Part shown: piece after piece, positions 1-64,000 of the stretch
Layout of the letters: every line of letters begins with the position of its first letter
Position numbering within the stretch: the first letter of the stretch is position 1
From: Bispira polyomma
Lineage: Eukaryota
NCBI GenBank assembly: GCA_965649765.1
Contig: OZ287757.1
Span: 16,616,001-16,680,000 of the forward strand
Reading direction: 5' to 3'
Length of the DNA stretch: 64,000 bases
Made by a program: the position numbers and the translations under genes
Notes under the pieces: generated by a model
Databases searched by the model: none
What the model saw: the letters and a program-made list of their open reading frames with translations, nothing else
Told to the model about the DNA's origin: nothing

Positions 1-1120
1 AAGATTGAGCTAATATGTTTTTGTCTGAAATTTGCGATTATACCCTTTCCACAATTATTCTTACTACCAAAAGGTACCAATTTACACACAATAACAGGGA
101 TGGTACTATATACACGACCTGTAGTACAAACATTTATTGATCAACTGTATCCGACTTAGTGTTGGGAATTCATCTGTATTTGGAGGTCGATGAATTGATT
201 AATTTTACGACCGATGATCAACCTAAAATCGATTTTCACATGAATATATTTTAACAAAGTATTAGGTTAGTTATCCTGCCATCCCGGGCCGAATCTATTG
301 TGATTCAATAAGAATTTAATCAAATTCAAACGTTCGACATTTAAAATAAACCGCTTATCTATATGACTTCCAGTAAACATGGCAGTAAACAAAAACAAAT
401 ATAAAGGTGACAAAAATTGCTTCATTTGACTTAAAAATGACCTTAAATCATATAAAAAAGTCAAAATATTTATTAGGTAAAGTTGGGAATAGTATTTGCT
501 GAATAATCAATGGATGACATGGGAGACTGATGTTTGATAGTATAAGCTATCTCGACCGATGCATCCATGTTTGCCGACAATCAATTCACCACTTATCCAA
601 CATGGATATATATGCAAAGGGCATTGAAATTGCAATTTCTGCAGTATCTTAGGAGGCTGGAAATATTTCAAGGAAGCAATCGAGTTCTTGCTGTGTTTTC
701 AGTAATCGGTGATTCTTCATATTTACATTTAAACAGCTGCTATCAGTCTAAACAACAGTATTACCTCTTCATAACACTTACAAGTATGGGTGAGAATCGG
801 TAACCAAGTTTGGTGTGGAGAACATATTTGCAGTACACAACAGCAGATGCAACCGTACCACTGAAATATATTTATGGCTGACGCAATGACAGACAAATAA
901 GTTACCTTCTATGTCTTCTCAGAGGTCCATTGATACTTGCTTTTAATTGTGGAAATGCTTTTAATTGTTTTTGACAAGACTTGGCCTTAATCTAAGCAGT
1001 CATTGAGCTTACACACAAACACTGAGCTGAAGTGGTCTTCTGTGACCTAGTGGTATGGGAGTTGGTCTGGGGACCTAGTTGGAACAGTTTCAGAGAGAAT
1101 ATGTAGTAAAGAGTTCCTAC

Positions 1121-1254
1121 CTGTCGGTACTCAGTATTGTTAGCTGTGAGCTGCTGTAGTTGTAACACGTAGACCAAGGTGTCTTTACCCATCGGTTTGA
1201 TGGGTTGCCACGTGACCTCACAACTCTCCAGACTAATCTCACTCGCTACAGGTT
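1121..1254 (-). CDS. FNDC3: FNDC3 exon 22 (EPVASEISLESCEVTW...TEYRQ)
   Basis: ttccag| acceptor, |gtagga donor, phase 1 to 0. I found no further exon in 1-1120. Confidence 0.88.
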
Positions 1255-4200
1255 CTGGAATACAGTAATCAATAGGAGTCCTTAATACAACTTACTGTAT
1301 CTATAATTAATACAACTTACTATAGCTCTTATTAATACAACTTACTACATCTATGGTACAATAATCAACATGTCCTCACAGGCATACAAGGCCTGATTTA
1401 TACAACACTACTAAAGGAATATGCCATGAAATCATGGCCTTTTACCGGGAAGTTAATTAAGATTAGAGGCATAGAACCACAAAACACCCTCAATAATACA
1501 GAAGTTACTACAACGCTTACAATAAACTGCTACTAAAGTTTCCTCAGTGACACAATGCCTTATTTATACGAATTACAGATCTTTTACATATTTACCTGAC
1601 CAGTTACCACATTACCACCAAAGTATAAGCAAGTATTTTACACTCTCTTGTTACATATACTATGACTGTGTTAAGAGTACAAGTGATCTCAATGTCACTA
1701 GTAGTATCACACAAACACAGAGCCAAAGTATAAGCAAGTATTCTACACTGTCTTGTTACATATACTCTGACCGTGTTAAGAGTAGAAGTGATCTCAATGT
1801 CACTAGTAGTATCACACAAACACAGAGCCACTGACCTTTGACAGCAGGAGGAGGGGCTTTGGTGGTAGTAAAGGTGTAGTTCTGGGAGTAATCCCCCTCC
1901 CCAGCCTGGTTACGAGCATTGATGTGGAACGTGTATTCTGTCAGTTCCTGGAGACGGTTGATCTTGTGAGAGAGAGCCGTGCCTTGGTACACCGGGTAGA
2001 AACTATAATAAACACAAGTAGAACATGATTTACAACTACTGACAATCACTGGCTCTCACTGACATTATCACTACAACTATAGTAAACACAGGTACAGCAG
2101 CATTAACCACTACTGACAATCATTGGCTCTCACAGATATACCACTACATCATGTGTAGTGACTGATAACACACTCCCCTTTCACTTCTGCCATTGTAGGT
2201 TTAGTGGTAACACACTCCCCTTTCACTTCTGCCTATGTAGGTTTAGTGGTAACACACTCCCCTTTCACTTCTGCCAACGTAGGTTTAGTGGTAACACACT
2301 CCCCTTTCACTTCTGCCATTGTAGGTTTAGTGGTAACACACTCTCCTTTCACTTCTGCCAATGTAGGTTTAGTGGTAACACACTCCCCTTTCACTTCTGC
2401 CAATGTAGGTTTAGTGGTAACACACTCCCCTTTCACTTCTGCCAATGTAGGTTTAGTGGTAACACACTCCCCTTTCACTTCTGCCAATGTAGGTTTAGTG
2501 GTAACACACTCCCCTTTCACTTCTGCCAACGTAGGTTTAGTGGTAACACACTCCCCTTTCACTTCTGCCATTGTAGGTTTAGTGGTAACACACTCCCCTT
2601 TCACTTCTGCCAATGTAGGTTTAGTGGTAACACACTCCCCTTTCACTTCTGCCAATGTAGGTTTAGTGGTAACACACCCCCCTTTCACTTCTGCCAACGT
2701 AGGTTTAGTGGTAACACACTCCCCTTTCACTTCTGCCAATGTAGGTTTAGTGGTAACACACTCCCCTTTCACTTCTGCCAATGTAGGTTTAGTGGTAACA
2801 CACTCCCCTTTCACTTCTGCCAATGTAGGTTCGAATCTTGGTCCATACGTATATCTGATAAAGTTGGCAGTGAACTTGCTGAAGGCTGATGGTTTATAGA
2901 TATTACACATAAAACTGTTTAACCCAAAATAAACTCGGTGAGTCACTTACCTGCCATTATCCTTGAGGATCTCTAAACAATACTGCTGCATATCTGGATT
3001 CCTTCCCTCCCCCCACTTCACTTTGAGGCTGTTGGGTCCTGCCGCCATACACTCTACTTGAGGTGGAGACGGTGGGAGAGAACGAGTGCTCACTTTGACT
3101 GCTGGACTGAAACCTCCCACTCCAATAACGTTAACAGCTTGGACACGCACCCTACATAAACACAGAGAAATACTAACTGAAACCTCACACTCCAACACTG
3201 TTACCAGCTTGGACACGCACCCTACATAAATACAAAGAGAAATACTGACTGAAACCTCACACTCTTAACAGTCTCGACACACACCTTGTATAAACACCTG
3301 TGTACAGATGTCTTACCAATAAATAGTCTTAGGTAGTAAGTCCTCTATGTAATACACCTGTGTACAGATCTCTTACCTATAAATAGTCTCAGGTAGTAAG
3401 TCCTCTATCTAATACACCTGTGTACAGATGACTTACCTATAAATAGTCTCAGGTAGTAAGTCCTCTATCTAATACACCTGTGTAGATCTCTTACCTATAA
3501 GTGGTCTCAGGTAGTAGGTCCTCTATCACATACTCCTGTGTGTTGCCCACAGCTATCAGATGTTTCTCACCCAGGTCTATGTTATAGGACACGATGTCAC
3601 TCCCGTTACTCACAGGCTCTTTCCACGTTAAGTGGATAGATACAGCTGTAGCTGACGCTCTTACCGATACCACAGGACCAGGACTACTTGGCGGAGTGAT
3701 ACCAGTGGCAACGGGGCTGTAGGGGCCAGCTCCTGCACTATTTACAGCCTGAAGTACAAGTAACTTGGATTATATGTGATTTAATTTAAACTATCAGCAT
3801 TACACAGTCAATCACTTCTAACTTTACATTGTAGAACTCGATATCCAGTCAAAGTCCTTCAAACTAAAGAGTCAAACCTTTAAACATATACATTCAAACC
3901 CTAAAGCCAAATGACAAACAGATTTCTCGCATCTGTAATTTTATACATAGCACACTTAAAATGATTTATTTAAGAAAGCTTAAAGGATATCAATGTAATT
4001 TAGCAAAAAGATCATAAAAGGGAAGTCTATTTTGTTTGGTTACCTGTACTCTAAAACTGTAGCTGGATGCAGGAGTGAGACTCTTGACTTCATAACTCAG
4101 CACTGAACCCATGTGTAACTAAAACAGAACAACCAACACCTCTTAATACACCAATGTGTGCAGTTTATTTCTACTTACTTCAATACAAACACAATAGTTT

Positions 4201-7200
4201 TACTCAAAGGGAGGCTAAAAATAAGGTAGCAATTTATCTCTCCTAAGTCAGGTGATAAGTACATGTGCGTATGAAGTAAGTCTTCAAAAGCCATAAAGTA
4301 GGACAAAAAGTTCTACACTCTTAGGCCCTGTGACACATTCTCAGAGGTTTGCACTTAACCATATGCCCCAAAACTTTGCCTTAGCCCGTGCCCTTTAGAA
4401 AAGTCAAAATCACTTTAGTAGTTCTTGCGTAATCCTGCACACTGTTGTACCTTGGAGAAAATATTCACTCCCCATACTTTTTCTTAGTATGCCCTAGCCT
4501 CAATTTTTGCATGTAATCCTAGAGTCAAGTTTTTCTTTACTATTTGATCCTGTGGTACCTTGGTACAGGTATGCACTCCAGTATGTTTTTCCTTGGTCCA
4601 TGCCCAAGCCCGGGGGGTATAACAATTGCATGTGGCTCTGTATGCTATTGATTTACCTTGTACAAAATAGTACAATACACATGTTAGTTATAAACATTGA
4701 CAGAGGTTAGACTAAACATTTATAGTAAAAGTTTAATAAACTGTTCTCATATTGTTTTTATGAAGAACATATGGTGTACTTCTAAAGGCATTGAGTGAGT
4801 GACTTACCTGTATAAAGTCCTGGTCAGGTGCGGGTTGCCACTCCAGCCTGTACTCTGTGATGGTAGCACCATTGTTAAGAGGCTCCTCCCAGCTCACCAC
4901 TGCTGTGTGTGGAGATCTACACTGAACACAGGCTACTTTAGGGGGCTCAGGAGTGCCCGCCCCACTCACTAGCTCTAAGACATCTGACCAGGGACCAGCC
5001 TAAACACAACAAAGTCATGGTCAGTACATTGAACACATGCTACTTTAGGGGGCTTAAAAATGCCCGCCCCACTCACTAGCTCTAAGATATCTCACCTGGG
5101 ACCAGCCTAAACACAACATACACTTTTTGAAACAATACTATTGTAAATTGGAATTTATTTGGGTGAAAAATAGGGTCATATTTACAGACTAAATCAGTGT
5201 TTATGTGGTCTTATATACAACATAAATTTACATCACATTAAATATATACACTCGTGGTTAGAAACGTGGGATTCCAACAAAAAGTGTTCAACAGGTTACC
5301 ATTTAAAGAAAAAAAAAACTTAGTTTCTTATATACTTGACATGACATCACCAAGTCAAACTTGTAGTTCATATATTAAAATTATTAGATCTGTTTTATAG
5401 ATACAGTAGAACCTATATTGCAAGTGTAAGCTTTTGTTTGGATAACAGAAGGTTCAGATAATAGCCATTTTTGAATAAATCAATAGGATGAATTGGGGGA
5501 GTGGAAATAAGTTCACACAATTAAATATTTAGACAACAGTAGATTGGAATACTTATGATAGTAGAGTTTCTAGTGCCTATCTGCCAGCATCCTAAGGCCC
5601 CATATCTGTTTGTTAAGACAATAAAGTGCAGTGTCTTTAGAGCTACTTACCCCTGCCTTGTTGAAGGCCCTGACTTGGAAGAGGTAGTACCTCCCTGGTA
5701 GTAGTCCTGCTACCACACAGTCACAGTCCTGGCCCCGGTACACCTCCCTCGTACTGTTGTCAGGGTTAGTCATCAGCACCTCATACTCACTGATCCTAGC
5801 TCCCCCATCATAGTCAGGGTAATCTGAAACATCAACACTCAGAGGTTACAGGCTGGGAACACACATCTATAATGTTAATACACACTGATCCTAGCTCCCC
5901 CATCATAGTCAGGGTAATCTAAAACATCAACACTCAGAGGTTACAGGCTGGGAACACACATCTATAATGTTAATACACACTGATCCTAGCTCCCCCATCA
6001 TAGTCAGGGTAATCTAAAACATCAACACTCAGAGGTTACAGGCTGGGAACACACATCTATAATGTGAATACACACTGATCCTAGCTCCCCCATCATAGTC
6101 AGGGTAATCTAAAACATTAACACTCAGAGGTTACAGGCTGGGAACACACATCTATAATGTTAATACACACTGATCCTAGCTCCCCCATCATAGTCAGGGT
6201 AATCTAAAACATTAACACTCGGAGGTTACAGGCTGGGAACATACATCTATAATGTTAATACACACTGATCCTAGCTCCCCCATCATAGTCAGGGTAATCT
6301 AAAACATCAACACTCAAGAGGTTACAGGCTGGGAACACACATCTAAAATATTAATACACACTGATCCTAGCTCTCCCATCATAGTCACGGTAATCTGAAA
6401 CATCAACACTCAGAGGTTACAGCTGGGAACACACATCTAAAATGTTAATACGCACTCATGGTTATAAGGTTGCAGGTGTTGTCATTTTTTTGGGTATTGA
6501 TGACAAACTTAGACTCAAGCTATAACTAATCACTTGTTTCAGTCAGGGTAATCAGAAAATACACACAAGGTAAAGTCCACATTTTCAGTCACTCAAAATG
6601 TAATTGCTTATAAAAAACACAAAATGCAGAAGAAATAGCATCTGATTTTAAAAGCATGCAGTGCACATCTTTTCATAAATTAAAATCATAATGGGGAAAT
6701 ACTGTTGTTAGTAAAGTAGACCTTATTTTAGTGAACTACACAGTTTATCACAAAAAATTTCAATTGCAATGGATGTCACTTCTTTTACACAATAATGCTT
6801 GCTTTATTGGTGCCATTTTTATATAAACTTGCACCACTAACTCATAGACTACATGTGGCTTTTAAGATAGGTCCTGAGATTCCCTGTAAGTGTTGCCAAA
6901 CGTTTATTCACTGAGCACTAGCCTCTGACACACTGAGTTCTCCTGGTGAGACTGAACACTGTCTGCCCTCCTATGTCACATTAAGCACAGCACCACTCCA
7001 ATTTATTATATCTTCAAATAGATTTCTGGCAGTAGCGTCTGCACAAAACTTCTCACTGCTGTGAGGCACTTTTTAACTTGCCTACAGTGTCAGTTTACAT
7101 ATTTACAGACTGTTAACAAAATGGGTGGCAGGGCTGCTGATCCCACCTACGCACTGGGTCTAATACAAGACTATACAGAGGCCAAGGGTTAACTACTAAA

Positions 7201-10200
7201 TGGGCAGCCACCTGTCAACATCCATACTCCCTGTGTCTGCTCACTCCTATCTGCAGCAGCTATTTGGGTACCAAAAAAGGCCCCCAACAATTCCTCAGAC
7301 GAACTCTAGTACAGACAACTTAATAAAGAGCAGCACTCCTTTTTTTACATGTTGCTTTTATTATTTTTGTGTCCGGACAATTTCCGTATTGGCTACAACC
7401 TCTGTCTCTGACAACAAGTAGGTCATCTATTTCTTGTATGATGAACACAATTTATAGGCTTCTATATGGGACAAGTCCTACAGTTTCCACACTCATTATC
7501 CTTCAGTATTTAGTCAATTTGTCAAATTATGCGCTACATAAACATGAATGATGTCTTCATCAGTTGTGCTATCTTTTCTTTTCATAAACTGCATCACCAG
7601 TTTTTCTATAGAAATATCAATTTAACATTCACTTTACTTGGCTTGTAAAAACTTATTCTTTTTATGCTCTTTTACAGCCATGGATACAGTTACAACAGGA
7701 TTGTCAGTGTATCACAGAAAACAGATGTCAGGAAAACTAGTAAAACCTAGAGCTTCTCAGGGAAAGCAGAAATCAGATACATTTAGGACTGGTAGTGTAC
7801 GTCTGTCTCCACAAGTACCATTTTCGCCAATCCATGCGATGGCGATTTGTTTCCTCCTTATAAATTATAGAGAACTGTCTCCACACACACAAACCCACTG
7901 TACTATTTGCGACTGCTATAAAAGTTTTTGCTTCTGGAGGGGAAATTTTCGCATCAGACAGTAAAAATCGTACAGAAGTGATCTTATAAACAATATTAAA
8001 TCAATTAAAAGTCTTGTATCCCATGTACCAAATAACACTATAGAGACACAAACCACACATATGTATCGCAAATGGTACGATCGTACATCGCCAGATGGTA
8101 CTTGTGGAGACGTACACATAGTCTGAACACTTCATTTTTACACCATTTTGAGTACTTTAACCATAGTATCAAAAGGAGATCATGAGAGCCTTATTTTGAA
8201 AACTACTAAAAGACTTTTACATGTTATCTCAAAATTTGATATTTCCTATATATATATTTTTTTGTAAATTCTGATAAAGTAATGCTGCAATTATTTTACT
8301 TTTTGTACTTAATTTTTGTTACTTTATTGGAAACACTTTTACTATCTGACACAAGGAAGCTGTATCTGGGAGTTTGTTTTCATTCTTCCTTTCAAATCTC
8401 CACATTTCATCCTTGTTTATTATATTTATTGTTTGTTTTTAATCTGCTACAAAAGTGTCAGTTTTTTAAAACTTAGAATTACCAGAAACCACATAGAGCC
8501 AAAAACAGCAGATACTAGTGACCTGACACTGTGTAACTGTCAAAACAACAGATAACAAACAGTTTGGAATTTTAAATAGCCACTTCCACACAGCCCTCTC
8601 ATTTCTGAGAAAAATGCCAACAGCCATCTGACCAACTTATAGAGATACATCTCGACAAAAACTGCTTGGTCTTTGTATGACAGGGTTTTCCTTTTTAGGA
8701 TACACTTTTTAGGTGTATATCACAGTTAGGGAGGATTGGGTAAATCTGGTAATGGACCACAAGATTTAACACAACTGACAGTAGCCCCTTTTTTACAGTA
8801 AACAACAACACATCCTTCAAACATGGCTTTAGGCTCTACAGCCTGTATTCACAAACCACTGACTCCCAAAGCTCACATCTCAGGAAACACTTTCTGTCTA
8901 TTCTGCTTCTACTGCTAGTTCACTGTCCAAGGAAATTAGAGCAGGCCAGTTAGTGATCAAAGTTTTCTGTGCTGCAAACAACCGGCCTTCAGTAAGTCCA
9001 CTACCAATTCCCACATACATACCAAGAGCTGAGATTTGAACCCAAGACTGAAGAGGTGTGACCAATATTTAACCTCTACACCTCCAAGACCCCTTATCTC
9101 TAAGGAAATTTAATTTTTCTTATTACCATCTATGCATAATGACTGAATGCAGCAATATGCCTAAGATACTGTGCCTTGTGTATTGGGAAGTATGACTGTA
9201 TCAAAAAGTAGTTACAGTATTCCATCTGGCTACAAGTTTTATGTACACCGATCTTATTACATGTTTCTTTTTCCAGAGTTCTGAAGATGACAAATCACTG
9301 TAACTTCACCTTTTTCAATTGTCTCTCATCTATTTATAGCAAATTTCTTATAATTTGACTCCAGTTTTTGGAGAATCCTGTGTTAGTGATAAGAAAACAT
9401 GAGGCACTTCCCAATTGTTACTATACATCATCTTCAGTTATTTCCCATTTCAAACAGACCGGGAAGGTTGTAACTTTTCACTTGAGATAACTAGTTTATC
9501 ATAACAAGAAAAGTGCGGCCCATGGCCGCTGACTAGTTTGCTATGCACATGCCTAAGGCCCAATTTCTGGGCCGCATAATTGAAATTGAGATTTTATCGT
9601 AAAACAGTGAGAAAAAGAATGAAAACTAGCAAAAAATAAATTTATTTTGATCAGGGCGATTTTGTCCAAGTTATAGGTTGGAGATGAAAAAAAATATTAA
9701 ATTTCGACCAGGGCGATTTTGTTAAAGTTATGGTTGGAGATAAAAAATAAAAAAATGTGGCTATATCGATATTGTCCAAGTTACAGGTTGGAGACAAATT
9801 TTTTTTTAAAGTATGACGAGTATGATTTTGTGCAAATTATAGGTTGGGGACAAAATAAAAAAAAATTTACCAGGGCGATTTTGTATAAGTTACAGGTTGG
9901 AGAAAAAAAAAAAAAAAAAAGCAGTTTTAATCAGGGCGATTTTGTCTAAGTTATAGATTGGAGACAATTGTTTTATTTTGATCAGGGCGATTTTGTGCAA
10001 GTTACAGGTTAGAGATGAAAAAAGGACATTTTCAACAGGGCAATTTTGTCCAAGTTATAGGTTGGACAGAAAAAAACAAAACAATTTTGACCAGGGCGAT
10101 TTTGTCTAAGTTATAGATTGGAGACAATTGTTTTATTTTGATCAGGGCGACTTTGTGCAAGTTACAGGTTAGAGATGAAAAAAGGACATTTTCAACAGGG

Positions 10201-13200
10201 CAATTTTGTCCAAGTTATAGGTTGGACAGAAAAAAAAAAAACAATTTTGACCAGGGCGATTTTCTCCAAGTTATAGATTGAAGACAAAAAACAAGATTTA
10301 TGTAATTTTAGAGCTACCTCCCAAGATTTAGGCGATTTTAGCTTACAATTTTTAGAAGGAACTGAAAGCGGGGCTTTTAAAAACCGTGTACAAAATTTCG
10401 GTTCCCTTGTTGTCGGCTGTATGTTGTCAATAATAATTTTGAACGATCTTGCCATAGGTAAGTACTAGAATATACAGACACAGCAGACTTCCGGAAACAC
10501 GTTGAGATTTCCGTTTTCTTATCGTTTCGAATTATTTTGTAAAATTGTATCCTAGAGTTTAACCGAAACTGACGTCATAAACAGAATACTTCAAAACGAG
10601 GTTGTATAACGCAAGGAATATCCCAACTTTTTTGTTATAAAAAGCCCAATATTTGCGGATTCGTTATTTGAATCGATCCCCAAAAAAATCTGTAAGCATA
10701 AGAGATTGAACTTAAGATTCTATGCGAATTTCAGACCATAACTCCCTACCAGTTTCAAGATTTGCTTGTCGACACGTCTTGTACACTTTTTCCATCTTTT
10801 CGAGTCCTGCTATGAACTAGTTTGCACATGCGCAGACTTGCGCAATATGCAAACTAGTTAAAAAGCTGGATATTGTCCTGGTTTTATACTTGACAGACTA
10901 AATTAGTCAGATCAGTTTGTGCATACATGTATCTACTATGTACTCTGTACCAATATAGAAAAAAAATGGATCATGAATCACTTCACATTAAATTTAAACA
11001 AGTCATTTCTCTCAGATCTTTGGTACAATAAATCACAGAACGGAGAATCAGTATATACTTACTCCATCTTAAATGCAATGACATGGCCCTTGGTTTGCCC
11101 AGCAACTTGGGTACATGGCAGTTGCCCGGGACAACAGCCTGGGTTGTGACGACTAGACATTCTGACCACTAGAAAACATAACATGTCAGCTAGTGTATTG
11201 ACAGAATAAAAATTAAGGTGCGGGCTTTAAATACTTCCAGACAATAAATGCTTATTGACAGATTAAATATAGCAGAGGCCAGGTGATTATTGTAGTTGTA
11301 TTTGTTATGTTCAAAGGTCTGCTCATGAACTAACCTGTACCAGTAACTGATACCTACCTAGATATTTTTATATTGTTTGTTTTTCATTGTAAAGTGTAGC
11401 TAATTCTGAGAATAGTTATAAGCAGTCATAAACAACCTTATCTAATCACTCATCAAAAGTTTAAAGTTAGAATATGAGTGGAATAATTTTACAAACAACA
11501 ACACAATGATAAGTAATGACACATGATAATACATGCGTTTGTAGTTATTGTACCAGGGACTGTGTCCTACAATTAGACTGACAACCTGTCTTATTGCCTA
11601 TGTCAGCACATGTCACAAGGCTTGAGATAGGGAGCAAGGTCCATCTGGCATAATACCAGTGAACTAAGTGGGCCCCGTGCTTACCTCAGATGTTCCTCCT
11701 ATAGTATGACACCTGGCCCTGACCCGGTAGGAGTGGCCAGGCTCAAGCTGATCACAGGTAAACTCTCTCTCTACACCCTCATAGCGCACCTCAAACCCTG
11801 GAATAAAGACACCCAAGATATACCTCACTGTAATACACATTACAAAGGTAAACTCTCTACACCCTCATAGCGCACCTTAAACCCTGGAATACAGACATTC
11901 GTACCTCACTGTAATACATAGACACATTACACAGGTAAACTCTCTACACCCTCATAGCGCACCTCAAACCCTGGAATACAGACACTCGTACCTCACTGGA
12001 GTCAAGAGTCAAGGTGTTTGAGGAGAGTACTAGCGGAACAATTACATATTTAGAAATCAAATACAGTTGAACCCCTTCCCATCTAACCTTAAGGGACCAG
12101 GAGCATTACTTCTACTTAAGCAGGATCTACACATATTAGGGTAGATTTTAAAGGAAAGTGCCTTTGTAGGATCACAGTTTTTTTCTCTGCATAAAAGGGG
12201 AAATTGCGTCAACAGATATCCATATAAAGAGGTTCAACTAAACTAGTGAACAAATTTTACATTACATGCGAGACAAGAACTGTAAGCTTGTTTTGAATAA
12301 TCGTACAGGGGAAATAGCATTGAAGCCAATATACAGTACCATTAGTCCAAACTCTCCATTATGTGTAAATTAAATGAAATCATTTGCCTTGTTCACCAGT
12401 CCCCAGCAATTTAAACGTTTTTTTAAAACATTATGATTATAACCTAAACTTTAAAGAACTGGGGTTACTTACACTATATATGTCATGTATAAAGTTGTTC
12501 ATCTGTATAAAAACATGGCAGCCTTAAACTAAGAATAACTATAAACAGCAACTCGCATGTCAGAGTTATATTATATGAACATGGAACTCACATTAAAGTT
12601 ATCAGTCCTAATTATTGTAGAAACAGCTCAGATCAGTTCTTTGTAACATTTACTATATATTAAAGATGAACTGTGAGAAAGTAGATGAGAAAAGTGCAGA
12701 GGAGCAAGGCTGTACCAAGCTAGTATAACAGTCTGGTCACAGAGTTCACATAGCTAGTTTACACACAATTATGAGGAGTGAAATAGGAGCTCTACATGGA
12801 GGAGAAAACAGTGCAGTTAGAAAGAGAGGAAGGTTTAAAAACACACACAAAGTACAGCTCCCTTCACAACAAGGTCACATGCTGAGGAGAAAGCTCCAGA
12901 GGAGAGAATGGCCCCCTAACTCCATCTACACAGTTCACTGGTTCATGCTCCCTCCATGCATGTGTGTGTGTGTGTGTGTGCGTGTGTGTCACAGATGTAC
13001 AATACATTACAACAACCACTACTTATAGATTACATCAATTAAATAGACTGTCATGTACTCAGCACTGATGTCTATAAACCATATCTAAAGACTATTAGTC
13101 AGGGTAACATTCAATATATACAGTACAACCTCTATTTTATAAACTTCTATTATCCAAACATTCAATTTTATGAACACTTTATTGTTTATTACTATTATAG

Positions 13201-16200
13201 ATTTTTAACGCGCTTTATTGATGCTAGGCATCTTCTAAAGCGCAACAGTTCAACACACACAACTAGTTACAATTTGTTATTATTTTATATTAAAATAGCT
13301 TATGAAACTTCTATTAATGATACATTCTCGCTCTCCAAACATGTTTAAGGAAAAATAGAGGTTATACAGTATCAAGATTTGTAAACAACAAAACGAGTCC
13401 TGCCATTTCAAACTGTAGTGGCAATGTTTGCTCGCCATATTAAAGATCTCTCAATATTTCAAATATAGATAGCAAACAGCGAGATATTCAAGGCATGCAT
13501 CAATATCATCATGTGAATGGTGGATCATAGGAAATACAACAGTAAAACTCCCTGCTTGACATCATGCAAAGTTCACACTAAAGTAACTCCTCTTCCAAGA
13601 AAAGATAGACATCTGATCAAGTCTTGCAACACTCCTAGCTTACAACACCAAGCACTAACAACTCCACTGCACACAACATACATCTACAACACTTTGTCAT
13701 CATTACCATCGCCTTTTAGTGCACAAAGTGAAAAAATAAAACAACTTATTAAAATACAGTGCTTTACAATGTTTTTAATATAAAATTCTTAATCCACAGT
13801 CATGTGCCACAAAAACAACATCTTTTTGCATGGAGAGATTAAAACATAGCAGATATTTATTAGCAAGTTTTCTATTTGTCACATATATTTAAACTTTACA
13901 AACTTTCACTGACATTGCTCTAAAGGGCAGTAAACATTACAGTTGTATACATACCTCTTCCTGCATCCACTTCTAAACAGTACTTGGTGATTTCTGTACC
14001 CCCTGTGTCTCTGGGTGACTCTATAAATACATTAACACATAAATCAATACTTGGTGATTTCTGTACGCCCTGTATCTCTGGGTGACTCTATAAATACATT
14101 AACGCATAAATCAATACTTGGTGATTTCTATTTCCCCTGTATCTCTGGGTGACTCTATAAATACATTAACACATAAATCAATACTTGGCGATTTCTGTAC
14201 GCCCTGTATCTCTGGGTGACTCTATACATTAACGCATAAATCAATACTTGGTGATTTCTGTATCCCCTGTATCTCTGGGTGACTCTAGAAATACATTAAC
14301 ACATAAATCAATATTTGGTGATTTCTGTACCCCCTGTATCTCTGAGTGACTCTATAAATACATTATACTATCAATACTTGGTGATTTCTGTACCCCCTGT
14401 ATCTCTAGGTGACTCTAAAAATACATTAACACATAAATCATTACTTGGTGCTTTCTGTACCCCCTGTATCTCTGGGTGACTCTATCAATACATTACGCTA
14501 TCAATACTTGGTGATTTCTGTACCCCCTGTATCTCTAGGTGACTCTAGAAATACATTGACACATAAATCAATACTTGGTGATTTCTGTACCCCCTGTATC
14601 TCTGGGTGACTCTATCAATACATTAACACATAAATCAATACTTGGTGATTTCTCTACCCTCTGTATCTCTGGGTGACTCTATAAATATATTATACTATCA
14701 ATACTTGGTGATTTCTGTACCCCTGTATCTCTAGGTGACTCTATAAATACATTAACACATAAACCAATATTTGGTGATTTCTGTACCCCTGTATCTCTGA
14801 GTGACTCTATAAATACCTTATACTATCAATACTTGGGGATTTCTGTACCCCCTGTATCTTTGGGTGACTCTATATATACATTAACGCATAATTATTAAAT
14901 CAATACTTGGTGATTTCTGTACCCCTTGTATCTCTAGGTGACTCTATAAATACATTAACACATAAACCAATATTTGGTGATTTCTGTACCCCTGTATCTC
15001 TGAGTGACTCTATAAATACATTATACTATCAATACTTGGTGATTTCTGTACCCCTTGTATCTTTAGGTGACTCTGTAAATACATTAACACATAAATCAAT
15101 ATTTGGTGATTTCTGTACCCCCCTGTATCTTTGGGTGACTCTATAAATACATTATACTATCAATACTTGGGAATTTCTGTACCCCCTGTATCTTTGGGTG
15201 ACTCTATAAATACATTATTCTATCAACACTTGGTGATTTCTCTAACCCCTGTATTGCTAGTTGATTCTGTAAATACATTAAAATATTAAACACCAGATAT
15301 ATACTAAATCAATGACACAGCTTATCTAACGATTATCATACTAGTACAATCCCCACAAAACATTCCTCTCAAAACAATGCTATATTATATGGAAGCTATT
15401 TCAAAACTATAATAGAAGCAGATATACATCTGTTTGTTCCGAAATCATGTAGTGCTAAACCCAATATAGACTTTGCTATGTTTAAACTTTCAAACATATA
15501 AAAACTTGTACATTCCAACAGACTTTACAATACATGTTTTTGTTACTTCTACTGATGTAACAGACTAAATTCTCTGTCTGCTAAGCCACTTGGTACATGA
15601 AGCAGTTTGATCTTCATGCTGTAATTCTGTGCAAGGCTTGCTATAAGAAAAGGTCAACACACTCTACTATAATTCTAAGAGACTGGTTAAGTAATACTAT
15701 ACATGAATCCTGTAAAGAGTTCAAACTCATTATCTATTCACAAGAACTACACGGAAATTATACACCTTCCTCCAGTTTCTCAAAGTAATAAGCTGATTCA
15801 CACAAGGCCAAGTCTAATTCTATATTAAGCAAATCCAGATCCCGTTATTGAACTGTAATATGAAGCCCAATTACACTGTATTTATATCATTTTTCAGTGA
15901 TCCATTACAAAAGACTTGGCTCATTAACATGACTGCTTAGTAACATGTAAACAAACCTCAAGTTATTAAACAATTTTCTTTGATGTGTTACTGGACAGAT
16001 GACAAGCTAATGGCTGGACTTTGTGAATTTGACAAGTTTCCTGTGAAAATTGGTGAAAATTTGTTGCTTTATATTAATATAGGACATTTGTCTTTTGAAT
16101 TGGCATGTGCATTAAGCAGAATTGAAGTGACTCTATTATTTGCTATTGATGTGATTCTTACCCCAGGTTATATGGGAGCTGTGCGAGTGTTTGCTATTTG

Positions 16201-19200
16201 TGTGATTCTTACCCCAGGTTATATGGGAGCTGTGTGAGTGTTTGCTATTTGTATGGTTCTTACTGCAGGTTATATGGAAGCTGTGTGAGTGTTTGCTATT
16301 GGTATGGTTCTTACTGCCGTTTATATGGAAGCTGTGTGAGTGTTTGCTATTTGTATGGTTCTTACTGCAGGTTATATGGGAGCTGTGTGAGTGTTTGCTA
16401 TTTGTATGGTTCTTACCCCAGGTTATATGGGAGTTGTGTGAGTGTTTGCTATTTGTATAGTTCTTACCCCAGGATATGCAGAAGCTGTGTGAGTGTTTGC
16501 TATTGGTATGGTTCTTATCCCAGTTTATATGGAAGCTGTGTGAGTGTTTGCTATTTCTATGGTTCTTACTGCCGTTTATATGGAAGCTGTGTGAGTGTTT
16601 GCTATTTGTATAGTTCTTACCCCAGGATATGCAGAAGCTGTGTGAGTGTTTGCTATTGGTATGGTTCTTATCCCAGTTTATATGGAAGCTGTGTGAGTGT
16701 TTGCTATTTCTATGGTTCTTACTGCAGGTTATATAGAAGCTGTGTGAGTGTTTGGTATTGGTATGGTTCTTATCCCAGTTTATATGGAAGCTGTGTGAGT
16801 GTTTGCTATTTGTATGGTTCTTACTGCAGATTATATAGAAGTTGTGTGAGTGTTTGCTATTTGTGTGATTCTTACCCCAGGTTATATGGGAGCTGTGTGA
16901 GTGTTTGCTATTTTTATGGTTCTTACTGCAGGTTATATGGAAGCTGTGTGAGTGTTTGCTATTTGTATGGTTCTTACTGCAGGTTATATAGAAGCTGTGT
17001 GAGTGTTTGCTATTTGTATGGTTCTTACTGCAGTTTATATGGAAGCTGTGTGAGTGTTTGCTATTTGTATGGTTCTTACTGCAGGTTATATGGGAGCTGT
17101 GTGAGTGTTTGCTATTTGTATGGTTCTTACCCCAGGTTATATGGGAGTTGTGTGAGTGTTTGCTATTTGTATAGTTCTTACCCCAGGATATGCAGAAGCT
17201 GTGTGAGTGTTTGCTATTGGTATGGTTCTTATCCCAGTTTATATGGAAGCTGTGTGAGTGTTTGCTATTTGTATGGTTCTTACTGCAGGTTATATAGAAG
17301 CTGTGTGAGTGTTTGGTATTGGTATGGTTCTTATCCCAGTTTATATGGAAGCTGTGTGAGTGTTTGCTATTTCTATGGTTCTTACTGGAGGTTACATAGA
17401 AGCTGTGTGAGTGTTTGCTATTGGTATGGTTCTTATCCCAGTTTATATGGAAGGTGGGTGAGTGTTTGCTATTTGTATGGTTCTTACTGCAGGTTATATA
17501 GAAGCTGTATGAGTGTTTACTATTGGTATGGTTCTTACTGCAGGTTATATAGAAGCTGTGCGAGTGTTTGCTATTGGTATGGTTCTTATCCCAGTTTATA
17601 TGGAAGCTGTGTGAGTGTTTGCTATTTGTATGGTTCTTACTGCAGGTTATATAGAAGCTGTGTGAGTGTTTGCTATTTGTATGGTTCTTACTGCAGGTTA
17701 TATAGAAGCTGTGTGAGTGTTTGCTATTTGTATGGTTCTTACTGCAGGTTATATAGAAGCTGTGTGAGTGTTTGCTATTTGTGTGATTCTTACCCCAGGT
17801 TATATGGGAGCTGTGTGAGTGTTTGCTATTTGTATAGTTCTTACCCCAGGTTATATGGGAGCTGTGACAGTGTTTGCAATTTGTATAGTTCTTACCCCAG
17901 GATATGCGGAAGCTGTGTGAGTGTATCTTGCCCTTGAGCTGAGGTTTACTTGGAGGACAGGGTCTGTCTGGCAATGTCTTGTAGCAAACTGTAGAGCTGT
18001 AGTTTGAGCTGCCCTCATCATTGCTGGCCTGCAGCTGGAATACACACCACAACACATTGTAACCACCAGATATACATTGTAACCACAAGATATACATTGT
18101 AACTACCAGATATACAGTCAAAGCACCTTAAAGGACTTTACATAGAGAAGCAGTTGGAATACACAACACAATGTAACTACCAGATATACAGTCAAACCAC
18201 CTTAAAGGACTTTACATAGAGAAGCAGCTGGAATACACAACACATTGTAACTAGGGGTGAGACGGGGCGAAATATCTTTCTTCGGGGAACCGCGTACAAA
18301 AAACCGAGTCGGGTCCGGGTAACCGTAAAATGTGTGTGCTGGTAATATACATATAAAATCATATAAAAACCTATTTAAATGTGGGAAAAGTTAAAGAAAA
18401 CTAAGAAACACCAAATACAGTACTTTCTGTATGTAAAACAAGCCATATTGACTTGTATAAGTATTCACAAGAAAGAGTACTTACCGGTGTCACCATGGAA
18501 ACAGGAAATGAAGAGGGAATATACTATAACACAGAATACAGTAAAACTAGTATTTTCTGCCACAGGTAAGAGATGGATGTAAGGACAAAATAAAATTAAT
18601 AAGTAAAAAAAATAAAGAAACATTGTTTTATTTCATGTGACAATAAAAATCGTACCTGAAGCATTACAAGTGCTTGCAAAAGCTGAATTTGTCTCTATTC
18701 TCGACATTTTAGAGAATAAAAAAAATTGTAATATGAACACAAGTTCATACATAATTCATAGTTCATACATTATTGTCTTTTTAATTTTAAACTGCACAAG
18801 TTCATACACCATTATTGTCTTTTTAATTTTAAACTGCACAAGTTCAAACATCATTATTGTCTTTTTGTTTATTTTACAATAAAATATAGTTCTTCAAAAT
18901 TCAGTCAAACTTTGGCAGGTCTTCATCATGTTCTTCCTTAACCTCAGTGGTCACTACATCAGTTAAAATATTTTCTAAAGCTTGACCTTCAACACTTTCT
19001 AAGGTTCTACCTGAGCTTCCAAACTTTGAAACCTCAACACTGGTACAAGCTTTTTCCCCTGGAAGTTAAAGTTTGGCATTGCGATTAAGAAAAATTATTT
19101 GGTCAACAGTCTCTGAGTCCAGGGCCGATCTTAATTTGGTAATGGTTTGGCCTGCTGTAGAAAAAGTTCTTTCTGATGGAATTGAGGTGGCAGGTATTGC

Positions 19201-22200
19201 CAGGTATTTTCTTGCAAGTTTTGAAAGTTTAGGAAATTTATTCTGATGTTGTGTCCACCATTCTAGAGGACATGACATTCGTACTGGTTCAGCCAGGTAT
19301 TCATCTAGCTCTTTCTCAACAGAGATACTATAATTTGAATTGTTATCACTGTCACCTTTAATAATATCCAAAATTTTTAACTTTTTGGTAGCAGGAGCAT
19401 TGGCAGCTTCTTCATTTTTTAACTGTACAACTTGACCATGGTCAGACTCAATTGTATGCAATAATTCTAGAAGCCGATCTTTCAATTTTGAAAACTTAGC
19501 CGGAGGCAACGTATCTCTGCCAATTACAGACTTGTACCGAGGATCCAGTATGGAAGCCAGGAGCAAAGGAGAGTTAGAAATAATCACATCATCAGGGATG
19601 CCCTCACCATTTAGTTTAAATTTTTTCTGAAAGCCTTCACAAATTTTATATTTAAGATCTTTCACAACACCTGAATCTTCTGTACAAGCCTCAAGAATAC
19701 TTGATATCATACTTTGCAGTAAAACATGCACAGAGCTACCTGTAGGGCTAAATTCATTCCCTAAAATCTCGGTCACATCAGCCAGAGGTTCCAAAACGGG
19801 GGAAATATCTTCCATGACCTTCCAGAAAGAGTCCTTCAGGTCAAGCCGGACACGGTCACCAGGCTTGGTCAAGGAGTCATCAAAAATTACGCTATAAAGT
19901 GGAACACGAAGTTTCAAAAGGCGTTCCATCATAAAATATGAGGAATTCCAACGAGTTGGAACATCTTGAACTAACTTAAGCCTTTGACCACCCTCTTGCT
20001 TTGAAATTAATGCGTTGGTGGACAACACAGAATGGCTAAAATGACCTACCAACCTTCTGGCTGCCCCTAATGTTTTTGAAATTTGAGGAAGTTTAAGACC
20101 ATCCTCGATGGATAATTGCAAAGTATGAGCAAAGCAAGGAACATGGGCAATGCTGAGTTCTCTGGCAGCAATGCCCATGTTACTGGCATTGTCAGTGACG
20201 ATGGAGGAAACCTGGTGTATCTTGAATTCTTTACAAATTTGATCAATCTCTGAGGCAATATTGGAACCTGTGTGTCTATCTTCAACAACACGGGTGGCAA
20301 CCACACTTGAATTTAACTTCCAATCACTAGAGAGGAAGTGGCCGGTAACTGTAATATAGACCTGCAGGGCTGTACTTGTCCATAAATCTGACGTTAAAGC
20401 AAGGCATTGACTCTTAATCTTCTCTACAAAGGACTCTTTTTCTTGATTATAAATGATTTCCAAGTATTTTCCGACAGTTTTTCTGCATGGAACCCTATAC
20501 TGGGGATTTAAGGCATTTACAAATTGCTTAAATCCCTGGCCCTCTACAATACTTAATGGCTTCAAGTCTAAAGCACACATAATTGCAATTTTTTTTGTGA
20601 TCCCCTGCTGATGGGCCTCAGACAAGGTAGTACTTCTTTTAACAAAGAGGATAGGGTAGACTGCTTGGCTACTGGCCCACTCACTCCACTGGATGTATCT
20701 TTGTTGAGCTGCACCCCAGGATGTTTAGAGGTCAGGTGACTCCTCATAATGGAAGTATTTCCCCCCTTGAAAATGCAAAAATTTAAGTTCACTCCTATCT
20801 TTGGATAATCAAATTTGAAAATCGAAATTATTGATGTCAAAATTGTAGCTTAAAAAATTAGTTTACAGCAAAAGCATACCTCTGAAAGATAAAGATGTAG
20901 CACATAGACTACATTTTGTCCTTGTCTTGTCCTCATTCACCTCGAAATACTGCCACACAACACTTCTCTTAGATTCCATATCTATATTTTATCTAATCAA
21001 CAGATTCAACACTAATCTAACTAAATTCCATATAATATAAAATTATAAAGAATGTGGATATATTGATTTCTAAAATTTACGTCATGAAATTATCGGTTAC
21101 CAGCTACCCCCACGTCACAGCAGAAGATTTGGATTTTACGGTAACCATGGAACAGGAAGTGTGGTTTTTCACAGGTATACTTAAAGGTACTGAAAGTGCT
21201 AAATGGCCAAATAAAGACAGTAAAACATAAAGAAATAAAGGGATTTCACATATTTTATTAAAAGGTATATAGTATGGTGTATTTTATGAGGAATCTTTGC
21301 GAGTTTATTATACAAACGGACAACCGGGTAGTAATAGCGGACCCGCACAATAAACAAACCGAACCATCTTTCGGACACCGGGCCCCCTGTCGCACCCCTA
21401 ATTGTAACCACCTGATATACAGTCAAACCCCCTTAAAGGACTTTACATAGACAAGCAGCTAGAATACACAACACATTGTAACCACCTGATATACAGTCAA
21501 ACCACCTTAAAGGACTTTACATAGACAAGCAGCTAGAATACACAACACATTGTAACCACCAGATATACAAACTACTTTATACGACAATGCAGGTAGTTAA
21601 CCGTGTAGCACATAAATTTGTATCCCTGTGGAGGAAGCTGTTTTTACTACATTTTTTACACTAGATATGACTTTCCATGCATTTTTATGCTAACATATGG
21701 TAACATGTGATAGGAAGAAATTGGTGAACACTTTTTTACTTAAAAGTATGAAAATATGCACACAAAAAGAGTGACATTGAGCTCCCCCATATATCATTGT
21801 GTATTACACAACTTTTATAAAGAAAACTCTTTGTTTTACCTGTCAGATACCTACATCACATTTTCTAGTTTAATATGGTTAACAAAACAGTTAAATGACA
21901 AAAAGTGTATAGTTATCACACCTAAATGACAACTAAAATCTTGAGACCGAAAGTATAAAGGTGCAATAGAAGTAATCAGGTCAATACTAATGATATTCAC
22001 AGCCGTTCTTAACCAGGAGAGATGTTACACACTATCCATTATGGATATCTCACGCTTGCATGCCAATTAAGTACACAACAGAACAAGGTCAGTGTCCCTT
22101 TTATACTGGTTTCCACACTGATGACAAAGTCTAGACTGATTCCTGGCTAAGAGCATCCACTTTTGGACCCAGTCTAGCACTACCAATCAATACACCCCAT

Positions 22201-25200
22201 CAACCCACAGAACATCTGTTGCCAGTTTCTAAAAATAATACTGGTGAACCACTACTGCAGCCCTTTTTATTCCTGCTGGATAGGAAAAGCTAGAGAAATG
22301 GGAACTTCTACAGCAAGAGACTTCACACCAAATTAAACACTAGTATGGATGATGTTATCAGTGAAGCTAAACAAAAAGTACTTGTCAATGATTCAAATCT
22401 TTCTAAATAATCAGCACTCTTACAATTAATGCTCACAAGTAGGTTTAGAACTTGTTTCTGAATCTAACAGGGATCCATGAAGTTGACAGGTGACACTGGA
22501 GAGGACAGTATATATGATCAGTTAGTACAGAAGGCTCTGTATAGGTTAAATGTCCAATATCCACAGAATTGGATTCCGGTTATAGCCAACTTCCACTTAC
22601 ACCCAGTTTATAATAGTATTCTTGAATCTTGGGACCAGAAATTTTTTACAATTTATACAGAAATTGAATTCTACTGTCACTAGCTGCAGAGTGAACAAAA
22701 TTAACTCTATGTTTTAGAGGATACACTGTGCAGACCTATACCAGTTTCCCTACATTTGAGAGGATCACCTGATACACTGTACCCTACTACCTGCAGTGTG
22801 ACAGGATGACCAGCACCGAGTCCATTCTTACCCTAAATTTGTACTCTGTGTTTCTTCTCAGGTTCTTAATGGTATAATACAACTCTGGGCCATTGTAGAC
22901 TGTCAGAAACCCATGGCCCTGAAAAAAGAGGACTCAAATCTTAATTACAAAATTAAAGACATCCCCCTCAACATTTTAACCTAGGGTTTGGGGCTTTGCC
23001 CTAAATAATACACTTGTTATGTGTTTTGATGTATTTTAAAGAATTTTGTGCAATTATGCATGTTGGTTTTGCTTTACAACTACTCGAAAATAACAAATTT
23101 TAATAACAGTTTATTCAATGAATTTGATGCCACGTTGAAACATAAGCAATTGGTGTGATAAAAAGTGCTCCAATATACAGTAGAATCTTGATTATTTGAA
23201 ACCCGTTTATCTGAAAATCCAGATTAACCGAACCCAAAATAATGTGCCCCAATTTTTAATACATTTCCTTATACAAATCAACTCTGTGGATGATAATAGG
23301 GGATTTTACTGAAATACTTTTCTAAGCAAGTATATATCATTTCTTTTATTGTAAAGCATTTAATTATGTTATAAAGCTACTTGCAATGTATTCATTCATT
23401 AAGGCAGTATTAGTGTATATTGCTAACCAAACAAATGGGGACAATGAATGGAAGAATTGTAGTAAAAGCGGGACATACTGTAAAGATTAACATCATCCAA
23501 TTGCCGCTTATATCATGTTAGTGAAATTAATACAGCTTTTTACAACAGACAAGTAATCAAAACGTATTGTTGCTGACCTCAGAAAACAAACTTCAAACAA
23601 ATATTTAACTTCTACTTCACCCTGAAAGTATTATATTAATAAAAAGACCTCCATCTTAAGCGTTTTCCTTGCTTAGTACACACTTTTAGGTGAACATTGA
23701 AGTTAACACGTTAAAATCTTCCAGATAGGTTGGAATAATCAAGATTCTACTGTATTGCAATAAAACCAGATGGTGATTTACTTAATTTTAATAAGATTAA
23801 TACAGATTTAAATTTTTAATTGGAATTAATTTTCAATATGCAAGTTGATTACTAAAATTAATTCCCACTGAAGATTTGCAGTTATAAAATGGTTACCGTG
23901 GCTTGGTCTTCCATCTGCAGGGTAAACTCATCATCATTCTGTCGGTTCTTGCTCCAGGATAAAGTCAAGGCCTTCACAAACTGTTCTGACAAGAGGGGAG
24001 CTTCTGGCTGTGACGGAACTGAACCACTGGTGCAGAACGCTACAGGTTCCGAGAACTCACTGAAATAGAACACATATACTTGGTGAACAAATAGACATAA
24101 ACAGGAGTATTATTTAATAAGTACTCCTTACATTGTGAGTTGAAATACAACAAATCCACCTCAAAAATAGATGGACTCTGAATAGTTCTTCACCTCCCAT
24201 ATCAAAGCAAAACTCTTTGCAAATATACATTTAATCTTAGTTACAATATAATACTAATAGGTTATTGTTACTAAAGAGTCTGATTTAATTTATATCTGTG
24301 ATCTCTGGTAGAAACTACAGTGGAGCTACTATTATCTGAATTTCAATTATCATTTGATTTCATGAACATATTTCCACTTTCCACTCTCTTAAGCTTTCTG
24401 TAATGTTTTACATTAAAATAGTTCTTCTATGTTATAAACCTCCCATTTTCAAGACAAATTATTGCTCTATCAACATGTTCGTATATTACAATTTTTTAAA
24501 TTTTATGTCATCAATCTTTCAAGTAACACCAGGTGATGACAGTTTGCCACCTGAAATTTTTACTTTTATTGGCTGGGAGGAGATATTGTCTATGGTAACC
24601 AAATCTGTCTCTTTTAAAGTTATTTACACAAGGGAGTTATTTGTATAATTTGTCATATTCCCAATTATGTTAGGATATTAGAGGTTCTAGTGCAGTTAGT
24701 TTTAGCAATGTAAGATTTGTACCTTTTCCCTATGGAATTAATAGCAGCTAGTCTAAACGTATAGCGTGTGGAGGCAGCTAGTTTTGTAACCTTGTACTGT
24801 CTCTGTAACCCCTTGTAGACCTCCACAAACTGTAGACTTCCCATACCCTCATCAAACTCCAGACTGTAACTGCTCATCTTACACCCATTGTCAACAGCTT
24901 GCTACAAAATACAAAGTAAAATCAACACCACCTAAAACACCTACAACCCGAGATATTGGTCCGGGAAAACTCCTGGAAAGTTACTAGCCAATGGGAAAAG
25001 TTTTGAATTTGTCTTAAATTAAGGTAACTAAAGTTAAATAATTCCTTGACCTCGTAAGAAAACAAATGCTCTTAACATTATGGTCAGTTTAAAATGTTTT
25101 ACCTTGAAAAGTTACTTGAACACAGGCTTTTAAGTTTTGTAACTTGCTAGACCACACAAGAAGTTAATAACTTAATAGCAGTGGGCAAGGGGTACTGCAG

Positions 25201-28200
25201 TAAAATCACCCACTGATAAAATATGGCAGAGGAAATACACAGAAAACATGGTTCACTAATCACTACAAATATGCCTTATAAAACCCACTGTCCTACAAAA
25301 ACACAATTCACATTTCAATATTAATAATGTTCAAGAGTACTTTTCTAATGGGTAAAGTTCACATTTTTATATTGTTTTATATGTCATTTTAAATTTAAAT
25401 GTAAACATTAGAAAGATAGACAGCTTTACTATAATTGAAAACAGATGTAGTTCTGAATCACAAAGGAAAAAACAAAACAATTTTATTGAAGTAGTTTTGT
25501 TCAAGTACATTTCAATATTAAGCATCCAACCACATAGTGCATCATAGGTTCAGCTTCTCTACTTGTTCAATATGAGAAAAGTGCTGCATACATAATGCTG
25601 TTGTATCTATAGCAAGCCACTTTATAATTCTAGATTCTTTATATAAAAGTCCTACAGAGGCAAAGTGGGATCAGTTGATTTGTATACAGTGAAACCCCTT
25701 TAAGTTGAACATCAAGGGACCACAACAAATACTTCTACTTAAGCAGGGTTTTCACTTATCGGGATAGATTTTTTTTCATATAAAAGAGAAATCTACAACA
25801 AAGTTCTACTTAAGGGTTTTGACTGTATTTGTAAAACCAGTTTCTTCCACATTCAGTGTGATGCTCTCTGACTTTGTGTGCTGTGATTGATAGCTCCATG
25901 ACACAAGTAAACACTTTCCCTGTTTGTTTGACAGGCTCCCATTATGACACATTCTGTATTGCTCCCCAATCAGTTATAGAACCCTGGCTTGATAAACAGC
26001 TAGTTGACTAGTGGTCAGATAAATGGCACAAATAGCCAGTTCATCAGGCTTCAGATAACTGGACTAGACAGTAATGTTATTAGTGACCCTGGATTGGAGG
26101 TTGATTAGTTTGTTATTTAGACAAGAAAACATACCTTCAAAGATCTTTGGAAGAAGAGAAAAACATACCAAATTAAACTTATACAAGAATCAAATCTATT
26201 ACCTTTATATATGGCAATTTTTTCTGTCACAGATCTCAAACTGCCATAACATCCTAATCATAGGCAATACACCTAATAAAGAGGGTTATAGAGGCCCGGG
26301 TCTTACACAAAAAGAATGGCTTTGAGAATGCTCAGAGTATCAGGTAGAAATGGACTAATAACAATACCAACAACAGCAGTGATTTATGGGAAATTCTGAA
26401 TGTTCTAAAATCCCATCTGTATTATCATTCAGGAGACCCCACACCCTATTACCTAAATGCATAGTCACACCTCATATTGATGTTTGACCTTGGAATTATT
26501 ACATTAACCTTATCCCTTGGGTCAACATCTCTCAGTGGGCATTTCCATGCAGGCAAATAGCGACGGCAATCAGCCAACGTTCGATGACGTTGGGCAATTG
26601 AAAATTTTTATGTGTCCAGAGAATTATATAAGAAAACTTAATACCCATAGTTAAGCTTATAAATTTTACCCATTTCTCAACCGAGTTTGATGCAACAAAA
26701 AGCACAATAAACCCAATAAAATAAGCTTTCTCACCATATTTTCACAAAAATTTTACCTGCTCTAATTATTGAGTTATTAATAAAGAATCGGCAATGTTTA
26801 CACGGTGACCGCCCATCAGCGTTGCTCGCATAGAAACACTTACTTATAAATCAATGAAAGTGATAGAATTGTTGTCGGTCATGGGCTGGTCGCTTCAGAA
26901 AATTTCCTGCATGGAAACCCTCACTTACTTTGAGAATGTCTAAGTCATTTATATAGTGCTTGTGAAGTCATTAAAATAAAACAATGGATTTTATCTGTTG
27001 AATTCCTTAAACGGTGCTAAAACAGGGCATTTTATGGAATTTCCTGCAAAATCACTGGTACTTCACAGAATCGGTTAAAAAATATACCACTTTTAAGCTA
27101 AAACTTCACAAAAACATTCCCTTTTTTGAACAATCAAAGGTGGGTGGGTACCCAAGTTTGGCAGAATAAAAACAATAGCTTCCCAATACTAGGTTTTTGG
27201 TTGTATTATCACACTGTACACAGTTACACACAGGGTACTGAGATCTTGATATAGAATGCAACAAAATGTAGTAGGATTCCCAGAAGCTGTAACACAACAT
27301 TAATGTGTGTAAACAATGGCCAGGGAGGTGTATAATTGTTGTCTGGAAGCATACATAGACTGACTAGTGGGGCTGATGAGCCAGCCCCACTAAGTGCCTA
27401 ATGCATTGAAAATATCTACAGCAAAGCCAAACTACAACCACTATAGGCTCCTCACTTTTCATCTGTGTGCTTCCACTGTGAGCACCAGCTGTTCAAATAT
27501 TATATACACATGTTCTAGGCTTCAATCTTTATATTTATAGAATAACTACATGTAGAAATTTATAAGTGTAGAGAAGCTTCAATTACACCAAACCATCACC
27601 TTTCTCTAAGATATACATATTTAGGCTCAACCAGAATAGCCATTGATTAGTTACTAGGTGGGTTTGGCATCTGATTGCAAAAAAAAAAAAATGGGTATGA
27701 TAGTAACAAGGACAGTAGGCTATATACTAATACGTTTATGGGCTATGTACTACACAAGCACAGCAACACCTATATATTCTACTGCCTTGAGTTGATAATG
27801 CAGGCCATACTTCACCCCAACAGAACAAACTAATGTTTGGCATTCTTTTATCTTCTTATTACACAGCTTAAATACTCTGAGTAACAAGCAAGATGCCAGA
27901 AAAAAAAACGTGAGACCTTGTGATAGATGAAATCCGGGAGCACGGAGTATACACTGCACATTACAAGACCACTACTCCTCATCAATTTACAAACACCTTA
28001 TAACAAACACTCTGTCTTTCCATGCTTTAAATGTAATGGTTAGATCACCGGAAAATGAATATGAAAAACCTTTGTGCAAGACCTTAAGCCTACATTCTCA
28101 TGTACGTGATTGTCAACAACCAACGGCCAATATGTGACAGGGAATGTTTTATATCTTTATTATTTATCTTTATTTATTCTCATGAATGTGATTTCTAGCA

Positions 28201-31200
28201 TCTGACATCACGTCCGAGTCTTATTTTTTTCACTCCAGGAGTGAAAAAAAATTGCATTGGAACAGGAAAATCAAATGTGCTCGGTGTTTAGAAATATTGA
28301 TTATCTCAATGTCTCATCCTGGCTTCATTAAAAGGAGTACAGCATCCGATTTCATGATTGCAAATTGTCGCGAATTGTGTACATAAAAATGTAGGTAAAG
28401 CCTAACACATTAGTATAAGGTAACCATAGTGAACAATATATAGAGATGGTGAGGTAGACCGACTCAGCAGTTGTTTGCTTTTTATGGTTATTTAAAAGCT
28501 ATTACATAGCTGGTAGAGGAAAACCTAGCCTGTGGCAGCAATCATGTGCTAGACTGGCCATAAAATGTGGTCCTGAGGCGAAAATTTCATCTCTGCCAGC
28601 ACTACCTGTGGAATAAGCAGATAAACTCTGTTTTACGAGGTCACTGCTGATCCAGGGTAGCTTTTTTTACTCTGATCCTGGAATACTCTGGTCAACTGCT
28701 CGACATGTAGCCTGCCACACACTCCTAGAGCTTATCTGATCCAAACACCCCAGATGATTATGACACTCTGCTTGACAATATGTCTACCTTATATACATGG
28801 ACCATCAACACTTTAATCAACTGATAACAGGAGCTCTAAATCAACTCTACCACCCACTACGTTCAAATACAACCACTTTTTTCTGATAATCAAATATTCT
28901 AAAATTATGCAAGGTACTCTCTCAACTGGTATATTACCATTAATTACAAGTATTTCTCAAGGAATTTACAGGGTCCTCACCTTAGATAGGATACATTTTT
29001 TGCTGACTGTTACCACCATAAAAAAATATGAACAAGATAAAGTACTACATCCAGTAGCAAAATAGTTTTGTTTTCCTTAGTCTTTTCACTGTATGCAAAT
29101 TACTGGCATAGTTCTAATAAAAATGTGCTTGTTACTGACAGTAGCTTAAATCTGCCTACAAGTAAAAAACAGGACTAGAGAATTCAGAGACTATGTCTTT
29201 GATCTGGTTGAGATACTATGAGAGGAAAAAACAGGGGGCCATTTTGGGATTCCAAGAAATGAATGAGCTGCTGCAGAGATTGTTTTGTTTGTACTGTTTA
29301 CAATACATAACACAAGCAATAAGAAGGCTGGGTCTACTACTGCCACAGGCAAAACATGCTGAAACAAAGGCCCCTACTGAGAAAGCTTTAAATAAAACAA
29401 TTCCTGGGGATAACCAGGATACTACTGGACTGGGAAGGAATATATTTTACAAATCACAATGCAGTAAATGGTTAAAAAAATAGAGACGCTCATACCCCAC
29501 AGCTTGGGTGAATGGTCAGAGATCAGCAGATACAGAAGAGGTGAAAATGTACAACTGGTAATGTGTTGTGTGCAAGAGACAAAGTGTAGGTTATGTAAAG
29601 GTATAGATTTTTAAGTTTGTCTAGCCTCACAATAGAACATCCCTGCCAAGTTTGAACTTCTTCCACCTTACGGTTGACGAGATACAGCCAGGACAAGAAT
29701 TATCAAGTCCAAGGCCACAGGGGACAGGTCAAAGCGAGGTTAGACCATAACGTTGCAAAACTGTTCCCCTAAGGAACATCCCTGCCAAGTTTGAACTTCC
29801 TACACCTTACGGTTGCCGCGATCTGGCCCAGACAAGTTTAGCAGCAGCCGCCACCCGCCCGCCCGCCCGCCCACCCTCCTAGCCGGACGTCATGGATGAA
29901 AACTATAATAAAATTATAGCACTCTGCCAAAAAGGCTTATAAGTCAGCTTCACAATCAAATACAAATTTAAAAGTGTGTGTTATAATGGAGAAGTAAGTT
30001 ATTAGGTCAAGTTAATGTTTTACTTCTATAGCGAATTGATAGAGTTGATTGAGATGTGTTTGAGTTGGAGTTTTATATGCAGAAAACTAACACTAACCTT
30101 TTTATAAGATTTGATGAGTCTATGTCTTGTGATGGCCCTACACAGTGTTTTGTTTCTGAAATCTAAGCAAATCAATCTCAAACAAAGGTTTTACCAAAGT
30201 CTGATGTCCAAGTTCCTGTCAGTAAAGACTACAAATTGTGATGATTCACTATAGACTAGATAATTTTCAAACACTTGAGATTACAACCTTTGTCCTGAAC
30301 ATTTGCTGGTCCTACTTTGAAGTCAGTGCTATATTAAGTCTATTTGCACCCAGTTACAGGCTGCACTTTACACTGGATCTGTTTCTGAGACTAATTGAAC
30401 AACACTCTGCTAAAGTCTGCTCACTGTTTAGTCTGCACTAAACAAAGCGTGAAGTGTGTTGTATTAGGGGTGGCAAGCCACACAGGCATCAAAGGGTCCA
30501 GGTAGAGAACCATTAGATACTGCAAGCCTATGTAAGCTCTGTCAGAGGACATAGGAGGACCTGCCTATTATGGTGGTACCACACACATTACTGAATAGTG
30601 GCCACCAGTTACTGCAGGACTATGTAAGCTCTATCAGAGGACATAGGAGGACCTTCCCATTATGGTGGTACCACACACACACACACATTACTGAATAGTG
30701 GCCACCAGATACTGCAGGACTATGTAAGCTCTATCAGAGGACATGGATCTTAATAAATTGGTGGTACCACACATAACATACATTACTGAATAGTGGCCAA
30801 CAGATACTGCAGGACTATGTAAGCTCTATCAGAGGACATAGAAGGACCTGTCTATTATAATGGTACCACACACACACACACACATTATAGTGGATAGTGG
30901 CTGAATCTGTAAATTTTGTAATGATATTGGCAATATTTATTGATCAGGTTCCAGGACACCGATAACACATCAATGTCCTAAATTATATACAGTTGACTAT
31001 AGGACAGGGCTTATCCATTCATTTTAATGTATTTTTTTCAATGAAGCAGCTTTGTTTGTAAACACATAAGGTAAAAATTGAGCAGTTCCCATTTTCTGAT
31101 TTATTCTGGAAGACACTTTTGTTTTGAAAGAAACAAGTTCCAGTTCTGTTGTATGTTAGGATATTGGTGGATGTTTGAGTTTGTTATTGATCTTGTTAGA

Positions 31201-34200
31201 CACAAACAATTGACCCACTACACAGCAGAGTAGAGACTGCTCTTCACACAGGATCCCAAGGACTTTGTCATGTATGTCCTCACTCTTATCACCAGACACA
31301 CAAACAACACTTTAGGATGCTAGTCTAGAACACAATTCTCACATCTCTATAAAGTATTGCTCACTTATCATGTAGAGGACTTAGTATTTATTGTCTTGAC
31401 AAGCCATATTTCCTAGCCTTTTAAACAGCCATTGCTCTAGATTTTGTTTCATGCTTTACGTTAGGGGATTAAAATGCATTTTCTTTAATTTAACCACTAA
31501 TGGATAGCTCATTCATAGCATGAGGACAACTGAGGAAGCCTGTACATATTTAAATGTCATACTCTCAGTCTCTGTAGCATACAGGTAAAGGTAGATTGTT
31601 TTTTTATAATACATCTTCACTGGAATTCATTCACATTATGCTGACATTTACTCCACATCTAGTTCACTGCTTCAACTTTTCTTAATAGTGACAAACCAAA
31701 TGTCACACAGCCTTCTCAATCAGTAGGATAAACTTATTCTTGACATTTTACACAGAAAAGACGTCACATTCAACCATATTAATTTTGTTTTCAGTCATGA
31801 AATAATCGTGATTAGTTTGTTTTATTAGCTTAAAAAGATGACACTAGACACTAATTTCAAACCATGTAACTAAGTTATTAATACTAGTTTCCTGCAAGAA
31901 ATCCCCTTTATTATAAGCACAAGAACTCCCACTGACTTAACAATAAAGAAAGGGAACACCCCGTCAAGTAACAAAAAGGTCATCTCCAAGCTGGGTGTGG
32001 GAGGGCCATGGAAATTACATATTTGCTGCCTGGATAAGTACAACAGCAGACAAACTCATTATATTAAGTACACACTTGTGTCCTTCTGGAACTAGGAAAA
32101 AAGACAGTAACAGGCTCTCAGATACAACCACAAAATGGAGACATGTGACCTGTATTCTACCGCAGCAAACAGTTCCAAATACTGAATTAATGCTGTCACT
32201 TTGTCCCACAACAAACAGGGACAGTCTCCCTAGCCATAAATAGCCTCTTAGACAATTAAATCCATTTATATAGATGAAATGCTTCCTGGGTTAAATAAGA
32301 TATTTTCTCAAGTCTAGAACTATAAATAATCTCTTACTTTAGAGTTATTTTTACTTCTTCATAACTACATACTGATTATTAGGATTTAAATTTATAAATA
32401 TATGTATATGCAACAGGAACAACAGTCTGTATCTCTGTAGAAGCTGTTTTACTGTCCAACATTTATTGATGCTCGTTCTTACTCGGTATAAGTAGTATGT
32501 GTGTCAAGTGACATTGGACACTTCAGTATTAACTAGCAGTTTATTGGGGCTCCGTGTTTGGAAGTGTTATGAGTGACTTACATTCCACTTGAGGAGCAGG
32601 GAAGTCTTTGTTTTCTGGGAGAGTTTGGGGCTCTGTGGGGCTTCAGGTTCACAAGATTCGGTCTTAAAACTGACACAGTCTGTGAGCTCTCCTTTGACAC
32701 TGTCGTAAATGCAGCACACCCTGAAAACATAGCTTTATAGTTTCAGTTTAACGACTCCTTGAATGACTAAGAATTATATTGTAATGGCAGTTTTTATGAG
32801 GAAAGCAATACAGGGCACTCGGTCAAGATTTGCTGCTCTACAAACCACCGACCATCAGCAAGCCTACCGCAAACTTTCCCACATGCGTGTCACGGCCAAG
32901 GATCAAACCTTGGCTGCAGACGTAGGAAGCAAGTGTGTTACAACTACACGACTGAGACTGATACAAAACAATGTATTTTACATCATACAAAACTATACTA
33001 GAACAGGACAACTCTCCACAAAGGAGAACAATTATCATCCTAATTATGGTCATACTATGACGGTGCACATTTACACCCTCAACCAATAATTGTACCAAAT
33101 ATGATCTTCCTATGAACACTAGTTCCTGAAAATCATGAAAATAATTTTGGTTCCTTGGGACCAGAGTATCAGATGACCCTGTGGGATGCAAAGATGAACA
33201 GTATTGACACAAGTGTATTATCACAATGTTCCCATCAGCAGCTTGCTTTACCGAAATTCTACAATACAGTTATATGACTGTGTGTATGTCTAAATATTAC
33301 CAGAACTAATCAAATGACATGCTATATTACAGTGTGACTTATATGAGCTACACAACAAGCAAAGCTTTCAACCTAGCTTAAAAATGAAACCTAAGCATTG
33401 TCAGTACCTTAGGTGATAGTCTGTTGCTGGTCTCAGATCTTTTAATGTTATTCCTGTACAAGTACCTCTAAAATACAGAAAACATGGAACATATAATAAC
33501 ACAGATCACAAAATAAGAAACTTTGTGCATCTTACAAACTTGTATCATCTTTTAGAATGTTATCATAAAATTGTCAAGGCTATCTACTTTAAAATAAAAC
33601 TATAAAATCCTGCACTCTTTTGCAAAGTTCTACACTGTGTCTTTCTTATACACCCTGATTGAAAAGGAACAGGTGTAACTTACGTATATACACATTTATA
33701 TTTGGCGTCTTTTTTCTCGGACAATAGCAGTTCATATTGGAACACAGTTCTGGAGTCGATTAGCCTCTCGGCCTCAGCATCAGCAAATTCTGGTGCCGAC
33801 AGTGTAATCAAGGCACTTCGAGGCTCAACCTCAGACACCTAGGATATAAACAAATACAGTCACATTTAACACACAGCTGAACCCGTCATTCACAATTAGC
33901 TTGATCTAGATTCACTAATAGGCTTAGTCAACGAAAATATTAATTTGTGTTTATGTAAAAACATGAACGATAATAAAAATATCTTTCTCTGAATATCTTA
34001 TAAATTTTAAAGTAGCAGCATTTAATCAGCTAAAATGTTCACTTTACCAGTATTAAACTTAGGTTTTAAAGGCGGAGACTACATGCAGTTTACAAACTTT
34101 TACTTAAGTTGTCAAAATGTTCCACAGCCCATATACAGTTTCATAATATACAACGTTTTACGAGTCTTGTGCAGCAATACTACAATAAAATATGCTGTTA

Positions 34201-37200
34201 GTTAAGTTTTCAAAAACTAAAGTTTTTTATTTAGGTGACATTACAACAGAGATTGTGACATGGTAGGAACACAAAGAATAGAGTTTCTCACCAATGGCAA
34301 CATAATTTTGGATAGACTGTCTCTGATGAACCGCTTGTCTTCCTCTTCCATATCCTGGTCCTCAATACTAGACCCACTGCTATGCATCAACTCCTGCTGT
34401 AATTCTCCATTACCTGGAAATAACCAACTCAACAACATGTACACAGACACCACTGCTATGCATCAACTCCTGCTGTAACTCTCTATCACCTGGAAATAAC
34501 AAACTCAACAACATGTACAGACATTGGGTTTGGTTCAGGGTTTAACTTAGCTTTCAACATGTTTTATATCATATGACAATGGGTAGATTTAGCTTAGTTG
34601 GGTGACCTCTATAACACTAAGAACTCTAAAAGTGTACATCGAGACAGCTACTGTGTGAATTGTCTTTGCAGGCACAACTCCTCCCCAATACAGGAATTCT
34701 GTGTGCTACAATCAAACTGTGCAAGTCACCTCTGTCAGTATTTGTGGGTATAGGTAGTCAGCCCACCCATCCACAGCTCTTGGAGAGGACTTACTTCTGT
34801 CTGGCTTACTCCTGCCTTGGTCTCTACCCCGGGGTGAGGAGTGGTGTTCTACTTGTCTCTTCTTGGAATTTAACTTCTCTGTCAGACGCTTTCTTTGTTT
34901 CTGTGTACGCTCGTCCATCGCTGGACCGGCGTGGTTGTGGTGTGTGCCTGGTCCTGTCACAACACATACAACATAGCTTACCAATTACTCCTGGTCAACT
35001 GGGAATCTCTACCAGTCTGGTGTTACCACAAACAACTTTTCCTATCGCTTTTCCTGTTGAAATTTTTATTTTCTAGGAACATACAATTAAAGATAAAATA
35101 GATAAATGACCTGGGTCTTCTATAATACAGTTATTATCTTAACCCTATGGTTATCTTTCAACATGTGCCATGTAAGAATATTTGCTTACATTTTTTTTTA
35201 GCTACTACAGTAAAATAGCAATTTCCTGAAGTTGATGCTAAAAATGTTTGCCAGACTTAAAAAATTATATGACAATTTTGGTTTTCCAGGTTTTCCATGA
35301 CCTGTGGGAACCAGAACAGTAGAACCACTGTAAGTATTTAAAGGTCTTGAGACTTTATAAATAGAACACTTGTATTATTAAAAGTATTTGAAGACAACCC
35401 TCGATACTGGGATAAAGTAGTCACATAAAAGAGAGGGCTCTTTTAAGGGTGTACCTCCCTTAATATCTAATGGTTAACGGAAACTCTTATCCTCATCTTT
35501 AGGTTTATACTTAAAACTGTGATGCACCTTTCAGAGCTATAATTTTGAAAAAAAATTCCGAAAGCACAAACATCAAGCCATTAGTTTGTGCTTGTAAAAC
35601 ATTAATTTCAGTTACCCTACCTTCTCTAAAATGGAAGTAGCTGGTTTCTTCAAAGACTAACACATCCATGGTATATTTATTAAATTGAGGTAATACACAC
35701 TGTGCTTTTTACCAGCTTTTTCTCTCATATTAAAATCCAAACACATCAATTTGTTGTCTTTGTAGATTATCTGTTTACATAAAAACTATCCCTAGATACT
35801 ACACAGATGTAACGTGTTCACCATAAATTCTAGGATGCAATGTTAAGCTCCTGTAATAAATATTCCATACATATGCAAAGTTCTGCGCACTTAATCATTT
35901 AAAATAATAGAACTCTTTACTATATTAAAATATCAGAGCTATTTGCTATAAATAGAGAACTCCATTAAAATCTGTGTAGAGATCACACAATGACACGTCA
36001 GTGGCTAGCTTCTATAATAATACTACATGTACATCATATTGATTACAATTAGCATGAAAGTACAGGTTTTCAATGCTTATCAGGAAAGCTGCTACTGTGG
36101 GAAACCATTAATGATAAGTGTACAGATGACAGCAGTCCCTATTTACATACTCATGAATAGGATATCTTAACTGAGAAGTTAATGTCATTAATCAAACCAA
36201 AATTAATCAGTTTCACTTCACAACATCAACTTATTATTTTTTATATACCACACAGAAATAGACGTGTACACAGTACACTTCTTCAAGTCAAGCCAATACA
36301 ATTTGCAACAGCTGCTGCTTTTTGTGAGATTGAAAATATATAGTGATCAATATCAACGGTAGGAGTTTTTAATATCAATAGATCATCTGCAGATTGCAAT
36401 GTGTGCTAGTTTTTTGTCACAATTTTATGGACTACAGAAAGCTGTACACTGTTATCACTGAGTCAGTAGTAAACATCCAATCAAGTATACTGGTTACAAT
36501 TCCAAAAATCTGATATTCTGTAATCATGCCTACAGTTAAATTTTTGGGTGTATTTAAAATTCACATGTAAAAACTTCTTAAATTGTATTAAAATTCACAT
36601 GTAAAAACTTCTTAAATTGTAAACTCCTTTGCAGAAAATTCAAACTAATAACTCCACTATTGCTTGAAATTGAAATGCCTACTTGAACAATCTCAGGTTT
36701 CTTTCACAACCACAGTTTGCCAAAATCACTACTTATGCAGGATTTCCACTTTACAGGATAAATTCTCAAAGAAAATGGCTTCATAGGACAGATTTTGTCC
36801 ACATGAAATGAAAATCTAGTACAAGAACAGGGTAGAGTGGCCTGGCAGCCAGATTAGAAGAATCCCACTAGAAAGCAAGTTACTGCGCGTGTGCTTGTGA
36901 CAAGTGAACCCAAAACCACAGTCGCTAGTTAAGGCAGTGTCCCAATTTCATTTTCGATCACACAGGATGATGACTTTGTAAAATAATATTACCTTAAACA
37001 GTACTTTTACAAATGTCATTTTAGCATCATTCTAATTATACTGAAGTTGACTTGACAACATATTTTATTGCAGATTATTAGGCGAATGAAAAAAAATACA
37101 ACCGATCCTTTTCTAAGTCCACTTTTAATTTTTTTCTCTATTGTTTGGTTCTTGTCGAGATCAGCCATTCCCACCATGAATGTGCACTGTGTATGGACAC

Positions 37201-40200
37201 ATGATGCAATATTTGGGTCACGCAATTTCGCAGACCTCACTAGGTCATTGATAGATTATATACTCGCATTGTGTATGGACACTTGATGCAATGTTTTTGT
37301 CACATGTGCAATATTCTAAACACGAACATGCGCATTCCATCCCAGAAAAGGTGCAAGACGATGTATGCAGATATTTTATATATTTTAGAATGTGTATATC
37401 TCAGCCAATAATAAATGGATTTCTATTCAGTAAAATATTACAAAGTGTATTATTCATTACTCTTTCTAGACGTCCGGACAAATAAATCTTGAAATTGTAA
37501 CTTCATTTATTTTCTTCAGAAAAGACGGAAGTAGGCAGAGCTAAGACTTAATCAATAACAATTAAGAAGAACGAGACCCAACATTCGGTACTTCGTAATA
37601 ATAATAAAAAAATTCGAAAATTGACGATCTTCCTTACTCTATTGACACCAAAAAATCTCAGACATCTAGGGCCAAGGCTGTGTCTGTGCCAAATTTGAGA
37701 ACACAACTCCCAATCACTTCTGAGATTTGCCCGTCGACATGTTTTAGGACCAAAACTGGTTTAAACTGCCCATACTGAATTACTGATGGTATACCATGAG
37801 AACGACTTGCATAGATATATAAAAACAGGGAATTAGAAAAAGCCAGACCAATCCAGATGATCTCCTTGCCATGCAGAATGAGTTTGATTTTAGTGTTTAG
37901 TTGAACTCACCTTGTGTGGAATAGATGTGTTGAGGCGGGTGGTTGTTACAGGGTGTGTGGGGAGGTGGGGTGGGGATGTGTGTGCTGGAGTGAGGGGGTC
38001 CTGGATGTAATGGATGAGATGAGGGCCCAGGAGGGTGGGCGGGGTGGTGGTGATGAGAGAACTGTCCAGTAAAAGGGTTATATGGAGGGCCATTGGCTCC
38101 ATAGGGAGGGTGGAACATTGGTGCTTGTGGTGTGCCATTGGGTCCACCCTGAAACACACAGCAATCAAAGTCTTATATACACTCATATTGACACTAAAAT
38201 CGAAACAAATTTTTATTTCCTAGAATCTATAACTGAACAGCATGAATTCACATGTTATACCTGCAAATCATACAGAAATTCATCCTCTATGTTAATATCT
38301 GCTGTGGTATGTGTTTAGTAATAAATAGCCTCAGACAGATGCTTCCTGAAATCTAAAGACTGGACTGGGTAATAAATGAGGGTCTAAAGTCAAATTTATG
38401 TTAGACCATGACATTGTACACCTAGACATCCTAATATAAACTTCTACCAATGACTTGATACAAGATACTCAGATGATTGGAAGTCAAACTTCACAACATG
38501 CAAATCAAGGAAATACTATTGCATTTTTACACCTTTCTTTTGCAAGTGGTTCCAATAATATGAATACACTACTTTTATAAATGCATTGTTAGCCACTGTA
38601 CTTAAATATTTTTAATATTTCTAAAATATTGAAAACAAAAGTTCAGGAGAAAAACATTTTTGAAGTACACCATATTGGGTAAAAAAAGTCTGCACAGCAG
38701 TTTCCAAAGGAAGTAGCAGTTCAAAGGCCAAGATTTTTTCAAAACTTTTTCATGTACTTGCCATTGTACTTTTAAACATAAAAGATTAACATGTAAGTTA
38801 AAATACTTGAGGAAATAAAACTTTCATTTCTTTTATAGATCAAACATAACTCAGCCTGTGGTAGACATGATTCACAGAGAACAAAATCAATACAGTAAGA
38901 AGATGTAAAATGTACAAAGTACAGAGGAGGTATAAGAAATGAGGGTAAGAACATAGACTTCAACCATTTACAGTTAAACAATGCCACTGACTTGACAACA
39001 CAAGTGCAACAAACCAACTTCACATTCAAATACATTCTTTTCTTGGGCGTTGTCAAAAGTTTTGTAATCCTAGCATCCATTTCCTGTGTTAAAAATTCAA
39101 ATATATGCTGCATCCAGATGCAATACTTATTTACATGCAATAATGCAAGGCTGGATGTAGAAATAATTAACACTGTATTCAAATACATGTATATATAAAA
39201 ATGAGCGTCAAACTGGTGTCAAACATGACACATTAATAAATGAGCCAAAAATTAAAGGTAATAAAATCAGCCATTTTTGTACAAACAACATCAATGCTGA
39301 AACAAAACCCCACCATGTGTGTTTCCAGAAAAGGTAAACAGTTATACACAAAACTAAAGCATGTACTGGTCTTCTGCCAGTTGTTTCGCCAGTTGATTTT
39401 TTTTATTTGACAATATATATGACATTACTTTTGTATTCATAAAGCAACAGTTTGTGCATATTATAATATTTTACATTAATTAAATTCCATAAAATCGGTT
39501 TATTGACTGTTTTTTTTCTAGTGGCGAAATCTCGCTAGTTTGTGAGAAATTCACTGGCTGACCAGTGGAGAGTTTGTACTTTCCAGATAAGGCAACCTAA
39601 TTGTGATAAAAAGATCTGGTAAATAAATACAACCAATGAAGGCAACACATGCACACTGTCTTAACTGTTTTAACATTCACTTTAATATTAAGACATTCTA
39701 CAACCTTTCATGTGTATAAGGCAACTGCATTTAATAGTTTATTCATATTGCACACCTTGCTATCTAATTCTAGGATATTAAAGTCAGCAATAGAAACAAT
39801 ATGCACTTACTGGTAGTACAGCTTCTTTACCTCCTATATTCATTGTATTCAATATTTCACTAAACTCTCAACACCATAACAGAATTTAATACTCTTTACT
39901 TAATACTAGTCTGTCAATATGCAGCAATTATATAGTTAGTGCAATACAGATAACCATGTGTAGCCAGAAATATTATACATATACAAATATGTATTGATTA
40001 TACCATATAAAGCCCTTTTATACAGCCTGAATCTCATGCTTGAGATCAATGGTTTCAAGGGTTCAGTACGTCCTCAACCCATATTTAGATAGGCCAAATC
40101 TATTTAATTCTTGTTTTCAAAGCCTAAGTATTACCAAAGTGTTTCCTCTTCAAGGGCAAAAAAAAAACTTGTCCACTTTTTTTTTTATCTGATTCACAAA

Positions 40201-43200
40201 ATGTCATAGGTTGATATTATTATTTCACACTAATGTCCTAACCCCATCAGTTTGTGCCCAACGTGGAAACATATTATCAGCCTGGTTTTCCTGGTAATTT
40301 TGATAATTTCTGCATCTGGGTGACAGATTTTGGTGAAGTGTCCTGTTGAGTTCAATACAAATTTCAAAGTAAATTTCAGGTAAAACATTCAAATCAAAAA
40401 TTTCTCCTATCAGAACATAACAAGTTTCAAGTAGTGACAAGTACCCAGAAAACATTCAGACTTTCAAAAGAGTCATTAATTTTTATAATGCTGTCATAGA
40501 TTAGTTTTTGTTATTGGTTACATCTTTACCTCTCCTCTACAGCAATATTCTAGTTTTGCAATTTAGGTATAATGTGTTTGAAAATGAAAAGATTTTTGCT
40601 TTGATTAGTGCCTTATTCTCTTAACCTTTTTGTCTCGATATATTCCCTCACATTTGCCAGAGCTTAACACTGCATAAAGACAACTTTTGAAAATTGTTAT
40701 TTGTAGAAGTACAAACAGTTGCCAGTGCATTATCTGCTACAGAGCTTTCCAGGGAGCAATAAATTATATGAAATCAACATTTCATAAAATCGGCAAATTT
40801 TGCTGACTTTAGTGACGACCGCTGCTTGCCACCGCAAACTTTGGTTTTGGAAAATGCTCTCAACTAAGCGAACATACACTAAAATCTGACTCAGTGATTT
40901 TCAGAAAAAATAGAGGCAGAGCAAAAAAACTCTATCAATGTTATATTTGAAATTTACTTTAGGCATCTAAACCAGGTATATCCAATAACTCCTCAGACCT
41001 GATGTGGGAAAGGTGGTAGTTCCTTACTGTGGGCCGCTGGTTTCTCTGCAGAACCTTGACCAACTGTATGCAGTGTTTCCTCCAGCGTTTCCAACTACCC
41101 GTCCCAATATAACCTACTAAAAGGTACTAGAGTGGACGTTAAATATCCAAAATTCAAAAATTCCTCAGACCTGATTTGTGCAAAAATACTGCTCTTTGAC
41201 CCAAATAAAAGAACAGTTTGACCTATAATGCAATGTTGTAAACAATATATAGCATTTTGATTGAATATTTACATTTGTGGATGTAATAATATTATAGCAC
41301 AGATGATGGTCTGAAATAAGAGCTGAACAAAAGTATGGTGCTCCGATTCACAGTCATACTGGTCAACTCTAAAAATTAAGGCAAATGAAAAAATTATTTA
41401 TCAATAATACCTGCACGTACAAGAGAGCAATTAATTAAGAATCATATTGAAACCATTACATGCATAAGGTGTTCCAGACTTAACTGAAATACTTCAGAAA
41501 TATTTCAGGACGTGCCGGCCAAATGTAAGACAAATACTACACCCAAAGGAATCCAATAACAACACAAAGACTGACGATACAGCAAGAAGTTCATCCAACA
41601 GAATCCATAGACCAGCGACTTGACAGAGTGCTCAACCATCTGACAAGGTGACACTTGTAGACTTCAGGCACATACTGCAGTGGGCTGACAACACTACAAA
41701 TGGTATCACAACACCCACACAATGGTGTCGAGAGGCTAAATTCTAGATACATACATAGTATCCTACCGTCACTGGGGCACCATTCATGCCAGGAGGTTGA
41801 GGTGAAAGTATCACATGTGTTAAGATCCCATTTTCATCGACGATTTGTTGCACCATGTGACCAGGAGGGACCTGCATCGGCATAGGTAAAGGAGGGCCGT
41901 TGTTTGAGACCATTCTGACTGTGGCTGGACCTGGGACATACAATACATGGAACATAATATATTAAACCTCACCAAACAGTCTGAGTAAAGTCTAGGGAAC
42001 ACATGTACTTATTATGTACTGTCACTAGAAATATCCACAATATGGCACAAAATCTTCACAAATTACCCATTCAACTTTAGTTGAAATACAGTTGCACATT
42101 CACATTTGCAACACATATTTATTAGATTTTCCCACCCTTGTGGCCTATAGGTTCACAATGAAACCCAAACTTAAAATCGTAAAAAACAGATCAAAAAGAA
42201 ACAAGTCACTACAATTTCCTAAGCAACTTTTTTTATCTATAACTTGTCATGCACTAAAAATATATATAGACCAATATTTCAATTTCCCAGACATGTTAGT
42301 CATTTCCAACCTCTACATTAAGAATAGTCAATAAAAAACACATTTGGAAGGGCTCCTGGACAGTTACTTTATCTACATACATGTAGACATACTTAATATG
42401 GATTGTATGCTATCATTAATATGGATAGATTTATTTTATGTTTTCTCTACTGTTGAAAATACATATGGTTATTTTGTGAATGTGAAACCAACATACAATT
42501 TGTAATGCAGATATTGCTACTTTCTAGATCTAACGAATAGAGGACACTCTCAATATAGCCACACTTTCACCAAGCCCCATCCTGAATTCTCTATAAACAC
42601 AGGCAAATATCAAAAAGAAAATGACATTCTTGTAGGAGCCCATGTACTAATTATTAAGTCTAGTTAAAAGCCCAATTGCATAACAGAGACTCTGAGTGTT
42701 TAGGGTAAGGATTGTATTAGAGTTTCAGACCATCAGTGTGTAAGCACTGTATGGCCTTATTTCAGGACTCTAACCTAGTCTGTGGCAGACAGATAAATGT
42801 TGTGCCAACTGGTACCAACAGTTTGATTAACCTGTCAACCAGTGTATGTTGCCCTTTTATTAACTAAACTTGATAAAGGTAAAACAAAAAACCTCAATGT
42901 TATTCTTTCTGTATGAAACTTTTTTTTTTTTTGTCTATGCAAAGTAGTTGAAAGCACCCGAATAAATGGAAAGGGAGTTTAAAAGTAATGGAAAGTAACA
43001 GTCATATATTTATCTACAGGCTGTACTTACATATTTTTAAACACTACATCTGGCAAACTACTGAAACTAACAAATAATTACAATTTGCATTACTGTGTCT
43101 TAGATCATAAGGCTGAGAAAATCTAATCCATCAAATCATAATGGAGAAGTCACTGAAACCTTTTGTCCAACACCTTGTTTTGTTTAAACCTGTGTAGGAA

Positions 43201-46200
43201 GTAGATATCTGGAAGTAGTGGGATTACTACATGCAAGTTTATGCATTATAAGAGTACACATACTCCATATACATAGTTGGGGTATTTTTTTGGTATGATA
43301 AAAACTAGATATGAAACAAATGATGTGTTAATGTAAATGTCCACACCATTAATAGTCTAACCGAAGCAATAAAAGTTCCATTTTGCTTAGGCCATAAGAC
43401 GCATCTATTTATAAAATCTCATGATTTTAGTTTTTCTTAAAGTTAGTAGCGATAGTTTCAGTATTGTTTCTTCAGTGACCATCGTATTTTTTCTCAAAAT
43501 GTCCCAAATCAATATGATTCAAGCGATTGGCAGAAAAACACCCACACACAAAATTTTGTTATTATATATTTATTATTAGTGCCCATTTAGTGGTAAAACT
43601 AGACATTGATTTAAACAATTGCTGAAATAGATATTTATAAGCTCTTTACTTTTCTTGTTATTTTACATCACATATCCAATATTTTGTTACACCTTAGTCT
43701 TTGAGGAGGAATTTTCAAATTTAAATATAGCTGCACAAAATTTATCAATTACAAAAGAGTGACAAAACCGAACCAAAATTGCAGTTTTTCAATAAATGAA
43801 AACTACAGAGTATGTACAAAGACAGATATTATAGTTGGACCATTTAAAATCGATACTTCAGTAACAAGTTCTTTTAGATGTAAGTTCATAAAAGCCTAAT
43901 TAAACTAAATGGTTAACATAAATTATGTGAATGGGGTACTCTTTCCAACAAAACATAATTAACATTGGAAGTAGTTTTTTGGGTTTATTACAACAATAGG
44001 CAATAGAACAGCAACATGTATTTGTTTTGAAGTCTCAGCGAGCACAGAGATATTGTTACATTTAAATTCCATGCACATTTTTTTGTATCTGTTCAAATAG
44101 ATTTTACACTGAACTTGGCAAAAACTACTCAAGTTATCAGACTAATTCACAGATACTGAACTCTGGAGACACCAGCTAGTGTCACTGTATTTTAATGTAT
44201 ACACCTGTGCACACAGGTCACTTAGTAGTAATATCAGGTCTGCATTGATTTCAGTATTCTCTTCCTGTCTATTTTCACCATATACACACAGGTGTATTAT
44301 GCTATATTTGGCAAATGTTCAAATCATGACACAGTACAAAATAGGCAGCCCTTGTTGTATGAAAATGGAATTCCTGTGTTCAAACTTCTCTGGCGAAGTA
44401 TCAAGACAAAACCAAGATAGGCACCAGTATCTAGCCAACACTTCATTTAGAAATGTTACATCAATGTGTATATGAGGAGTTTACATATGGCAAGTACCTG
44501 GACTAAAACAGAACCAAAGAACAACGGCCAAACCAATAATGAGAAAATATAAACATATTACAAACAATATTAATGATAAATATTAAAGAATTGTAAAACC
44601 CAAATCCCAAGTAGATAAAATTTGATGTCATAGTTTAGCTTGTGATTGATAACTAACGTATGAAACCCTTAACCTTTAACAACCTTGCCCATATATACGG
44701 TAATATTATTGTAAAGTGCCCTCACCACACAGAAATCAAATCTATGTGGTACAGTGCTTTGAACATGGAGATAAATATATTTCTTAATTTGTGATGTAAT
44801 CAGTTGTTGAAAAAAAGTCATTTGTGATGTCAACAAATTGTGTCAAAGTATTCACCCTTGGTATAGTGGAATTCCTCTCCATCTTTGATAAAGGGCTTAA
44901 TATAATAATATTATTGAGTATATTGAAAAAAATCATTCATTTTCAGATAATCAAGATAATTACCAAGTTAATTACCACATGTGGTAGATAGGGGAACTAT
45001 TCAGGATTAAATACTCTTCATATATACAACAAACATATCATATGTTTCTATGTGGGTGATGGCAATCAATTCATAGCCTATCATTTTTTTACTCATACTT
45101 GTACCCACCGGTAGCCGACACCAGCCGATCCTATCAGTCTATACAGCAAAAAATCGCTTGGCATTAGCTGTTAGCCTGAAAACAGCTAGGGAAACCCATA
45201 TTTTTTTAGCATAAAATCGGCCAGAACATTATACACACAGAAATAAGCAAATTTGCTGTCCATTGTCCGTTACTTGTGGCCTGTTACAAGGAGACACGCT
45301 AAAATTACATATTCAAGGTTTTTTTTAAATATCAGAACTGTCAATCTGCTTTAAAATGTAGCTCTAATAATGAGTGGATCTTAGTGCGGACACAGTGCAA
45401 GTTCAATTCAGTACATGACGACATTCATGTTTTCCCCAAGGGTCCATTTATGTCAGACTGGAGAATCTATCTCCACCGTAGGGTCTCATTTGGGTCTTCC
45501 AAACTTCTTCCTCTCTACAGAAACCGATTTGTAATTTTGATTATCTCTCAGTAGATCTTTTCTTCACTCTCTTGGTAACAATAAATTAACAGGTTTTTTG
45601 TACAATCACAAGACTTCATCAGTCTGGAAACAATGCGAATAAAGCATTTTTCAGTTAAATTTTGTAATTTTACGGTAATCTTTGTGTTGAAAAATCCATC
45701 TTTAGTTATCAAAAACACACTCTTCCAAAGGAATTGTGTCTGGTCATTCAATATGGATCAAAATGTCTGAAGCGCAAAATTTTTAAATATACATACTTTA
45801 CTTTTTGGAAGAAAACAGATTTTCAACAATAAATAATTTTTAAATATATGTTTCAATTTGAAAAAGAAAAGCAATTTTTAAACATAAATATAACAATAAT
45901 TTTTGAACATATGCTTCAAGTTGGGACACCAAAACCAATTGGATAAAAGCCCTGCCGACTACCCTTGTGGCATTTGTCCATCAGCGTAACTTACCCTGGT
46001 TATAAGTATTCAAGGAATCCATCCCACAGCCTGGATCAATATAAATACTGCACATCATACGAACTGGCTGTACAGAGGAGGAGAACTCGTTCAAAAATAA
46101 TCCACTATTGGTACATGTATTAGAGTACTGAGAAACTTGCAAGTATTCACAACACTGGTTGTATGTGTTGGGTAGCCCTACATTTGAGCTAGTGTAACCG

Positions 46201-49200
46201 ACTTCTAGAGGGTAGGGTATTTGTTCCACATAAGCATTTTCTCTACTGACGCAGTAATCGGTCGATATCCTATCTGTATAGCCACCAAACTGTACTTTTT
46301 CAAGCTTTGGTTGCAACCCTCCAGAGAACCCCTCATTCAAAAAGTATGGGGCTGTTAGGACTACTGGAATTTCAGCAGACATTTGGGAGTAGCTCAATGA
46401 ACATTTAAATTCAACGATCCTCAGTAGTTAGCAAACACCAATACTTATAGTGACATACAATACATTTTGCTTTTGTATTTCAACTAAGGCTGCATTCTTT
46501 AAAATCTTTCTTTAAGATCTGAACAAATTCAACAAAATGTCACAACTGATGATCGTTTAATCTCGAAACAATACAACAATCCTTGATCTAATTATATCCA
46601 TGATTATTAAGTTATCATTGATGTGTAATAGAAACACCACAGATTGACTTTTTTTATATCCTAAAAAAATCTAATGCAAATGTTTAGAAAACTTTAAACA
46701 TATTTATGTCTGATTGACTCATGAGAAACTGAAAGCAGAAACAAAATATTTAAATAAACTTTTTTTATAATTGAAAATATAAAACACTTGGGAACCACAA
46801 TCAAATAGGTTTAGCTCCAGTATAAACTCACATTTTATACACGACCATGTTTTCATTGGTCTAAAATGTTGCAATTACTGTTCTTTTTATTATCCTTTTT
46901 TAACTGTTCTTGGCTTTGAATGCAATAACCAGTATAGTTTTCTTTTTTGTATGTAGGCAATCCTTACAATATCCAAGCATAACTGACCAACTATAGTACT
47001 GTACGTGTACACACAGGCTGAGAATGTCTGGGATTTAACAGCCCCAAGTATGTTTAAGTAAGAAACAAAGCCGCCAGGCTCCACTTCTTATTTAGAAAAA
47101 TAACAAAACCATCAAAGAGAACAGAATCAGCCTGTTTATTGTTTACACATATATCCATTTCACCTTTTGAGATTTTATTTTTACAAGATAACTTACTACT
47201 TTATTGTACTGATTATAATGTTGGTAGACTTGAATAATATACACTATTCCATTGTGTTCACCTCATGAAAAACTATGCCCAGCAAAACACCTGTTTTATA
47301 TACAGAATATAAATGTATATTGGAGGCCAGTTCTGTTAGCTTGGTATGCCTTGGTGTACACAACACAATGATACAATATTCATAGCAAAACTTGGGTCCC
47401 GAGTGATACTGTAAAAAGCTTGGTCTAATTTTGACTGGCTGGTACTTGAAGTGTCTTCCAGGGGGGGAAGGGGATGGGGGGAGCTTGTGATGAGAAAACT
47501 TGTTCTTTCCACCCTCTCTCTACTGTTCTTATCTGTCACTTTATCAAGACCTAAACCAGATCTAACACTGGGAGAAAAACATCAATACCACAGCCAGTTT
47601 TTATCATTCCTACTATATAAACACTGAACAGGGAAAAGTAAGCCAGACACAAGTTGTTTTTTTTATTTCCACTCAATTAAAGTTGAACACATATGGAATC
47701 CACATGTAGTGGGGAAATTCCTTCCTGTGGGTATCTATAACATTACAAGTTTTTGGATATAAAGTGATATAAAGATCTGTAATATACAATAACCTTAATA
47801 TTCTATGCATGTATGTACTGTAATATAATGCATGTAGAACTACCTATATGGGATAATTTGTCTTTATTTTCTACATTATATATATATAAAGCTTTGCTTC
47901 TGTTCCCAGTGTAAAGTTTCTAGCTTTCTATTTTAAACTGTATCCACTGTTACTTGACTCATATCCTAGGTCTAACTAGAAAACGGTTTTTGATAAAAAA
48001 AAACGAAGCGTCCCTAAAGTTGAAATAATAATGAAATTGTTTAGTGTACAAGGTTTGATATTGTTTAACAGTTGACATATAAGCAAAATCAGCACTTTTG
48101 GTCAATGTAAGCTCGAAAAGGATCACCATTTCCGAAATAACAGACGTTTTCTAAAAAGACGCAGAAATTGAAGATGGTTGCCCAAATCAAAAATTACTAT
48201 AAAAATTTACATAAAAGAAAAATCAGCCCTATGAGTCGAAAGGAGCTTGAAATCGCTCTATCTAGCACCGTTTCTGAGATAAAGGACATTTTCGAAAAAG
48301 ACACAGAAATTCAAGATGGCCGCCAAAATGTAACATTTTTTTAAAAGTTTAAATATAAGCAAAATCAACCCTGTGGATTGAAAATGAGCTCGAAATCGCT
48401 CTATCTAGCACTGTTTCCGAGATAATGGACGTTTTCGAAAAAGACGCAGAAATTCAAGATGGCTGTCAAAATTGAAATTTTTTAAAAGTTTACATATAAG
48501 CAAAATCAACCCTGTGGGTCAAAAATGAGCTCGAAATCGCTCTATCTAGCACCGTTTCAGAGATAATGGACATTTAAAAAAAAACCTTAATTTTTAAAAT
48601 TTTTGAAAATAAAATCGTTTTATATCAGTAACGATCACATATTTTTGTATGGGGTAAAAAATAAATAAAAATTCAGGCTACTCTTTAAAAGTTACGCGCT
48701 GCATGTACTGGTCTAAAATTAAAAATAAAAAAAATCCTCACACGCTCAAAAAAGCATCCATCAACACATTTTTTCCCCCATTTTGTATGATTGATCGACC
48801 CTGTCAATCAGTCAATTATCACCAGATTGATCTAAAAATTTACGGACATCTATGCTTTGGTATTTGCAATGTGCATGCCAAATTTCATTGAACTATGACA
48901 AGTACTTCAAAAGAAAAGTTGATAAAAGTGCAAGATAGAGCAAAATAGAGCAAAATACTCATTTGAAGTACTCAGTACTCATTCAGTACTGGACTTAGAA
49001 CTGTGAAATTTTTACATCATACATAAAATCAAAAAGTAGATGAATAACTTATACCAAGCAAAAGCCGAAATCCCAATAGTTTCCGAGATAGCAAAAAAGT
49101 ACCGATTTTTCGCATTTCAATAAAAATCAATCGGTTGGCAATCGGTCAATTATCATCCGATTAATCTCATCAGGGTCTCCCGTCCTGAAAATTGCCTTAC

Positions 49201-52200
49201 CAAGGTACATACCAAATTTCATTAAGCTATGATGAATACTTTTTGAGAAAACCTAGTGACAAGCACTTTTACACCCCCAGGGTCACCTGACATTTAAGTA
49301 GGCCAAAGTTTAAAGCCAAGAATATGAAAAAAATTTCCCACTCCTGGTTAAGAGAACTGCCAAAAATAATTTTGATGCAGATAATATTGAAGGAGATATT
49401 CAAGGAAGACCATGCAGCGGCGGCGGCAGCGAGGAAACCAGGGGTGAAACCAAATAAGCGCCCTTTTCAAGGGACGCTTAATTATTATAACTTCTGTATC
49501 AGGCAACCCCAGCTATGTTTTCTGTCTGTGTTGATAAATTATATTTATAATGATTCATTTTATTTTAATTTGCAGAATAAAGGTAGATCCACACTGCACA
49601 GTATCCAAATTAGGATTTGTAAAATTATTCCAAAACAGCAAAATTTGACAGAAAATTTTGCTAAATTTTGCGCTATTTTGCACCCTGCAAATCTGAGGTG
49701 GATCCAGATCCTTCTTATGTGCGGATGCTCACACTTTTATATTTACGTCAAAATTATATGGATCCACAATGCGGATCCGGCCTGTGTGGATGGACCTTAA
49801 GCCCCACTCTACATAAAAGCTAGATTTGACACATGGACAGTGAGCTCTGAGTCTAAGTACATTACCAGTGTGGGTTCAACTGTGCTTTAACGCTGTTTTA
49901 GTTTGGTTGTAATCAAACATTTGATATTCCTGGGAATGGCATGCAGCTGTTATAATTATATCCGCCACTACCGGTATTTTCACAGCTGTTTTCCAATGTC
50001 AAGTTATAAAATACTGCATTTGTGTGAGGAGCAATCTGTGCAATCACTCCCAATGACTAATTTAGTCCTTGAGTTGATTTAGTCCTTCGGCCAATACAGG
50101 AACATCTATGCCAGTGACACACTGCCACATTATATAACAATACCTTTCTTTGTTATATTTATACATCCAATTATAATTAAATAGCTTTGTTTTAATCTTC
50201 AATTGATCAGTCAAATAATACAAATACTTCTAATAAGCATAACTGTAACAACAGAAATACCAAAGTCTTCTAATTACAATGGAGGACTTTTGAATAATAT
50301 ATATTTTTAATCTATTTTTATATATGTATACATAATCCTTGGAGCTCCATCTTTTAAATATTAAAGACAAAAGGAGTGGTTCCTATTCCAGACAGTTGTA
50401 GACTTTCATGGGCTGATACAACATATAAAGTAACACTTGAGGCCTGGCTGCTCTGCCACTTGAATTCTACTGGCTGCAGATTAGACATTCAGTCTCCTAT
50501 CCACCCAAGTGTTAATCCATCATGCCTAAATTATCCCAAATCCAGTTCACAGTAGCTTGTCGGGCCCAACCCACAGCAAATTGAAGCACTCCACTAAAGC
50601 CACCAAGCTTGAACCATAGATTCACAGAAAACAGTTGAGGCAGTTTAGTCCACACATCAAATTTAATACTTCACAAACCAACTTACCACTACTCCTTAGT
50701 GATACTCTTAATTCTCACTTCTTAAACAATAGTTCTGACTAAAAATAATTCTAAGCAATCCAAGACAACTGCTACATAAAACAGAGATGTTAAAAAATCT
50801 GACACAAAAGCCCACAAAAGTTGCTATTTTTCCCAAACCAGACACACCTAAAAGGCTGGCCTTCACCTCATAATGTTCACTTCTAGTGGTTTTCTGCACT
50901 GAGGTATGAACAAGTATCATTGTGTACCACTTCTAATCCAAAGGGGATGACAGATCACAGACAGACAGACACTATATCAAAGATCTGATATATCCTTGCA
51001 TGTCAATGATCACTTTGATAAAACCCACAAATAACTATATGGCTCATTAACTATTTAACTGTTAGGTCATCCCTTTTACATATATGAAGAAAAGTATCTA
51101 CAAAGTGTTTTTTTTTATGAGAAGCATTCCCAGTCTTGTCGTTCTTAGATCCTTTTAGGACATGTTTCACATTCCTTCACATAACTTTTGAAAGAATGTA
51201 GTCTGACACCAGATATGCAGAGCTTGATTTACTTACTTTACAGGTTAAGTTACATACCACTACTAAATAAATGACAAGTAGAATGGAATCACAATTTGTC
51301 AGGGTTTCTTATTAACTGCTTGACTGACTTTTTTTCTCTCATTTTGGTAAAAGTAGGATTGTTCTGCTAAAACATTAGGCCAAAACTTGCCTTTAAAAAG
51401 AAACAATTTCCCTGGGTTTCTTATACAGCTTGACTGACTTTTTATTTTGGAGAACATAGGCTAAACATTGCTCAAAAAAAAAAAAAAGGAAACACTTTTT
51501 ATGAAATGTATAAATATTAAATACGTTATCTTGTTTCTTCATGTTTTAATGTGGTATTATCCTATTTGCAATACTAACAAAACTGTCTTTAAATACGTCG
51601 AAGACAGAGAGAGACTTGGTGGGACATTAAATAGCATATTTAAAGTATACAGGATGAACTACTTGCATTACAGGGTCACACCTACAAAGTATGATTTATG
51701 CTGTCCAAAAATAAGCATGTTTAATTTTTACCTACATTGTGATTAGCAATCCTTGAAAACTAATTATGACACACTTTTTTTTCTGTAATAACAAAATTTT
51801 GGTGGATAAAATTAAATAGAGATATCAAGAGTTTTGTTCCTTTAACTTACTCATTATCATGATACAGTCAAATGCCTTAATTTAAGTAAAACTCTGTTAA
51901 GTCAGATTCCCTGATACGCAAAAGGGAATTTGTGGTACTAACCAGACCTTTTACATTGAACCTTACCCTGTCAACTGGAAATCCTTCTTATGTAGAAGTA
52001 GGTTGTGGGTCCCTTGAAGTTCTACTTAACAGGGTTCGAATGCATTCATATTGGCTATTACGGCCATCTTGTTTTTCACAACCTATCACAAGTGACCCTA
52101 TTTACATGATAAACCTATGTATGAAGCTTTGAAATTAACTTTCAATGCCCTGTAAACTATGTAATTATATCAAACTATAAAGAAATCAAATAATAAAGTT

Positions 52201-55200
52201 GTGTCCATATCTATTAATTGGTAAATTAGTTCAAGCAGCACCAATGATTTCCGTTGTTTAGTTTTATAACCCACTTGTCTCCATGAATTAGTACACATGC
52301 ACCATATATAGGGTCTAGCACAATAATGTTATAAATGGTGGTCACATGGGAGTTTGTAAACAGTGCATTATAAAGACTCTGAAAGTAAGGAATGTTGTAA
52401 AATAAAATATCTTTGTGATATTTATGTGATAAAAATAAGTGGCGTTGGCGAAAACATAAATTTAATCATTTTTATTACATAAGAAGGAAGAAAACCACAG
52501 GATTTGGTATACTCATACACATTTGTGAACCATGGATTTGGGCAGAACTTACTAGTTATATAATCTATATTATGCCCAGAGTAAACAATGCTAACACAAG
52601 GGGTTAGGGAGGGGCAAATTTAGTGAGATATTTTGCAAAATTTACCTGCCCTTCCAATTAATGGTGGCAAGGGCAATAGTATCAACAATTTTCTTATACC
52701 TTCAGAAATTCTTCCTGTAGAAACGTCACAATTTTGCAACATCAAGATTATTTGTTTATTGATTTGTTTGTTGATTAGTTATAGCTAATGTTTTTTTTTT
52801 GGTTTTTTTTTTAATTTGGATATTTAACGTCCACTTTAGTACCTGTTTAGGTTTTATTGGGACAGGTAGTTGGAAACGCTGGAGGAAACACTGCATACAG
52901 TTGATCAAGGTTCTGCAATGAAACCAGCGGCTCACAGTAAGGAACTACCACCTTTCCCACATAGGCATCGACGGGATTCGAACTCACGCCGCCCAGAGGT
53001 GAGAGACCAGTGATTGTGAAGCGCAATGCTTGCTAACCACGAGGCCACCGCGGCTCCGTTATAGCTAATGTATGTGTGCCAAATGTGACAGCATAACTCA
53101 GGACTTTCTGAGAACTCCTTATCCACTCCACAATGAGACGGGTGGGCACCCGGGGTGGCCAACAATTTCCCAACCTCTTCAAAAATGTAAGCATGACAGA
53201 ATGTAAAATGACAACAATCCAAAAGCCTCAAGTTTGTGTGATATTTTCAAAATTTGTAGTCCAACTGCTAAAATTCAAAATTGAAGCCAATGTTATTTTC
53301 ATGACAGTCAAACTCGTATAATAATAAGGCCATGTCAATTGCATGTAGTACACATTGAACAATATCAAATTGTACTTCAAAAGTAAATGCCTAAGAAATT
53401 GAGGAGGTTGTGTTACATTTAAAAGTCCACATTTTTCAGAAGTCGACTTTAAGGTAAAAATTTTTCATGAAATTTGAGTTTCTACAATAACAAGGTCACA
53501 TCTATTAGTATGCCAAATATGAAAATTCAACTGTAAAAGCCAAAAAAGTGTCGACTTTGTGTTACATGTTAAGGTAAAAATCTCTGAAGAACAACCTTAA
53601 AGTCAACTTTCTTTACAAAATTTGAACTCAAATGTTTAGGCAATATCTGTGAATATGAAATATAAAACTGTTTACAGTTTACCCCCATATTGGTGATTAC
53701 TAACAACCGACCAGTTAGAATCTAACAGCATCAGTTTTCTATCAATGATTATGCTGAGCCCATAGACAAACCGGACATTTGTCTCCATGGCCTTGAATAT
53801 TTTAGGACATTTTCTACTTAGCCTTCCTTTATTAGCTGTCATACGCAATATCTTCATTTTATTAGTTCAAACATGGTTTTATTTAGTCAAGTATGTATAT
53901 TGGTAAACTACTTCCATCTGTAACTTTCTGGGAAAGTTCTCACTTTCCAAGTGATCAGTCTCAGCTTCTTGTCTACTATCTAGCCCCAGTACTATCAACG
54001 ATGAACGATACTAAACTCTGCACATGGTTTTAATGATATTGACATCATATATAATGTTATCTACACATTTGGCAGTATAATTGAGATACATTTTTTTTGC
54101 TGTAAGTACGGTTTATATGCTTCAAATGAAGTTTAGTTTTGTTTAGATTTGTTGTTTCCATTCACTGGGTGGAGTGATGGTCACAGAGAAACTGCGACTA
54201 CACAAATATTGTGCCACGTTTATTGATTGCATTTTTGGTTCCCCTTGTCGGCTGTATGTAGTCAATATTAATTTCAAAGATCTTGCTAGGTGGCGTTTAT
54301 ACTCACTTCAGACAATGCTAGAATGTGTCGACACAGCAGGTTTCCGAAGATATCGAATTAATATTTCAAATTATTTTGTATATGTGATGTCTAGCAGTTG
54401 TTTTTTTTCATTGAACTCACTAAGTGGAGCTAAGAATCTTTAAACAAAGGCAATGTAAACAATTCTCACAAACTCTGATTATTTTAACAAAATGGTCACA
54501 GTGACAGTGTAGAAAATGAGAGATTTGATTTTATTTAAACCTAATTTAATATTGAAGTTCAGTTCCTAATGTATTTTACCACAAATTATTGCATGAACAC
54601 TCAAAAAATATACAGTAATTTTGATTACTTCTCGCTTGTCTGCAATTTTTTTATATCAGACTTGACTAGCTATATGCTATATTGTATATCGATATTGAAA
54701 TATTTTGAAAACTGGTCCGAAGTACAGATATCAAAATTGTTGGGTCACATATCAATATTGAATCTTTCCTAATGACATATTAGGGGTTAGACAGACAACA
54801 AAAATGTGGCCCGAGTAATCCCAAGCACCTAACTGTTTTGGATATGGGTACCTGCAAATTTAGTAAGCACCAATCTCAGGAACATATCTAGCAATATGGC
54901 GGCTGGTGTAACCAAACCGTATAAAAAAATAAAGGCAAATAACTGAGGGAATTAGGAGAAAATCGTATGTTGGGTGCAAAAATTAGACCAAAGTTAATGT
55001 CTTGATAAAGTGAATTTGGATAGTAGGCGATAATGCAAGATTTTTACAATAAAAAGTATTTGTTTTTGAGTCCCTGAATCGCTAGTTTCACTTCGGTTTC
55101 CAAACAAATTTTAAATTCTTTCTCTATTTAACGGAAAAAGGGAGCAAATGTCACAGATAGAAATCCCATCTTAATCGAAAAATGTATACAGAGATAAAAG

Positions 55201-57116
55201 GTTCAATCCTTTTTGGCCTAAGGATACAATTAGTAAGTCTGGCAAGTAAGCCTCTTAAGTCAGGTGTTCTATACTTGTGGCCCTCTCCCAGAGTCCCAAG
55301 CCTCTTAACTCAAGTATGGTGTTCTATACTTGTGGCCCTCTCTCAGAGTCCCAGGCCTCTTAACTCAAGTAAGGTGTTCTATACTTGTGGCCCTCTCTCA
55401 GAGTCCCAGGCCTCTTAACTCAAGTAAGGTGTTCTATACTTGTGGCCCTCTCTCAGAGTCCCAGGCCTCTTAACTCAAGTAAGGTGTTCTATACTTGTGG
55501 CCCTGTCCCAGAATCCCAGGCCTCTTAACTCAAGTTAGATGTTCTATACTCGTGGCCTCTCCCAGAGTTCCAAGCCCGACTGCAGATATTGAAAGAGTGT
55601 TTTCTAAATTTTCACATATACTTTTTGTTATGTAAGCTTGCAAAATAAGTCACACAAGAGTATTAGACAAGACAGTGTTTTTCTGTTGTATTTTCTAGCC
55701 GAGAAAATAGTAGAAGTATTGGTTACATTAAATTTTACTGAAAAAACCTAAATCTTGGTATATTTTGTCCTACACCCATAGGGACATCACGTCTGCAAAA
55801 AATTTTAGTAGCATTTTATTTTAATTATTTTTCGTTTTCAGTTTACATTTTACATGTACACAATGTTTATATTTTATCAATGTTAAATAGAAATTATGTG
55901 ATTATTTAAAAAATTTTGTGATTTTCATATTTTAAGTGATAATTTGTTTATATTAATTTGGGGTAAGTATTAGTTGTCACTATTCCTATTACTGCTAAAT
56001 AACAGCTTAGTTATGACTTCCCTAGATGTAGACCTTTTGCTGCTTACCTTGTATATGCTGACTCTGGTCACCAACACGTACAGAGAACGTCTCCCCAAGA
56101 TTTACATGCACATGCTGCTTACCTTGTATATGCTGAATCTGATCACCAACAAGTACAGAGAAGGTCTCTAAAGGGTTTACATGCACATGTTGCTTACCTT
56201 GTACATGCTGACTCTGATCACCAACACGTACAGAAAAGGTCTCTAAAGGGTTTACATGCACATGTTGCTCACCTTGTATATGCTAAATCTGATCACCAAC
56301 ACATACAAAGAAGGTCTCTAAAGGGTTTACTTGCATATGTTGCTTACCTTGTATATGCTGACTCTGATCACCAACACGTACAGAGAAAGTCTCTAAAGGG
56401 TTCACATGAACATGCTGCTTACCTTGTATATGCTGAATCTGGTCACCAACACGTACAGAGAAAGTCTCCCCAGGGTTTACATGCACATGTACAACATGCT
56501 GCTGAGGAGGCTGGCCCTGTGGGGAGTCTTGGGCGCTGTTTGGACTTTCTCCTCTAGAGTGGGGTTGACTTGTAGAGTAGCAGGTTGGTGAGGATGAACC
56601 CCCCTGGGTTTGACTTGGCCTCTGTAAACTTGTAGCCGGACTCATGCCCTGTGAAGAATATATGTGACCACCTCCCAACGGACAAGTAACATTTTGACCA
56701 GTAAGGCTTGTGCTGTTGGGTGGGGTAAACTCTGTAGTATTCTGGGTTGGTGTAAATGTCTGATTAGAATTTGGTGACTGGGATGCCTGTGAACCTTGGT
56801 CACTCATATGTCCTATTCCACTGTCTTCACTGGGACTTAGATGTCCATTCTGTAAAATGTCAAAACCATTTAATCCATTTGGTGTTACTGCCAAATTCTG
56901 GGTGGACGAAGAGTTACTATTGGGTCCAGTACTACAACACTCTGTACCTCCATTAGTTAGTATAGGGCCTGACTCAGGGGTTTCTGGGGTTGTTGTTAAT
57001 CCAACTGCTGGTTCATTGAGAACACTGCTAGGAGTACTACATAATGGCACTGAAACGTCTTTGTCTTTCACAGGACTGTCAGCCATGATGACAACTTCTT
57101 CTACTTGTCCTCTCAT
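1121..57116 (-). CDS. FNDC3: FNDC3A/B-like fibronectin type III domain-containing protein 3; 22 coding exons in window, 3' end outside window
   Basis: N-terminal motif QQHVVHVHVNPGETFSVRVGDQIQHIQG|PATVRMVS..PMQVPPGHMVQQIVDENG matches the FNDC3 family N-terminus. It is followed by Pro/His-rich and basic regions and tandem FN3 repeats (W...D.GG..I..Y, L.P.T.Y.FRV.A.N..G). All junctions are GT-AG with compatible phases. Confidence 0.93.
1619..1830. repeat. 2 x ~105-bp tandem duplication abutting the exon 21 donor
   Basis: Direct repeat CAAAGTATAAGCAAGT...ACACAGAGCCA. Confidence 0.9.
1836..2002 (-). CDS. FNDC3: FNDC3 exon 21 (FYPVYQG...APPPAVK)
   Basis: ttatag| acceptor, |gtcagt donor, phase 2 to 1. 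Confidence 0.92.
2001..2150. repeat. 2 x ~74-bp diverged duplication including the exon 21 acceptor
   Basis: AACTATA(A/G)TAAACACA...CTACTGACAATCA(C/T)TGGCTCTCAC occurs twice. Confidence 0.75.
2152..2897 (+). repeat. ~16 x 42-bp tandem array built from a tRNA-like SINE head, followed by SINE body
   Basis: Unit GGTTTAGTGGTAACACACTCCCCTTTCACTTCTGCCAATGTA. The array ends in B-box GGTTCGAATC followed by AAAGTTGGCAGTGAACTTGCTGAAGG. Confidence 0.85.
2951..3151 (-). CDS. FNDC3: FNDC3 exon 20 (VRVQAVN...ILKDNG)
   Basis: atgtag| acceptor, |gtaagt donor, phase 2 to 2. Confidence 0.92.
3106..3290. repeat. 2-3 x ~70-bp duplication of the exon 20 acceptor junction
   Basis: CAGCTTGGACACGCACCCTACATAAA repeated; acceptors at 3151 and 3221. 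Confidence 0.9.
3294..3542. repeat. 4 x ~60-bp duplication of the exon 19 donor junction
   Basis: Donors at 3495, 3437, 3377 and 3317. Confidence 0.92.
3495..3748 (-). CDS. FNDC3: FNDC3 exon 19 (AVNSAGAGPYS...LLPETTYR)
   Basis: ttcag| acceptor, |gtaaga donor, phase 0 to 2. Confidence 0.92.
4044..4118 (-). CDS. FNDC3: FNDC3 exon 18 (LHMGSVLSYEVKSLTPASSYSFRVQ)
   Basis: ttttag| acceptor, |gtaacc donor, phase 0 to 0. Confidence 0.92.
4808..4999 (-). CDS. FNDC3: FNDC3 exon 17 (AGPWSDVLE...QDFIQ)
   Basis: tttag| acceptor, |gtaagt donor, phase 0 to 0. Confidence 0.92.
4918..5118. repeat. 2 x 107-bp duplication of the exon 17 acceptor junction
   Basis: GCCCGCCCCACTCACTAGCTCTAAGA...GGGACCAGCCTAAACACAAC occurs twice; acceptors at 4999 and 5106. 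Confidence 0.92.
5651..5823 (-). CDS. FNDC3: FNDC3 exon 16 (YPDYDGGARISEY...AFNKAG)
   Basis: tttcag| acceptor, |gtaagt donor, phase 1 to 0. Confidence 0.92.
5788..6455. repeat. 7 x 95-bp tandem array of the exon 16 acceptor junction
   Basis: Acceptors at 5823, 5918, 6013, 6108, 6203, 6298 and 6394. Confidence 0.95.
7795..8117. mobile_element. MITE-like element
   Basis: Terminal inverted repeats GTGTACGTCT(GTCT)CCACAAGTACCAT / ATGGTACTTGTGGAGACGTACAC. Confidence 0.7.
8980..9093 (-). mobile_element. Degenerate tRNA-SINE head
   Basis: Reverse complement GGTGTAGAGGTTAA...GGGTTCAAATCTC...TATGTGGGAATTGGTAGTGGACTTACTG resembles the 52.8-kb SINE. Confidence 0.6.
9532..10859. mobile_element. Non-autonomous Helentron/HINE-like element with internal ~60-bp satellite (9650-10290)
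   Basis: 5' ACTAGTTTGC matches the 3' hairpin AACTAGTTTGCAC..TGCGCA-GACT-TGCGCA..GCAAACTAGTT; core repeat CAGGGCGATTTTGTCCAAGTTATAGGTTGGAGA. Confidence 0.65.
11063..11168 (-). CDS. FNDC3: FNDC3 exon 15 (WSECLVVTT...SLHLRW)
   Basis: ttctag| acceptor, A|gtaagt donor, phase 0 to 1. Confidence 0.9.
11685..11797 (-). CDS. FNDC3: FNDC3 exon 14 (GFEVRYEG...GGTSE)
   Basis: ttccag| acceptor, |gtaagc donor, phase 1 to 0. Confidence 0.9.
11753..11998. repeat. 3 x ~86-bp duplication of the exon 14 acceptor junction
   Basis: Acceptors at 11797, 11883 and 11970. Confidence 0.92.
12961..12989. repeat. (TG)n microsatellite
   Basis: Direct inspection. Confidence 0.9.
13120..13370. mobile_element. Degenerate pogo-like MITE
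   Basis: TA-CAGTACAACCTCTATTTT ... AAAATAGAGGTTATACAG-TA imperfect TIR. Confidence 0.6.
13955..14020 (-). CDS. FNDC3: FNDC3 exon 13 (ESPRDTGGTEITKYCLEVDAGR)
   Basis: tttatag| acceptor, |gtatgt donor, phase 1 to 1. Confidence 0.9.
13981..15280. repeat. ~20 x 62-74-bp tandem array of the exon 13 acceptor junction
   Basis: Unit TACTTGGTGATTTCTGTACCCCCTGTATCTCTGGGTGACT|CTATAAATACATTAACACATAAATCAA. Confidence 0.95.
16136..17923. repeat. ~35 x 51-bp tandem array of the exon 12 donor junction
   Basis: Unit AGCTGTGTGAGTGTTTGCTATTTGTATGGTTCTTACTGCAGGTTATATGGA = last ~9 codons of the exon + GTAAGA donor + start of intron. Confidence 0.96.
17896..18034 (-). CDS. FNDC3: FNDC3 exon 12 (LQASNDEG...HSHSFRISW)
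   Basis: ttccag| acceptor, G|gtaaga donor, phase 0 to 1. Confidence 0.92.
18252..21400 (-). mobile_element. hAT-superfamily DNA transposon, 3149 bp, in FNDC3 intron 11
   Basis: TIRs TAGGGGTGAGACGGGG / TAGGGGTGCGACAGGG (reverse complement). Perfect 8-bp TSD ATTGTAAC at 18244-18251 and 21401-21408. Encodes a transposase. Confidence 0.96.
18901..20979 (-). pseudogene. ZBED1/Ac-like hAT transposase (BED finger, DDE core, dimerization domain), two exons, apparently disrupted
   Basis: Exon 20880-20979 reads MESKRSVVWQYF..KCSLC (BED); intron to ~20766; then NTSIMRSHLTSKH. Main ORF 19066-20625 has TSDLWT, VTDNASN, CFAH, TRWNS and SERTFS motifs. Two frameshifts and an internal TAA. Confidence 0.88.
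22832..22918 (-). CDS. FNDC3: FNDC3 exon 11 (GHGFLTVYNG...NLRRNTEYKFR)
   Basis: ttttcag| acceptor, |gtaaga donor, phase 0 to 0. Confidence 0.92.
23178..23752. mobile_element. Tc1/pogo (Tigger-like) MITE
   Basis: 19-bp perfect TIR CAGTAGAATCTTGATTATT, TA flanks. Confidence 0.85.
23897..24059 (-). CDS. FNDC3: FNDC3 exon 10 (EFSEPVAFCTSG...QMEDQAT)
   Basis: tttcag| acceptor, |gtaacc donor, phase 2 to 0. Confidence 0.9.
24723..24901 (-). CDS. FNDC3: FNDC3 exon 9 (QAVDNGCKMSSY...AINSIGK)
   Basis: ttgtag| acceptor, |gtacaa donor, phase 0 to 2. Confidence 0.9.
26534..26925. mobile_element. MITE-like element
   Basis: Imperfect TIR AGTGGGCATTTCCATGCAGG / CCTGCATGGAAACCCTCACT. Confidence 0.55.
29630..29905 (+). 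mobile_element. Fragment of a HINE/pearl-like element
   Basis: Two ~138-bp core units (GAACATCCCTGCCAAGTTTGAACTTC...CACCTTACGGTTG) followed by a (CCCG)n microsatellite. Confidence 0.6.
30515..30900. repeat. 4 x ~95-100-bp tandem repeat with variable (CA)n
   Basis: TACTGCAGGACTATGTAAGCTCTATCAGAGGACAT...GGTACCACACAC...TTACTGAATAGTGGCCA. Confidence 0.9.
32582..32720 (-). CDS. FNDC3: FNDC3 exon 8 (VCCIYDSVKG...KTSLLLKWN)
   Basis: ttttcag| acceptor, |gtaagt donor, phase 2 to 0. Confidence 0.9.
33408..33467 (-). CDS. FNDC3: FNDC3 exon 7 (GTCTGITLKDLRPATDYHLR)
   Basis: ttttag| acceptor, |gtactg donor, phase 2 to 2; DLRPATDY FN3 motif. Confidence 0.9.
33684..33838 (-). CDS. FNDC3: FNDC3 exon 6 (VSEVEPRSALITL...KCVY)
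   Basis: cctag| acceptor, |gtaagt donor, phase 0 to 2; start of first FN3 repeat. Confidence 0.88.
34292..34413 (-). CDS. FNDC3: FNDC3 exon 5 (acidic linker)
   Basis: tttccag| acceptor, |gtgaga donor, phase 1 to 0. Confidence 0.85.
34375..34520. repeat. 2 x 76-bp duplication of the exon 5 acceptor junction
   Basis: CACTGCTATGCATCAACTCCTGCTGTAA...ACCTGGAAATAAC.AACTCAACAACATGTACA occurs twice; acceptors at 34413 and 34489. Confidence 0.92.
34795..34953 (-). CDS. FNDC3: FNDC3 exon 4 (basic DERTQKQRKRLTEKL region)
   Basis: gacag| acceptor, A|gtaagt donor, phase 1 to 1. Confidence 0.8.
37911..38148 (-). CDS. FNDC3: FNDC3 exon 3 (Pro/His-rich)
   Basis: tttcag| acceptor, |gtgagt donor, phase 0 to 1. 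Confidence 0.88.
41004..41161 (+). mobile_element. 5'-truncated copy of the same SINE family
   Basis: Near-identical to the 3' part of the 52.8-kb SINE; 14-bp TSD TCCTCAGACCTGAT (40990-41003 and 41162-41175). Confidence 0.92.
41767..41930 (-). CDS. FNDC3: FNDC3 exon 2 (GPATVRMVSNNG...GAPVT)
   Basis: cccag| acceptor, |gtagga donor, phase 1 to 0; family motif. Confidence 0.9.
45995..46382 (-). CDS. FNDC3: Putative alternative first coding exon of FNDC3 (MSAEIPVVLTAPYFLNEG...TYNQG)
   Basis: 129-codon ATG ORF ending at CAGG|gtaagt, phase 1, which splices in frame to the exon starting at 41930. Confidence 0.6.
47974..49480 (+). mobile_element. Non-autonomous Helentron/HINE-like element
   Basis: 5' AACTAGA...AAGCGTCCCT; 3' hairpin AAGCGCCCTT-TTC-AAGGGACGCTT; ~4 x ~140-bp internal tandem repeats (48075-48580); (GCG)n near the 3' end. 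Confidence 0.75.
49581..49797. mobile_element. PIF/Harbinger-like MITE
   Basis: TAA flanks; TIR AGGTAGATCCACAC / GTGTGGATGGACCT. Confidence 0.65.
52792..53057 (-). mobile_element. Full-length tRNA-derived SINE
   Basis: A-box-like GGTGGCCTCGTGG, B-box GAGTTCGAATCCC, A-rich tail, 14-bp TSD GTTATAGCTAATGT (52778-52791 and 53058-53071). Confidence 0.92.
54781..55112 (-). mobile_element. hAT-type MITE (TAGGGG end), inverted relative to the copy at 58066
   Basis: Shares GGGTACCTGCAAATTTAGTA.GCACCAATCTCAG, ATTAGACCAAAGTTA and TTTTGAG.CCCTGAATCGC blocks with the reverse complement of 58066-58432. Confidence 0.7.
55245..55576. repeat. ~6 x ~55-bp tandem repeat
   Basis: GCCTCTTAACTCAAGTAAGGTGTTCTATACTTGTGGCCCTCTCTCAGAGTCCCAG. 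Confidence 0.92.
56038..56488. repeat. 6 x 75-bp tandem array of the exon 1 donor junction
   Basis: Exon-end positions 56423, 56348, 56273, 56198, 56123 and 56048. Confidence 0.95.
56423..57116 (-). CDS. FNDC3: FNDC3 coding exon 1 (Ser/Pro/Thr-rich N-terminus to ...QHIQG)
   Basis: ORF 56283-57116. Acceptor ttctag| just upstream (exon starts 57124). Donor AAG|gtaagc at 56423/56422, phase 1. Confidence 0.85.
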
Positions 57117-57139
57117 CTATTCAGCTAGAATTACACAAG

Positions 57140-57292
57140 TCAGACCAAAATAATTCTACTTACAGTTGCAACAATATACTGTCAAACTCCTTTAAGAACA
57201 ACTTTGTTAAGGCAGTCAAACCACAATAATTCTACTTATAGTTACAACATACAGTCAAACTCCTTTTAAGAACAACTTTGTTAAGGCAATCA
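57140..57292. repeat. 2 x ~75-bp duplication just upstream of the exon 1 acceptor
   Basis: AATAATTCTACTTA.AGTT.CAACA...GTCAAACTCCTTT.AAGAACAACTTTGTTAAGGCA occurs twice. Confidence 0.85.
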
Positions 57293-58065
57293 ATTTCTCT
57301 CTTATTTGAAGGACACTTTGTGGTCCCACTGAGATACTTTCTGCTAAAATTGACCCTCTGTGATAGAACTCCTGATTAAGGAGATATATTTTTGTTCCCT
57401 AGAGATTTGACTTCAACTGTACCAGTATTTGACTAACTAAAAATCATTTTGGCTATAATGGGGTAACCACTAACTGCCCCAATTAAATGAATAAATTATA
57501 ACAACTACCAACTACCAAATTATAGATTTTTTGGTTAACCATGTCTTGCTTTTGATTTCCGTCATATATTCTGAATTCAAAACAAAGAGAAGATTGCCAT
57601 GTGGTACGTGATTTGCCATCTTCAACACTACAATCTAACCAGTAGTTCTAAGAGTAGTGAATTTTGTGGCAGTCCTAGGTTAATAAGGCTACTTTTTTTC
57701 TAAGAGTTTGAACAAAAAGACAAATTGTTTCTCCAGCAGCCAGAAACCGAAGTTTAGAGTTAGAATGTTTGACTAAGTAATGTTATAGGCAAAAAAAAAC
57801 TTTTCTTTAACAGGAGGATGTTACCGTATATTTATTTGCTTCATCCTTAGTATTCTGCCGCCAATGGCGGCTTTTTAAACTGAAGGATAGCTTATTGGCA
57901 ACGGAGCAGCTACCACAAGCAAAATGTTGTAAATCAAAATCGGCATATATAGAGATTGAATCTGGTTGAAATAAATACATACCCTCATTACTTATATATA
58001 ATATAGTAGCCGACTTTGTGTTATTTCATGCCGACATGGTAGTACCTGGTACATATCAATAATAT

Positions 58066-58432
58066 TAGGGGTGAGACAGGAGAACGGGTACTCAATTACA
58101 GGCCAAATATTTTTAAAAACTGGAGTAAAATTTGCGATTCAGGGGCTCAAAAAAGTGTACGTCTTTAAGTTAAAACTGTTATATGATCACCTGTAGACTG
58201 TCGTTATAAATAAATTCACCAAATCAATAACTTTGGTCTAATTCTTGCACCAAACATACATTTCCCTTCTAATTTCCAACATTCGCCCAGACATTTACAT
58301 CTATTATCGATAGCTTTTGTTTACATCAACCACTATTTTGTTAAGACTGGTTTCTGAGATTGGTGCATACTAAATTTGCAGGTACCCGGAATTGAAACGG
58401 TTAGACGCTCTTTAGTGGTTGTCTCATACCTA
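58066..58432 (+). mobile_element. hAT-type MITE with TAGGGGTGAGACAGG end
   Basis: Ends TAGGGGTGAGACA / TGTCTCATACCTA resemble the TIRs of the hAT element at 18252. Confidence 0.72.
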
Positions 58433-60176
58433 ATTATTATAACACAAAAACTACAACCACAAACATATTGGCACAACTCTGCCTGCCATTTTATGCCAGA
58501 CTAACTTTACAACGTTTTGGTAGCAGTATCCATTCTGTCCCTCTTCATGATTCAGCCGTCAAAATAACAGGAAGGAATCTCACTAAATAGGGACAGATTA
58601 TTCGGTCTAACCCAAGGCATTTAAAAACCCATATACTTTAAGGGAGCGCAAGATATTATGATTGTCAGACTGCTCATTGGTGTTATGTAAACCCCAAAGA
58701 CATTGATTTACAAGAAAACTTATAAAATCGACTACTTAACCATAACTAACAAAGTTATATACATAACTTAAAGAAAGTCTAGTGATATCGGAAGAAATGT
58801 AATGTAATATTTGTTGATTACTAAGAATCTACTGACAACAATATACTGCATTACCTGGATATAAACTAACAAGTACGACTGTATGTTAATAACAAGGCTC
58901 AAATCTGGAGATCAAAAAGCAACAATCAAACACAAGATCTGGAACATCAATTCACTGTCTCTACAAAAATTAGTTCTAATATTAGCCTTTTTGACAGGGC
59001 TAAAACAGAACTCAAAATTAATGACTGATCTACAAATTACCATTTATTTTACCTTATGGTATTCGCAAACACAAAACTGTTATTCATATTCCCAACAATA
59101 ATGACCAACAGGTTTAAGAAATTTGTTTACAGAAAAAAATCCAAGTAATCCTTTTATTTAATCACAAATCTAGTCATTTAATTTACAAATTTGTTGTGCA
59201 TGATATACAATGTCAGATTTGTCAGTGTTTAATTATGTCTGTGAATTACACCTTAGCTGTCATAAGTTAATTTCAAATTTTGAGTACATTAAAAACATAT
59301 GGAATAACCAACAATATATGATGGTCAACTGGGTTTCCGACGTACTTAAAAAAAATTACGTTTATCGTAAAATATGTACAAAGTAAATACCGTACGTCGA
59401 AAACCCCATTGCATCGAAAACATGGTGCATGACCATACAAAACATTTGGGTACTTTCCATAATGTGTCCTGAAATTACATACTCTGTAGCCAATAATAAT
59501 CAGCATAACAAAGGTAATTCATTACAAGATATCAACTTAAACGGTAATTCACTGAAACATATGGAAACTTAAAATGGGGTCTGGTACACAACAGACACAC
59601 TGATGACTGTAAAACATTGGTCAGTTTTGTTGCTACCACCAATATTCCAATGTTTCCGTAGTTTACCCAAACTAAAACCCAAACTAAAAAGTGTGAATAA
59701 CAAAAATTTTGGTGTCAAAAATGCATCAATGATATCAAGTTTCGACATCTCAGTTATTAACGAGATTATTTAGAAGAAACTTGATTTCACTTATTTTCTG
59801 CAGTTACAACCATTATGTACGAAAGCCACTTATATCAAGCATGTAGTTTGAACATTAAAACCTTACGAACTACCTTTTACTAGGAATATTTACAGCACAG
59901 TCTCGCACAACATTAATGGCCGTTTGACGTAGGCAAACCATCTGTTTTCGTGTCAATACGTAGCATATCCGAAGTTTTATAGCGAGAACTAAAGCCTTGT
60001 CATGCACTTTTTATAAAGGTATAGAGTAAAGAAAGTGCACGTTACCAGTCACATTACAAAAAAGTTTTAAAGCACCACTCTTTATATGTATTTGAAACAA
60101 AAATATTGACCAATGTTTCTATAAATTACCTGAAAACAATTTTCTTCCATATTGAATATATAAATAGGTCAAGGAA

Positions 60177-60266
60177 CGAGTGCATTATGGGTAAGGTCAG
60201 GTTATTACTAAACTCAAATGAATAGAGCAATCGGCGGTGACGTCATCGCGCAATGCATGCTGGGAC
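60177..60266 (-). promoter_or_regulatory. Candidate FNDC3 promoter: two ZNF143/Staf-binding sites flanking a full CRE
   Basis: Reverse complement TTACCCATAATGCACTCG (60177-60194) and GTCCCAGCATGCATTGCG (60249-60266); TGACGTCA at 60238-60245; local CpG enrichment; ~3 kb upstream of coding exon 1. Confidence 0.7.
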
Positions 60267-62844
60267 TTGGGTGGCAAAAAAACTTCTTGTCCTCATGTTA
60301 TTTTTACAGGAAGTTAATGGCCGATAAAATGTATCAATTATTTTACAGTAGCAGTTTTAAAATATGTGGTTCTAAATCAAAGGTAACACAGATGTTATAA
60401 GTATTGTTAGTAATCGGTGAATAAAATTATTATGAATTTTGTTTATTTATGATGTCTCCATTTAATAAATTGACCATTTTATATTGCATAATATTTTAGC
60501 ACATGGCAACAGTGATATTTGTCATTGGATTTTTTTACTACCGTTTTTATTTAGGATTGTGTCATAGTCATGTAAAATATTAATTTGGTAATATTTAGTT
60601 ATCCACTATTAGATCAAGTTTGCAGTTAAGATTAACAAATTATCTTTTTTACACAAATCGGCTAAGCTCCACCCACTTTCTGGATGTCTCATAAACAAAG
60701 CATACAAAATGGCAGATCGGACTGTTTTTCAAACTGATTAATCAGCAGCGGTGTCTTAATAAAAGAAGTAATTACTGCAGTGAGAATAAAAAACGATTCT
60801 ACAATAAATATATTATCAAATCAACACTGCAAAAATAAATGACACAGTATTAAAGTGAATATTTACAGTTTCTGTCCCTAATTTCGTCCATTCTCGGCCT
60901 TTTTGACAGCAAGACACCAACAAGAATAATTGTTTAAGATTATTTAATAAAATCAACATTGCTTGCTCGATTTTAACAAATAAAGTATCATTTTAAATAT
61001 CACAACACAGAGATTTCAATATTATAAAAAATATAGCTGGTTGATAAAGTAAATAGCTGTTAAACTTATGTCAATAACCATGCAACTGGAACATTTAAGT
61101 TTCATTAAATTCATTTTAATGCCAATTTACTGTGTATTTGTTTTGACAAACCAGCTGTAATTATGTCATATTTAAATTCCCTGTGTTGTACATTTTTATA
61201 GGATATACCTTATTCGTTAAATTCAAGCAAGGGTGAAAAACCCCAATAATAGCTAGAACCTTTAAACGAAAAAGATTAATTGTAATGTCCGCCCAATATT
61301 GTTTACATGGGCGTTTATAATACCGGTCGGGTCATAATACTGTCCATTGCATTTTTAAAGACTTTACCGACGAAAATTAATACGGAAAGCACATGCTACG
61401 TACTTCCATGTCTATGAATTAAAGCACAGAATACTTTATTTTATTTCAAATAAATCTACTTTTGAAGCATTTAAATGTGTATCTATCTAAGTAAGTGTTT
61501 TAGAAATCTCCTGTTTTATGTGAGCACATGCCACGGCAATAAGACAGCAGACTGACATTCACCGCGGTAACCACGTCTACAATTATTCTAGACCGAGTTT
61601 TCTGTTCTCCCCCTCCCCGATGCTTTGTTTTACTGACGGCACGGTGAGGGACAGATTTGCTTACTATAGCAAATCATTGTAAAAGTGTAACGGCACATAT
61701 AACAGACAAAATTATTAATTTTCACATGTAGTTGGTAGTTTTCTTTAATAATATAATAGCCGTACACAATATTATAGCTTATGGACAAGCTAAAAGTATG
61801 TGATTAATCAAATATCCTTATTTAAAAATATTAACATATACGGCGGTGTTATATGCACGGACGTCCATGTGTATAAAAAAAATGTTGTACACACGGAAAT
61901 GATTTGGGGATAAGGACGATAATATATAGCCGTAACAATATATTACCTTAAAAGCCCCATGTATACTTAAGATATTTATTAAGGGTATATTTTATGGTAA
62001 GATGTGTTTATTTTTGTTGGACATCAGGTCCTCAAATATTACTTGCCGTATGTATAGTATATGCACACATATTTGTTTTAATTGCTATTTTTGGGGAGTT
62101 CCGTAAAATTCCTTCCAAGTTATATGTGTAGATAAAAGGTAATAAATGTTGGCGGTTCTTGCCGAGTCAAAGGTTAGAGACAGTAAAATATCCTTATATG
62201 GAAGTTGGCACTTGTGGGTGCTCTCTACGATGATAATTTACCTGAATATTTCTGTCATTCAAGTACACTTAATTAATAAAGACAACTTTATTTGCTATTT
62301 TATCCACTACGTTCTTTAAAAAGTTGTCTTTAGGGTAACATATTGATACATAACCCAATATATCAAGCAACTAAAACAGCCACAGACTTAAAAAGATTTA
62401 AGGTCCGTGGGTATAACATTGTTTTTATACACACGGGTCCGTGCGTATATTCACTACGTAACATATATTTCCCGTTGTATAGTATATAGTAAACTACCGT
62501 GTCAGATTTACAACGATTTACCATAGTTCACAACTCTGTGCCGTCAGGTAATCAAAGCATCAGCGAGAACAGAAAACTCGATCTACAATTATTCCTGCAA
62601 AGATGTGTATTTATTTCATCCTGGCGACAACGAGTGAAGGTTGGACTTCCTTCATGATACCCCCACCTTTGAGTGGTTAATAAAATACTAAGTATTTGGG
62701 GACCAGGAAAGTCTAAATTACGTAAAGACCAATAATTATAGCAAGGGAATATATCGGTCATGGTTGCCCAAAAAATTACTTATACGTCGGATCCCAGCTA
62801 ATATTTGATTAAATTTTAATCATTTTTATTTCAAGAAAAAAAAT

Positions 62845-64000
62845 GGACGTCGGTGTAGCACAAGATACTGACTCCCCTATATTTGTCACTGGGGAGTCAG
62901 TATTTTGCAAGGGGGTTGCTATATTCTGACTCCCCTGCAAAATACTGACTCCCCTGGAGCAAATCATTGATAATGAGATCAGGGTGGGGGCTTGGGGATT
63001 ATTTTGCAGGGGATTATATATAGGCCTTTGTTAAGGGATTGGAATAAAAGGGAAAACTAGTCTAACTTAAGATTTTATATACATACTAATAAAAATTATA
63101 TTTCATTAATATCATATAGTGAGATTTCTTCTGTCTATTTAAACTGTATAGGCACATAAACTATATTTTGTATACATCTAGCATTTAGTGTCATTTCTCT
63201 TTTCACAAACAAACATTAAAAGGAATAAAAATTATATTATTATTAATTTATGTACAGCCACGGTCTTGAGAACAATGTCCAGCCAACTTATCAACCACCA
63301 CAGTATCCAGGCTACCAGCCTTATTTTGTGCCCTCAGTTTCTTATCAGCACCCAGTATAAAATTACCATTCCATTACCATAGCATTAACAAGATGTTAAA
63401 TGCCATCAGTATAACTGACAATAATCAAAGACATTGTATGTTAACACACTGTAATGTAAGTGAGTCCTATCATATTTTTTTGTTAAACATTTTTTTCTTT
63501 TTATTGTTTTTTTTTATGACAAATAACATCACAAATACAGTTACACAAATCAGTAAGTAAGTAATAAACTATTACTTTTTGACATGTATATTATTAATGT
63601 AAATGTTCATTTAATGTTTAATAAGTATATATCTACTAAATACATTGCTCTATTATTGTATAATCAATAATAAATGTTACTAATTCCACCACAATTTATA
63701 ACTTTTCCCACTGATGAGTAGATCACATTGATCACAAGTTAAACACTTAACTGACTGAACCACACAAGAATAATCAAAAGTCTAACCCAAACACTAATTG
63801 CAATCACTGATTATCACTGATAGAGTATATCAGTGATACAAAGGCCTGGGAGTCAGTATTTGACAGTGGAATTTGGCTGCAATTGAGAGGGGTATTTGGC
63901 TGCAATATTTAGACTCCCTAATCCCCTATTGTGAGGGAGTGCAAATTTTGTTTGCCAAATAATGACTCCCCTAAAAGATCAAAGAAGGGAGTCAGTATTT
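62845..64000. mobile_element. Probable TIR element with reiterated subterminal motif, truncated by the window end
   Basis: Multiple ATACTGACTCCCC / GGGAGTCAGTATTT copies in both orientations at 62867-62955 and 63848-64000. Confidence 0.5.

Follow-up and report, generated by a model that had tools for sequence, protein, structure and literature searches.

A 20-unit minisatellite spanning the acceptor of an FNDC3-like exon in Bispira polyomma is probably a tolerated mirage repeat

The host gene and its repeat-filled intron

The window analyzed here, a stretch of 64,000 nt from the assembly of Bispira polyomma (contig OZ287757.1, here C10:16616001-16680000), harbors an FNDC3A/B-like gene on its minus strand (Table 1). 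An exon query yielded nine proteins, four of them named FNDC3A or FNDC3B, and matches to the Pfam family fn3 as well. For a KIF19 exon of the same genome, the best named hit was in an annelid (82%), followed by molluscs (up to 78%) and by echinoderms and vertebrates (no more than 76%), so that, judged by best hits, the host is probably a lophotrochozoan. The mapped exons from 34413 to 1121 join as one open frame. Upstream of 34413, the frame is broken across a 6.8-kb gap (41767–34953, minus strand), hence at least one exon is unmapped. The 66-nt exon of interest is 54% and 63% identical to the FNDC3 homologs P0001 and P0003 in tblastn and is in frame with its flanking exons. It is the 12th of the 21 mapped exons; with at least one unmapped exon upstream, its designation as exon 13 in the initial annotation is plausible. 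The introns on either side measure 3875 and 2157 nt. Skipping of this exon would keep the frame and would therefore not feed nonsense-mediated decay (NMD).

The 3875-nt intron upstream of the exon has tandem repeats at both ends, a donor array next to the preceding exon and an acceptor array next to the 66-nt exon. Decoy sequence amounts to 1757 + 1269 = 3026 of the 3875 nt, close to the ~3.1 of 3.9 kb estimated initially.

Table 1 Features of the FNDC3-like locus, in coordinates of the window
Feature	Position	Strand	Basis
FNDC3A/B-like gene with at least 21 mapped exons	1121..56423	(-)	homologs FNDC3A/3B, fn3 Pfam, exon model
Upstream 139-nt FNDC3 exon; the donor ladder starts with its own donor	17896..18034	(-)	
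Intron, 3875 nt, ~78% decoy repeats	14021..17895	(-)	exon model, alignment
Donor mirage, 51 nt x 35	16139..17924	(-)	TRF
Acceptor mirage minisatellite, 20 units	13974..15281	(-)	TRF, unit alignment
Decoy exon starts 1–10	15266, 15203, 15140, 15072, 15009, 14943, 14869, 14806, 14740, 14678	(-)	
Decoy exon starts 11–19	14611, 14544, 14481, 14414, 14351, 14284, 14221, 14154, 14087	(-)	
TTGAT resembling a branch point, 24 nt upstream of the true acceptor	14043..14047	(-)	motif scan
True FNDC3 coding exon of 66 nt (phase 1-1), contributing to an FN3 domain	14020-13955	(-)	in-frame joins, tblastn
Other duplicated FNDC3 boundaries, donors	near 56422, 3495	(-)	junction duplication test
Other duplicated FNDC3 boundaries, acceptors	near 34413, 11797, 5823, 4999, 3151	(-)	junction duplication test

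Anatomy of the acceptor array

TRF detected the acceptor array with a period of 67 nt, 19.9 copies, 85% matches and a score of 1830. The unit list and alignment resolved it into 20 units of 62–74 nt on the minus strand, corresponding to 19 decoys plus the true exon, which confirms the ~19 near-identical acceptors that had been noticed ahead of the 66-nt exon. Each unit consists of the 3′ tail of the intron, ending in AG, followed by ~41 nt of the 5′ part of the exon. Unit 20 alone runs on into the final 25 nt of the exon and its donor.

This arrangement is that of a mirage, a head-to-tail tandem repeat with a unit spanning an exon–intron boundary. Its last unit forms the real end of an exon in an intact gene, and many units carry the splice dinucleotide, AG in 19 of 19 decoys and GT in 27 of the 34 decoy donors of the facing array. 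The unit is minisatellite-sized and locus-specific; when we searched the genome (1.035 Gb, 75 contigs) with it, all 19 matches among those listed lay inside the window, which is a lower bound. The array is internally homogenized with a diverged edge: copy 1, the outermost, agrees with the exon in 31 of 40 positions, the other copies in 36–39.

According to predicted splicing, all 19 decoys meet an in-frame stop codon when joined to the upstream exon. The initial annotation had proposed that nearly every copy keeps an AG and 40 nt of the exon and then reads ACC AAG TAT TGA. The AG and the stop are indeed universal, but the exact in-frame motif is present in only 9 of 19 decoys. A TGA lies at the same position in 14 of 19, decoy copy 13 has its stop one codon earlier, and copies 3, 5, 8 and 9 are frameshifted by the length of a G-run, with stops 59–128 nt in. 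The invariance of the AG is unremarkable, given that 18 of 68 pairs of adjacent columns show no variation among the 19 decoys. The decoys differ by substitutions and indels, including amino-acid-changing differences and the mentioned frameshifts. Fixed differences at +14 and from +41 on distinguish them from the true exon. Judged by these amino-acid changes, the G-run frameshifts and the losses of donor GTs, the decoys are decaying rather than constrained.

A run of 3–6 G is present in every array unit; it is derived from the exon and is found in the true exon too. The TTGAT at 14043..14047 is a candidate branch point by sequence, and the TGA within it is at the same time the “poison” stop of decoy 19. 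A motif resembling TTGAT also lies in the unique intron upstream of array copy 1. The “poison” TGA is probably ordinary intron sequence.

The donor array at the opposite end of the intron

The donor ladder consists of 35 units, as annotated initially, but not of 35 intact donors: GT is retained in 28 of 35 units (7 of the 34 decoy donors lost it), and the 9-mer of the true donor is matched by 11 of 35, the true one included. The ladder is in frame with its exon and stop-free over 586 codons, hence it is not poison; a later ladder donor, if used, would insert repeats instead of triggering NMD. Its translation consists of 17-residue units rich in His, Ser, Asn and Thr. Selection for the lack of stops was considered and dismissed, as chance suffices to explain it: with 29 distinct variants and 6 of 153 single changes that would make a stop, the probability of finding none is ~0.31, which is not significant. 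Base-pairing between the donor and the acceptor ladder, looping out the intron, was rejected as well, because blastn gave no match between them on either strand.

Splice-site strength and the choice of the true acceptor

The local strength of the acceptors does not suffice to distinguish the true site. In leave-one-out scoring, the true acceptor reached 4.3, the weakest of 20 FNDC3 acceptors and the tenth lowest of 105, based on a matrix that includes 85 automatically called sites, some of them miscalled. Eight of the 19 decoys scored as high as the true acceptor or higher, and three are identical to it over 23 intronic nt; over this stretch decoy 18 is identical and decoy 19 one nt off. These results support, as a proposition, the initial view of the intron as a natural test of exon definition, in which 19 near-identical upstream rivals stand against a weak 3′ splice site, making the array a usable natural substrate. 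Such tests have precedents in human F7 IVS7 and CBS 844ins68, which have already been used in this way.

The strongest donor-like site within the array scored 5.9, versus 8.5 for the true donor. The decoy donors lie upstream of the decoy acceptors, so that they cannot pair into a pseudo-exon. Without a strong donor of their own, the decoys would be extended to the true donor, and the predicted exons measure 133 nt for decoy 19, 200 nt for decoy 18 and 267–1312 nt for the other 17. Exons of ordinary size would thus result only from the last acceptor (66 nt) and at most the two nearest decoys, and from their sequence decoys 19 and 18 are plausible leak points. Of all 20 sites, the true one is predicted to be the most open in its local fold, with an unpaired probability of 0.57 versus 0.14–0.49, a weak hint that the decoy acceptors may be hidden by the fold. 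By analogy to CBS, the G-runs between the acceptors could help the choice, too. With long introns, human splicing was reported to favor the sites separated by the least distance across the exon, and the preference for the upstream 3′ site under exon definition was described there as only “significantly reduced” (PMC9225289); these thresholds stem from human cells, and the host considered here belongs to another phylum.

Boundary duplications are common at exon ends in this genome

To place the array in context, we looked for duplicated junctions at further exons. Of the 41 boundaries mapped in the FNDC3-like gene, 9 have their junction 24-mer repeated on the intron side. After subtraction of both arrays of the focal intron, 7 of 39 remain, which exceeds a terminal-copy rate of 3.7% (p=0.0005). 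As an independent sample, we chose 100 myosin and kinesin exon loci, of which two were dropped because their exon was identical to that of L010, yielding 98. The three myosin loci L010, L011 and L012, located on contigs C11, C8 and C13, have identical exon translations, suggesting a recent segmental duplication or a mobile gene copy.

In this sample, the junction test, curated by eye because the automatic acceptor calls missed L035 and L038, identified duplications at 29 of 196 boundaries (10 acceptors, 19 donors) in 28 of 98 exons. Candidate rows lacking a plausible splice site were dropped (L008, L027, L092, L031, L043, L065 and L072). TRF arrays were found at 20 of 196 boundaries, while permutation led us to expect ~9 (combined z=3.9; 14 vs 6.2, P=0.002, in a set of 58 loci and 6 vs 2.8, P=0.049, in a set of 40). 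With automatic site calls, 12.5–13.6% of the boundaries were duplicated, compared with 3.3–3.6% under the terminal-copy null (p ~1e-7). There was no excess over the rate of any outward duplicate in the nearby intron, 11.5–12.7% including the mirage arrays themselves (p ~0.4). The enrichment hence depends on the null chosen, and its cause may be that arrays persist when pinned by an exon, and not a mutation hotspot.

Mirages are therefore not special to the focal intron but common at exon ends in this genome. More than one in four sampled exons has a duplicated boundary, which provides many arrays for tests of exon definition in an invertebrate and is also relevant to gene annotation, as decoy copies produce partial homology hits. 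Elsewhere, too, there are arrays of the length of the two in the focal intron, such as 47 nt x 35 (L023), 40 nt x 34.5 (L053) and 58 nt x 16 (L035). Among arrays of at least 10 units, a threshold picked after seeing the data, 11 are located at donors and one at an acceptor (p=0.006), so long acceptor arrays may carry a cost.

We also followed the reading frame in 15 other acceptor arrays with a total of 42 decoys. Two decoys lost the AG, 36 lead to a stop, three to a frameshift and one stays in frame. Thus, 39 of 40 AG-keeping decoys break the frame; a premature stop is the default outcome, and the term “poison” is not meaningful for it.

Comparison with known boundary repeats

Tandem duplications of exon boundaries were described as mirages in amphioxus, among them those in Adh3 and the globin genes BflGb6 and BflGb9 (PMC3087553) and in troponin C and PGBD5 (PMC3902484). 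According to RT-PCR, they appeared to leave splicing undisturbed despite the AG or GT retained in many units (PMC3087553, PMC3902484), and the most diverged unit lies at the edge (PMC3087553). The FNDC3 array resembles that of BflGb6 in repeating the 3′ end of an intron together with the 5′ part of an exon. As in the amphioxus mirages, many units, if not all, retain the splice dinucleotide, the edge unit is the most diverged one, and donor and acceptor forms occur in one gene. It differs in its host, probably a lophotrochozoan, in having 20 units instead of the 3–6 of BflGb6 and in that arrays fill both ends of one intron; moreover, it is known from DNA, while splicing was followed by RT-PCR in amphioxus.

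Three human loci are comparable. CBS 844ins68 is a ~68-bp duplication of an acceptor junction that introduces nonsense codons; the distal site is used, and G-runs help in this (PMC2630376, PMC1802585, PMC11017215). The FNDC3 array shares with it the nonsense codons brought in by the upstream copy and the G-runs between the sites, but has 20 copies instead of two, and its G-run stems from the exon and is also present in the true exon. In the 37-bp VNTR of F7 intron 7, the first unit spans the exon–intron boundary and the later pseudo-sites are silent (PMC1557585), matching the 51-nt donor ladder. F7 is, however, a case of a donor and not of an acceptor, and the 5′–3′ scanning shown for it, which favors the first site, leaves the choice of the last acceptor unexplained. 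The VNTR in ABCA7 intron 18 leaks by one unit and alters isoforms with its length (PMC5954066). It is likewise a boundary repeat with a splice site in its unit, and the retention of one unit leads to a premature stop; it lies on the donor side, and an effect of its length on splicing was demonstrated. In the literature searched, which covered few subscription journals, we found no genome-wide survey of mirages and no report from an annelid. The FNDC3 array is a further case of the mirage repeats already described, and with those known from amphioxus and analogues in human, the single locus matters little by itself.

Origin and tolerance of the array

We consider the array a mirage that is tolerated as a by-product rather than a built-in switch, with a probability of about 80%. 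It would have originated from one short boundary duplication at the FNDC3 exon, spanning the acceptor, and was likely amplified to 20 units by slippage or unequal exchange. Because only the last copy keeps the downstream donor, the full exon must be the last copy. The stop codon would be the first intron-derived codon past the unit junction, having arisen at one junction and then been copied along. The spliceosome presumably picks the acceptor nearest to the exon's own donor, through exon-spanning pairing with the donor at 13955, so that the array is likely tolerated. The G-runs between the acceptors and the more open local fold may assist, and rare use of a decoy would be cleared by NMD as noise. 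This reading builds on what was observed directly: how the units are built, that the decoys decay, that the gene is intact and how often such repeats occur in the genome.

Several points may speak against tolerance and for a leaky but unselected array, in which a measurable part of splicing goes to the nearest decoys or skips the 66-nt exon in frame, and array length shifts FNDC3 output as a side effect. These are the weak true acceptor, equaled or exceeded by 8 of 19 decoys, the near-identity of decoy 19 and the identity of decoy 18 over 23 nt, the lesser hold of the exon-centric rule on 3′ sites (PMC9225289), the scarcity of long acceptor arrays (1 vs 11 at donors) and the example of ABCA7, for which one-unit retention and exon skipping were reported (PMC5954066). 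On the other hand, amphioxus mirages and CBS 844ins68 yield normal mRNA, the numbers of all boundary duplications do not differ significantly (10 acceptor vs 19 donor, p=0.14), and FNDC3 itself has more acceptor than donor arrays (6 vs 3). We regard a leak of this kind as unlikely. A wider reading, that boundaries seed or retain duplications at ~4x the intron rate, that long acceptor ladders are purged more than donor ladders and that copy number tunes FNDC3 via decoy use and NMD, appears improbable to us; the same doubt applies to its corollary that a 20-unit ladder before a weak acceptor belongs to a rare, costly class. If it were true, thousands of arrays would constitute a genome-wide natural experiment on 3′ splice-site choice.

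The initial annotation had further suggested an NMD-based dosage control, that is, a selected poison cassette with decoys kept to send part of the FNDC3 transcripts to NMD in a regulated manner. The retention of AG in every decoy and the premature stop to which each would lead, well upstream of later junctions, agree with this, as does the ~78% of the intron made up of decoy sequence. A broken frame is also predicted for 39 of 40 AG-keeping decoys elsewhere, however, where it is the default, and the stop here goes back to one copied junction and lies inside a branch-point-like motif with a similar counterpart in the unique intron. The donor ladder of the same intron is stop-free, exon skipping stays in frame, and comparable arrays exist at ~15% of the sampled myosin and kinesin boundaries. 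Nor is there a discrete cassette or alternative site under constraint: strong donors are lacking, the AG invariance is ordinary and the units vary. The proposed dosage control is thus unsupported and highly unlikely. Hardly credible at all is an assembly artefact, with an inflated or mis-joined repeat. Three sequencing runs, found by a query with an exon-containing FNDC3 stretch (window 3480–3790), all belong to a single study and may derive from the very sample behind the window. Their contigs over 13000–14060 extend over the intron as well as the exon, as expected of DNA, and in all three runs contigs bear variant units at the exon start with changes of the same kinds as in the assembled decoys. 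The assembled units moreover differ by ordered substitutions and indels and have long and short tails. Summed contig depth over the unit relative to the flank was ~21–26x in X1/X2 and ~11x in X3, values that do not represent a copy number.

Further repeats in the window

Another donor mirage, 75 nt x 6, lies at an upstream FNDC3 exon (56038–56489, minus strand); the unit length is divisible by three, and the majority of copies are in frame. Minisatellites away from any mapped exon boundary were found at 2166–2831, 9641–10291, 30515–30876, 48124–48575 and 55257–55576. At ~13110–13260 we noted a short, high-copy interspersed repeat that matched thousands of contigs in all three runs. Finally, a hAT DNA transposon of 3149 bp with terminal inverted repeats is located at 18252–21400 on the minus strand, with an open transposase frame of 551 codons (19072–20724; Pfam Dimer_Tnp_hAT) and an 8-bp target duplication (21408–21401 and 18251–18244). 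The transposon lies amid a 74-nt repeat copied from the acceptor of the exon starting at 18034 and splits this array into two parts, at 18094–18253 and 21401–21569.
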